A stretch of DNA of 64,000 nt from Plasmodiophora brassicae (taxonomy: Eukaryota): NCBI GenBank assembly GCA_036867785.1, contig CP145410.1, positions 372,001-436,000 of the forward strand, in the 5' to 3' direction. A model generated the notes under the pieces. That model made no database searches, had not been told where the DNA came from, and saw only the letters and a program-made list of their open reading frames with translations. Positions within the stretch are counted from its first letter, which is position 1. Each line of letters opens with the position of its first letter. A program made the translations under genes and the position numbers. Below are positions 1 to 64,000 of this stretch, in pieces.

Positions 1-418
1 CTGGTGATCCGATGGGCACGCCGCTGAAAGGACAGCTCCGGGAATGACGATTGGGCAACGTCTATACGGCACATTACGACGCGAGCAACACGCCAGCATA
101 TTACGGCGGGCTGACCTGTGCAATTTGCTGGATAAACGCGGTGCGTGCGTGCCCATGCAAACGCTCGCTGGGTTGAACCAGAGCGCGTCGATGACAATAG
201 CCGCACTCTAGCGCGTTGACACCGACGCAGCGCCAACCGCGCGCGCACAGTACCAGCGGTGACAGTTGCGCGTCATGCCGCCACCGATCGACCCGGAACG
301 ACCGCAGCGCGTCCAGCACATTGGTGCCGGGCGGCGGCGCCAACGATGCGGCCAGCGACGATCGCACAGAGTCGCGCGCTTCCCGCCACCGTACCGCGTC
401 GTCCGGTTCGGAAGCCAT
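1..418 (-). CDS. C3HC zinc-finger protein (NIPA/Pml39/Rsm1-like), 5' part; runs off the left edge
   Basis: ATG at 418 (MASEPDD...). LRSF...LSPLVLCARGWRCVGVNALECGYC resembles zf-C3HC. Probable intron donor near 115. Confidence 0.65.
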
Positions 419-671
419 TGTGCGCGGTCCGCCTGTCAGTGACTGCTGCCACGACGGCCCACTGCGGTCCGCTCCTCGCGTGTCGTCAGGCGACTGCAGG
501 ATCACTTGGGGGGACAGATTTTCGAATGGCGCCAAAAGGTTTACTGTGACGCGGCAATGACGGGGCCCATGTTCGCGTGCCTTCTCGAACGTGGCGACGG
601 AGGCGGCTGCTGTCACGGGCGGTGACGCTGCGTATTGCGGTGATGGAGCGCATTGTGCTTATCGAAGGAGC

Positions 672-2149
672 ATGGCTACACCGGCAGACTGCGTCGCGTC
701 TGATGATGCATCGTCGGCGTCGCCGCACGTCCCCGTGTACATTCATCGTACGCGCTCGCAGATCTTCGTAAGGCGTGGCATGGGATTACGCGATCCCGCC
801 AAGTCCGACGGTGGATTGTCTTGGTAGAAGTACACAGAGGACGTGAATCAGCCGGAGCCGTTGCAGGATGTGCAGGATGCCGAAGACGACATCCGCCTGC
901 GAATGAACCGGCATAGCGCTCGTCATCTGTCGAGCGACGTCGTGGCGATGCAGACCGTCTGGTCTTCTATCAATACGGCGAATGACGCGACGAAACCAAG
1001 CCGGGCCCCGATCGGCATTGTCAAGAGCAACCACTCGCTTGTGGAATTCGAGCCCGTTGCCGGTTCGTCGATACGGTCCAAGGTCCCCAGTCTCCACGAC
1101 GTTCGGCTGTCGTGGGGCGAGCGTCCTCGCAACGTTCTCGTTGTACTCAAGCGAGGCCTGTCCGCCGCACGTGTTGTTCTACTGGAGTTAGCGGTCTGGC
1201 TCATCGAGGTCCAGAAGATTAACGTGATCGTAGAGCCAACGGTGAAGGCCGACGTGGAACCTGACGTTGCCCAGCGTCTGTCGTCGTGGGATGGCGACGA
1301 AGCCAAGAAGCGAATTCTGTCAACAGCGGATCTGGTGGTCATCCTGGGCGGAGACGGCACAATCCTCTGGACGAGCCAACTGTTTCATGGAGCTCGATCC
1401 GGTGATATACCCCCCATCATGGCGTTCGCCATGGGCACCCTCGGGTTCATGACCCCATTCCAGGTTGCGGACTGGAAGGGCGATCTCACACACGTCATTG
1501 AAACGTGCCCGGGCATATCGCTCCGGGATCGTTTGGTCTGTAGACATTACGAAAAGGTAACGCCAGTTTGGACGCAAGCGATCACCTTTACCCACGTTCA
1601 CGTAGGACGATGATCCGAATCGGGCTTCTCCTCAGCACGAGTATTCCGTCGTCAACGAAATCTGCATTGATCGAGGTGGCGAGCAGGCGCTGACCAATAT
1701 CGAATGTTTCGCCGATGGCCATTTCGTCACTCGAATTCGCGCCGATGGCGTTATTGTTTCGACCCCAACTGGGTCCACTGCCTGTTAGACAGCGCGTGCT
1801 CCCCACAACCTCTGCTCGCGAAAGTGACGTCGCCATTGCAGATTCACTTTCATGCGGTGCGAGCATCGTTCACCCATCGTGCCGGTCGATCCTGTTGACG
1901 GCGATATGCCCTCACAGCCTCAGTTTCCGTCCCATCGTCTTCTCGGCCGGTGTGACCATTACACTGCGATCACAGTTGCCGGCGTCGGCCACGTTCGATG
2001 GTGCCCGACGAGTAGCCCTGCAGGCTGGCGACACTGTCCAAGTCCAGACGTCGCAGTACCCATTGGCTTTCGTATGCAAGGAGAGCGAATCAGCGGACTG
2101 GCTCAGAAACATAAGTACCAGTCTGCACTGGAACTCCAAGTCGTGCTGA
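672..2149 (+). CDS. NADK: NAD(H) kinase, 4 exons (introns 768-827, 1557-1605, 1784-1841)
   Basis: GGDGT, GTLGF, NE and ADGVIVSTPTGSTAYSLSCG motifs are rebuilt in frame across GT-AG introns. Confidence 0.93.
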
Positions 2150-2150
2150 G

Positions 2151-2890
2151 TCAAGTTCCCATTACACTACAGTATGTTGGGACCCATGTTATGATGCCTG
2201 ATTTTACAGCCGGTTTTCGCATATTCCACGTGTCACTCTCACCGGGCCCATGAATCAATCGTGGCGATGATGGTGGTAGCAGTGGGGTGGTATGGAGCAG
2301 CGAGGTTCGCGACGTTTTCGCGTGATCCCTGACGATATTCACGACATCGGCTGACGGTCATGGTTTCAAGTGAAGCATTGCCGTCAATTACGTTGCGCTG
2401 TACCACCTACAGTTGTGGAGAAGAGTTTCTGTCGCTTCACCAGCCAGCGAGTACGCTTGCCGGCCGAATGCGTGGATGGCTGAATGTCGTACACGCCGGC
2501 GAACGTAGTCCATGGAAACCCCTTCCGCAGACGAGCGTCGCCATTCATTTAGAATCGCTACAGTTTTCTGCCGCTTTTCCTCGTCCTGTAAAGACTCATC
2601 TCCTTCCGCTTCGAAGCATGAATTTGCGTGCACATTCGCTGGTACAGTGTAACGTGAATACGGTATAACATCGTTGAGCCAAGCATTAATGTGAGCGTCG
2701 TGATCCACTAAATTATCGCTCCCGCGTCTGAAGAGCTGCTACCGTTTATTGTTCTGTCGTGTCGCGCGCGAATCTCGGCGATCAAGCTTTGGTTGTTCAC
2801 ATGAGCGTCAACGGGATGAGTAAGTGCCGGAATAGTTGAAGTGCAGCACAAGTTTGTACTAGAGCTACAAGGCCGACCGTACAACCCCAT
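2151..2890 (-). CDS. Hypothetical spliced protein; start uncertain
   Basis: Three consecutive minus-strand ORFs (2708-2890, 2388-2708, 2151-2342) can be joined by GT-AG sites. No recognisable domain. Confidence 0.3.
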
Positions 2891-3783
2891 TGGCCTATAC
2901 GCCTTTCTTAGAATATTGGGTTACATTGTGAAGACCGGAGTGCCAAGTAGGTAGGTCATTGGCCTCCCAGGCCGCAACAGTTATTGTTGCTTTCAGTGAA
3001 GCGGGCCTACGAATACGCTGGAGGTGGATCGTCCACGTTGCTGACGGGATGCCCGGGGTTGACACCGCCCTGGAACGCTGACTGCGGGTCCTGTTGAAGT
3101 GGGGCAAGACACAGCCGTGGCACGTACGGAGGTTGCTGAACGGGTTCAACAGACGAAACCGCCATCGCCGGATGAGCCGAACGTTCGTTTTGACACTAAG
3201 CAAAGAGTTCGCCAAATGAACTTTCATGCTCCACGTAAAACACTGAGAGAGCGAAAATACCTGGACAGGCCGACCTGGCTCATGCTCCTGATTCTGCCCT
3301 GGAATCGCGTTTGGTTCAGGGTTTGGTGACTCCTGTTGAGGTGGCTCCGGGTTCCTAGCATGGGCTGAACAGCGGTAATGAGAGGAGACCCTGTGCCGTG
3401 TTTTGATGCCTGCCAACTAACCACGATCCCACGCCTTTCGGAAGCACCTGCCATCCGCGTACGTGTCACAACCGAGGCGACGAGTTCCCAAACTCATTTG
3501 ACAGTATACCATGCGAACATGAAGCAGCAAGCCAGAGCGCCAACGCACCCGTCGATCCGTCGCAGGTGATGGCGCCGCCTCCCGAAATGCCGGTGATGAT
3601 GCTGATGGTGACGACGACGCCCCATACTGTGGAAACGATAGTACTATTCTCGCGTGCCTGTCCGAGATTTGCGGCGGCAAGGTGACGTCATTGGGAAAGC
3701 TTCTATCAACATGGCTACGGACAGATCGACAGACACGTTTAGATGGTCCAATAACGTATGCTGCATTGATCGCGGTTAATGGA

Positions 3784-4394
3784 TTAAGAGTACGGCGGAG
3801 GTGGATCCATCCCCTTGCTGCCAGGGTACCCGTAGCTGGCATTCTGGACGGCGGGCTGCTGGTACTGCTGAGGCGGTACGAATTGCTGCTGTTGCTGCCC
3901 ATGCTGCGGCTGTTGGACGTATTGTACAGGCGCTGCCACCATCACCGGACGACCAGATGCATCGTACAATTGCTGAAGGCGGGATCCGTCAGTAAAATGG
4001 CAACGAACTCTGATACAGGAAACGGACTTGGACAGGTCGGCCCGATGCATCGTAGAATTGTTGCGGTTGTTGGGCGTAGGCCTGCTGCTGACCCGGGTAC
4101 CCGTTTGGAGCGCGTTGCTGACCTGGGTACCCACCTTGTGCAGCATGTTGCGGTTGCTGAGGTTGTGCCTGATTCTGGTTGTTCTTACTCGAACCTGAAG
4201 AGCCACTAGTAAGCACACGTCGGATGACAACATGGATCCCGAGCGCACCGTCATCGCAGATCTTCTTGCAGCACCTGTCGTCCGCGTGTCAGATTCGAAA
4301 CGCACCGTCAGATCACTTGACAATAGTACCAGCAGCATAGAAAGCAGCAGGCGAGCTCCTCGATGCATCCGCACAGGTCGCCCAGGTCGCCCAT
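3784..4394 (-). CDS. Small protein with N-terminal Cys-rich segment and Gln/Pro-rich tail ending PPPPYS (4 exons)
   Basis: Exons 4394-4330, 4274-4249, 4194-4028 and 3972-3784 splice in frame: MGDLGDLCGCIEELACCFLCCWCCKKICDDGSSKNNQ...MDPPPPYS. Confidence 0.8.
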
Positions 4395-4622
4395 CGCGCC
4401 AACGTGACACGTGCACCGGCGGCGGCGGCGGCGGCCACTTTGCAGCCGGAGTTGCTCTGCGCTCCGCGGCTTTCCAGAAGAAAATCAATACCAAACCCGA
4501 CTCGCGTTCCAGAAAACGCTGTTTTTGCCACGTCAGCGACTGCGAAAAAGCTGCACGACAGGAGCACCTGGAAACAGACTCAGAGCGAACAGTATGACGC
4601 GTTACAGGAATGGCAGAGGGGA

Positions 4623-6513
4623 TCACAGTTGTTTAATCATGTACGGCCCCACAAGCTCGTAGCCCAGCTTTCGATAGTAATGGCGGGTGCCGACGCCGGA
4701 GATGACCGCGACCTGCCTGCTACAGTGCTCGTCACGCGCGATTCGCTCGGCTTCTTCCATGAGCAGGCGGCCGTATCCACGGTGCTGTTGCAGCGCATCG
4801 AGGCCCAGCCCAGATCTGGCGACATTGTTGTCGCCAACGTGCACAGCGGTTCCGTAGACGTGAAGTTCACGGATCAACGACGTCGGGGACGACGTCAGCT
4901 CAGGACGGAACGTCTGCTTGCCGCAGCGACGCAGCCGAAGCATGCCAACCAAAGTGTCTTGCTGTGCGTCTTCATAGGACAGGAACGTCTCCCAGTCTCC
5001 GTTTGCAACGTAGTCGCGTCGGATCAATTCGACCTGGGTGGGAATCATACCCTGATGCAGTGAGCGCATACCTGCCTCCCTTTCGAAACGACTCAGTCGG
5101 GATGCTTTGTAAAGACACCTGACGCGATTGCATACCGGGTACGGACGTCGCGGCACACGAGGCCGAGGTCGTTCATGCGCTGGAGGACTTGCTCGCGAAG
5201 ATTCCCAGTGTCAACTCCTGACGACGATACCAACGGGAGTGGGATGTCGCGTTGGATCCGGTAGATTCGGGTCCACGGCGGGACCAACGACAGCGCGTGT
5301 GCCAGCAGGTCAACCAACTGCTGTGGCGAATACGGCTTGTACACACCCGCCTTCCACAGCTCGTACAGGCCGGTCCCCCGGATGACGCTACAATAGCGGG
5401 TCAATGACAATGCGGGTGCATACCGCCAGCGAAGGAACGTACAGCGTCGGGTATATCTTCAAGCCATCAGGTCGGAAGTCGGGGTTCTCGAACAGCTCTT
5501 TGAAGGACAGGAGGTCGCGCTGAAGGCCGACATTTGGAAGGTCAGGCATGATGTGCGAGACAACTTTGTATCCAGCATCCTTGGCGATTTCGAAGGCTTT
5601 CGTCACCGCCTGAACGGTGTGTCCACGGTTCGTGTCGCGGGCGACGTCTTCATAGACTGACTGGACCCCGATCTCAAGCCGAGTACAGCCGTACGAAAGC
5701 ATGTCGGAGATGTGCGGGCGAAGGCAGTAGTCGGGACGAGTCTCGATTGTGATTCCAACACACTTCCGAAGTGATTCTTCGCTCCACCTGACCGCCTCTT
5801 CGATGGACTGGCTGTTGTGCCCGCTGAGCGCATCGTGCAGTCTCGAGACGAACATCTCTCGATACGCTTTCGGAAGCGACATGAACGTGCCTCCCATGAT
5901 GATGTACTCGACCTTATCGGTTTCATGCCCCAGTGACTTCAACTGTTTCAATCGTTCACGAGCCTGTTCGTATGGATCATAACGAGCCCGAATTGCTCGC
6001 AGCGAGGTCGGTTCGTATCTGAAACCGACGATTTAGACCACACTAGAAACAGGCGAAGACCATACCCATGCCGTACCCAGTGTACGATTGCGTCGAATAC
6101 TCAAAGTCGCTGTCAGGACCCCCTGGACAGTAAATGCAGACGTTGCCAGTCATGGCAATATGCGGGCATCGATGTGGCTTGCACATGACCTATGGGTTCA
6201 TTGAGTGATGAAGACAAGGTGACACTATGGTAATAAATCATACAGCGACGACAGCTACACCCGACGCAGTGCGAACCGGTCGAGCACGAAGCAATGGCAG
6301 CAACCGGTGGCGATGTTGTTTCGGACAGGCCTCGACCAGCTCCACACGCTTCGGATGCGAGCATCTGTACTTCTTCGTAATCTTCCTCGCAATCTTCACT
6401 ACATCCACATCGTCGCCCTTCGACATCGTTAGCGCATTGAGGACCTCATTGACGACAAGCGACGCGATCGCCAGACGACCAGGCGTCTCTACACCAGGCT
6501 CCTGCCGTCCCAT
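4623..6513 (-). CDS. ELP3: Elongator complex protein 3 (radical SAM + GNAT), multi-exon
   Basis: [22 protein letters not shown]...[34 protein letters not shown] and [15 protein letters not shown]. Confidence 0.97.
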
Positions 6514-6666
6514 GGTCGCGCGTGCAGGATCCGACGCACCGTCACGGACTCCGTCAACTCCGCGGCGATGCGAAGGTCATCTCATCCAAACGCGTTCCCC
6601 GGTCCCGCCCGGCTTTGGTAAAAGTATACAAACTGTTTATGGATACAGGCGTGTCCTATGCTAAGC

Positions 6667-8628
6667 CTATTGGCCAGCTTGCCGCTTGGCAAGAATCGTC
6701 TGTTTAAGGGAGTACAAGCGGAACGTTAGGAGCTTGTAAAGGTCGAAGTCGTTGTAGCTGGAGGCTCGTTCATGAGCGGCCTCAGCCAGGTCGAGGTCAC
6801 CGGCTTTGACTTTCCACAGGGCGTATGTCGTCCAAGCCCAGGCAACCACCCCGTCAGCATTGGCACGAGGATCCAGGGACCTGGAATCCTCGAAGACGAC
6901 CTTGTATTCCCGTTCGGCAGCGCCTGTATTCCCATTACTGCTGTAGATGTATGCCCTGTACGTGTGATATCGAAGTTGATCTCCAACGCTCCAGGAAGTC
7001 GAGCCGTATCGTCGCAGTTCATCGTCGAGAAGTTCAAGTGCCGTCATTGAAACCTGTAGAGCAGCTGCTAAGCCAGATTCTATCGGTGCTGTCCCATAGA
7101 GAGCGGTCCGACATCGTGGGACATTGACGGGAACGCGTTCCAAACGAGTAGCAGCTCAAATGCATCCAACACGCATCCTCCTGCTTTCTTAGTGAACTGT
7201 GACGCCTATAACGACGAGAGCATACGTGTCAGGAAACCGCTGAACAAGCACAATGGCAGCGTACTTTGCGGAGGCAATAACTGTCCATTGGACGCAACTT
7301 GCCCGTTATCAACCCAGGAACGTCATTGAAGCACTCCATGGCGATTTCATCCTTGCCAGCGCAAAGGAGACAGATGCCGCGATGGTACATGTAGAAGCCA
7401 CGTATGTTGGAGTTCTTCGTGATGCCGCCTTCAACAAGCTGGACATCAACGGAGGCGTTCAGCCAAAGGCGAGACTGTTCACGAGAGCAACCACGTACGA
7501 TTCGCTCTAGGTGCTCGGCCGCATCTGTGAATTGCAACTGAATGAAGTTGCACCATGCGAGCTCATATGAAATCAACTGGCGAAATGCAGGCATCGAGCC
7601 AGCAACGTCCATGGCCACGGTTAACGATGATAATGCCTGTCAGGTCTATAAGAAAAGAGGCAGACCTCATACAGAGCCATATCACCTGTGACATCTCGGC
7701 CCGCGTCCGGTGAAGACGTGATGCAAAGTAGAGGAAGAAGAAGGAGTTGGGGATTCGGCTGCCGGCCCAGGCGATGATCTGGCTGGCTCGATCAAGGTCG
7801 GCCTCAGTTTGCGACCCGATATGTGTAGAGATCTGGACGAAATAGGACAGCAGGCACAGTGCAGAAACCGGGCTGAACAGATGGCCACCGCTTTGCGATT
7901 CGTGTAACAGGCGAAGGCCGTCGGCTCTGTCGGATTTGAACCCGAGAACCCCTACAGGATGATGGTAAAGACAGGATTGGAAGAAACAAGTCGTCAACGG
8001 AACCTGCAACATATACGACTGACGGCGGGAGGATAGACAGGAAGAGGTTGAAGACACCGAGCCCGAACTGAATGCCGCTCTTCAGGTCATCCTTGTCTAC
8101 GCCCTCATACGTTTCTAGCATGACAGCGGCCTCGTCGTACATCCGTCTGGACTTCTTCAGGTTCCACGCCGCCTTAACGTACGACTCCTGCAGAATCTGG
8201 ATCAGCGCCCCGAGTAGATGCGTCTCTCCTGAGAGTACGCCGTGCGTTAGTTCGGTGTCAGTTAAAGGCTGTGCCTTCCCTTGCGACTAACCTTGAACGA
8301 GCTTGCCTTCGACAGTCGGGGACCCTCGACCAACGAGCTCTGCCGCCCACATGCACTTCAAGCTCTCGTCGAGTTCTGCCTTCCCGAACGTGACGATGCC
8401 TAGGTGCACACACACGGGGACATCATTGACCGTCTGCATGGGGGATCGCGTGAATCTGGCACCTTTGACGAACACGGTCAAGGCATACAGCGATTGTATC
8501 CGCGGCCGCCCAGGAAATTTGACGTTCTGTTCCTGCAGGAACCGCTGGCACTCCTCGAACCGGTTCGTGAGCAACAGCTCGAGACCTCGATGGGCGGCAG
8601 ACGTCTCGCGCTCACATTCGCCCGACAT
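6667..8628 (-). CDS. TTC39/IML2-family TPR protein, multi-exon
   Basis: GLELLLTNRFEEC, KSGIQFGLGVFNLFLSILP, LGFKSDRADGL, YELAWC and YNDFDLYKLLTFR match the TTC39/DUF3808 pattern. Confidence 0.8.
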
Positions 8629-9124
8629 GACGACGAGATACTGGGATACGCCCCAGTGATTCACTGCGCCGACAGGCATGCGACTGCTGTCGGCCGAGAT
8701 CTCGCCCTCGCGTTTCGAGCGCCATAACCGCATGCCGACCCTCATTGACGGGATGCAGTTAGTCGCCCCAGTTCGCTAACTAGGCGACGCGTGCCAGTCC
8801 CACAGTGAAATGTCGATCAAGAGCCTGTCCACAGGCGCCGCCCGCGATGACGTTAACGGCGCACGACTGTCGCGAGCCGGAACTGGGACCTGCCCCGAAA
8901 TGGGACATGCCTCTTGACCATGCGATGAACCGTGCAGTTTCAGTGTACAGTGTGTCAGCAAGCGGTCTTTCGTCGAGCGCGACTGGGATGCGGTAGCACT
9001 CAACGGGGACGAGGGTCTGCACCTGACGGCTGACGGCCCGCTCAAACCGTCACTCCAATCTCCATACGACGCAATTGCGTGACGACTGACGACTGCAGAG
9101 GGACCGCGTCAGGCGACAGACGCC

Positions 9125-9474
9125 ATGCCTGATGATGACAACGAGTTCCGGGGTGCAATCGTCGACCGGCTGTTCCGAGCTACGCTGTCGACCTCGGGCG
9201 TGAAAGGTTGCCGATGCGCGATGTGCTCCATGGTCGACAATCTGACGGTTGACACCGTGTGTGCAGTGTCGAAGGAGGCGCGGGAGCTGACGGCGTTCTA
9301 CATGAAACAGGTTGTTTTAGGTGGGACCGATGCAGTCAATGTGTAGCGGCGCCCCTGACCACAACCCTGCTTGCAGATGTCCTCCGCCGGTCGACGGCGA
9401 CTGCGATGGACGATTTCGTTGACACGGACGCCCTTGATTGCATCGTTTTTGATACGCTACTCGAGCTGACGTAG
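9125..9474 (+). CDS. CENPX: CENP-X / MHF2 histone-fold protein (3 exons)
   Basis: The spliced product FRGAIVDRLF...KVSKEARELTAFYMKQVVLDVLRRS...VDTDALDCIVFDTLLELT resembles CENP-X along its length. Confidence 0.75.
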
Positions 9475-9990
9475 CAGCACTCGGGTTATGGTCTTATATG
9501 TAATATATAACCACACACAGCATCTTGGTGGATATCTGCATGTTAGTTGTCAGACGTTCCGCTTGACGGTGACGGAATCAGCGACACCGACCATAAAGAG
9601 GTTAAACGGGCACGGGACAGCAAGATGCCGTCGGTCATCTCATCCGCCCACATCATACCAATGAGGTCATCGCCATACCTGCGGAAACGTGGCCACACAC
9701 ACACACACCATATCCTTTAGCGACAATGTCAATTTCCGTCTCATTCAGTAGCAGACGACAGATTGTCCACACACCTGTTACAGGAACAACACGATCTTCC
9801 GTCGTCCAGAACCACATTGAGCCACTCTGTCGGAAAAGGGTGTCATTCCTGAAGTACCAGAAGGCCTACGATTCGAAGCCATGATTGGGGACATGGCCCG
9901 ATCAGCCGGGCGGTCACTGATCTGGCTGAAAGGGTCAGCCATCGGAGACGTCATGCATCGGTGCATGCGAAGCGTGGCACGCCTCCGTAT

Positions 9991-10131
9991 GTAGGTCTGA
10001 CTTGAACTGGCTTCGAAGACCACAAGGCGCCAGAGACAACGTAACATCGCTCAGCATGCAACGGGCGAGGTGGTTGTATTGCCAGTACGCCCATGGTATC
10101 ATTGATATCCCTGGGAAACGTCCTGAGCAGG
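9991..10131. repeat. Dispersed repeat copy A (inverted relative to 43971-44132)
   Basis: Shares CTCAGCATGCAACGG, AGGTGGTTGTATTG and TATCCCTGGGA with the reverse complement of the 44 kb copy. Confidence 0.8.
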
Positions 10132-10280
10132 TCCTGAAGGCCGATACCACGGACAAGGTCGCTGAACAAGATAGCGTGTCACTCGTTTCTCGCCTTTGCA
10201 TTCAATGTCGTTAGCCTCAGCTTCGTTGACCGTGATGTGGTTTCCCTGTGTGTTTAAGGCAACAACACCTTATGTACATT

Positions 10281-12309
10281 TTATCGTGGGTTTAAAGATG
10301 GTTTGCGACCTCGCTGAAACAGCGCATCAGCGAATGTAACTGGGCGATTGCCAGCGTGCGATTCAGGGCCCGCCACGGCGAGCGAGAAATTCTGCTCGAC
10401 AAGCTGAGGATCGTCGTCGAGAGCAACAATGTCCTCATCATCAGCCAGAGAAACATTGTCGTCTGCGGCTTCCTGCGGGTTATTATACTCCAAACACGCG
10501 TCGTTGAGGTTCGACGCGGTGACGGTATGCAGCGCGCCTTTGGAAAAGAACGACTCAATTGTCGTCTGCTGTAGAGGCTTATCATCATCCTCGCCGGCCA
10601 ACGAACTCAGCCGTAATCCCATCAGCCGCAGGTGCAGCGGATACAATTGTCGAAGCAGGTGGAGGCCGACTTGTACGATCTCGTCTACACGCCAAATGAA
10701 GCTACGGTATGGAAGTCAGATGGTGCACGAAACGGCATGACGGATTCCTACTGGGGCAAACTCATCGACCTTGACGTGACTTTGAAGTCGACTGATTTAA
10801 CGACTAGTGTCAGAGTCTTGCCTTTGTACTTCCCTCGCAGGTCTTCCACAAGCATGGCAGCAATCTCTCTGAGCTTCCCCTCCAAGTCGACAGAGTGTTT
10901 CAACGAACGAAACGTTCTCGATACGCTGACGCTCTTGCGAGGTTGAAACTCCAGATCGGTTTCGCTGCGCTTGGACCTGCCAATGCCGACCATGACGCGC
11001 ATCAGCCAGTCCAGGGAACGAGGCGAAAACGCTCTCTGTGCCCGGAACACCTGCCGATGCTCCAACATCAGGAAACCGACGCTGCCCAAACGATAACCAC
11101 AGCACGACCGACATGCTGCAAGAACTGACCACATGTGCCCACCCCGATCTCTTTCAGTATCTGTCCAAAGTGCTCTTATCAGCGCTACGCGATGCGCCAG
11201 ACGGCACACTGAACATTACGCGCTCGGTGACTCGCCCGACTCTAGGTATCTTCCGGGTCGGCAGGTCATACATAAATTTGGCAATTGCTTCGCGTGTACT
11301 CTCGAGGCAGAACTGGCCGTTAGGTTTCCCCATATCGGAGCAAATCTAGCAGCATACGTCAGCCAGGTCTCAACAACACACACAATCAACGATTACCTTG
11401 GCAAGCATCTGGTTGCAGGCGATGCCGGCGCTAGCCGTTAATCCTCGTGTCGCTGTGCAGACTCTGTCCCGAATAGCCTGTGCGACCTGCGAACCGGTCA
11501 TGCCGGCATGGTCTGCCAGGTAGTCGGTAACATCAAGGGCCGCCTCGTCCAGCGACCACGACGAGTATTGCGGGTCGTACTCGGCGAATATGGCACGGCA
11601 GCGACTAGCAGCTTCCTTGTACGCGTCGAAATCTGGAAGCAGATCAGCCACGACGAGACACACGCGTACAGCGTCTCTGTCCATACCGTGCTTTACGAAG
11701 ACTAGATCCGGGCAGAGCTTGACAGCAATAAACCCTGGCGCACCACTATCAGAAGATCCCGGGCAAGGGAACGTCCCAGCAAGTACCTGGCATGGCGCTT
11801 CGTACACCGTACTGCCTAGCGACATAGTTCGCCGTCGATATCATCTGCATGCCGCCAACGGCAACTGGTTTCCCAACAAGCGACGGATCGTCCCGCATGG
11901 CAACGGCGGCGAAGAACTGATCCATATCGATATGGATCCAGGTCCTGGAAAGCACGATCCCGTCAATCAGTTGCCGGGCGCGCGCAGTGGCCTCCACCGT
12001 CGCCCGTCGTTCCTCGTCTGGATCAACGTTGACGAACCGCTCCTTGAGCGCCTCCAGCTGAGCAGTGACCCGCTCCGCCTGGCGCTGCTGATTGCGGAAA
12101 TACGCCGAGTCTTTGCTGGCCTCGTAAATCACCTGGTGCGTTCGCTGCACGTCGATCCCGCCCATGCCCGCCTTCTGCCCCGTGAAATGGAATAAATGCT
12201 TATGCGATGTGCCGACATCGTCGCCCAGCGGCCCGTCTGCGTTGTCGTCGTCGTCGCCGCTGCTGCTGCGCGACTCACGGCCATCCGCGTCGGCATCGGC
12301 ACCCATCAT
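10281..12309 (-). CDS. POLK: DNA polymerase kappa (Y-family, DinB), multi-exon
   Basis: N-clasp KAGMGGID...[40 protein letters not shown] and [10 protein letters not shown]. Confidence 0.95.
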
Positions 12310-12501
12310 CACGCGTGGCCAACGGCGGCAACTCCGATTTCCGCCCAGTCGTCCATCGCTCGCTGCATCACGGTGGCGGGTGGCCACTGCCAGCTTCTAT
12401 TTCGGTTGACTCAGGGGGCAGCGCCAGCCTACCCATCTGCGCATGACCAGGTGTGCTGGACCAGTGGTTGTATACCCGTCATGTTCATTCGGGCGCAACG
12501 A

Positions 12502-13603
12502 TTATCGCGTCACGCGCTGTCGCTGCGATCGCAGATGCGCGAGTTCCGACTGGGCGTCGTCCAGCTGCTGGAGGATCTCGAGCAGACGTTCGTGGACGGA
12601 TTGCGACGTGCCCTGGTCGAGCTGGTCAATGAGTTTCGCGGACCGGACGGTCAGCTTGCGGACGGAGCTTTCGAGGCGCGATACGCGATCGGGTAGCAGT
12701 GCATGGCGCGCCGGTAACGATGCGTGCGGCTGGCGCGTTTTCGTCTTCCGGCATCGCTGCTTCAGCACCGATTTGCTGTACATCATCAGGAGCTGCTCCA
12801 GGCGGTCGCATCGCGCTTTCAGCAGCTGGCATGCGTCATCGGCCTGCGTTCCTCGTAGGAGCCTGACGATCTCCTCGTCATCCCTGTCGCGATCTTTGGC
12901 GTCGGCAAACCGCGTTGCCGACGTTACGCTGGAAATGGGCAGCGGGGTCGCGCTGGCGATAGGTACGTAGGCGATGGGTACAGGAGTAGGTGACGGCGCC
13001 ATGTAGGCCCGTCTGGAGAGAGCAGGAGGTGGCGAATAATGGACATCAGACGAGTCGGGTTCCGGGTCCGTCTGGGTCCCTGTGGTGTACGATTGCTTCG
13101 GGCGGGACACGTTCGACAGTTCAGCGCGGGACTCATCGAGATTCTGGGATAGTGCTTCAGCTGCCTGAGTACTGGCGTGCAGGCGCGCCTTCAGGTCCTT
13201 GACCTGCCGCTTGCAATCGGCGAGCTCAAGACGCAGACCTGGACGGTTGGTATGAGACGCCGAGTGACAAGAAGGCGCAACAGCTGAGAGGATGTACCGT
13301 CCGCTTCCTTGACCGATCGGTCGAGTTCGTCCAGAGCCGACCGATTATGCGTCGTCAGGCGCTGAACGTCGGCATCATGCGATGCTCGCGATCTTTGCAG
13401 GTCGTCGTGGGCGCGGCGCAGGTCGTCGGCGTACCGGGCGGCATCGCGATCCCGGTCAAGCTGCGCCTCCTTCACCTTCGTCTGCAGCACGCGAAGTGCC
13501 GCAACGGCCGCTGGGCACAACGCACCTGCTCAGCACCATGCAGGCCGCTCCTACGTCGTCGCATCGAACCTTTCGACGAGATCTGGGTCGGCATGCCCAT
13601 CAT
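12502..13603 (-). CDS. Coiled-coil protein, possibly Cep57/Ppc89-like centrosomal
   Basis: AVAALRVLQTKVKEAQLDRD resembles the Cep57 N-terminal coiled coil. Pro-rich linker and C-terminal coiled coil; spliced. Confidence 0.45.
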
Positions 13604-13842
13604 CGTGCTAGCCCAACCCAAGACCCTTGATTATTATCGATGTGGTACGCCCTCCAGATCGCACTCTGCTCCGACCGATTTCCCCCTGCGCTCAGACTTA
13701 GCCAGTTTGAACGTCAGCGTTCAGGGCAGGTGGCACAAAGAACGGGGGGCACGACACGATCGGCTCATTCCCTCCGGCTCCTGCTCTTCGAGCTGGTGGT
13801 TCCCCCAAATTAGATGCTTCGTTGCGGCATAGCGGTGGCGGC

Positions 13843-16206
13843 ATGGTTGGCGCAGGCGTTGCCCGGAGCGCAGGTCGTCGCTTGCGCGCACCACGAGGAG
13901 TCGCGACCCGGGCCAACGCCCAGCACGTGGTAGCATTTAACGGTCAGCGGTGCAGCACGCCGTCCTCCCTGTTCGCGTCGTTCGCCAGGTCGCCCTCGAT
14001 TGGCCTGGCCGTTCGGGTGCTGATGGGCGAGGACGACCCAGATCGCGGATGGAGCGTGTATCAACGCGTCATGCAGGCAGGCGATACGCCTGGGCTTCCG
14101 TTCTTCCAGTCAATGATGATATTCTGCCTGCGCCACGTTCCCGGGAAGGCACCGGACGTCCTCCAGGCGGCATATGCTCGTGGCCTGCCGATCACTGAGA
14201 AGCTCTTCGCCATATTCCTCACCGCTTGTCACAAGACGGACCCGCCGCTCATGCGCCAGGCCCTCGACCTGTACTCGAGATGCGGACCGGTCACCCACGA
14301 TGTCCTCTACAAGCTGGCGAACCTATGCCGAGTCTCAAAGTACCCCGGATCGGCCCTGTTTCTCGTGCCCGTCGCCGTCCGACACGGCGTCGAGTTCTCT
14401 GAAAAGCTTCTGTCCCTGTTCGCCGCTTGCTGCGCCGAATCGGCGTGCCTCGAGGCGGCCGACACCGCAGAACGGCTTCTGAACCTGGTCCACTCGAGGA
14501 CAATCACCCCACACGCCAACTACCAGCTGTATTCGAACCTGATCAAACCGCTGCTAGCACAAGGACGGGTGGATGCAGCGGTGAACGCACACACCCTGAT
14601 GGAATCGATTGGTCTCCCACCGACGGTGCACACGTACACACACGTGCTCGACGCCCTTGCGAAGGCAGGTCGCGTTGCCGATGCCATGTCGCTGTTCCAG
14701 ACCATGGTGAGGCGAAAGATCCCTGTCGCTGTCCCCGTCCTCGCTTGCATGATCGCTGCATGCGGCCGATGTTTCGCTCTAGAGTCGGTCCAAGTTCTCC
14801 ATCGGCACGCTCGGGACAATGACCTTCTTCTTCCTAACGACATTGTCGTGTGCGCGCTGATCCTCGCTTACAGTCGGTGCGGAAGCATCGCCGACGCCGG
14901 GCATGTGTTTCAGTCGCGAATTGCATCATCGAGCGGGGTGCCCCATGAGCAGGTGTTCTCTTTCATGATCAGGTCGTACAGTGAGCATCGCATGATCGAC
15001 GAGCAGGCCAAGGCGTTCGCCCAGATGCAATCCCTTGGAGTGACGCCATCACAGCAGACGTTGACGACAATGGCAACCGACCTGGCCAGATGCGCGCGTA
15101 TCGCTGATGCACTGGCTCTGTTCCCCACCATCACCGACCTGAACGTGCCGCTGTTCACGACCCTGATCAGGTCGGTTCCTGGGCACCACCTTCAAACGTT
15201 GCTTGGCTTCGCACAAGGGAGAGACCTGCTGGCGACCGATGACAACGTTGTCAGTGCGTTCATCATCGCGTTCGCGAACTGTGGTCAGCTTCCCAGAGCG
15301 GAGCACGTGTTCCGCACCCGATGCGTTCACGCCATCCCGAACGTCGCCACGTTCAATGCCATGATCGCAGCGTATGCCCAGTTCGGGTGTTTACCGCAGG
15401 CCATGAAGGCGTTCGCCCACATGAAGGCCGTTGATCTGCGACCTGATGCCATCACGATGACCGGCCTCATCGCATCGTGCTCGCACGCCGGCGACGTCTC
15501 TGTCGCCAGTGCCATCCTGGGCGAATTCTCAGCCGGCATGAAGCTTCGTATCCTGTCCGAGCACATCGCCTGCCTTGTCGACCTGCACGGAAGGATCGGC
15601 GACCTGGACGCCGCTGAACGGATTGCTGCGGCCGCGCCGAACGCCGACTCCCGTTCCTGGATATCAATCCTTCGTGCCTGTGCCCATTGCGGCGACCTGC
15701 AACGCGCTGAGCGGATCTTCGCCCGGATCACATCGATCCCTGGCGCCTGCCCACATCTTCCGCACGCCTACGACCTCATGAAGGCCATGCTCTTCGATGT
15801 CGGGCGGGATTCCGATGCCCGCCAATTGCTGGACGAGATGCAAAGCAAAGGCGTTGCAATCGCCGTCGGTCGCACCAGTTTACATCTCGCTGATGGACTG
15901 AAGGACTTCCAGGCGTCCCCGAGCCCCGGCGTCGACCTCACTGCCCTGCTCGACGACGCTACTACTGAAGGGCGTGACGATGGCGACGTTATACACAGCG
16001 AGGTGCTCGCTGTGGCGCATGCACTGTCTGAATTGCCGCCCAGCGAGCCGATTCGGTTGCTGAACGACGGGCGCGTTTGTCGGGATTGTCACCAGATCCT
16101 GAAGCGCGCCTCGTCGGTCTGCGACCGGGACGTGTTCCTTCGGGAGACGGCCGGCCTGCACCATCATTTCCGGAGCGGCGCCTGCTCGTGTGGCGACTAC
16201 TGGTAG
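13843..16206 (+). CDS. PLS-class pentatricopeptide repeat protein with E1-E2-DYW cytidine deaminase domain (intronless)
   Basis: Multiple 35-aa-like PPR motifs, P2/L2/S2/E1/E2-like motifs, HSE...RVCRDCH...HHFRSGACSCGDYW C-terminus, and an Arg/Ala-rich N-terminus. Confidence 0.95.
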   Translation: MVGAGVARSAGRRLRAPRGVATRANAQHVVAFNGQRCSTPSSLFASFARSPSIGLAVRVLMGEDDPDRGWSVYQRVMQAGDTPGLPFFQSMMIFCLRHVPGKAPDVLQAAYARGLPITEKLFAIFLTACHKTDPPLMRQALDLYSRCGPVTHDVLYKLANLCRVSKYPGSALFLVPVAVRHGVEFSEKLLSLFAACCAESACLEAADTAERLLNLVHSRTITPHANYQLYSNLIKPLLAQGRVDAAVNAHTLMESIGLPPTVHTYTHVLDALAKAGRVADAMSLFQTMVRRKIPVAVPVLACMIAACGRCFALESVQVLHRHARDNDLLLPNDIVVCALILAYSRCGSIADAGHVFQSRIASSSGVPHEQVFSFMIRSYSEHRMIDEQAKAFAQMQSLGVTPSQQTLTTMATDLARCARIADALALFPTITDLNVPLFTTLIRSVPGHHLQTLLGFAQGRDLLATDDNVVSAFIIAFANCGQLPRAEHVFRTRCVHAIPNVATFNAMIAAYAQFGCLPQAMKAFAHMKAVDLRPDAITMTGLIASCSHAGDVSVASAILGEFSAGMKLRILSEHIACLVDLHGRIGDLDAAERIAAAAPNADSRSWISILRACAHCGDLQRAERIFARITSIPGACPHLPHAYDLMKAMLFDVGRDSDARQLLDEMQSKGVAIAVGRTSLHLADGLKDFQASPSPGVDLTALLDDATTEGRDDGDVIHSEVLAVAHALSELPPSEPIRLLNDGRVCRDCHQILKRASSVCDRDVFLRETAGLHHHFRSGACSCGDYW

Positions 16207-16355
16207 TATCGTTAACGTAAGATCGCGCCCGCGCCCGTGCCTGTATCCTATTAAAACGGGGGTAGGTGATCGGTCGATGGGGTACCCTTGAGCACTGACC
16301 TCTCTGTATGTGGCGTGTGGTGCCGGTCGACGCCTAGATTGAGTCGCGGGCGCCG

Positions 16356-19300
16356 ATGCCTTCCGCTGATGACAAGGACGACCAGCACGGTCCGTCCCTG
16401 CAGCACGACCATCATCGTCAACAGCAACCATCGCCCCAGGCAGCGGCCGGCGATGGCGCCGAATCCGTGTACGACGACATCTCCAGCGCGTTCGTCGACG
16501 AGATCTTCCGGGCGCGATGCGATGACCTGGGCATCGCACCGTCCCCCGAGGCGTTCCGCCGCTTCGAGACCGTCCTGAAGCGGAAAGTCGTCGACACGAC
16601 GTTCGACATGGCGCAGAACGGGATGGGCCCGGCGTCGGCCGCGTGCATATCGAAGTGGCTGGCCGGCGACGACCTGTTCGACCGGGTCGACCTGTCGCGG
16701 AACGCCATCGGCAACGCGGGTGCCGCCCATGTCGCCGACCTGGTCCGTGCCAACCCGAACCTGACGTCGCTGACGCTTCGGTCGAACGACATCACGGCCA
16801 GCGGTGTCGTCGACCTGGCCGGCGCCCTTTCGACGTCCACGACCATGACGTCGCTGGATCTGTCATCGGACACGGGCTTCCAGAAGAACACGTTGGGCGA
16901 TCGAGGCGCGCAGGCCTTGTCGCAGGCCATCGCCGCCTGCCCGACGTTAACGTCGGTCTCTCTCGGCAACGTCGGGTCGGCCGGCCTGGCCCACGTCTCG
17001 CAAGCCTGCATGGCACGAGTCCAGCACCTGGACCTTCGCGCCAACAACATCGGGGACGACGCGTGTGCGGCCGTGCTCGCACCGCTGGCATCGTCCGCCG
17101 CTCTCACGCACCTGAACCTGTCCAGGAACGCGCTGACCGACGTCGTCACGCCGGCGATCGTGTCCCTGCTGTCGACATCGTCGTCGTCGCTTCGCCACCT
17201 GGATCTATCGCATAACGGGTTGTCGCGCGCGTTCGCCCTCGGCGTGCGTTCCGTGCTCGAGACGCCCGACACGGCCCGCCTGCAGACGCTGATTCTGGAT
17301 GGGAACGCGCGGCTCGGGCAAGGCAAGGGCCACACGCCCCTGATCCAGGGGTGCATGCGCCACCCCTGGCTGACGACGTTGTCGCTGGTGCGCTGTGCGG
17401 TCAAGGACTGCTCGACGATCGCCCAGATGCTGAAGGAGAACACGGTCCTGCAACGCCTGTACCTGGCGCAGAACGCCATCGACGACGACGACGCCGTCGG
17501 GATCGGCAAGGCGCTGGCTGGCAATGCGGCGCTCGTCGTCCTGGACCTCAGCGAGAATTCCGTTGGGGACGCGGCCGGGGTCGCCATTGCGGACGGCCTG
17601 TCGACGAACACGACGCTGCAGGAGCTCGTCCTGAAAGACAACTCGCTGACGGACGTGACGGCGACGGCCATCCTGGCAGCGATCCGGTCGCCATCGGCGG
17701 CGTCGTCCCTGAACAGGCTGTCGCTGCGGTTGAACAGCGTGTCGCTGAAGGTGTGGGTGGACCTGGAGGCGGCGCTTCGCGCCAACCGGAACAACCTTCG
17801 CCAGCACATGATTGTCGAGTACCACGGGCAGCTGGCCGACCTGCAGCATCGGGAACGCCAGGCCCGGGAGCGCGTCGAGGCGCTCAGGGCGGAGCTGTCG
17901 GCGCGATCGGCCGCCGACGTCCGCGCCGAGGTCGACGAGGCGCGCGACACGCTGCCGGCGTTCAAGGACGACGAGGAGCGCCAGACGAGGGAGATGCGCG
18001 AGCACGTCCTGCAGGGCAGCAACCGGTGCCGGGCGGCGATCAAGGATGCGACGGCGGCGAAGGACGCGCTGGAGAGCGAGTATCGCCGGGCGTACCGCGC
18101 GTTCGTGTCGCAGTCGCACAAGCTGGACCTGAAGGTCGGCAGCGAGCAGCGCAAGAAGGGCAACGCGTTCCGGGCGCTGCGCAAGCTCCAGAAGGCGGTG
18201 GCGGAGCAGAGCGCGGTCGTTCGGGAGCGGACGCTCCTGCAGCGCGCCCTGGAGCAGCAGTTGCAGGACGAGAGGGACGCGTCGCGGTGGCTGCAGGACG
18301 CCGTCCAGAAGTGGACGGCGAAGATCGAGAAGCTGACGGGGCAGATCACGCTGGAGTACTCGCAGGGCATCCAGACGTACCTGGAGATGCTGGTGCCGGC
18401 GCCGGCCAAGACGACCCGGGTCAAGGCGCGGTGGCAGCGCGTCCGGGAGAAGCGCATGCAGCTGCTGGTCGAGTTCAACGCCGCCGCCTTCATGGCCTGG
18501 TTCCTGGACCCGGCCCGGCCCGCGCCGAACCGCCGGACCGCCTGGCGCGCCGTCGCCGACGCCAACGACCCGAACGCCGGCTACGTCCTGCACGTCAAGG
18601 TGGTGACGAGCGCGGCGGCGCTGGACGCGGGCCGGGCCAAGACGATCCACGCGTCCCACTCGGTCTACTCGATGGCCCTGCACGGCATGGGCCAGCTGAG
18701 CACGATCCTGGTCGCCCTGCACGACCCGGCGCTGGCCACCGAGTTCCGCACCGTCCGCACCGACGTGTCGCACGTCGTCCTGCGCGCCGCCGGCCACGTC
18801 AAGATCGACGACCTGCGCGGCATGATCGCCGGCAAGATCGGCGTCGACGAGGCCGACATCAGCGGCCTGTACCACACGGTCAACCATGCGGGCGGGTGGC
18901 GCGCCGGTGCACGCCGCCTGTCGCGCCGGCGCGCCTCCCTCCACGCCGACGACACCGGCACGGATTCGTCCGACCTCACCGACGACAACGACGACGACGA
19001 CGATGAGGACAACGGCGAGGCGGCGGGCAGTGCCCAGCAGGCGCCCGTCGCGTCGGCCGCGCCGGCGAGCAAGAAGGCGCGCAGGAAGCGGGGCAAGGTT
19101 GTGACCGAGGTGCGGGTGCCCAGTGCGGCGCCGGCGCGGCACGGGACGGCGCTCGAGGAGGTGCAGAACATGTTCCCCGATCCCGAGTCCGATGACGACG
19201 ACGACTCCGACGACGACGACGACGATGGCGGCAACGACGACGACGACGGCGGTAGTGGGCCGCCCGCGCATCGGCGTCAACGTCGCGCCCGATCGGGACG

Positions 19301-20636
19301 CGCTGCGACCCCGGCCCTGCAACGACCCACGCTGGCGTCGCAACGTCGCGGGTCGGATCCGGCGACGGCGCCGACGCCGACGTCGGCGCCGCCCGCCGCC
19401 CGAAGGCATTCGCTGCCGCCCGAGACGGACAAGGCGACGCGGCGGCGGTACGCCGACCTGATGACGTGGTCGTACCATCACTCGCCGATGATCATGATCG
19501 AGCGGCGGCCGCTGGCGCCCGTGGAGACGGGCGGCGGCGCTCGGCCGGACGCGTCGGGCGGTGCTGCTGCGGCTGCTGCTGACGGCGGCGGGGCGGGCGA
19601 CGTCGAGACGCGGCTGCGGTCGGAGCTGGTCACCGCCGAATCGACGCTGGGCCCGATGCACCCGGCCGTGTCGACGACGCTGACGTTCATGGGCGCGTAC
19701 TACTCGCAGATGCATCTGTGGGCGGAGGCGGAGGCGGCGTACCTGCGGGCGTTGCACATCCGGGAGAAGGCGTTCGGCAGGCGGCACCCGCACGTGGCCA
19801 CCGTCCTGCACAGCCTGGCGCAGGTCTACGCCGAGCAGCCCGAGCGCCTCGAGATGGCCGAGCCGTTCCTCGTTCGGGCGATCGCCGTGCGGGAGAAGAC
19901 GCTGGGCCGGCAGAACCCGATCGTGGCGGACAGCCTGACGAGCCTCGGGCGCCTGTACGAGCGCATCGTCCGGTGGCAGGATCGGGCCGAGCCGCTGTTC
20001 GTCCGGTCGTTGACGATCCGGGAGCGGATCTATGGCAAGCGGCACGCGCTCGTGCTCGAGTCCCTGCAGGACCTCGCCCGCGTCTACGAGCGCAAGCAGC
20101 GGCAGTTGAGGAGGCAGCATGAGCATTCCGGTGATGACGACGGGGAAGCGCACGACGGCAACGACCATGGCAACAACGACGACGGCGACGACGACCTGCT
20201 GCCAATCCAGCAGAGGGCAATGGGCGCGCGCCCCCGCGTCCAAGTGTCCAAGCCGGCGCCGTTGGTGTCGGCCACGATGGGCGACCTGAACCCGGCATAC
20301 AAGCTGGACTCGGAGGAAGGGTCGCCGACGATCTACAGGAACACGCTGCGGCCCGCGTTCAGGCCTGTGTCGTTGCGGGTGCACGGCACCACGTCGCAGC
20401 AGGACCGGGCGTCGGCGTACCCGGACGGCGTCCACAGCCACAGCACGCTGGACTTCTCGGATGCGGGCGCCGGTGCCGATGCCACGCCCTGGATCACGAA
20501 GCGGCGCCTGCTGAACGTCAAACCCTGGAACAAGCTGGTCCACACGCAGACGCCGCCCTCGTACACGCTGCCGCGCGTCCAGTTCCAGGGCGGCGGCCCG
20601 CTGTCCTTGCTGAAATCGAACGCATCACAACCATAA
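16356..20636 (+). CDS. Large RNI-like LRR + coiled-coil + acidic linker + kinesin-light-chain-like TPR protein (single ORF, 1426 aa)
   Basis: LxxLxLxxNxIxxxG repeats, and TPR units such as LGPMHPAVSTTL, FGRRHPHVATVLHSLA and LGRQNPIVADSL. Confidence 0.85.
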   Translation: MPSADDKDDQHGPSLQHDHHRQQQPSPQAAAGDGAESVYDDISSAFVDEIFRARCDDLGIAPSPEAFRRFETVLKRKVVDTTFDMAQNGMGPASAACISKWLAGDDLFDRVDLSRNAIGNAGAAHVADLVRANPNLTSLTLRSNDITASGVVDLAGALSTSTTMTSLDLSSDTGFQKNTLGDRGAQALSQAIAACPTLTSVSLGNVGSAGLAHVSQACMARVQHLDLRANNIGDDACAAVLAPLASSAALTHLNLSRNALTDVVTPAIVSLLSTSSSSLRHLDLSHNGLSRAFALGVRSVLETPDTARLQTLILDGNARLGQGKGHTPLIQGCMRHPWLTTLSLVRCAVKDCSTIAQMLKENTVLQRLYLAQNAIDDDDAVGIGKALAGNAALVVLDLSENSVGDAAGVAIADGLSTNTTLQELVLKDNSLTDVTATAILAAIRSPSAASSLNRLSLRLNSVSLKVWVDLEAALRANRNNLRQHMIVEYHGQLADLQHRERQARERVEALRAELSARSAADVRAEVDEARDTLPAFKDDEERQTREMREHVLQGSNRCRAAIKDATAAKDALESEYRRAYRAFVSQSHKLDLKVGSEQRKKGNAFRALRKLQKAVAEQSAVVRERTLLQRALEQQLQDERDASRWLQDAVQKWTAKIEKLTGQITLEYSQGIQTYLEMLVPAPAKTTRVKARWQRVREKRMQLLVEFNAAAFMAWFLDPARPAPNRRTAWRAVADANDPNAGYVLHVKVVTSAAALDAGRAKTIHASHSVYSMALHGMGQLSTILVALHDPALATEFRTVRTDVSHVVLRAAGHVKIDDLRGMIAGKIGVDEADISGLYHTVNHAGGWRAGARRLSRRRASLHADDTGTDSSDLTDDNDDDDDEDNGEAAGSAQQAPVASAAPASKKARRKRGKVVTEVRVPSAAPARHGTALEEVQNMFPDPESDDDDDSDDDDDDGGNDDDDGGSGPPAHRRQRRARSGRAATPALQRPTLASQRRGSDPATAPTPTSAPPAARRHSLPPETDKATRRRYADLMTWSYHHSPMIMIERRPLAPVETGGGARPDASGGAAAAAADGGGAGDVETRLRSELVTAESTLGPMHPAVSTTLTFMGAYYSQMHLWAEAEAAYLRALHIREKAFGRRHPHVATVLHSLAQVYAEQPERLEMAEPFLVRAIAVREKTLGRQNPIVADSLTSLGRLYERIVRWQDRAEPLFVRSLTIRERIYGKRHALVLESLQDLARVYERKQRQLRRQHEHSGDDDGEAHDGNDHGNNDDGDDDLLPIQQRAMGARPRVQVSKPAPLVSATMGDLNPAYKLDSEEGSPTIYRNTLRPAFRPVSLRVHGTTSQQDRASAYPDGVHSHSTLDFSDAGAGADATPWITKRRLLNVKPWNKLVHTQTPPSYTLPRVQFQGGGPLSLLKSNASQP

Positions 20637-20730
20637 TGCAGTTATTATTACTGGGTCGTCGTCGTCGTTCCCCACACATAGGTATACACACACACGTTCT
20701 AGATAGGTGTCGGGTCGCAGGTCCCTTGTG

Positions 20731-23668
20731 TCAGGCGGGGGACAGGTCAGCGGCGGCGTCTGCGTCGACGACCCCGCTGGCCGCCGCCTGATCGGAGACG
20801 ATGCTGCCCGCCCGGGACGCTCTGCGACTGCCCGTCTCCTTGAGCAGGAAGTTCACCCAGAGGTCGGCCAGGTTCTGCGTCTCGGCCGGGTTCCGGGGCG
20901 GGGACGCGTCGTACTCGTCCGCGTCGTACGGTTTCGGTATGAGCGACGAGAACGAGCCGAGCAGGGACCGCGGGCGCTGCGACTGCAGGATCAGCCTCTT
21001 CTGGTCGTCGGTGAACCCCAGCATGCGGATCATGAGGTTGAGGACCTCGTCGGACGCCTTCTTCTCCAGGAACGTGACCAGCAGCTTGTTCACGAGGCGC
21101 CGATCGACCAGGTTCTCGTCCGACGAGAAATTCCTGATCCGGTCGATCGTCTGCTGCATGGCGTGACGGAGCGTGGCGTTGTCGTTCTCGACCTGCAGCG
21201 CGTACTTCCTGGACGACCGCAGGCGCTCCTCGAGCTGGCCAATGTTGTCCTCGGCCTCGCGCAACGACGACGTCACGGCCGACAGGTCGTCGAGCGCCCG
21301 TCGCCCCTCCTCGGCGACCGCCTTCTGCTCCCGAAGCTCGACCCGCAACTGGTCGACCTCGTCGCGCGACTGCGACTGGAACTGGTCTAGCACCATCTGC
21401 AGGTTGTCCATCGCCTGCGCCTGGGCATCGCATTCGGACGTCTTTGCATCCAGCGCCTTCTGCAGCGCGGCGTAGTCGGCGGCCAGCGCCTCAGCCGCGT
21501 CCAGGTCCAGCTGGGCCTGCCGCAGGGCATCCCGTTGCGCCCGCATCTTCTCCTGCATCTCGTTCACGCGCGTATCGCGTTCGGCGACGGCCATCTGGAG
21601 TTCGCGTCGCAGCCGGGCCACCTGCTCGGTCAGCTGTGCCGTGTCCCGCTGCGCCTGGCCGACCCAGACCTCCTGGCGCGATTCCAGTTCGAGTTGCGCC
21701 TTGGTGCGCGCCTCGATTTGCGCGTTCAGCTCCTTGATGATGGCCGCCTTGTCCTGGAGTTCGTCCTGGAGGTCGGCGACGTCGCGCTCGAGCTCACGCA
21801 CACGAGACGTGGACGACGAGTCCCGCTTGCCGACGGAGCTCAACCTCGACTGCAACTCCTCGACTTGCTGGCGAAGCGTCGTCACCTGCTGGGCCGATTT
21901 CTCCTCGTTGGCGAACGCCGCACGACAATCGCTCTGCAGCGTGGCAATCTGGTCGACGACCGATTTGTACTGCGCCTTCAGCGCCGCGTGCACCTGCGAT
22001 AGCTCTCCCAGCTCCTCCTGGGATTGCTCGTAGGCGGCGGCGATCGACGCGGCCTGCTTCTGGGCAGAATGGCAGTCCTCGATCAGCCGGGCGACGCATG
22101 CGACAACGTCTCCATCTTCGGAAACGTCCAGAAGCTCGCGCATCGACGCAAGAACAGAGGAGCGGTCGTCATGCGACACGGCGGACCTTGCCTCCAACTC
22201 GAGCAGCAGCCGGTCGCGTTCAGCAGTTATTTGCTGTAGGTCGCTATCGTCATCTCGTCGGGCATCCAGGTCGGCGCTCAGGCGCGCGCACTCATCGCGA
22301 AGGTCATTGTTCTCCTCGGTCAGCGCATCGAGTTCCCGGCGGAGGCCTTCTGTTTCCGCGGCGACATCGCCGGCGTGCTCGTCCCGGTCCAAGGACGCGG
22401 CCTGAAGCTGACGTCGAAGGCGGTCGCATTCGGCGGACAGGTCGCGATGCTGGGCCTCGGTCGACCTCGTTAGAGACTCGAGCTCGGAACGTAGGCGATC
22501 GCGTTCAGCCACGGCTCCTTGCAGTACTGTTGCATCGGCGACGGATCCATCTACGTCGTCGTCCGTTGTAGGTCGACGGTTCTCACGTTCGCGCGTCCGC
22601 TCGGCATCCAGCTCCCTCTGCAATTCGTCGGCGCGATCGTTCGCCGCCGTTAGGCGTTTCGACAGGTCGTCGTTGCGACTCAACAGGTTACTGGTGTCCT
22701 GGTCCAGAAGCTCGACGTTGGACTGCAACTCCTGGACCGCTCGTTCCCTTTCAGCGAGGTCGGCCCGCAACCGTTGGATTTCGTCCGCTTCGCCCTCGGC
22801 GTCTTCCTGCTGCTTGGCTCTCAACCGGCCAATGACCTGCTGGCCGGCGACGACGCGTTCCTCGCTGTGAGCAAGGTCCTGGGTCAACTTGGCAATCGAC
22901 TCCTCCTTCGTCGACAGCGTCGATTCGAGCTTCCGCAACTGGTCCTGCAACTGGCCGTTGAGCGTCTGGACGAGTAACGCGCCCGCTTTAGATACCGCCA
23001 ACTGGGGCCCACTGCGGTATCCCCTACCTTGAGATGGTCGACGTCGGCAATGTGTTTGCGCTTCTCGACATGGAACTTCCTCGTCAGCGCCGACATCTGC
23101 TCCGACGATTTGATCTTCTGCCGAATGATGGGTTCGGCCACGTGCTCATGGTCGCTGCCGGCGCCGTTCGACACGGGCGACAAGGATCGCGGGGACGCGT
23201 CCGCGATCGACGACGCGACAATGGACCGCGCCTCGGCCAGCATCGCCTGAAGCTCGGCGATCTCCTCCTGCGGGTGTATGGGCGGCCCGTTAGTACATTG
23301 CCATCACGCCGGATGACGACACGCCGTACGTCCTTATCGGCCATCTGCTTGACGAGCGACTCGGCGCGCTGCCGATCCCGATCGTTGAGGCGGTCCAGTT
23401 CGTCACGAGCACGAGACAGCTGCGCATCAAACGGATCGTGAGCAAGGACGCGCGACCATTCGACACTGGCGAACGCCACCTTATCCTGGAGGCGCATGAC
23501 GCGCTCGACCAGCTCGCCCGGGGCGTCGTCGGGGCCGCACTCGGCCGTATCCCCGTCGCTGAAATCGTCATGGTCGCCCCGGTCGCCGTCGAGCAGGTGC
23601 GCGCCCACCTCTTTGGTCAGCTGCGACACGCTCTGGCTGATCGACGACAGGCGGCCCCACATCGACAT
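20731..23668 (-). CDS. Golgin GMAP-210/TRIP11/Rud3-like (long coiled coil, C-terminal GRAB + GA1)
   Basis: VDRRLVNKLLVTFL...EVLNLMIRMLGFTDDQK (GRAB), LADLWVNFLLKE (GA1), and amphipathic N-terminus MSMWGRLSSISQSVSQL. Confidence 0.85.
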
Positions 23669-23963
23669 GGCGCGGCGCGCACCACCGACGGCCACCAACG
23701 CGCGCGCGCCACCCACGGCCCGTCCGCCGGCGTCGTGCAACGCTGCGGTCGGCACCAGAATAGGTAACTGACGGGCACCGCCGCGCGCCTCAGTCCCCGT
23801 CACACGGCGCGCCGCTGCTCCTCGTGAGGTACGTTCGGGAACGGGCGACCTAAACAGTGTTCGGGACACGTTCGACCGCGTCTGGCACCCGGTGCAGATT
23901 CACCGTGCGCCCCTGGCGACGTCATGATGCAACGGTGTGTATTCGCACGAGCAGACAGACACG

Positions 23964-26900
23964 TCATTGCCGTTCGTTGACGTTCTCATCGGCGTTCCTG
24001 GCCCTGGCCGCCTCGTAGAGGTCGGGGGTCGTGATCCAGTTGGCGCCCTCCGGGTTCATGCGCTGGTGCACGTCGGGCCAGTCGGCGGCGAGCGCGTCCT
24101 GGCACCGCACGCAGACGGGCATGGCGCGCTCCGGCTCGACCGTGTACTTCCAGCAACGCTGGCATTGCATCGCGGGCGCCACCGTGATCACAATGTGCAC
24201 CGGGAGCTCCCGGTCCACGTCGACGTCGCGAAGCAGGTGCGTCTCCTCCATGACCGTGTCCGGCGACTTGACGACGTTGATACCCCCGATCTCGGCTTGC
24301 GACACGCCAAACGCGTCGGCAAGGCGCTCGGCACCGCCCAGGGGCCCTTCCAGGAACTTCCGCAGCAGGGATCGTTGGCCGCACCCGATGGCCACCTTGC
24401 AACTCAGCGCGTTCGTCACGACGCGTCGATCGCGTAACGATTCCATCATCTTGTTGAACGCGGCGCGGACACGAAGCAAACACGCCCATTCGCGTTCGAG
24501 CTCGGCGTCGATCCAGATGCGGTCCGGTTTGACCCAGCCCATCGCCAGCATGGACGGTGGTTTGTCGCCCTCGATGCCGCTCCTGTCGATCAGCGCGCGA
24601 ACGCGTTCCGTCATCTGGGCGTACAGGGCATCGGCGACGCCAGGAGCGAGCGGGGCCAGCACCTTGGAGACGGCGTCCAGCGTGTGCAGCAAGACGGTCT
24701 GGGTGGCGCGCCTCGAGCTGGAATCACGAGCATCACAGTACAGGCGGTCCCGGACCGTGTGGATGTACACAGACGACATGAACGACCCGAGGAACTTGTT
24801 CAGGCCCGCGATGACGTTGGCGTAATCCATGGTCGCGTACCCGGCCGTGGCCTCTTCGATGAACTTCTGCAGGTTGTGCATGGCGTACAGGTCGATGCAA
24901 TGCATCTCGTTGTGCATGACCAGGCGCAGGTCGTTGTCCTTCAGGCACCCGATCATGAACCGGAGCGTGTTGGCCGCGCGGCGCAACGTCTCTTGCGCCT
25001 TGTCGAGGTTGCGCTCGCTGAAGATCACGTCGCTGGTGACGTCCGCCGAGCAGACCCACATTCGGGACGAATTCAAACCCCACTTGCCGATCACATCATG
25101 TGGGGCGACAACGTTGCCCAGCGATTTCGACATCTTCCTCGACTGTTCGTCCAGAACGAACCCGTGCGTCATGATGGCACGGTACGGGGCCTTGGGACGC
25201 CCGCACGCAGCCGATGTTAACGCAGACGATTGGAACCAGCCACGATGCTGATCGGACCCTTCGACGACGAGATCGGACTGCCCAGACATGCCGAGGACAG
25301 CCGCCCAGGACGACCCACTGTCGAACCAGACGTCCATGGTCTCATCCCCGCGAACGTACGTGTCGGCGTCGTATTCGGGCGGGAGAAGGTCACGAGCCGG
25401 CAGCGTCCACCAACAGTCACTGCCATGCCTGGCGAACAGGTTGCGAACATGGTCGATCACGTGAGGAGACAGCAGTGGTTCACCAGAGCCGCGGTCGTAG
25501 AAGACGGGGATGGGAAGGCCCCAGAACCGCTGCCGCGATATGCACCAGTCCTTCCGGGCGTTGATCATACCACGAAGTCGTTCGGCGCCATGGACCTTCT
25601 TCAGGCTCGCCAGAGCCGTATCGCGAACGACCCCGTCGATGTTGCAGAACCACTGGGGCGTGGCCCGGATGATGACAGGCTTGCCAGAGCGCCAGTCGTA
25701 CGGGTACGAATGCACGTAGTCGTGCGTGTGCACCAAATGACCAGATGAGGACAGGATGTCGAGGACAGCGTCCAACCCGTCATCGAAGACGGACTTACCG
25801 ACGAGACGCGGGTCCGCGTTCTGATCGAAACAGCCATTGCCATCGACGTGGCAGACAATGGGGAGGTTGTGGTTCAGCGTTGCGTTGGCGTAATCGTCGA
25901 AACCATGGCCGGGCGCGGTGTGGACCAGCCCAGTGCCTGCCTTCTCCGTTACGCCAGAGCTCTCGATCAAAGGGACGATCCGCGAATCCATCGGATGCAC
26001 AGCCTGGAGTTTCGAGACGTCGATCGGACCACCGATTATCGTCAGAGGCCGCCCGATCGTTTGCGAGACGGTGTCCAGCAGAGCCGCCGCCACAATATAC
26101 CGTCTGCGTTCGTCGTCCTCGACCTGGAAGTACATAATGTCGGGACTGTACGCGATGGCGACATTCGCGGGAATCGTCCAGGGCGTCGTTCTGCAACACG
26201 GGACACACGTCACAATCGGAAACAGCGTCGCGTAGGCGACATACGTCCAAATCATGATGGAGGTATCCGGATAGTCGGACCCGGCAACGGGGAAGGCGAT
26301 GTACGCTGATTTGCTGACGTGGCTGTCCTGGTACACGAGCTCGGCGTCGGCGAGTGCGGTGCGAGACGACTAAGAGACGCGCACGTCGGATTCCTGGACA
26401 GAGAACGCGGTGGTTTGTCGGCGACGCTTACTGGCGACCAGTAGACGGGGCGGAAGTGCCGCGTTATCAATCCACGTTCGACCAGTCGGGAGAACACCTC
26501 GAGCTGCGACGCTTCGAACGACGGCGACATGGTCGTGTAGAACTTCTTGTAGTCGGCTATAAGGCCCCATGCCTCCATCGATATACGATGCCAGCCGACC
26601 ACTTTCGACGCCAGATTCTGGCACGCATCCCGGATCGCAGGAGCGTCGGTGGAATCGATCGTGGATTTAACCTTCGCCTCGATAGGGAGGCCATGGCAAT
26701 CTGCGGAGAGGCGATCGTTAACGCAGTGTGCACGTGGCCTACCGAGCGCGATTACCCCATCCCGGGCGGTAATCGACGCGATAACCCGACATGATCTTGT
26801 GTCGGACAATGACATCCTTCAGCGTCTTATTCAGAAAGTGCCCCATATGCAGGTCGCCATTCTATCATCCAGGCGCACGTCAACATGCATTGCCCGGCAA

Positions 26901-27116
26901 GGCGCCCCAATAACCCGCTCGAAACCATACAGCGAACGGCGGCCCATCGTGCAACGTAAACAGCGGGCGCTGCGCCTGCCTGAACTGCCAGTCGTATAAC
27001 GACGACGACGTCTCGGGTTCCCGCGCATTGATGTCGACAGGGTTGGCTCTCGGCAGGAATATCGTCGCCTTGAACGACTGGTGCGCGAACCGGCGCTGCG
27101 TGTGAGCGAGCAGCAT
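23964..27116 (-). CDS. IARS2: Isoleucyl-tRNA synthetase, bacterial/mitochondrial type, multi-exon
   Basis: [61 protein letters not shown] and C-terminal CQRC/CVRC zinc finger. Confidence 0.95.
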
Positions 27117-27254
27117 CACGAGGCCCGGCCGCCCGCGTGTGACGAGGCCCTTGCGGGGTCCGCAATCGATCCCGCGCTGGCCACGACGCCAGCGCGGGAC
27201 GCCCGCCCCTGTGCCGCCTTCGGTGACGATGACCTGACTATGCATCTAGGACGT

Positions 27255-28332
27255 TTATGATGGGTGCTCGTCCGACGCGTCGTGCAATGATGACGGTGGC
27301 ACGCTGGACGACGGCGTCGTCGACCGTATCCTGCGACGACGTCGCCGGTCTTCGAGTTCGATTAGCGAGATGGTGTTGCCGATGGGGGTCGTTGGGGTCG
27401 ACCGCAGTGACGCGACGCTGACGACTGTGTACGTAGAATGCAGGTAGGAGCTCCACGTGCAGTGCATTGGGATCTGCAAGCGAGACAACGGTCGGTTTAG
27501 CCACTTACAGGTGGTACCAGTACAGAAACGTGGCACTCACCGTTGCGCCGTCTCTTCTTAACACCTCGATTTCGAACGTGGCGTGCTTGGCGTGAAAGAA
27601 ACTTGCACAGAAATTCAGGAGAGCGATCACCGAGGCACTCCTGGGCGAGAAGAGCGACATGAAGAATGTCATCTCAGGCGGGTCGTTGCGAGCTCTTGAT
27701 TGACGCCTGCGAGCGTCAGCTCTCTGCATGGCATCAAACTCTTCGACCGTGTATCCCCAAAGCCGAAGGCCTGCGTCGTCGAGAACATAGTCCAGACGAG
27801 GGGGGTCTGACAACGCGTCGAATCCGACCGCGAGCTTCGCCGCCGGAATTTCATCGTTATCGACGTTGGACGGGAAGATGAAGACAGGGTTCCCATACGG
27901 GTTATCGAACCGAATAACGTGGCCGTCACGAACGAACGGGTATCGGTTGGGATCCAGCCCGAACACGTCTCCGGACGCCAGTGCGGCATAGCTGACCAGG
28001 TCGTGACGGACGACCTCAATCTGCTGGTCATTGAGGAACTCCTGGTAGAACTGAAGCATGACCGGTGCGATGCCGTTATCGGCGTGCAGCAGGTTCTGGT
28101 GGACGAGCTGGGGGGAGAAATACCGATGCCCCTGCATGACAAGCCTGATCGCATCGGCCGGAAGGACCATGTGACTACGTGCTGGGACAGGAATGTCTGC
28201 ATGTAGATGGTGGTTCGGATCCGCCATGGAATACAGCCTCCTCAGCATCTGCAACCTGGTCCTTTGCGGCGCCCGTCTGTCGGCATCCGTCTCGGATTCG
28301 GACACATCGTCGTCTTTGGGGGGAGACGACAT
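27255..28332 (-). CDS. Orphan PAS/PAC-like family protein, copy 1 (2 exons)
   Basis: Paralog of three downstream genes. Shares MQGHR, DVFGLDPNRYP, PAAK, LWGYT and EVLRRDG; intron after RRDGAT. Confidence 0.8.
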
Positions 28333-31300
28333 GCGGGGTTATCCCGCAACGGAACTGGTATGTACGCCCCTGACGTAGTGCCGCCGAACCGGTCGGACGT
28401 CCCGACGGGCGCCCCACGTGTGACGCCACCGCAAAAGGAACCTCACTATAATAGGTAGGGCAAATCTACTAGCAGTGTGTGCCACGGGCCTATGGATCTG
28501 ATATTTACGGCTCCGGCCGGATATCCCCCTGGAGTACGCACGACCCCAGCCCTCAGTAGAGGCGGCGCGCCGCGCCCACGCCACCCCTAAGTAGTGACGC
28601 TGCGACTGGTTTCGTAGAACCGTACCGACGAAGACGACGGGCGCGGACAGGAACAAGCCCTGCCTGTGCCCTGAACTTTTTTTTATAGACTCCTTTTTTG
28701 CAACCGAGAGGTCGATGGACGATTCTGAGAGGATGGATGCTGATGAGCATCATGAGGCTGCGCGCGGGCGAGCCTCAGTGTTTCGAACGATGGATGTCCG
28801 ATTTGTCCGAGACGAACCAGCAACCCGCGGGCAGACGCCTTGTTGAGGGAGCTGTTCTGACCCGGTGCCTCTCCATGTTAGTACAATGGATAGGCAGGCC
28901 ATTTACAAGATTGTTTCGAAAGAGTACACGACGGCTCATGCGTATATGTTTCACTTTAGCCATTAGTGCTGCAACAGGAGCCGTCCTACCTAACCAGAGA
29001 TTTCGGACCGTACAGCTGTCCGTATTGCCGGCGCAATGTCGCACCGGAGCCAGCACAAGCGGCAGCTTGCACGGCCGGACGCCATGGCAGATCACCGTGC
29101 GGGCATGCCGACTGACCTGGTCAACGTGCTTAGGACTGTGTCTCGACGTGGTTGTTGTCATTGAAGAAGAAGAGTCTTTGCAGTAAGGGACCACGCGTCG
29201 ACGTTTGGAATACCTCCATTGACCTTGCCGTCTCGTATATGGATCAATATAGATTCTCTGGAATGGGCATTGACTGTATCCGAATACGGCATGAGACAAG
29301 CCAGTGTTCCCCAGGTGCATCGTTTGAGCAGTCTCACAATGACCATCGATTCCTCTTCGAAATGAAGGTACTTCGCCATGCACTGCCCGTTTGGTTGCCT
29401 GGACGCGGCCTGCCCGTACAGCCACGACTCGCGATCGACCAGATGGCCTTACAGTGATGTCCGGTAGGTTGTTTGTCAGATGTTGTTTGTTGAAAAGCTT
29501 AGCGCCACGAGAACCTGACTGACCTTGAACGTATGAACCCCGACATCGGTGACGGCCTTGCCGAATTGGAGAGACTACCTATTGCATGCAGAACGTCATG
29601 AAGAAGTATTGTCAGCGCAGAGGCGAGCCATGCCGTCGTGCTTGTCGATGGCAATAATGTGGGGCGATACATCACCTGAGGCGGGACAAGACGGTACGTA
29701 GAGATATTGGCTTTACGCGATTACAGGCTGATAACTGAAACTCCCGCAGGAATACTTAATTGCTTATCTTATGATTTGTCGCACTGATATGTGCTGACGG
29801 TCATGGATACGTTTGTAAACATGACGAGCCGCTGTTTAACGTAAGCGCGACATATCGTTCAAATCAAACTGGGGACTTTTGCTGGAACGACCGCCGTTGC
29901 TCGCTGAAGAACCTGTTTATGGACGAAGCCACGTGTCATCTGGCGCCGTTGAGCAAACGACATGTGGACGTTGGAAAACATAATTCCTCTTCGTAGACGT
30001 GACCGATGAAAATTGCAACGGCCACGGAATCGACGAAACGTTGGCGGGCGTGCTCCCGTATGCATGACCAAAAGTGAGTACCCATGCCCAGGACGTCGTT
30101 GTCGCGTTACTGATTACGTGTTTGTGTGTAGTCGAAGCTGTCGGCTGGAGCGCCGTGCGAACACATCCGAATGTGGGTCAACAACCGGCCGGGTCCGGAC
30201 GCACGCAAGTGGGCCGGACCGGCAATATCCGGATCGGAAGGGCCCGCATTTGGTCGTCTATCGGTGGTCATGTTCGAGGACGACGGGGCCGGGTCGGTGA
30301 ATCCGTTTGCTATATATCGGGTTGAAGTAAACTCGGTTCCCTCTCCCGCTGGACTGTGGGCAACGCGAGACGTGGTGGGGCGCCATCGAGGGTTGCTTCG
30401 TGGTCGTACAACGTGTTTACTCTGCGACTTTCCATGGCGGATCGTCTGTTGGGACTCTCCACATTCAGTGGTCCCCAGTTACGAGGCGTGCGAGTATATT
30501 CGTTATACCCAATACCAGACTGGCGGCGAACGGGTGGATCCAGGAAGCCCTGGTGAGGAGGGACAAGCGCCGCAGCACGTACGTCGAGAAGGATGACGAG
30601 ATGGGCAGGCGATCAGCATGGCCGGTTCGCCGGTGGGGACTCGCCATGAACCTGGACTGGGACCAGATCCCCATCGGTACCAGTTAGCCGCTGCTTTGTC
30701 GCTTCCTTGAAACGACAGCCGACATTTGTTGGACACCCTTTGTCGTCGTTGGACGAGATGATTCTCCTGTACGGCCATTAATCGGTGTTTCTCGTCGACG
30801 CACCAGTTGGCTTATGGAACAGGGCGTCGTTCATGACGACATGACCCAGAATGTTTGTTATCGAAGTTCTGAATATATGTGTCGGTAGATGGAGATGCCT
30901 GCTGGTGTGACCCCATCTAATTGAGGGCCGAGCCACTCAGTTCTGGACGGCCGACGGCAACCCGGATCCGAAGGAGGTCTGTTTGAACATCCGTCTAAGA
31001 CGCATGCGTGCAACGGGGCTGGGTCTGCGAAACCGATACGTACTCACGTCTTGTAGGATTGGCGCAGACAGCTTGATCCTCGATTTCCAGCAGAGCACCT
31101 GATCGAACGAAGCGTTAGTTCCTCTTGCTGACGCACAACAAGTGACATTGCCCGTCCTCCATGTATCGCTGGGTGGCACGATGCATATGATGAATGCAGA
31201 CGTGATTCGCCTGCGATTTCCATGGCACTCTGTGCACCGGCTCGCGACATCCGCCTGCTCTTCATGCTGTGTTACTGGCGAGTCCTATGTATGCGCTCAT

Positions 31301-31582
31301 CCCGTCACTGCGATGCAGAATTCTGTACCCGGCCACAATTCACGGATCCAACTCATTAACGTTTCGTCTGACTTCTCCCAGATGAGTGCTTAATTAGTGC
31401 TTAGGTGAAGGACTGATCGGGCGTGTTTTTCGGGCACAGCCTCCCGTATTCGTGTGACACTTTGACGTTGGGTGATCCGGTCAGTTTGCATATCGTCAGG
31501 GTACCATGTGGTTTTCAGTTTTAGTGTATTTCTGCTTAGGTATACGTAACCGTTTCAATCCGATAGCCGGTCGTATATGTAA

Positions 31583-32643
31583 TCACCCTGGCGGGTCTCT
31601 ACGTCTGCTTTCGCCATCGTCGCCTTTGGCCTCTTCGAACTGCCCATCGCTGGGCGCCTGCGTGCCAGCAGGCGCATCCAAACGCAAGAGGGTTTGCTCG
31701 ATGGGTGTGGCTACGTCTTCACGAAACGAATATATGTAGAGAACTAAATGTGCCTCCTGCAGGAAGTTGTCGAATGAACAGTGCACCGGTACCTGCCAAG
31801 TTTCGTCACAAACTCTGCTTCGCTGCGTAACATGGAATGGTAACCCACAATTTGCCCGTTGGACCGGATGATAGTAACCGGGAAAGCCGTATGTCTGGCC
31901 TGGAAGAAGATGGCGCACAACCTGTTGGCTACGATCGTGGACGCGCTCGCTGGCGTAAACAGCACCATCAGGAACGATAACATCCCCGGCAAATAAGGGT
32001 TCCATTGATCTGGCGGCCGCAGATGCATCCTTTGAAGATGTTCGATCTGGTCAGCAGAATAACCCCAAAGCTGAAGAGCGGCGTCATCCAGTACAACGTC
32101 GTGCCTGGGAGGTGATGACGAGGAATCTGTGCTGATGGCAATCTTGGCTGCGGGGACAGAATCATTGTCAGCAGGAGATGGCAGCACGAAAATCGGGCTA
32201 CCGAGCGGGTTCTGGAACATGACTACCTGTCCGGAGCGAATGTGGAGGTACCGGTTCGGGTCAAGGCCGAACACGTCTTCAGGTATCTCGGACGCGTAGA
32301 GTAGCAAGTCGCGATAGACTGTGGCAATCTGTTCTGGCGTCAGGAACTGCTGGTAGAAGGCAAGAACGTTGGGCGCCACGCGACCGTCAGCGGTACAAGA
32401 ACCGAACAGCGCCTGGTGAACCAGCTCGGGGCGAAACATGCGGTGTCCTTGCATGACAAGGCTTACGAGGTCAGTCGGGACCGCCAGTGGCACCAATACC
32501 GTGCTCTGGGGCGACAACCCATCCCGATGAGCAACCATTGAAGGCGGGACACACACGCCCGAACGCGTATCTTGAGATCGACGTCGTTGCCTGCGTTGCC
32601 TTCTACAGTCTTGTCCGCCACCAGGTTGCCTCTCCATCGACAT
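31583..32643 (-). CDS. Orphan PAS/PAC-like family protein, copy 2 (2 exons)
   Basis: Same motifs as copy 1; exon 2 begins VPVHCSF. Confidence 0.8.
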
Positions 32644-33495
32644 CGTATGCGATATCAAGGCAGGAGATGATGCATGGCAGCTAGGACTAGGGATATAGCC
32701 GCTCGGGGTGTCCAAGACGCAAACCGCAAAAGGTGCGGTCCGCACATTTCCCGACGCATCCGACTGCGGTTGCCTCGGTGGCCGGGTGCTGGGGGTCCAT
32801 GACACTACCTGACTACCTACTCATGCAGTGCTAAGAATAGAACCTGGCGACAAGGCATGGACAACGGATCCAGGCCCGGGTGGCAGCGTCCCCGCTCTGC
32901 GAATGCGCATGTCTGCATCTGGGGCTGCATGATGGACGAGGAACGAGGCCGCCGCGCGCCACGACGTCGTCTCCAGGAAGCTTCGCATTCATTTGACGGC
33001 TAGGAATGGGATTGTCTTGAGCGTACGTGGACTGGCACACATGCACATTTAAGCGGCAATTACGGCTGATCGAGTAGAGACGCGCAATTCGCTGCGTTTA
33101 AAGTCTTTGGCATGAACCAGGCGAAGGAAAGACATTTCCTGCAGCGAGATGACCAACGACGGTTCTATGCGATGACCCGATCAGATGCTGAACGCTGGAT
33201 GCCTGTTCGCCGCCTGCTCATCTTCATCTTGTTTGTCCGCCTTCAAATGGAAGGTACGGCTCGTTGTTTTCAAAAGCAGAGCACCCGACGCGGGTCGATA
33301 ACTAGATCTTACCTATGCCAACGATTTTGCGATCTGGCAACCACAGTGACCAGTGAAACTTGGCAGATCCTGTTTGCATGTCCTGCGAGTGGCCGAAGGA
33401 AGCGCAACTTGCATACCTGGCTAGTTCTACGATGGAGACCAGGAGCGAAACTGTCTTGTTCTCGAAATGAACATACCAGATTTAGTGTATACAAA

Positions 33496-34548
33496 TCATC
33501 TACAAGCGGAGCATGACTCGGCAGTAGTGTAAGACGAGCTATCGTCTTCTGGAAAGCGTCGAGGTCTTTCGAGCGGCAATGAACATGCGGGTGCGTCGAT
33601 CGTGGATATTATCCTGGCTACAGAAGCTAACGGACGCGCTCGGAACGACGCCACGGAGACGTACGCGTAGAAATTGTGCACATAGCTGGACATGGTACAG
33701 TACGCTGGGACCTGTGCACAAGCAAGATTATTCCAGGCCAATCGAGTGAGAATTATGCAGCGTCGCTGACGTACAGTTCTGCCGTCGCGTCTTCTAATCT
33801 CCACTTCGAACGCGAGGTTACTCGCAAGGAAGTACCGTGTGACCAGGTTCACAGTGGCGATCACCGATGCGCTAGCCGGTGAGAACAGGGACATGAAGAA
33901 GGAGAAACACTTCTTCTGGTCCGGACGACGGTCCCTTCGTTTCTCGAAATGCGCCCTCTGCAAAGCCTCCATTTCGGCAGCAGTGTATCCCCAGAGCGAA
34001 AGCGCTGCATCATCGAGCAGGAAATCGTATCGAACGTGAGGTCCGGTGGCGTCGACGCAGATGGCCATCTTCGCAGCTGGGACGCGATCGTCCTCGACAC
34101 GAGACGGGAACACGAAGAGCGGTTTCCCAATGGGATTGTCGAACTTGACAACCTGGCCGGGCCGCATCTGCGGGTACCGATTCGGGTCCAGGCCGAACAC
34201 ATCGTCCGGCGCCGACGCTGCATATGCAACTAAATCGCGACGAACAGTCGCGATCTGGGCCTCGGTCAGGAAACCCTCGTAGAACATCAGCAGCCCTGGG
34301 TCAATATCGCCGTCCCCCCTGTGCAGCGCTTCGTCGACCAGCTCGGGTCGGAACATGCGATGCCCTTCCATGATGAATGCGACCAGTTCACCGGATACCT
34401 CATGCAGCCAGAGAAGTGGGGATGGTGTCGCACCGATTGCACGATCCGGCGTTGCCCTTCTCTCCAGTAGACCTCTTCGTAACGCGTCCTCGATCGCATT
34501 CCGGGATCGACGAACCCGCGCGCGCCTTCCCTCCTGCACCCGATCCAT
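33496..34548 (-). CDS. Orphan PAS/PAC-like family protein, copy 3 (2 exons)
   Basis: Same motifs; exon 2 begins VPAYCTMSSY. Confidence 0.8.
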   Translation of the reverse strand: MDRVQEGRRARVRRSRNAIEDALRRGLLERRATPDRAIGATPSPLLWLHEVSGELVAFIMEGHRMFRPELVDEALHRGDGDIDPGLLMFYEGFLTEAQIATVRRDLVAYAASAPDDVFGLDPNRYPQMRPGQVVKFDNPIGKPLFVFPSRVEDDRVPAAKMAICVDATGPHVRYDFLLDDAALSLWGYTAAEMEALQRAHFEKRRDRRPDQKKCFSFFMSLFSPASASVIATVNLVTRYFLASNLAFEVEIRRRDGRTVRQRRCIILTRLAWNNLACAQVPAYCTMSSYVHNFYAYVSVASFRARPLASVARIISTIDAPACSLPLERPRRFPEDDSSSYTTAESCSACR

Positions 34549-35570
34549 CCGTTGCGACTGCACCCGCGTTCACTCGCCGTTCCAAGTTTGGAACCGGGCA
34601 CCCCAGCTGGCTCGATCGGGCGATGGACACACCAACGTCGCGCAGTCTGCGCAATCGGCACGTCCGCACAATCCAAATTTAGAACCCGGCAGTCGGAAAC
34701 GTCCGTGCCGGGATCGCGGAGCCGCCGAACCGAGGTGGCGAGACTGGGGTCCGCCGCACAGGGATGACCAAGGCTCGGTGCTGCTCTATACGCGGACATG
34801 TAGGTGCGGGCATGGCCACCTTCTCCCCATCAAAATCATCGTTACTGTTCGTTTGCTGGCGGACCTCTGGTCAGGGCAGCCCCATGCACTCTTCGGCGAC
34901 CAGCAATGTGTGGCTGCGATCACCATCATAAAGACAGGGTCGCGGATCAGACCGGGCGGGGAGAAATTTAGCGCCCATCTCGCGACCCGAGTTCACGTAC
35001 CAAACGCGTCACCGTGATGCGTATTGCTGTTTGGGGATACGTGCGAACCACCGGAACATCCTAATTGGTGCAGAGTTCCTCTTTCATCTTCTTGTGTCGC
35101 GTGTCGAACAGCGATCCTGGATGGGGCGTGATCAACTTCCAGCACGTGCACGGGACGCATCCATGCATCCAAAGACAGTCTCGTGAACCTATGCGGCTGT
35201 GCGCCTGTGCCGAATATTCGCCATGGCACAGGCTGCCTGCCCTTTCAGTCGTTCGTCTTCAAATGGAAGAAGTCAGTTCGTTGTAGCGAACAGGGCAGAA
35301 GGGACTTTCGAACCCGTCGCAACGCTGTATTCAACTGGTAGGCGCTGTGTCCATGTCCATGAGGTCTCACAGGCGATTGGCATATCGACAGCCCCCAAGG
35401 ACTTGGTAGAATGAGCGACCGGCCATTCCACCTTATGGTTTTCTGCGACTGGTAAACGCCGTTGTACAGGTGGTACATGCCTGTCTCGTCCTACTTTGTG
35501 GGCCATAAGCAAGCCAGCAGCTTTGTACTCGAAAGAGCTATATCAACTAGATGTATACAATGTTATATGT

Positions 35571-36622
35571 CTATACCGAGCATGACTCCGCTGTACCACA
35601 AGACGCGTTATCGTCTTCTTCTTCCGAGCGATGTCTACGACGTCTTGCTAATGATATTGAGAACACGGCCGTGTCGATCGTGGACATTCGGTTGGCAACC
35701 GACGTTAATGGACGCGGTCGGAGCGACGTCACCGAGAGGTGCGCGTAGAAGTTGTGCACAAAACTCGATGTGATACAGTACGTTGGGATCTGTACACAAC
35801 GCGGAATTACTCTCAGCCGACGAGATACGCGTTAAGCAACGAATGCCGTCGTACAACTCTGCCGTCGCGCCTTCTGATCTCCACCTCGAATGCAAGGTTA
35901 CACGCGAGGAAGTATCGCGAGCACAGGTTCACGGTGGCGATCACCGATGCGCTTGCAGGTGAGAACAGGGACATGAAGAACGACATCCACTGTTTCTGGC
36001 CTGGACGACGGTCCCTTGGGTTCTTGAAATGCGCCCTCTGCAGAAGCTCCATTTCGGCAGCAGTGTATCCCCAAAGCGCAAGTGCTGCATCGTCAAGCAC
36101 GAAATCGTACCGGGAGTGAGGGCCGGTGGCGTCGACGCAGACGGCCAACTTCGCGGCTGGGACGCGATCGTCCTCAACGCGCGATGCAAACACGAACACG
36201 GGCTTCCCAATGGGATTGTCGAACTTGATCACCTGGCCCGGCCGGATCTGCGGGTAACGATTCGGATCCAGGCCAAACACATCGTCCGGCACCGATGCCG
36301 CATATGCCATCAGGTCGCGACGAAGAATGTCGATCTGGGCCTGGGTCAGGAACTCCTCGTAGAACAGCAACATGCCGGGGTCAATGTCGCCATCCCCTCT
36401 GTACAGCGCTTCGTGGATCAGCTCGGGCCGGAACATCCGGTGGCCTTGCATGATGAACGCGACAACGTCATCGGGTATCTCCTGCGGGCATGGAAAAAGC
36501 GGGGACGCTGTCGCGCCGATGCCACGATCCGGCCTTGCCGCTCTCGTCACCACAGCTCGTCGTAACAGGTCCTGGATCCGACGGCGCCGCCGCACATGCC
36601 TCCTCGTCTGCACCTTATCCAT
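35571..36622 (-). CDS. Orphan PAS/PAC-like family protein, copy 4 (2 exons)
   Basis: Very similar to copy 3 at DNA level; exon 2 begins IPTYCITSSF. Confidence 0.8.
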
Positions 36623-37172
36623 CTGCTGTGACCCCACTCCCGCGTCGCGGGCCGGCTACGATACTCGACCGAGCAATGCAAGGCGACCGCCTTCGCGCAG
36701 TGTTTCGCAGAGCGGGACGCCCCCCTGAGCGTCTAAATTCAGGATCCCACCTGCCGGAACGTTCCCCGCCGTGAGCGCCGTCGTCCGCCGGCGCTCGTGG
36801 CCCGCACAGACGACCAGAGGTCGGGGATGCCGACTGGTGTGTGCCCCCCTTGGCGTCTCGTTCCGCGCACAGGACGACCACTAGTTGAACCGTTCGGCGG
36901 ACAGCAATGTATGGCTGTGCTCAGTGCGTTTCGCGGATCGGAGCGGGCGGGGAACGAATTTAGGGGGCCCACACACACACGCCTGGCACGTACGGTACGC
37001 GTCACAGTGGCGATGCGCATCGACCGTTTGAGGATACGTTCACAGACTGCCTGGGGCAACGCACCCGACGCGGTTGGCCTGGGGCACCGCCCTGTGCGAC
37101 TCGCCCAACAGGTTGGCGCTCGGTTGAGGTCTTGCTGTTGGCGGTGCGGTCGCAGACGATCGTTCGCGATTG

Positions 37173-38922
37173 ATGGCCGACGTCGACCGTGGCAGACATG
37201 TGATGTTCTCGGAGATGGACAACGCCGCCCTGGGCTGGTTCCATCTTCGTGCCGTCCTCGTCACTGGTGCTGGCTTTTTCACTGATGCGGTCAGCGGCCG
37301 CCGACCCCGTTTGTGACCCAGCCGCCCTCTGATGCAGTGTGCAGTACGACATCTTCGTCATCTCGCTGGTCCTGCCCATGGTCTACAAGGTCTACTGGCC
37401 GGACTTGAACTTCGCCAGGGAGTACCCGTTCTACGACGGCCTGCTGAAGGCCAGCACCATGTACGGGAACTTCATCGGCCAGCTCGTGTTCGGGTACCTC
37501 GGCGACCGGTACGGGCGCAAGCGCATGTACGGCGTCGAGCTCGTCATCATGATCGTCTGCACGATCGGGTCGGCGACGAGCGCCTCGTCCGTGCGCGGCG
37601 CCAACGTCCTCGTCTACCTGGCCCTGTGGCGCTTCTTCCTCGGCATCGGTATCGGCGGCGACTACCCGCTGTCGTCGATCATCACGTCGGAATTCGCCAA
37701 CGTTCGCCACCGAGGCGCCATGATGGCCGCCGTGTTCGCCTTGCAGGGCATTGGCATTCTGGTTGGCGGCGGCGTTGTGCTGGGCCTGCTGGCCTGGTTC
37801 GAATCGTCGATTCGCGCCGACCCGTTCACGCTGGACTACGTCTGGCGAATCGCGTTGGCGTTCGGCATCGTCCCGGCTATGGTCGCGGTCTACTTCAGGC
37901 TGACGTTGCCCGAGTCGCCGCGGTACACGGCCCATGTCCAAGGCGACGTAGACCGGGCGCAGGCAGACGCCGCTCGCTGCATTGAGATGAACTCGATCGG
38001 CAACGACGCAAGCGAGGAAGATCGCGTCGTCAACGTCGAGGAGGTTCCCGTCGTCCCTGCCGGGCGCTGGAAGGACTTTGTGGGCCATTTCGGGCAGTGG
38101 CGTTACGGGAAGGTCCTGCTGGGCACCGCGTACTCGTGGTTCGTCCTCGACATCGCGTTCTACGGCCTGTCGTTGAACCAGTCGACGATCCTGATGGCCA
38201 TCAACTACGGCGGCCACACCGACGTCGTGTACGACCAGTTCTACCAGAACGCGGTCGGCGCCGTCCTCATCAACCTGATGGGAACCGTCCCCGGGTACTG
38301 GATCACTGTCGCCACCATCGGTATGACGGCGAAGCACACACCCACCACCACCGTTGCTGACAGCCCGTAATCAGATCGCATCGGGCGTAAGCCGATCCAG
38401 CACGTCGGGTTCGTCGTCATCGCGATCTGCATGGCGATCCTGGCAATCTACTGGAACGCCATGCTGGCCAATACGTCGTACTTCATCCCGTTGTATACGA
38501 TCGCACAGGTGCGGGCGTGTGAATGCCGCCCCCCTATCGAGCCCCGTGTCTGACTGATTGAACGGCGTACAGTTGTTCTTCAACTTCGGGTTGGTGCACA
38601 ACGGGGCCGCATTGATCGCGCCTTGATCGCATATGATAGGCCCAACGCGACGACGTTCGTCGTGCCCGGCGAAGTGTTCCCGACGCAGTGGAGATCGACG
38701 GGGCACGGGATCTCGGCCGCCTGCGGTAAGCTCGGGGCCGTCCTGGGCGTCCAGTTAGTGGCCCCGTACTTCCAGGACCACGCCCCCGTTGTCCTCGCTG
38801 TGTTCGCCGCCGCCATGCTGACTGGCGTGGCGTCCACCCTGCTGCTGCCTGAGACCAAAGGGCGCTCGCTCGAGGAGATTTGCAACGGCGACGGCGAGCG
38901 GAAGAGCGTTGGTTCGTGCTGA
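37173..38922 (+). CDS. MFS inorganic phosphate:H+ symporter (PHO84/PHT1 family), multi-exon
   Basis: GAGFFTDAYD, GDRYGRKRMYG, GIGGDYPLSS signature, NFGPNATTFVVPGEVFPT and HGISAACGKLG. Confidence 0.95.
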
Positions 38923-39072
38923 ACGTCGGCCACCCCACGCACATGGTTGCTAATACAGACGATCGTGCGCAAGCCGATGCGATTCAAGACGGCAGTGAGG
39001 AGCAGTGGCCAGCGTCGCTGGGATAGGGTTGCGCGTTGTGACACCCAGTGGATGTCGTTCTAGGCGCGAAGG

Positions 39073-42000
39073 ATGCCAGCGAAGGCAGCACCCGACTGTG
39101 GCCAATGTGGCAACCAGGCGCGCTCCGATGCGCGCTTCTGCGATCGATGCGGTGCCGAACTCAGCAACGGCGGCGGTCGGCATTCGTTTACCGAGCGTCG
39201 ACGGGATCTAACAGAGTCGCCCGCAGGCGCGCCTGACACGGTGGTGGACCTGGACAGCGCCCCAGACGCCGCTACCCGGTTGCAATTCGCCAAACGACTT
39301 CCGGTGCGGTTAGGCAAGACAGTCGACTCGTCGCGATCTCTGAACGAAGCACGTAGGAAGTGGACATGAATATACCATTCGGGCGCCTGCGCGAAGGGAA
39401 ACGCACGGCCAAGGCCCTAGCAGCGTTCTTCAAGGGCCGGGCCGCGCTTGAGGTCAAGTTCGCCAACGACCTGCGGAAGCAGGCCGCCACGTCGCTTGTC
39501 ATCAATGAGCCGGAATCGAAGTCGGGTGGACGGTTGGCGGCCGCCCACGTTGTCGCCCAGCCTGAACAATGGTGTTCCAGGGGCCTGACCGACCTGATCG
39601 GGCGGATGACGGCAGCGATTGAGCTGGACGTCCAGTTCTGCACCATGTACTCGCAGACGATCACGGACGACGTGCTCGTCGCCTTGGAGCAGGTTCGCCA
39701 CCTGGTCAAGGAGCAGGTCGCTACCTGTACGAAGCAGTACACGGACGCAAGGAACACGTTGAGAAGCGCGGAATCCAACCTTGCCAAAGTAATGCGACGC
39801 GCCACGTGGGCCTATCTCGTCGACTAAGCGACCTACCGTGCAGGTTACCGAGAAGCTGGCGAAACTGGAGCATCAGAGCGAGCACGAGACGAACAGCGCG
39901 AACGCGTTCCTGGCGGCCCGGTCCGCGGCCAAAGCTGATTCCGCGAAGCAAGCCATACCAGGCGTTCGCAAAGAACAGGCGCAAGCCCAAGTACGTTCGG
40001 CGGCTGCATTGCCTATCGGCAGGCTGACGTCCCGTTCAGGAAGCGGTCGTGTCCAGCCAGCAGTACCTGAAGGCGGCGCAGGCGTCGGTCTTGGATCAAC
40101 TCGAGGACATCGAGGTCCAGCGCATGCACAGGACGCTGGAGTGCCTGGACAAGGCCATGACGCTCGGCGTCGGTTTGCAGCGCCAGAAGCTGGCTTTCGA
40201 ATGGGACCTTGCTCGCAGACTGAGATCCGTCTCTGGACCACATGACATCGAAAGTTGGGTCGCCACCGTCTCGAAGCACGCCCGTTCCCCTGCTACAAAT
40301 GTCGACCACCAGCAGGAGCCAAAGGTCGAGGTCGACACGTGCGCGATGCCAGCCCAGGTCGTCGAGACGGGAAACGCGCGTTGCCTGCGACGTCTGACAG
40401 GAAACGTGTGTAGGACGGTGGGATGGAGAAGGCTGCGGATTCTCCAGCAACGACGTCCAAGCCAGCAGTGGATGTGCCAAAGGTGACGACCGTGGCACCG
40501 ATGGAGGTGGATTCGGACCAACCGGAAAGCGCATGGGCGGTCCCGGTGGAGTCCAGGGTTGCCTGGCTGCCCGGCGACCTCCCTAAGCAGATGGCCGTAT
40601 CGTGCCCCATGCTGGCCATCAACAGGGACCAGGCGTCGATCATGGCGTTGTGCGCCCTGGACCAGCTCTGTCAGACGCCCGACCTGCAGAAGTACTGCAG
40701 AAGGTCGGAGTGTCGGTAGGAACCGCACGCGGCGCCGCCTGATGGGGCACCGTTGTTCGCTTGTGCAGCGATTTGAGGATCCTGCTGGGCGTCCGAGAAG
40801 ACCACCTGCTGGCTGCCATCGACCAATACGGTCAACTGTTCACGTCGGAGTACACGTCGCAGACGTTGCTGGGTTACGCGCGGGACGATTTCCAGGCGTT
40901 CCTGCGCGGGATCTTCATTGCAAGTGACAGCAGCGTCGTGTCAATGGACGCCGACCGTCCTAAACGTTGTCCAGGTCTTGGGTATCCACCTGACTGAGGA
41001 TCGGTGCACGGCCGACTTTCGATGTTCCACGGCCATGATCGTGTCGGCGGCCAAGTCCAACGTTGTACGTCCACCTGTCCTGTGGAGCAGCACATTGCAC
41101 GGTAACGGAGGCCCTCTTTCAGGTGGACAGCGACTCCATCGACGTCTTCCTGCAATCGCTGGACGTCCCGCTCGGGCATTTGGAGTTGCCGTTTCAGGCA
41201 CAGTTCGCCGTGTTCCTGTACCGGCGCCTCCTGTCCGCTATCGTGGATAAGCCCAATGGTGATGATGACGATGATGATGACCTGGACGGCAACGCCAGTT
41301 CCAGGGCGTTCGACGACTGGTCGACCGTGCTGGAGCGCATTGCCCAGTTCAAAACCGCAAACAACGTCTCGGACGCTGTCCACGCGGCGCTCCTCCTCGA
41401 GGTGATCCACACCGAGATCCTACTCGACATTCAGAACGAGATGTACCCAGAGGAGTACCCGAAAGGTCGATGTGCCTAGAGCGCTCCCATCGTCCGTCGT
41501 CTGATGCCGGCCATGCAGTCGACCTGATGTCCAAGGTCAACGATTGCACAGCGGCGGCCATCGACCACGCTGTGGATTGCATAACGGCGTCGTTCGACGC
41601 TGCGGTCCCGCTCGCCGCCGCCATCAAACAGCAATTCAGAGTACGTCCTGCAGGGCCCCTCGAACGTCCTTCCGTCTCACGAGCATCGCCCGCAGGACTG
41701 GCTCTGCGTCCTCCTCGACAGCAACGTTCTGGTCGACGTTCGCTCGTACAGACGTGTCGCAACGCTTCTGGCCCGACTCGACGGTACATTGCATCCTTGT
41801 TGCTGTACGGCACACCCGCTAAGACAACGCTCAGGCGGCACAGAAACGCTCAGGCAATGTGTGGCCAGGTCGGCACGACGGGCGTACGCCGACATCAGGG
41901 ATCGGGTCGCGTCCAGGACCAATGCAATACTGGACTGGAATGGTACGGGCGGCGCGTTCGTTCGCTGGGCGCCGATGTGGTCGTAACGGGGAGGACGCGT

Positions 42001-43867
42001 AGAGTTCGCCCCGAGCCTGGCCAGCGAGGTGACCATGCTGTCGACGACGCAGGATCCGGGTATCGACACGATCCGGGGCATCTACCGGGACGTGTTCAGG
42101 CAGGCGCTGGCGCGCGACGCGCTGTGGTCGGCACAGGCGTCGCCCAGCGACTGGATGGAGATCCTGTCGTCGATGACCGTCGTCGACCTCGATGTGCGTC
42201 GACCGTCTGCGACGGGACGGGCGGGCGGGCGCCAATGAGATTCGTTGGGCAGGTGAAGGACGTCGTGGAGTCGATCGGGGCCGTTCGGCTGGCGGGATGG
42301 GTCCAGCAGCAACGAGAACAGGTCGCCGGCCTCGTCGAGCGCATGCTGCTGGCGGATCGCTGGTCGGTGCTCCCAGCCGCTGTCTGTCGCTGGACGTAAC
42401 TGTGCCCCAGGACGGTCGCTGATGAGAAAAGCGGCACTAGTTCGTCGGTCGTGGACGTGTTCTCGGCGATGTACGGTGCCATGGAGGCGCTGATGGCCAC
42501 TGCTAGGAAGGTCGGCCTGGACATGCCCGGACGAGGAGGAGGCTCTGGATCTCCAGCCGCCAGCGAGATTGTAGACCTGATGAACGACTACGTCGACGTG
42601 TATGCCAGCAGTGTCGTGGAGGCGGCGAGGCCGTCGCCGACAGCGCTGGCAAGCAAGACGGGCGTCGTCGGGAGGCAGACGAACAGCGCGCACCTGATCC
42701 AGGTGGCCGACCACGATCACAACAAGGTCAGGACAAGGTTCGGCAACATGACGAAATCGCTGAAATCCAAGTTGCACGCGCACACGCACTCCATCGACAT
42801 GTCGTCGTCGTCGTCGTCGCCGACGTCGGCAACGTCGCCCCCGTGTGAAACGGTTGCGATGCCGGTTGCCGCCTCCTCGAAATCGGTAGACGAGCTCGCT
42901 GTCCGCCTCTGCAACTGTCGAGAGGTTCGACCCGTCCTGATCGTCTCTCGGGACACGGCTGACACAGTGGATCACCAGGCATTGCTGCGGCTGACGTCGC
43001 TGGAGTACGACCTGAGTGAGAGGTTCAGGTACGTAACAGTTCAGATGGGCGTCTGCATTCATCAGTCGGCGCTAACACGATGGTGCCCCAGCGTGGATGG
43101 GTCGTCCATGCAACGCGGGCGTGAAGCGTTGGGCAGGCAGATCGCTGCACTGCAGGCGCTGATCGGCGAGCGCATCGTGTACCACGACCTCCAGGCAACA
43201 TTCGATCGGCTGTACAATCCGGCCGTGTCGTCGGCAACCGGCTTCGCAGCGGTCATGGCGAACCAGCTCGATGCGATCATGTCGGCGGCGTACGCCGCTG
43301 TTCGCGATGTCAGTGGAACGCACACGGCAGCGCTCGTCCTGTGTGCGGTGTCTGACCCGACGTCCGATGGCGTAGCAACACTTCCCTGGTGAACCTTCGT
43401 TCCCTGCCATCGTCCACAAGGTGTTCGCCGCGCTCATGGAGGCGCTGACGTGGGTGACAGGCCATGGCGCTGGTGGGCGGTGCTTCGCCGATACTGATTT
43501 CAGTAAGCTGGACACGATGCTGGCAGTGTCGTTGCGGTAATGGGTATCGCGTTGGTTCAGTGACCTTCACGGAAGACATCGCTGCGATTCAGGCCATGTT
43601 CGGGTCGGAACTGTCGGAAGCGACGGCGGGCGCCCTGGCGAAACCGTTCGAGGAACGCGTCCAGGATCTGGCTCAGTCGTCGAACGAAATCGCCCAGCGG
43701 TACAGCGCCGGCACCTGTATGTGACCGTGACGTTTGAGGCCCCGTTCTGCTCCTCGTTGTTTAACCCGAGCGGAACAGGTTCGAAAGACGACGCCACCAT
43801 TGTACTCCATCGGCGAACGGACCCGATCGCTGTCGCCTGGGTTCATGCAGAGAATAAATCCCGCTAG
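39073..43867 (+). CDS. Multi-exon protein: zinc ribbon + F-BAR (FCH) + Munc13-homology/PATROL1-like C-terminus
   Basis: CGQCG...RFCDRCG; LAAFFKGRAALEVKFANDLRK (FCH); IVYHDL...LY, GGRCF...EDIAAIQAMF and VLHRRTDP resembling the PATROL1/DUF810 C-terminus. Confidence 0.6.
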
Positions 43868-43970
43868 CAACGGCCGCCCTGGCAACATGCCACGTCTTTA
43901 CCGCATCAGTGGATCAGTCATTATTCGTGGTTGTGACAGCGCGACGCGACGCTGTGATAAGCACAAGGTA

Positions 43971-44132
43971 CCTGCAGGCCCAGGACGTCTCCCAGGGATA
44001 CCAATAAAGTCGTGGGCGCCAGTGGTATACCCTACTGTCAATACAACCACCTGGGCCGTTGCATGCTGAGTGGTGATACGTTGTCCCTGACGCCTTGCTG
44101 TCTTGGAAGCCAGCTCAGGTCGAATATACAGG
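43971..44132. repeat. Dispersed repeat copy B
   Basis: Inverted homolog of 9991-10131. Confidence 0.8.
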
Positions 44133-44359
44133 ACATGATCTGCGCACAACGATGCTGGGTCCCATCAACCCGCATGTACAGGCGTTGCCCAGCCCTGGCA
44201 TCATCACCCTAGACTGGCACCTGCACATGGGTATCGAGGGGATTCTTCACACCGAACCGTCTGGCGTCGGCCTGCCTCGATCAGCATTCAAACTAATCAA
44301 ACGATCACTCTTCGTCGCGCGGCTCGTCAGGACACCATTACGACACGTGATAATGACAG

Positions 44360-44687
44360 ACCGAGGCTCCTATGTCAGGTTCTCATTGAGGCCAGGTCTC
44401 GCAACGCGCTCCAGCTCCTAAAGGCGATGACCGCTGGCGTCTGCCTGGCATCCTCCGTCCTCACCGTCATCAGTCTGCTCACCATGATCAAGTTCATCCC
44501 ATTCGACACGTCGTTCTACACGGTCTGGCTGACGTTCCAGCAGACCTTCGACGCCTGCTCGACCGCCCTGCCCGCCATCATCGTCGGTTTCGCCCGCGGC
44601 CAGAAGACGATTCAGGTGACCGGCCCACCAATTAGTACGTCCTCGAAACAAAGCTCGAAACAAACCGCAGTGCCCACCAAAGTTTGA
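44360..44687 (+). pseudogene. 5'-truncated copy of the 7TM receptor-like family (only TM6-TM7 region left)
   Basis: FYTVWLTFQQTFDACSTALP matches the three full copies. No upstream TM1-TM5 is recognisable. Confidence 0.7.
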
Positions 44688-44945
44688 ACCCGAACCGACC
44701 AGCCAGCAACGCTCCTAAGTACCTCGTCACGCCGACTGTCCAGCATCAAGAAAGCTAACTCTCCTTTCACAATCGCCAACAGCAGATATCTTGCGAATGT
44801 TGCTGCGCGGGCGTACCCCGAGCAAAGTTGCCTACATCATGTCCTGCATTACGGCCTGTGTTAACAAAGTGTGATCATACAGACTTGTACTAAGCGTGGG
44901 TCGTCGGCGTATTCGAAGCGAACGACCTGCCAGAGTCGGGTTATC

Positions 44946-45776
44946 ATGTTGGAGTGGCTGAACCCGATGGTGTTGAGCTTTCTGCTGGTCATTCTCGTGG
45001 CCGTGCTATTCCTGTTTCTCGACACATGGAGCTGGTGCAGGCGGTTCCAGGCCGAAGGCTGGCAGCGTATCAATGCCGGCATCGTGTTCGTCCTGCTGGC
45101 CACGATCGGGACGGCCATTGCGCAGATGTTCTTAGTAGGGCGCACCGACAGCGAGTGCAACATTCTCCATCGTGTCTCGGGGTCCCTCTACACCACCAGC
45201 GAACCCTTGGTCCGAATACTGTTCATCGCGCGCCTGTTCGAGTTCAACAAGATGACAGTGTCGTGGGAGCGAATCATGGACCGCTGCCTCCTGATGTCCG
45301 CGTTCCTGTACCTGCTGGCGGCCGTCGTCACACTGAACCTCACAATGGGTACTGCTATCGTTGACAACGTCTGTACCGCTATTCTGAACCCAGCCGCCGC
45401 CGGGTTAACGTTCATGCTCCCGCAAATCATCGATATTGTAACGAACGCTCGCCTGTGGCAAGTGGTCAAAGAGGCACGGGCCTGCAGCGCGCTCCTGGTT
45501 CTGCTGTCGATGACGTTAGGCTTCTTTATGGCGTCCTCCGCCATCAGTATTCTGAGCCTGTTGATCGTACTGCAAATCATCCCGCTAGACCCAGCGTTCT
45601 ACACGGTCTGGCTGACATTCCAGCAGGCCTTCGACGCATGCTCGATTGCGCTCCCGACGATCATCGCCCGGTTCATGTGCCGCCACATTACGGGACCCGA
45701 CCTCGGAGATCCGCCACAAACGTCAGCTCAGAAGCAACCTTTACCGCAGACGACTGGCCGCGAATTGGATGCTTGA
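44946..45776 (+). CDS. Intronless 7TM GPCR-like protein, copy 1
   Basis: Seven hydrophobic segments, Cys at the top of TM3 (ECNIL) and in ECL2 (NVCT), and FIARL at the TM3 end. Confidence 0.8.
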   Translation: MLEWLNPMVLSFLLVILVAVLFLFLDTWSWCRRFQAEGWQRINAGIVFVLLATIGTAIAQMFLVGRTDSECNILHRVSGSLYTTSEPLVRILFIARLFEFNKMTVSWERIMDRCLLMSAFLYLLAAVVTLNLTMGTAIVDNVCTAILNPAAAGLTFMLPQIIDIVTNARLWQVVKEARACSALLVLLSMTLGFFMASSAISILSLLIVLQIIPLDPAFYTVWLTFQQAFDACSIALPTIIARFMCRHITGPDLGDPPQTSAQKQPLPQTTGRELDA

Positions 45777-46005
45777 CGGTTGCAACATGAGGCCACCACC
45801 AGACCAAGCGGCGACTGCCGATAGCACTTTAATGTCACCTGCGAACCCGTTTCTCCAGTTCACATCGCGCGGTCTGTCTCCCTCTCTTTCAGAGACTCGA
45901 AACAGCATTTGAGGGCATAAGGGTACCTACTGCGTATAACAAGCCTGGATCGTTGATCGTACCACAAGTGTCCTTGTTCGGCGTCCTGTTTGTCTTTGCG
46001 GTACC

Positions 46006-46845
46006 ATGCCGCCGGCTTGGTTGAACGTGGTGGTGCTGGCCATTCTCCTGTTGGTCGTTGTGGTCGTTCTGATTCTGTTTGTGGATACGTGGCGCCGTCG
46101 ACAAGGATCCACTGCAGAGGGCTGGAACCGCATCAACGCCGGGATAGTCGTCGTATTGCTGTTCGCGATCGGAACGGCCATCGCGCAGATGTTTCTCGAA
46201 GGACGTACCGAATTCGGCTGTCGCATTCTCCATCACGTCTCGGCGACGCTCAGTAACACAGGCGCATCCCTCGTGAAGGTGCTGTTCATCGCGCGCCTAC
46301 TTGAAGTCAACAAGTTGCCTAACAAGTGGGAAACCGTCTTGGATCGAGGCCTGCTGGCCACTACGTTCCTGTACTGGATACTGGGCATCACGTGGCTGAA
46401 CGCGACGCTTCGCACAGCCGTCGTTGAGAACGCGTGCATCGTTATTCTGGACCCCACTGGTGCCGCGTTCTCTCTCCTCATCCCACAGTTCATCGATGTC
46501 GTGACGAACGTACGCCTGTGGCAGGTGCTCCAGGTTGTGAAGTCCCGACCTGGAGTCAAGCTCCTTGTGGCGACGACGTTTGCATCCTGCCTGACATCGG
46601 ACATCATCAACGTCTTCAGCGTTCTAATCATGATGCAAATCATCCCGCTGGACCCTTCGCTCATCACGATTTGGCTGACGTTTGAACTGGCTTTCGACGC
46701 CTGCTCGACTGCTCTCCCTACCATCATCGTCCGTTTCGCACGCCGGCCTGACGAAGGCCGTACTTCGTGGGCCCGGATCCAGATACTGCCGTCTAGGCAC
46801 CCACCCAAGCCACATGAAATGCACCCGCAAACACCAAACGGTTAG
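46006..46845 (+). CDS. Intronless 7TM GPCR-like protein, copy 2
   Basis: Paralog with EGW.RINAG, CRILHH, FIARL, TN.RLW and FDACS.ALP. Confidence 0.8.
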   Translation: MPPAWLNVVVLAILLLVVVVVLILFVDTWRRRQGSTAEGWNRINAGIVVVLLFAIGTAIAQMFLEGRTEFGCRILHHVSATLSNTGASLVKVLFIARLLEVNKLPNKWETVLDRGLLATTFLYWILGITWLNATLRTAVVENACIVILDPTGAAFSLLIPQFIDVVTNVRLWQVLQVVKSRPGVKLLVATTFASCLTSDIINVFSVLIMMQIIPLDPSLITIWLTFELAFDACSTALPTIIVRFARRPDEGRTSWARIQILPSRHPPKPHEMHPQTPNG

Positions 46846-47104
46846 CATGCGCGCAGGCGCCTCTCCGAAATCGCAATACAGTCCACCATCAAATGATGTC
46901 ATAACAGCCTGCTGTTCAGCACCGCTCTGTCCTGCAGGTGGGTACCCGCAGTCCAGGGCAGTGCTAGATGCCAACCTCTGTTGGATTGCGATCCTGCGGG
47001 CAGTACCGAACTCGATCGCATAGCCGGACGGACTGGGTAGAATTGGATAGACGTCGGCGTACGTAATCGATCCGACCTGTTTGGAGCCATTCCGCTTGAG
47101 TTCC

Positions 47105-47947
47105 ATGCCGCCGACATGGACTGACTCGTTGATGCTCGGCATCCAGCTGTTTATCCTTGTGGCCGTTCTGCTCGTGTTCCTGGATACGTGGCACCGTCGA
47201 CGTGGGACTAAATCGGAGGGATGGAGGCGGATCAACGCTGGCATTGTTGGCGTCTTGCTGATAGCGATAGGGAGCACCATTGGGCAGATGTTCCTGTCTG
47301 CGCGAACGGAGCTCGAGTGCCGCATCCTCCATCATATCGCAGGAACGATGTGGAACACCTGCGTGCCCTTCGTCAGGATCCTGTTCATCGCGCGCCTGAT
47401 AGAAATTAACAAGTTGCCGAGGGAATGGGAACGCAATGTGGATTATGGCCTGCTGGTGACAGCGTTCGTGCTCTGGATCGTGGCTGTCGTCCTGTTGAAC
47501 ATGTCAATTCGTGCCGCTGTAATCGACGACATCTGCATCGCCGTTCTGGACCCCGCTGTCACCGCGTACACTATCGTGTCCCCGGCTGTGATTGACATCG
47601 CCACGAACGTGCGCTTATGGCTAGTTCACATGCAGGCACTGCAGCGCAATGCATTCAGGCTTCTGATAACGACGACGTTTGCATTCTGTCTGGCATCCTG
47701 CGTCCTCAGCCTGTTCAGCGTGTTGATCATTCTGTGCGCCATCCCCCTGGACCCGGCGTTCTACACGGTCTGGCTGACGTTCCAGCAAGCATTCGACGCC
47801 TGCTCGATCGCCCTGCCCTCGGTTATCGTCCGGTTTGCACGCGGCCAGGGACAATTGCACAAGACGAACCCGATGGTCGTGCACCACGCAGCACAGCTGG
47901 CAGCAATGCCATCGCTGAAACCATTCCAGTTCGGCACCTCCCGATGA
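47105..47947 (+). CDS. Intronless 7TM GPCR-like protein, copy 3
   Basis: Paralog with the same motifs. Confidence 0.8.
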   Translation: MPPTWTDSLMLGIQLFILVAVLLVFLDTWHRRRGTKSEGWRRINAGIVGVLLIAIGSTIGQMFLSARTELECRILHHIAGTMWNTCVPFVRILFIARLIEINKLPREWERNVDYGLLVTAFVLWIVAVVLLNMSIRAAVIDDICIAVLDPAVTAYTIVSPAVIDIATNVRLWLVHMQALQRNAFRLLITTTFAFCLASCVLSLFSVLIILCAIPLDPAFYTVWLTFQQAFDACSIALPSVIVRFARGQGQLHKTNPMVVHHAAQLAAMPSLKPFQFGTSR

Positions 47948-48082
47948 TCACCTGGGCAAACAACCAACTGTACCAACCCGAATCGGCATCGAACAAGTCT
48001 CTTTCCGCAAACAGCAGATTTCCCCAAGGCCAAACCTCATAAGCGACCATCGTGTTATAGGGGAATATACAATAATAAACGG

Positions 48083-48900
48083 TCATTCCCCAACTGATGT
48101 GTTGTCGGCTAGGTCCAGCTCTTTCAGCAGCGAGTCGATCTCATCCATGATACCTTCGTCATCAGGGCCCGCTCCACGTACTTCCTGACCTGGGGACCCA
48201 TCGACACCTGGGGGCTCTGTCAGTGTCCTCTCCACCATCGGGACGCCACCCGCATCGACGACGAAGTCCAGGATGAGGGGAGGGACGCCCAGCGACTGAC
48301 GGATACGGTTCACAGCCGCGAAATAGTTCCTGAAGAACGTCTCGTCGCTGATCCTGACGAGGAGGACATCAGCGGGAAGCAGCAGAAACGTCGCTCAGGA
48401 CCCGTCGGTCACCTTCGCGGGACCAGTCTGAATCGTAACTGGCTCAGGTTGCGGTCCTCAGCAAGCGGAACCTCGGCGAACATTGACGCGACGCCAATGT
48501 CGAACGGGATCGCCGTCGAGGGCTCCTTCAGGAACAGCCCCTCGTCGGCGCTTAACGCGAAGATCTGCCGTTTCAACTCGCCTCGCCTCTCGCCGTCTTC
48601 CTCGCAATGCCATGGCGGCACAATGGCGTTCTCTGTCCCAGGATCATCTGTCATGGCCGAGCGGGAACGCTTCCGGTGCCGGACCATACGCTTCATCTGC
48701 TGCAGGCGCTGCGCGCGATGCACGCGGGCGGCTCGGGCGCGCTCCTCGACCTGGAACTGCTCCCGGGCCTCCTCGATCTTCGTCTGTATCTCGCGCCCCG
48801 ACTCCCTCAGCGTCGTCTGCAGCCGCTGCCCCGATTCGGCCAGCTGCCCCTGCAACTTCCTGCCGGAATCCTGCAGGGTGCCCACCCACCGCGACAGCAT
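48083..48900 (-). CDS. BSD-domain protein (SYAP1-like), 2 exons
   Basis: VPPW...LKRQIFALSAD...FL, LRFRLVPRR|ISDETFFRNYF. Confidence 0.85.
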
Positions 48901-49112
48901 CCCCGCTGGCCGCCGCCGACCGTCGTCCAGCGCGCACCCAGTGACGTCACGCTCTGTAACTTGCTGTACGACGGGGGGGACGACGACGCCATGATCGCAC
49001 GGTACCACTAAATAGTCGACGGAACGGTCCCCCGAGCCTGTTGCCGGAGGTGGTGGCACGTCTGAACGCGCGCGACGCACCTTGCGGCGTAACGTGCCGC
49101 GCGCACTCAGCA

Positions 49113-50577
49113 ATGGACGATGGCGGCGCGTGCCGGTACCGGTTCCTGAACGAGGGCGTGTCCAGCGTCGTGTTCGCGTTCACGGACGATGCGGGCGTGC
49201 GTTTGGCGGGGTGTTGCGCGCGGGTTGGACGGCGTCGTGCTGACGGGCGCTGTGTGTGTGTTGTGTACAGACGGGGATGGTGGTGCGCGTCCCGAAGGTC
49301 CCGTACCGGGATCCGCGCGACGACGATCGGGCTCGGCAGCGGATCTGTGCTGTGTTTTCTGCCCTGCTCGGTAGCGATTACGTGTCGAGGGAGGTGCGTC
49401 ACTTGTACGGTCTGCTGGCAGGGGACGATCTTGACGTCCTGCAGGAGCTCGTCATGATCCCGGGTGTCACCCTCCGGGCCATGTTGGACGCGGCACGGTC
49501 GCGTCGATCGCGACGATTTGTCGCGCTGTTCGACAGCGACGCGGTCGATGCCGGGGCGTCGTGGGCGGCCTGGACCATGCCGGATCTGACGAGGGTGCAC
49601 GCCCAGTCGTCGGAGGGGCAATTCGCAGTCGAACTGAAACCGAAATGGGGATTCCTGCCCGACGGCCCTGGTACGACCGATGTCCAGCGGCGCGTCTGTC
49701 GAACGTGCATCTACCAGTTCCTGAAATCCGACGAAGGTCGAGTCGCGTCCGTCTCGCAGTACTGCCCGTTGGACATGTTCAACGACGACGCGGCGGCACG
49801 GACGCGTGCCCTGCATTGCATGTTTCGAACGCCCCAGAACCATGTCGTCCTATTCGACAGCGCTGGGCGCATGGTCGACGCGGAATCGCATGCGCTTTCC
49901 GTCGACGATCTTGCCGACCTAATCGGCAGCGTCCTGACTGCCAACCGCGACCTCCTCGCCAGGATCCAGAGCGCGCAATTGCTGACAGGGTTGACGATGA
50001 GGCAGGTTGAACACGTCGCTGCGAAACTGAGCGCAGAACAATGGGCCGCCTTTCAAGACGAACCGTTAACGGACGACCTGGTTCAGAGGATCTCGCGCGC
50101 CCATCAACAGTCGACCAGGATGAAGAACTTTCGGTGCCTGAGATCCCCAGCGGGGTACGCGTCCCATGTCAAGACCGTCGATGACACGGTTCGGCCTGTC
50201 GTGCCACTCGATGTCGGCGACGACCCAGTCGATACGCTGCGGAAGGTGCTTCTCGAGATGACCGCCCGGGATGTCTCCATCATGGTCAGTTTCGTTCCTG
50301 CTGCCGTGGCAACGGACCAGGCCCCGAATGGGATCCGCGGGTAAGCGAAACGTCATATGTCGCCGATGCCGATCGTCCGTTTACAACAATGCCATGTAGG
50401 CCTCCGGTTCGCTCGGTCGATGCCTGTGGCCGCACGTGGCTCTACAAGATCGGCGTCATCGACCTGGAGACCAAGTACCCGAAGCGTATGGCCCATTGGT
50501 GCGAACGGGACCGCGCCATGACCGCTCACTTCTACGACCTCTGCCGCAGCGTCCACAACCCGCAGCCGACTCGATGA
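49113..50577 (+). CDS. IPK1: Inositol-pentakisphosphate 2-kinase, multi-exon
   Basis: NEG...VF, VELKPKWGF, CRTCIYQ, YCPLDMF, TARDVSIMVS and VIDLETK. Confidence 0.9.
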
Positions 50578-50675
50578 CGCTCAGTACACACAGACAGGGC
50601 AGCTCGCTTCGCCGGGCGGATATTAGGGCAGCCGTTCCATATATTGCGGTAGGGCGGTGCGTGATCGGTCGCGAT

Positions 50676-51485
50676 ATGTCGTCGTGGGGAGGAGGGGCGT
50701 GGTGGTCGCTGGACGAGATGCCAGAGTCGGCGCCGGTATCGGAGCAGGTCCTGATCGGCGTCGTGGCGATCGCCAGCGTGCTGACGTTCCTGTTCTGGAC
50801 GGCGCGGTGCATCCCGCGCGGGTCGCTCGTCGACTCCAGGTACCAGGTGCGTCGCAAGGTGCAGCACGCCGGCACGGGCGCGATCATGTTCACGATCGGG
50901 GCGATCGGCACGCCCAGGGTCGTCTGCTCGGTGGCGCTCACCGTCGCCGTCGTCCTGTTCGCCGTCGTCCACGCCGTCCGTCTCGTGAACGCGAACTTCA
51001 ACCGCTGGTTCAACAAGACGTTCGCCGCGCTGCTGCGCCCGCACGAGCGCACAGGCATGCCGTCCGCGTTCTACTTCCTGGTCGGCGTCGACATCGTCGT
51101 CACGTTCTTCGACATGCCCATCGCTCTGCTGTCGTGCCTGTTTGTGTCGTTCGGCGACCCATGCGCGTCCCTGGCCGGCCTGTATTTCGCCAGGCCTGGA
51201 TCCGTTCGCATCCGCAACGGCAAATCGCTGATTGGCGCGCTGGCCAACTTCGCCTGCTGTGCCGTCCTCGCCGTCCTGTACCTGGTCGTCTTCCAGCGCG
51301 ACCACGCCCCTGGGTCCGTCCTAGTCCAGGCCGCGGTCGGCGCCCTGGCGGCCGCCTGCGCCGAACTATCCGAAAGCAGGTACGTGGACGATAACTTGAC
51401 GATTCCGGTGGCGTCTGCGGCCGCGCTGGCCGCCCTCCGACGCTGGGCGCCGACCGTCGTCTCGCCGTGGCGCTCCTCGCTGTGA
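50676..51485 (+). CDS. CTP-dependent lipid kinase (DGK1/phytol/dolichol kinase family), membrane protein
   Basis: RKVQH, LLRPHE, GDPCASLAG, KSLIG and DDNLTIP. Confidence 0.85.
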   Translation: MSSWGGGAWWSLDEMPESAPVSEQVLIGVVAIASVLTFLFWTARCIPRGSLVDSRYQVRRKVQHAGTGAIMFTIGAIGTPRVVCSVALTVAVVLFAVVHAVRLVNANFNRWFNKTFAALLRPHERTGMPSAFYFLVGVDIVVTFFDMPIALLSCLFVSFGDPCASLAGLYFARPGSVRIRNGKSLIGALANFACCAVLAVLYLVVFQRDHAPGSVLVQAAVGALAAACAELSESRYVDDNLTIPVASAAALAALRRWAPTVVSPWRSSL

Positions 51486-51717
51486 TCCGGCTCCTGTATG
51501 TATTAACGCTGCCCTAATATACACACCGAACACGCTGTTCGACCGTTCGACGTTGGCGGCGCCTCGGTGTGTGGAGCGTCATCGTCATCGTCGTCGGCGG
51601 CCGGTTCCGGCGGGGCGGGCGAATGGAGGTCGCGCCCCCCCCCGCTGCGGGCGCCGCCTGGAATATCAGCGGCTCTGAGCGCGCGTCGATTGCCAACCGC
51701 CGAACCTCGCAATTCAT

Positions 51718-52623
51718 ATGGGTTGGATGGGGCGTCGGACGGCCAGCGACGGCAACTCGGCCGCCTACGAGCGGCTGCCCGACGACGGCGAGGACCGGCC
51801 CGCGATCCGATCGCAACCGGGGCGGTCGTTCGTCTCGACTGCGAAGCGATACCTGGTGATCATCACCGTATTCGCGTTCGTCGCCCTCGTCATATCCGTC
51901 GTCGTGCCCAAGCGCCCCGATGTGCGCTACGTCTGCACCATGTTCGATGGCGTCCACCTGGACCGATCCCATGCGCCGTACTTCTACGTATCGTTCAAGG
52001 TGCCCAGCGTCTGCTACGTCAGTCTTGACGATGTTCTCTGACGGCGAACTCGTAGACGTTTGCCCGCGTGTCGAACCCCAACTTTTACCGGATCGGGCTC
52101 CTCCAGTAAGCAATGACGTTTGTCGGCAGTGCGGTATTGTCAGTTGCTGACTGGCATCGGTGAAAAGGGTCGATGTCGACATTGTCCACTGGGACGATAA
52201 GGTCCACCGTATTGGTGCATGCTGCCGACCGGGGGCCCTGACAGGGCACGTATGCAGATTGCGCAATCGTCGATGGAGCCCAGAGGGTTCTCGGCGCGAT
52301 CCACCAGCGTGGTAATGATGGCTTCGTCGCGCTGTGCCCGTGAACGCGCAGCCCATTGATCGGGCGCATTGTCCCTGCAGGAGCTGATTCGCACGAACGC
52401 ATCTGATTTCAGCGCCTCGGCGCTGCAGAGCCTGTGGAAGGACATGCAGGACGGCATCGTGACGATCGAGCTTCGCGGTAAGGCGCGGGCTCGCGTGTTC
52501 GCCCACGAGTGGCGCTACACGATCGCGAACGAGTACGTGCACTTGAACCTGTCCAGCTGGGACGTGCCGTCGTCGTCCACGCGGGAACCCTGCCCGCCCG
52601 TCGACTACAAGCCTACCCTGTAG
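51718..52623 (+). CDS. Type II membrane protein with LEA_2 (NHL/TMEM106-like) domain, multi-exon
   Basis: Single TM (YLVIITVFAFVALVISVVV) followed by PKRP and an NPNFY motif. Confidence 0.6.
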
Positions 52624-52762
52624 CATGCCATTCATTAAAACCGTGCATCGTTACTGTCTGCGCGTTCGATGAATGTGGTCGCACCGCGATCATCGGCGGG
52701 TACGGAATGTGTGACGGTCGGTCCAAGGTCGTGGAACGGATTCATAGGTGTCATCGCCGACC

Positions 52763-55700
52763 ATGTCGGCGCTGTCGTGGGCACTGGTCGCCTGCCTGGC
52801 GCTGGTCGCCGCCCAGGACCTGCCGACGGTGCACATCGTGCCCCATTCGCATTGCGACCCGGGTTGGCTCGAGACCTACGAGGTCGGCCTAGGGCGTCGC
52901 CCCCGGAGCGTTGGCGTTCGAGCGCGCTGACTCCCCCGCCCTCATCGCAGACCTATTTCGCCGGGGACGTCAGCACTATTCTCAGCAACGTGTTCTACGA
53001 ACTGATGCAGGACCCGAGGCGCAAGTTCGTCTGGTCGGAAACGTAAGCGCCCGTCGCCACGCGTGGTGGACACTGGCTCCCCGATCAACGGGTATGCGCG
53101 CAGGTCGTTCTTCCTGCTGTGGTACGAGACGCTGTCGACGGAGGGTCGCGACGTGTTCAAAGATCTCGTTCAGAGCGGCCGCTTCGAGTTCGTGGGAGGT
53201 GCGCGCCCCACCTGTACAGCGGCGTCTGCGGCCGGTGGCTGACACGTGCCAGGCGGCTGGGTGCAGAACGACGAGGCCTGCCCGCATTACGCGGACATGA
53301 TCGACCAGACGACGACGGGCCATCGGTACCTGAACGATCAGTTCGGGGTCGTGCCCCGGTTCGGGTGGCAGATCGACCCGTTCGGGCATTCGGCGGTCAC
53401 GCCGGCCCTGTTCCGCCTGTTCGGCTACGAGGCCGTCGTCATCAACCGCATCCATTTCAAGTACAAGGCGGCCATGAAGGGCAAGGCCAACATGGAGTTC
53501 CTGTGGCGGGGGACGCAACTCGGCGGCAACGACGACCTGTTCACCCACGTCCTGCACACGCATTACAGTGCACCGCAGGTAACGCGATGGCGATGGCGCC
53601 TGCGACCGCCGCCGATGAACGCGGTTGACAGGGGTTCGACTGGGAGAACTACGTCGAGGCTATCACCGAGGACAACGTCGAGCGCCGCAGCGACGAGCTC
53701 GCCGCCGAGCTGCGCCGGCGGATGACGGCGTACCGCTCGCCGCACCTGCTGGTCCCGTTCGGCGACGACTTCAAGTTCAGGAACGCCAACCTCCAGTTCC
53801 GCAACATGGATCAGCTGATCGGTAGACGCGCCACGTGATGCCGCGTCCCCACCGGGTCGTTCGCTGAATCACGTGCCCCCGCTCGCAGACTACATCAACG
53901 ACAACCCGGAGCGGTACCAGATGCGCCTGCAGTACTCGACGCTCAGCGACTACTTTGGGGCGGTCGCCGCGTCCAATGCGAAATTCGCCACCGTCCAAGG
54001 CGACTTCTTCCCGTACGCCGACAACGACGATTCCCTGTGGACGGTAGGACCGCCCCGCGCCCTGTCGTTCCAGCGCGTTGACGTGTGCGGCGGTCGCCCC
54101 AGGGTTACTACACGACTCGCCCGTTCCTGAAGCGAATCTCGCGGACAGTCTCGGCCGCGTTACGCGCCGCCGAGATCGCGTTCGTCGCCGCTGGCGTCCT
54201 GCGAAGCGACGCCGACGACGACGAGGTCGTTAGGCGGCGCGCCATGTACGACGACCTGATCGCCGCCCGGCGCAACGCCGCCCTGTTCCTGCACCACGAC
54301 GGCATCACGGGAACGGCGCGCACCCACGTCGTCGACGATTACATGCAGAGGATGCACGCGGCGACCAGGACCGCCAACGGCATCGCGTTACGCTCGCTGC
54401 GGGCCGTGGTCGCCGACGACGCCGACGCCGACATTGTCATGCTGGGCGACGACGCCGTCCTGTCCGGGCGGAACGTTGTCGGCCTGTGCAACAGCCTGGG
54501 CTGGGCCCGGACCGAGCTCCTCTGCCTGACCGTTGCCACGCCGTTCGTCACCGTTCACGATGACGCGGGCGCGTCGGTCGCGGCGCAGGTCCACATCGGC
54601 ACCGACTTCCAGGGCGACGCCTACCGCCTCTGTTTCGTGCGCAACCTGCCACCTCTGTCCGTCTCGGTCGTCGTCGTGGACGTCGCCGACAAGAAGCGCC
54701 CCGGTGGCGCCGAACACGTCGTCGTCCGCGTCATCGGCGGTTCTGACCAGGCCGCCCTGTCGCCACAAGACGAAGTCGCGGTCGGCGACGACAGTTTCAT
54801 CCTCAGCAACGGCGTCCTCGACGTGCACCTGGATCGCAAGACTGGTAACAGCACAATGCGATCGTTGGCCGGTGCTGGACGCTGACGCCTGCGTGTCCGG
54901 CCCAGGCCTGATCGAGTCGATCGTCGACAGGGCGGCGAACGTGACGACGCAGGTGGGGCAGCGCCTGCGACAGTACTCGACGAGTCGCGGCGGGGCGTAC
55001 CTGTTCCGGCCGGAAGGCGACGCCGAACACATCGATACGGGCCGGGCGCGCGTCCGCCTGGCCCGCGGGCCCGTCTCCGATTCGGCAGCGGTGACGCTCG
55101 GCAACCAGGTCGTGCACATCGACCTTGTGAAGGCGTCGGCGCCGGCGATGGTGGCCAGGCGCGTGCACGTGCGGTTCCTGGTTCGGTCGGACGCGAACCG
55201 GGAGGTCGTCGTCCGCTTCGACACGGACCTGGCGACCGGGACGACGTTCTACTCGAACGACGGCGCCGATTTCGTGCGCCGCCGGTACGACGCGGCGAAG
55301 CAGATCGCTGGGAATTACTACCCGGCGGTGTCGGGCGGCCGCCTGCAGGATCGGGCCAGGCGCCTGACGGTCGCCACCGGGCACACGTCGGGCGTCACTG
55401 GCGGGCACGGCCGCCTCGAGTTCATGCTGCACCGGAACCTGGCCCAGGACGATGGTCGTGGCCTCGGGCAACCGATTATCGATCAGACGCCGGCGATCGT
55501 CACCATGCGGATCGTAGTGGAGTCGACAGGGTCGTTCGTGTTCCCTGCCGACCAGCATCGGCGGCAAGCGTTCGCGTGCGATACGCCACCGGTCGTTCTG
55601 GTCGGCAACGTGGCCATGCGACCGGTACGCCTGCTGGACATGGTCCTGCCCGCCCACATGCACCTCCTGTCGCTCATGGTGAACGACGCTGCCGGCAGGG

Positions 55701-56488
55701 AGGTGGTCGTACGACTGGAGAACCTGCGTGATGCCGATCAGGACACGCAGGCGACCCTCCTCCAGGTTCACAACCTGTTCCAGGACCATGCGGGCCTGAC
55801 GAACATGCGCGAGACGACGTTGACAACGGTTTACGGTCAGAGCCGGTGGAGTGCAGTGGTCGGTCACGAAGCCTGAGTGTCGCCTGATGCAGAATTCCCA
55901 CGAGCGTCGTACCTGAATGACGGGTACCTGGCGAAGGCGACGCCCGTCCTGCAATTCGCCAGGTCCGATAAGTTGATTTCGTTAGTCGACGGCGGAGGCG
56001 AAGACATGGTGGGCGGCGACCATCAGCAAGGGAAGCAGAATGCAGGTCCGCGTGTCGACAAGCGTTTCAGGGAGGGATTGCCACTGACTGCATGGCTAGA
56101 GGAGGAAGGCGTGTTCATATCGGATGTCGCGCTACAGAAGGCGAAGGGCTGGGTTCGCCGCCTGCTTGATGATAACAGCAGGGCGGTGCCTTTCCTGCCC
56201 AGGCAGATTCGAACGTTCATTTTCGAAGTGTCTGAGAAGAGAACGGTCGCGAAAGAACAGAACGAGAAGGACGCCGAGGAGCACGTATCGTCCGGCTCGC
56301 GTATCCAGATCAGGCGGGCACCTATCGAGGTTCAGGCGTTAAGTTTACCGGGCACTGGCGAAGTCGTTTTCGTTGTCTGCGCGTGTCTGGCCACCATTTC
56401 CGCGGTCGTCCTCATCCTCAGATCGAACTGGGGCAGCCCGACGACCTGGACGCAAGCTTCCAGCAAACCCGAACGACACATCGTTTAA
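52763..56488 (+). CDS. GH38 alpha-mannosidase with signal peptide and C-terminal TM, multi-exon
   Basis: VPHSHCDPGWLET, GGWVQNDEA, WQIDPFGHS, HHDGITGT and HRNLAQDDGRG. Confidence 0.95.
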
Positions 56489-57038
56489 CAGCAGCGAGGC
56501 GTGATGCACGTACGCATGTAGTTATTCTATACAGCCTATTTATCTGAGCGATATATGCCGCGTGTACTCCGCCCTGGCCGACCATGCATCGTCCAGTTGA
56601 TGGCCGTAGCGTTTGCGATGGGAATGGTCACCTACGTGACCAGGCCCAGCTCGAAGATTGACTGGCATAGGTGCAGCGTATAAGCTCTTCTCGCAACCTT
56701 GCAAGGTTGAAAGTTACAAATGGCAGGTCATCAGCTATGGGATTAGAAGGCACGGAAAGTGTGAGGATCTAAGCCTCTATGGTCGTGTTTATTGAGACTG
56801 GTGAAATAACGACGGCAACTATGTCCTATAACGATTGTTTCATCGCATGAACGCTCTTCACCTGTTGACATGCTCCTGGGGAACGCTGGTGTTCGTCAGC
56901 GATGGCCGATGGGCAAGGGTGTCCGGGCAGCCGCAGGTCAGGATCTGGTACTCGCAGAGCGAGCGGGTTGACTGCGAGCTGCAATAACAGCCACGGAGTC
57001 CGCGGTCAGTTTGGCAGTTGCGCTTGGCGCCGGTCGTC

Positions 57039-57343
57039 ATGCCGAAAGTCGAAGGCCCCGATCTCGAGCGGTACATGGACAAGCATGTACTGCTCAAGCT
57101 CAATGCGAACCGATGCGTCAGTGGCATGCTGCGGGGGTACGACCAGTTCATGAACGTCGTCCTGGAAGATACTGTCGAGGAGGTGTCTCCCGAGGAGCGC
57201 AACAACATTGGCATCGTTGTACGTTCCATTGCCCATTATTCCACACTCATCGCGCCGGTGCTCTGACATTGGCTCGCCAGGTCGTTCGAGGAAACAGCAT
57301 CAACTTGATCGAACCTTTGGAGAAGGTCGAGGGCCGTCGCTAA
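57039..57343 (+). CDS. SNRPG: Small nuclear ribonucleoprotein G (2 exons)
   Basis: PDLERYMDK...LNANRCVSGMLRGYDQFMNVVL...IGIV|VVRGNSI. Confidence 0.93.
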
Positions 57344-57401
57344 GCAATACACAATAGGTTGTTGTCTATGTTGCTGGCTGGGCACTAATTGCACGTTCAT
57401 T

Positions 57402-58528
57402 TTACGTTTCTTCGAACGGCCTGACTTGTTCAGCATAGAAATCGCGGCTGGCCGCCGACGTCACAAGGAAGGTCGGCATCTCGTGATAAATAGTGTACGA
57501 TGGCCTTGCCAGCACATCAGCCAGGGTGGCGTCCAGCGGGACGGGAATGAGCGCTTCGCTTGTTTCGTTCTTGCGGTAGTGGACGCGCCAGTCGTCAACA
57601 TTCCTATAGTGGCCACTGGTGTCCCAATCAGCACCCGTCATCTGCTGCAACTGTTCACGAAACGTGACGCGCTCGTCCCAGTCGCGAACCGTGTCCGACG
57701 TGTGATGTTCCAAGTACAATAACATCACCGGCCAATGCAAGACATCGTCCGCATCGACGTACGGCTGGAATTCGTCCATGCCCATCGGTCTCAATGCGCT
57801 TGGACCACCCTCTTCTTCCTCGCCATCCGTGTCATCGCCTTCGTCACCAACCATTCGCAGGTTTCGCGATGCACACGCCGCTTGAAGTTTCGCTCGTCGT
57901 GAGCGTTCCTCTTCAGCTCGGGCTTGCTTCTCGGCCCGTTTCCGGCGTTCCGATGCAAGCGCGTCCCGAGTCAGATTGAACAGAGCCCTGACCTTCTCGC
58001 TCTTTGGGTCGATACGTAGCGCAGAGAGCGCGTACTCCATCGACGATTTGTACCGGCCAAGTCGAGAGCATGCCTGGGCGGCCCGGTAGAGGATTTTCAC
58101 ATTGGATGGCGTGATCTCCAACGCAGCCTGACAGTCCGACAAGGCACGGCCCAGGTTGCCCAGCTGCAAGTTCACATGCGCTCGATTGCCAAGGATCGTC
58201 GCCTTCAACGCCTCGTTCGTCGGGCCCGCATCCAGGGCATTCGTGTAGTATTGCACCGCGTCGGACCAGCGTTTCCTACCGAGCCGGAAGGCTTCGTTCC
58301 CACTTTCCTTCAAGTTTTCAGCAATATCTGTCCACCAATCACAATCTGCATCGCTCCCCTCGTGCAGAAGAACAACTCACCGTTGGGGTCCTCATCGGCA
58401 ACCAACGCCTGGATGGCCTCAATGTCAGTAGACACGTGTCCGCCCTCTGCAGGCAGGGCGTCCATAAACAACGGCATCTCCTGGAAACGGCGTTCCAGTT
58501 CCATGTCCTCAGAGCTCAGGCGCGTCAT
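57402..58528 (-). CDS. TTC4: TTC4/Cns1 TPR co-chaperone (2 exons)
   Basis: PLFM, KESGNEAF, TPRs, and LHWPVMLLYLEHHTSD (wheel domain). Confidence 0.88.
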
Positions 58529-58950
58529 GACGAAAACTGCAGCTCCACGCAGTCCGTAAAACCTTGTCGAGACAGCGTTGCGCCAGCAATTTGCGCCGCG
58601 CAGCGCTGTTCAAGCACACGTCGCCCCCGTTCGGTGCAAGGAAAGCGACTCATGAAACATGCAACTCGGATAACGGATTGCTGCCTCAAGACGTCATTGC
58701 TACATCGAGTCAGAACCTTGTTTTGTAATAGCTGCCTGCAGCTCGGCGGCAAAGAACGAAATGCGAAGTTACTAGAACACCGAGGTCGGACGTTACATTG
58801 TGCCCGGGCAGTGAAATCATCAACGAAAAGCCTGCCAATGTACTACGATGTGACAAGTTCCCAACAGCTGCATAGGCAGTTGGTGTTAGATGCATCGCCA
58901 CCAAACCTCAAGCATGGCATCGCGTAACGAGATCTGTGAGGAATTGGGTT

Positions 58951-59620
58951 TCAGCGGCCGTACACGCCGTATACGAGACGTTGGAGTCGGACATTGTCCA
59001 AATTAGCAGCACGCGAGCGTTCCTTTCTCATTATCCGATGTGGCGTTTGTCCGTTGTGGGTTGCTTTCAATCGCGCTACCAAGCGTTGGAAAACCGCAGA
59101 GAACTCGTCCTGCAAACGCGATTGAACCGCTCGCATTCACAATCGATAAACAAAAGCTGACCTTTCCGGTACGGTTAATCTCAGGTGATGATGGAGGCGT
59201 TAGAGGAAGAGTTGGCGCTCCGCCGGCCTGAGTTTGACGCGACCAACCTCCACCGTCACCCTCCCCCACCGTGTCCTTGTTTACCAAGCAGTCCACGTCA
59301 GTTCCACACGCCAGAACTGAATGAAGGACGTTCTGAGAAGACGATAATGTGAACAACGATCGACAGCAAGCCCGTGATACCTCACGTTGTCGGACGGCCT
59401 TGTCAACGCCGTCAATTGCTTCGCCTTGGAGAGCAGCTCACGTGAAGGCAGTCCTGTGATATTATGTCAGTGGAGACAAACGTCTGCAGAAAAACATGCC
59501 CAGTAGCGAACCATAGCGCGTATGCAAGCACGCAAGCGCAAGCACGTGATCCAGACACGGGTCATCATCGGCCAGCTCCGCCTCAGTTACCGCCTCCAGC
59601 AGCTTCGTCGCCGACCCCAT
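58951..59620 (-). CDS. Hypothetical multi-exon protein
   Basis: ATG at 59620, with consecutive minus-strand ORF pieces bounded by GT-AG. No known domain. Confidence 0.4.
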
Positions 59621-59730
59621 CGTGACGACACAGCCCCGTTTCAAAAATGACGCAACGGTTTCCTGTCGCCCTCATCATGAGACTGCAGTCGCCCAGTGCC
59701 GGTCTGCCGGACCTGCCACGGGAATGTCGC

Positions 59731-61403
59731 ATGGCGGCGCCACCCGACGATTCCACCGCCGCGCCCGTTGCCGTTGCGCACTCCGGCAGACAGGATGACG
59801 TCGTTGTTCGGCGGATTCGGGTCTGTGATTCGCGTTCGGTTCGCTGTGATATGACGCTGGCTGACCGGGTGGGCCCAGGACGACAGCGGCGCCGTCGTCA
59901 GGCGCGCTGACGGTGCCGGTTACGGACGAGATCGTCCAGCTCAGCACGCCGTTCTCGAAGCTGCCGGCGAATCGTCAGGCGGATTTGGAGAGGATCGAGT
60001 AGGGCGCAATCGTTTACGTTCACATGTGCCAGATGCTGACAGGTATGGGAAGTGCCGAGTTTCAGAAACAATCGCTGGTGAGCGCCGAAATCGATCGCCT
60101 TTTGGAAGAGGCAGAGCGCAACGAAGCGTTTTCAATGGCGGACATCTCTCGGCTCGAGCAACGTCTCAAATTGCTCCAACTTCAGATTAAGCGGACTCGT
60201 AACAGCCTGCTGGGGTTCAGAGAAGAGGTGTGCTGGCATACTGTTCTGCCAACTACGTCCCTTAGCTGCTCGTTAGATGCGGCGCGAGTTGAAGCACGGT
60301 GAACAAGCACTGTTTGCAAATGCTCGCCTCAAGCACAAGAGTATTCAGCAGCTGTGGCCACAGTTGCCTTCGAGGTATGCGCCCGTTCACTTTGCTGCCT
60401 CATCTATCCTTGACTAAATAACGTACGCAGGTATTTCTTCGATAAGATGGAGGAATTTCGTGGGCGCATCACAAAGCTCATGCAGGACGTGGAGGATATT
60501 CAACACCACCTGAGTGCGAACCCGTCCCAGCAGTCTCCGCCGCAAAGTTAGACGTTTCCACTATGTCCTTCATGTTATCGTTTCTTACATTGGTCCAGTG
60601 CTGCATGCCCTCCTGTCGAACACCCATAACGAAGTCGTTGCGCTCAGCTGTGAAGTCGCCCGGGTCCATTCGATTGTCAACCAACAGAAAGAGACGTTCA
60701 TTGACGAAAAGATCTCAAAGAAAGCCGACCCGTTTGAGGTTGCTCCGAAGAGGGACGAGTCAGGTAGCAGTACTGCATGTCTGTTTGCATGTAACATGGC
60801 TGACCGAAGTTCCCCATAGTGGTCCAACAACAACAGCTCTTACTGTTGACCGCGCCGCCAGCAGCGCAGCCTGGTGCCGCTCCAGCATCGACATATCCTG
60901 CACTGGGAGCGCCGCCTGGTCAGCAGCAATCTACAGGCTTTGGTGCGACTACAGGGTCTGGGCTATTCGGAGTCCAACCGCAGTCCACGCCGGGAATGTT
61001 TGGCACGCAACCGACGAGTCTCTTTGGTGGATCTCAGCAGCAACAACCACCACAGCAACAGCAACAGTCGTCGTCCCTATTTGGCTCCTCGACTCCTGGG
61101 ACAGCATCAACGTTGTTCGGATCAAATTCGGCGCCTGCATTCGGGCAGACCGGTCAGTCCGCGACGCAGCCGACCTCGCTGTTCGGACAGTCTACTCAGC
61201 AACCTGGTTCGGCATCCGGCTTTGGTGCATCATCGACTCCGCAAACGAACCTGTTCGGTTCATCAGCAACAGCAGCGCCGCAGTCGTCTCTCTTTGGCGG
61301 CGCAGCGCCGGCCTCGACAGGCACAATGTCGTTGTTCGGTACATCAACGCAAGCGCCCGCCACGACCTCGACCACGCCGTTCCAGTTCGGCGCCACGAGA
61401 TGA
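59731..61403 (+). CDS. FG nucleoporin Nup58/Nup49-like, multi-exon
   Basis: TPFSKLP motif, coiled coils, and C-terminal SLFG/GLFG/FG repeats. Confidence 0.75.
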
Positions 61404-61656
61404 CGTTCATAAATGAAACCATGTTCGGGATATATCAACCTATATCGGAGCGTTCACCTAACAAAGGCATCGTTGCCGGCTAGTCGTGCATTTTTGTGGT
61501 TTGCGAGGGTCAGCCTCGACAGTCGAGCCCCGACAGTTGACCAATGCTGGTTTGGCAGTGCGTAACCAAACGCGTGGCTCTGTGGACCGGTCCGGTCCCA
61601 AGTCGTCCCCCGGAGTTCGCGTTAGGGTTCCCTTTCCAAGTACGTACCTGTATACC

Positions 61657-62658
61657 ATGACAGCGGCCCACCTCCTTGTAGTCGCTCTCTACGTTATCGG
61701 CCATGTGGCGCTCGCTATGGACGTCGATCTGGAACGCAACACGCCGTTTGAGTCACTGGATGCTCGCGAGGCCGACCCGTTGCTGAAGCGATTGATGGTG
61801 GTCTTCAAGGACAGTCCCGGTACGAAAAACAGGACGCTATCGCCCTGCCATCATGCGGTCCTTGCCCAGCCAATGGCATGGGGGTTCGCCGCGATGGAAC
61901 GGCAGCAGGCAATCGTTGATAGCCTTTGGAACCTCGTGGCGCCTCGTGCTGCCAACGGCACGATTGGTACCATGATGCTCACAACCGTAACCAACCTCAT
62001 TGCTCTCGCGCCGTTCCTGGCATCCCTGCTCCCGTTCAGCTACGCCGCCGTGTACGCATACGCGTATACCCACAATTACGCGAGCACTGTCCCTGCCAAC
62101 GGTAATAGCAACAACGCCAACTGCACGCCATTCAACACTTCGAGAACGGGCGTACTTGTGGCGCTCATCGTCATGGCGTCGCATGCGGTCATCACGTTCG
62201 TCGCCAAGGTATTAGAGCCGGCGATCAACCAGATGTCAAATCCGGCATCACGCACGTCGGTCGCCAAATGGATCGGCGTGGTCGGCTGCATGATCATCAC
62301 AGTGTTCGGCGGGGCGGCACTGAAGTCCATCCTGAATGGGTCCGCGTCCGGTGTTGAGTTTCTGTCCGGGATCCTATACGCCCTGCCGATGGCGGTTATC
62401 AGCTACTCCAGCAACTTGGCAAGCGTGCAGGGCAAGACGAGCGTTGGCAGTGGGTCGCTTCGTGCGACAAGTGCTCTTATCGCTGGGATCAGCGCTGCGG
62501 CTTTGGCCGCCTATCAGGGGAATGACTCCGCCAAACAATTCGTCACTGGGGTGCTGATGGGGCTCGCAGACGCCGGTCAGTTCGTACCTGCCATTGGGCA
62601 GCCTATGTTGGGTGCACCCGCGTCGCCGATCTGTACACTGCACAACGCGGCACCATGA
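61657..62658 (+). CDS. Orphan intronless multi-pass membrane protein with signal peptide
   Basis: Hydrophobic leader MTAAHLLVVALYVIGHVALA, several TM-like segments, and N-X-S/T sequons. Confidence 0.7.
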   Translation: MTAAHLLVVALYVIGHVALAMDVDLERNTPFESLDAREADPLLKRLMVVFKDSPGTKNRTLSPCHHAVLAQPMAWGFAAMERQQAIVDSLWNLVAPRAANGTIGTMMLTTVTNLIALAPFLASLLPFSYAAVYAYAYTHNYASTVPANGNSNNANCTPFNTSRTGVLVALIVMASHAVITFVAKVLEPAINQMSNPASRTSVAKWIGVVGCMIITVFGGAALKSILNGSASGVEFLSGILYALPMAVISYSSNLASVQGKTSVGSGSLRATSALIAGISAAALAAYQGNDSAKQFVTGVLMGLADAGQFVPAIGQPMLGAPASPICTLHNAAP

Positions 62659-63570
62659 CAGCAGTCATTGCCGTCTGCGGTGCATTTCGGGTTGACGTAA
62701 TCGTGTTATAAATTTCGTTGGCGTTTGTAATAGTAACCGGCGCGAAGCATTAACAGCGGCTTGCCACGTTGATGATGATCGGTCATCATGGCAGCTGTTC
62801 CGGCACTCGCAGCCGTTGTCGCCTTGCCGTTCGCGCTCTAGTGAACGACGAGGCATGCTCTCAGACTGTGTAGCTGACACCTGCATGGGCACTGTCGATT
62901 CTACATACAGTCGGGTAGCGCAATGACCGTTCAGCCGTCGTCCTTTGACTTCTTCTACTAAAATGGTTATGGCGATCCCAAACGCATGAGGACCATGTAC
63001 ACAGTGCCGCTGCACCTGAGTGTGCTGCATGTCGACGACGCTGTCAACAGGCACGGTTGCGACGCTTCGACGATTCTTGTACGGACCGAGCCATGTGAGC
63101 AAGCCGCGATATGTCGAAGGCACGTTGACCACACGCTTCATCGTGACCATCGTCTGTACTAGGTAACGCGGGCACATGTTGTTGCTGCTGCTGTGCGACA
63201 GGAGTTTGCCGCTACCGGGTGAAGCAGCGGAAGGTGGCTGCCCCCAGAAACAACCGCAATCGCAGCAGCAAGTGCAGCCACAACCACAGCAGAGCTCTGT
63301 CTTGCAAGGACGGGGCGATGCGCCTATCATGCAAACGGAAGTGCAACCGGGGACCTGCTTCGTAGGCACCGCTTCCTCACCGAACATGGTCCCGCAGCGA
63401 TATGCGTGATTTGATCGCAGCAAATAGACCGTCTGTGATGCAAATCCAGAGGCGTTCGTTGACTTTGGGAATGTATTCATCAGAGTATTATCTGCAATGG
63501 ATTATTACAACGTTTGTCGTCTGTGGAAGTTGAACGTACCCTCCTGGCTGGACGGGGGCCCTGCATGCCC

Positions 63571-63873
63571 TTAGATGCCTTCTACAGCATTAGCATTTTT
63601 GATCTTGTTCGATCGATACAGTTTGAACAGACGTCGCTTCTGCTTGGCGCTGAGCTGTTCGGCCGGAATCTTCTTCAGGTCGAGCAGCGTCGGCGCCGGG
63701 TCCGTGAGCCCCCACAGCCAATCCGGATACGATTCCGGTGCCTTGGCCGCCTCCTTCCCCTCCATGATATTGCAGAAGTCCAGGTTCACAGGCTCTAGCG
63801 ATTCCGGCACGACCGCCAACGATCGACGCCCTCGCGACGCCACGACCCGCAGTACGGGCAGCGCCCTCATCAT
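63571..63873 (-). CDS. MRPL54: Mitochondrial ribosomal protein mL54 (MRPL54/L37)
   Basis: NIMEG...YPDWLWGL...KRRLFKLYR...IK.AN, plus an Arg-rich presequence. Confidence 0.85.
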   Translation of the reverse strand: MMRALPVLRVVASRGRRSLAVVPESLEPVNLDFCNIMEGKEAAKAPESYPDWLWGLTDPAPTLLDLKKIPAEQLSAKQKRRLFKLYRSNKIKNANAVEGI

Positions 63874-64000
63874 CGGCACGCAGTCCACCGCCGACCGCGG
63901 AAAACAGTGCAGACGGCCCCCGCGGCCCGTTGCCGTTGGCGTCTGCCCAATCCACACTCTGCACCAGGGCGCTGTGCCGAACACCTATGCGTACAAACGC

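Follow-up and report, generated by a model that had tools for sequence, protein, structure and literature searches.

The gene and its genomic setting

The window analysed here, a stretch of 64,000 nucleotides from the plasmodiophorid Plasmodiophora brassicae (contig CP145410.1), holds an uninterrupted ORF at positions 13822..16206; all features described below lie on the forward (+) strand. From its first ATG at 13843, an intron-free coding sequence (13843..16206), delimited by ORF translation and unbroken RNA contigs, specifies a PPR-E1-E2-DYW protein of 787 amino acids followed by a TAG stop. The protein matches the Pfam families PPR_2 (3.4e-33), PPR (1.1e-25), and DYW_deaminase (3.2e-21), and among solved proteins it is best matched by 9kfx, a synthetic PPR-DYW protein (3.9e-64, HMMER), whose P2-L2-S2-E1-E2 block aligns to residues 466–691 and whose DYW domain aligns to residues 699–787. 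The AlphaFold2 model of the full protein has a mean pLDDT of 88, and a structure search with this model returned RNA-bound 9kfx as the top match (1.1e-22). These results confirm the preliminary description of the locus as an uninterrupted ORF with PPR repeats, a P2-L2-S2-E1-E2 block, and a DYW domain, including the five motif strings quoted for P2, L2, S2, E1, and E2, all of which were found in the translation. Domain order, family, and genomic context also support its central claim, namely, that a plant-type PPR-E1-E2-DYW protein is encoded in a non-plant genome.

The gene is transcribed. RNA contigs of X17 and X19 cross the whole ORF without a joint (from 12504 or 12601 to 16216), with no indels reported, and spliced RNA contigs cover the locus in 2 of the 3 RNA-type studies compared. 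None of the listed runs is recorded as RNA, and the three taken for RNA contained spliced contigs. Ten nt past the stop codon lies a 49-nt GT..AG intron (16217..16265; GTAAG...GGGTAG), across which the X17 and X19 contigs join 16216 to 16266, a junction absent from X8 and from the DNA run X3. The intron belongs either to this gene's 3′ UTR or to the 5′ UTR of the next one, which has its ATG at 16356. The gene had been regarded as an intronless exception among intron-rich neighbours, a view that is not supported: as judged from RNA contigs, the introns of the neighbouring genes are short and lie mostly at the 5′ end, with long single exons otherwise (the next downstream gene is a single 1426-codon ORF), and an intron follows the stop codon of the gene itself.

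Several lines of evidence place the locus within the plasmodiophorid nuclear genome. Its codon usage resembles that of the neighbours (RSCU r = 0.90), half or more of the sampled words occur in 20 of the 24 listed runs from 7 studies, and a single DNA contig of 65.8 kb extends across the locus. Five contigs carry the identical sequence, and the four runs compared showed no reported difference within the ORF. Because the locus recurs in 7 studies, is covered by spliced RNA, and shows native codon usage, it is a native nuclear plasmodiophorid gene and not a contaminant. A plant contaminant, the outcome that the preliminary description held would undo its reading, is contradicted by the 7-study recurrence, the 65.8-kb contig, and the codon usage.

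Architecture of the PPR array and the DYW domain

The N-terminal 62 residues (13843..14028) are presequence-like, being rich in Arg, Ala, and Ser. They comprise 9 Arg, 11 Ala, and 7 Ser, with neither Lys nor Asp/Glu, the first acidic residue being E63, which bears out the earlier remark on an Arg/Ala-rich N-terminus lacking acidic residues. Residues 1–34 are disordered in the AlphaFold2 model (pLDDT <50), and composition and disorder together fit a putative mitochondrial presequence. Five degenerate PPR-like hairpins follow (n1–n5, residues 53–226; 13999..14520), modelled as helical hairpins with pLDDT >90. They score 8–21 against plant consensus units, compared with 4–9 for shuffled sequences, i.e., from below to modestly above the shuffled level, and constitute most of an N-terminal module conserved among the paralogues. 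Structural look-alikes of this module in the Atlas are PPR proteins.

Eight further PPR motifs (m6–m13, residues 227–500; 14521..15342) were delimited from helix pairs in the model, our parse, and scoring with consensus units of the synthetic PPR-DYW protein. Motifs m9 and m13 are clearly S1-like and m10 is clearly P-like; the L positions are weak or at the shuffled level, with m12 scoring no higher than shuffled sequence. On this basis, we read m6–m13 as two putative four-motif units (P-like, short P/S-like, L-like, and S), unlike the P1-L1-S1 triplets of land plants.

Consensus-unit scores and the HMMER alignment to 9kfx define a P2-L2-S2 triplet (residues 501–602; 15343..15648), which precedes E1 (residues 603–635) and E2 (residues 636–670; together 15649..15852), where the model has two helix pairs. 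Against units of the synthetic protein, P2 scores 71, L2 41, S2 63, and E1 45, compared with shuffled means of 6–7. E2 is placed by the HMMER alignment to 9kfx only, and consensus scoring did not rank it with the top four types for its segment; its start carries about 5 extra residues, which may be the cause of the poor score. Thus, the P2-L2-S2-E1-E2 block that characterizes PLS-class editing factors stands directly upstream of the DYW domain, with E2 recognized by alignment only.

For most motifs, the residue pairs at position 5 and the last position fall outside the plant PPR code, which covers only m11, m12, m13, and P2. We take this code to read T/N as A (m11), T/D as G (m12), S/N as A (m13), and N/D as U (P2), which suggests a candidate A-G-A-U element at roughly −9 to −6 relative to the target C; m12 is a weakly matching L-type motif, and the reading is too weak for naming a target. 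That most pairs lie outside the code counts against C-to-U editing as the function of this protein.

The DYW cytidine-deaminase domain (residues 671–787; 15853..16203) is assigned by fold and by the match to Pfam PF14432 (3.2e-21; 75.4 bits against a gathering cut-off of 24), in which residues 700–787 cover profile positions 7–93 of 93. A Foldseek search with the domain model (pLDDT 86) matched 9kfx (1.9e-10, TMq 0.74), the OTP86 DYW domain (7o4f/7o4e, about 2e-8), and DYW1 (7w86, 7e-5), followed by generic cytidine deaminases. The HxE(x)nCxxC zinc signature is present as H718-S-E720 (HSE, 15994..16002), which supplies a zinc ligand and the proton-shuttle glutamate, and C746-R-D-C749-H (CRDCH, 16078..16092), which supplies the other two zinc ligands; the second zinc site and the DYW tail (HxF...CxC..DYW) follow as HHHFRSGACSCGDYW at residues 773–787. 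The positions given earlier for HSE and CRDCH, the HHF..CSCGDYW ending, and the conservation of H718, E720, C746, and C749 were all verified. With the land-plant PLS-class PPR-E1-E2-DYW factors (solved examples: 9kfx, OTP86 7o4e/7o4f, and DYW1 7w86), the protein has in common its P2-L2-S2-E1-E2-DYW order, a zinc site of the form HxE...CxxCH, the terminal HHF..CSC..DYW, and a deaminase fold.

Unlike these factors, however, the protein lacks three hallmarks of the canonical gated DYW domain for which OTP86 is the paradigm, and its N-terminal third is the degenerate PPR module common to all paralogues. The gating segment (residues 687–717; 15901..15993), delimited by alignment counts, comprises 31 aa compared with 55 in OTP86, where the gating domain is reported to span H837–G891 (PMC7611903), and with a modal 55 in the family, a shortfall of 24 residues. 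It is modelled with pLDDT of about 45–64 and no predicted beta-finger, and its last ~17 residues align without gaps to the plant segment preceding HSE (HMMER). Five residues ahead of the first Cys, where OTP86 has K915, the family alignment places N741 (16063..16065), whereas 14 of 25 family rows carry Lys. K915 is described as an autoinhibitory, DYW-specific residue which, when the domain is inactive, is paired with the catalytic Glu (PMC7611903). Finally, the PG box reads VGRTSLHL instead of PGxSWIE, with the Gly and the beta-hairpin kept and P, W, and E replaced. None of these departures (short gating insert, degenerate PG box, and missing K915 equivalent) had been noticed in the preliminary description. 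In OTP86, removal of the beta-finger from the gating domain is reported to leave markedly less editing (PMC7611903). Given the short gating insert and the missing autoinhibitory lysine, this copy may be an ungated deaminase or a weakened one dependent on paralogues.

A DYW family of Plasmodiophora brassicae

The gene is a member of a family with at least 36 loci, of which 29 have a DYW-type tail, and all named members are P. brassicae proteins. A word-indexed search with the C-terminal 308 residues returned 55 proteins only and missed most paralogues, which were recovered by exhaustive search and cluster look-ups; for the count of DYW paralogues proposed earlier, these protein searches give a lower bound of 29 loci. 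The protein shows the defining arrangement of the family, in which the shared module is followed by PLS-E1-E2-DYW. Its module (residues ~56–300) is 37–55% identical to those of the paralogues, with blastp E-values of 7e-44 to 3e-87 against 24 other loci, all under P. brassicae names; sought outside the family, the module was found in no other named organism except for a moss protein covering 23% of the query. From the module to the DYW tail, the protein is collinear with PBRA_006614, PBRA_007680, PBRA_002268, and XXQ37716. Full-length identity to other P. brassicae DYW proteins is 34–44%, within one clade (98/90), and the paralogues, about 620–1190 aa long, differ in the number of four-motif units. 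The existence of such proteins was already on record, in that the paralogues had been named automatically as DYW proteins and the literature already records DYW domains from Rhizaria.

HxE and CxxC are intact in 14 of the 25 family rows, including this protein, and the other 11 have lost a catalytic residue, so that the family, as its sequences indicate, is not uniformly enzymatic. Unlike other P. brassicae DYW proteins, this copy combines the shortest gating segment of the 25 rows and the longest terminal branch of the DYW tree (1.34) with a retained HxE/CxxC. Because at least 29 DYW-tailed paralogues share a module that our searches met in no other named organism, the sequences indicate that this copy arose through duplication within the lineage, and a transfer from plants, if there was one, must have happened before the family as a whole arose.

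In IQ-TREE under a site-heterogeneous model, the family is a clade of its own (100/100) that excludes every one of the 43 plant-like rows sampled. The preliminary description had proposed placing the DYW domain in a phylogeny with plant and protist sequences; the separation from plants was recovered. DYW sequences from Naegleria, Acrasis, Acanthamoeba, Physarum, Malawimonas, fungi, rotifers, and paradinids were among the matches of none of our searches, and the tree is therefore unrooted and without a non-plant outgroup. FastTree had placed the family as sister to divergent plant DYW domains (SH-like 100), namely, At4g35130-like and moss domains that themselves lack HSE; this grouping disappeared under the site-heterogeneous IQ-TREE model and was rejected as long-branch attraction. 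The unnamed EukProt transcript P0136, considered as a bridging relative, was likewise rejected, since it groups with plant sequences in the tree. Beyond the family and two unnamed environmental sequences related to it, every relative identified is a protein of land plants, to which identity is 24–31% over the C-terminal 308 residues. The separate position of the family bears on the question of a plant origin of non-plant DYW genes and does not settle it.

The Phytomyxea, to which P. brassicae belongs, are placed within Endomyxa. So are the paradinids (Ascetosporea), a group of the same supergroup, Rhizaria, with PPR-DYW proteins of their own (PMC11946409). According to the same report, the paradinid proteins are predicted to be mitochondrial, C-to-U editing has been demonstrated there, and the proteins group with fungal DYW proteins via a shared two-residue deletion; the likeness of the P. 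brassicae proteins to them is by description only. Equally by description, the family resembles the sporadic non-plant occurrences in Naegleria, Acrasis, Acanthamoeba, Physarum, Malawimonas, rotifers, and fungi, which are usually explained by horizontal transfer (PMC13386178, PMC11946409). With at least 29 loci, the family exceeds the quoted per-lineage counts of every non-plant group (e.g., Discoba, 22; Fungi, 15) other than Metazoa and comes close to the 31 DYW domains quoted for all Rhizaria (PMC13386178).

Probable mitochondrial editing and alternative functions

We consider C-to-U editing in the mitochondrion to be the likeliest function of this protein and a probable one, judging from its sequence, its predicted structure, and the analogy with known editing factors. 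The Arg/Ala-rich N-terminus would direct import into the mitochondrion, to our knowledge the only genome-bearing organelle of P. brassicae. The PPR tract, chiefly the variable m6–S2 part, would bind a specific single-stranded RNA element, E1 and E2 would set a cytidine a few nt downstream into the DYW active site, and zinc held by H718, C746, and C749 would act together with E720 to deaminate C to U. PPR-DYW proteins are reported to co-occur with mitochondrial C-to-U editing in paradinids and likewise in other protists (PMC11946409). The mitochondrial genome of P. brassicae is given as 114.7 kb with 54 introns, and applying canonical splice sites to it was described as producing frame shifts and disrupted coding sequences (PMC6823432); editing could contribute to these annotation difficulties. 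Our literature search found no report of RNA editing in P. brassicae. What counts against editing by this particular copy is the short gating segment, the degenerate PG box, the replacement of K915 by Asn, the longest branch, and the 11 dead paralogues among 25.

Several of these points weigh for a different role, in which the protein would be an RNA-binding specificity or processing factor without deaminase activity of its own. Such a factor could assist in splicing, stabilizing, or cleaving the RNAs transcribed from the intron-rich mitochondrial genome; alternatively, it could mark an editing site for a trans-acting paralogue with a full DYW domain, as E+-type PPR proteins of plants do with DYW1, DYW2, or MEF8. 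We regard this role as unlikely, albeit the strongest of the alternatives. The truncated gating insert, the lost K915, and the degenerate PG box would all suit it, as would the 54 introns of the mitochondrial genome (PMC6823432) and the trans-acting deaminases described from plants (PMC9522420, PMC11121751), and with 11 of 25 paralogues lacking a catalytic residue, non-catalytic roles must exist in the family. However, H718, E720, C746, C749, and HHF..CSC..DYW are kept here though decayed in other paralogues, and such retention of the zinc site argues for selection on catalysis. The same retention tells against a decaying paralogue, in which transcription and reading frame persist while function is being lost, as the longest terminal branch, the shortest gating segment of 25 rows, and the weak m12 might imply; 787 open codons, a mean pLDDT of 88, all catalytic residues in place, and a sequence identical on 5 contigs, with no ORF difference reported in four runs, make this improbable.

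The remaining explanations are more improbable still. The preliminary description saw in the intronless gene a hint of horizontal transfer or retroposition, and an intron-free coding sequence whose identified relatives, beyond the family and the two environmental sequences, are from land plants could suggest that the gene was recently acquired from the host plant, is a retrogene, or reflects contamination of the assembly. That hint fails, and a recent origin of any of these kinds is already contradicted: the neighbours have a similar structure, an intron lies after the stop codon, codon usage is native, the locus turns up in 7 studies, plant proteins are no more than 24–31% identical over the C-terminal 308 residues, and at least 29 DYW-tailed paralogous loci, whose shared module our searches met in no other named organism, form a clade supported at 100/100. 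Just as implausible is a secreted effector acting on organellar RNA of the host, for which the evidence is circumstantial only: according to a 2026 study, the parasite may manipulate RNA editing in host organelles, a proposal drawn from altered expression of host PPR genes (PMC13247141). The account given there concerns host genes, not parasite proteins, and the N-terminus of the present protein is Arg-rich and, by eye, without a long signal-peptide-like hydrophobic stretch.

Mitochondrial editing by this protein may be part of something larger. Tentatively, and with more doubt than for the function itself, we suggest that P. brassicae possesses a large PPR-DYW editing system that expanded apart from plants, in which intact and dead copies share the labour at many mitochondrial sites and this copy acts ungated. 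Such a system would comprise the at least 29 loci with their own N-terminal module and four-motif unit, with intact and dead copies standing at 14 and 11 of 25 rows; it would edit the 114.7-kb mitochondrial genome and explain part of its annotation anomalies, and this copy would operate without the gating helix alpha-1 and without the autoinhibitory lysine.

Outside plants, DYW proteins are reported to track mitochondrial C-to-U editing wherever examined and, within Rhizaria, a 2025 account has editing shown only in paradinids (PMC11946409). With about 29 DYW proteins, the clubroot pathogen would be predicted to show substantial, as yet unreported editing of its mitochondrial transcripts, which, if true, would affect the annotation of a difficult, intron-rich mitochondrial genome. 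In addition, the family contains natural variants of the regulatory insert of DYW domains, among them the short-gated, lysine-less copy described here and the 11 of 25 paralogues that appear catalytically dead, and such variants could inform the control that gating exerts over deaminases now in use as programmable RNA editors.

The DYW gene and its locus

The DYW gene is a genuine, expressed and native gene, and its PPR-E1-E2-DYW product belongs to a known kind. It lies in a single uninterrupted open frame on the plus strand (13822-16206), within which the CDS extends from the first ATG at 13843 to 16206 and encodes 787 residues followed by a TAG stop. An out-of-frame ATG at 13814-13816, preceding the start codon by 29 nt, may open a short upstream ORF. 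Pfam searches with the 787-residue protein returned PPR_2 (3.4e-33), PPR (1.1e-25) and, at residues 700-787, DYW_deaminase (3.2e-21; 75.4 bits versus a curated cut-off of 24). The top sequence match among solved structures was the synthetic PPR-DYW protein 9kfx (3.9e-64), to which residues 466-691 align over P2-L2-S2-E1-E2 and residues 699-787 over the DYW domain; DYW1 (7w86, 3.2e-18) and the DYW domain of OTP86 (7o4e, 1.7e-13) were also matched. With the synthetic protein's consensus units as reference, the land-plant editing-factor motifs P2, L2, S2 and E1 reached 71, 41, 63 and 45, respectively (shuffled means, 6-7); E2 lay outside the four best types in this scoring and is assigned solely through the HMMER alignment to 9kfx. 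The motif strings of the preliminary description, as well as its positions for HSE (15994-16002) and CRDCH (16078-16092), are exact in the translation, and the N-terminus is indeed Arg/Ala-rich and free of acidic residues, the first 62 residues comprising 9 Arg, 11 Ala, 7 Ser and no Asp, Glu or Lys.

Recurrence in public sequencing runs, spliced contigs and codon usage resembling that of the neighbors indicate that the gene is native and transcribed. Half or more of the words sampled from 13000-17000 were present in 20 of the 24 listed public runs, representing 7 studies; 13 rows among the listed runs are possibly source data. We compared the contigs of four runs over 8001-27000: the DNA run X3, in which one 65.8-kb contig spans all 19 kb, and X8, X17 and X19, which come from three other studies and whose RNA type was guessed beforehand. 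Spliced forms occur in all three of the latter and are absent from X3. Most of the listed joints (13/15) correspond to CT..AC introns of 50-69 nt, i.e., GT..AG on the minus strand, located in genes that occupy roughly 10.1-12.3 kb, 20.7-23.5 kb and 24.0-26.9 kb (joints within 10051-12286, 22965-23480 and 26190-26931); the latter two genes have their introns crowded near the 5′ end. X17 and X19 each contain one contig that extends from 12504 or 12601 as far as 16216 and resumes at 16266, leaving the whole ORF free of joints and removing a 49-nt plus-strand GT..AG intron (16217-16265) that starts with GTAAG, ends with TAG and is positioned 10 nt after the stop codon of the DYW gene and 90 nt before the ATG of the next gene. 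The X8 contig across the ORF is unspliced and retains this intron. No base differences or indels were reported within the ORF in any of the four runs.

Relative synonymous codon usage of the DYW gene correlates with that of six pooled neighboring ORFs at r = 0.90 (0.60-0.95 for those ORFs), and its GC3 is 0.73 (neighbors, 0.61-0.91). The neighbors are ordinary eukaryotic genes, encoding an LRR/TPR protein (one 1426-codon ORF), a coiled-coil protein and a class I aminoacyl-tRNA synthetase. The gene had been portrayed as intronless among intron-rich neighbors; its CDS does lack introns, but this is not distinctive, since neighboring genes also have long single exons.

Elsewhere in the compared region, runs differ by single bases at 17076 (C>T in X19 and X3) and 8861 (G>T in X17), which suggest polymorphism between strains, not editing, given that one of them is also found in the DNA run. 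At ~18980-20195, within the ORF at 16356-20636, each of the four runs shows contig breaks, rejoinings or loose ends; the long Asp/Gly/Ala-rich low-complexity stretches encoded there have probably led to repeat collapsing in assembly. Depth climbs to 119-369 in the densest bin (18779-19412) and drops towards 50-264 past 19413.

The paralogue family and its origin

Residues 495-787, used as the query in an exhaustive HMMER search, recovered 11,571 proteins at E <= 0.001, and the members examined here are the most query-identical among the best 150 of these. Residues 56-300, the N-terminal module, are common to at least 24 distinct clusters (blastp, 37-55% identity, E 7e-44 to 3e-87), all 24 of which carry Plasmodiophora brassicae names, mostly under the automatic label "DYW domain-containing protein". 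A search with the module only (residues 40-300) yielded 18 non-self proteins, namely, 11 named P. brassicae proteins, 6 assembly proteins, including one grouped with a named P. brassicae protein, and a moss protein that covers just 23% of the query. Clustering at 85% identity reduced 69 module-bearing proteins to 36 loci, 29 of which have a DYW-type tail; the remaining 7 may be truncated gene models. No second family copy was found within the 64-kb window, where the DYW gene is the sole representative.

P0214 (971 aa) and P0215 (827 aa) are two public gene models of one paralogue, the former probably mis-joined and bearing a hydrophobic C-terminal extension in place of the DYW end. One public annotation labels P0058, P0081, P0132 and P0214 "(mitochondrion)"; these lie on contigs of 1.2-2.1 Mb and the mitochondrial genome is only 114.7 kb, so a submission artefact seems the likely origin of the label, which carries no evidence of location.

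The nearest relatives outside the family are two environmental proteins, P0172 (JGI, 1,061-nt contig) and P0221 (ENA, 7.5-kb contig), the latter weakly sharing the N-terminal module (28% identity, E 7e-15). Both probably derive from another phytomyxid or endomyxan, in which case the family would be older than P. brassicae. Against a profile built from six DYW regions of the family, family members and these two relatives score 222-281 bits, followed by land-plant proteins, mostly at about 200 bits or less, and a synthetic construct; two land-plant proteins score very high and probably contain two DYW domains each. No named non-plant organism besides P. brassicae appeared among the 120 profile matches listed.

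In an IQ-TREE analysis (LG+C20 PMSF, 58 rows, 170 columns; bootstrap incompletely settled), the 13 P. brassicae rows formed one clade (98/90), joined by the two environmental proteins as sisters at 100/100, and a 100/100 branch separated this assemblage from all 43 plant-like rows, with no nesting in any plant subclade. Recent transfer from any of the plant lineages sampled is thereby excluded, a form of the horizontal transfer contemplated in the preliminary description. As the tree is unrooted and has no non-plant outgroup, an ancient transfer is indistinguishable from other histories. A FastTree phylogeny of 273 rows had joined the family to divergent plant DYW domains, a grouping that disappeared under IQ-TREE.

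Predicted structure, DYW domain and function

The AlphaFold2 model, built with 27 family sequences (mean pLDDT 88), comprises a disordered segment (residues 1-34), about 16 PPR-like helix pairs (53-602), E1 (603-635), E2 (636-670) and an alpha/beta domain (671-787), and its best structural match is 9kfx (1.1e-22). Conservation among paralogues is highest in the degenerate N-terminal hairpins n1-n5, even though these hairpins have little similarity to plant consensus motifs, and the Atlas structural look-alikes of residues 40-300 are PPR proteins. By our own parse, the eight motifs between the module and P2 form two four-motif units (P-like, short P/S-like, L-like, S), and paralogues differ chiefly in the number of such units. 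For the DYW gene product, the plant PPR code offers usable pairs in four motifs only, which would read A, G, A and U at about -9 to -6. Modeled separately, E2 plus DYW (pLDDT 86) matches 9kfx (1.9e-10), then the DYW domain of OTP86 in either state (about 2e-8), DYW1 (7e-5) and generic cytidine deaminases.

Excerpts of the OTP86 report (PMC7611903) describe a gating domain, a 55-residue DYW-specific insert (H837-G891) directly before the HxE histidine that comprises helix alpha-1 and a beta-finger; the inactive state has K915 paired with the catalytic Glu, and editing is markedly lower without the beta-finger. In the DYW gene, the corresponding segment has 31 residues rather than 55, the shortest of 25 rows in a family alignment with a modal length of 55, and the E2-plus-DYW stretch is 148 aa long, versus 170-173 aa in five relatives. 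About 17 residues before HSE align without gaps to the plant segment in HMMER, so the absent part is most likely helix alpha-1 and its flanks, although MAFFT divides the gap differently. Both models show this stretch at low confidence and without a beta-finger. The K915 position is occupied by Asn741, and the PG box reads VGRTSLHL.

On balance, we favor the DYW gene product as a predicted mitochondrial site-specific C-to-U editing factor; it preserves the catalytic H, E, C and C along with the C-terminal zinc site. The main rival, which we regard as rather unlikely, is an RNA-binding factor with no intrinsic activity, serving the intron-rich mitochondrial genome in splicing or processing, or providing specificity for the deaminase of a paralogue. 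Among the 25 family rows, 14 keep both HxE and CxxC, and 11 have lost one of them (e.g., HSV, HGP, HCT and RPDGH). These 11 paralogues (P0206, P0060, P0080, P0345, P0099, P0208, P0215, P0338, P0209, P0143 and P0109), which lack the catalytic Glu, His or a zinc Cys, retain the remainder of the DYW domain, suggesting non-catalytic roles or partnership with intact copies. Several paralogues end in deviant tails (DFW, DHW, DRW, GYW and GYR).

Previous records in Plasmodiophora and Rhizaria

By title and abstract, the papers found on Plasmodiophora and DYW do not concern parasite genes. Judging from excerpts, one Plasmodiophora pentatricopeptide paper reports two differentially expressed parasite PPR genes, another deals with host PPR genes (PMC13247141), and editing is not discussed in the excerpted P. 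brassicae mitochondrial genome paper (PMC6823432). Mitochondrial editing in P. brassicae is thus far a prediction from the DYW family. The 24 named paralogues were already auto-annotated as DYW proteins, whereas the family structure, dead paralogues and shortened gating insert appear undescribed in the portions of the literature searched. Excerpts of a 2025 study present PPR-DYW proteins and C-to-U editing in paradinids as the first case in Rhizaria (PMC11946409), and those of a 2026 survey list "31 DYW in Rhizaria" (PMC13386178), which may well be the P. brassicae family genes.
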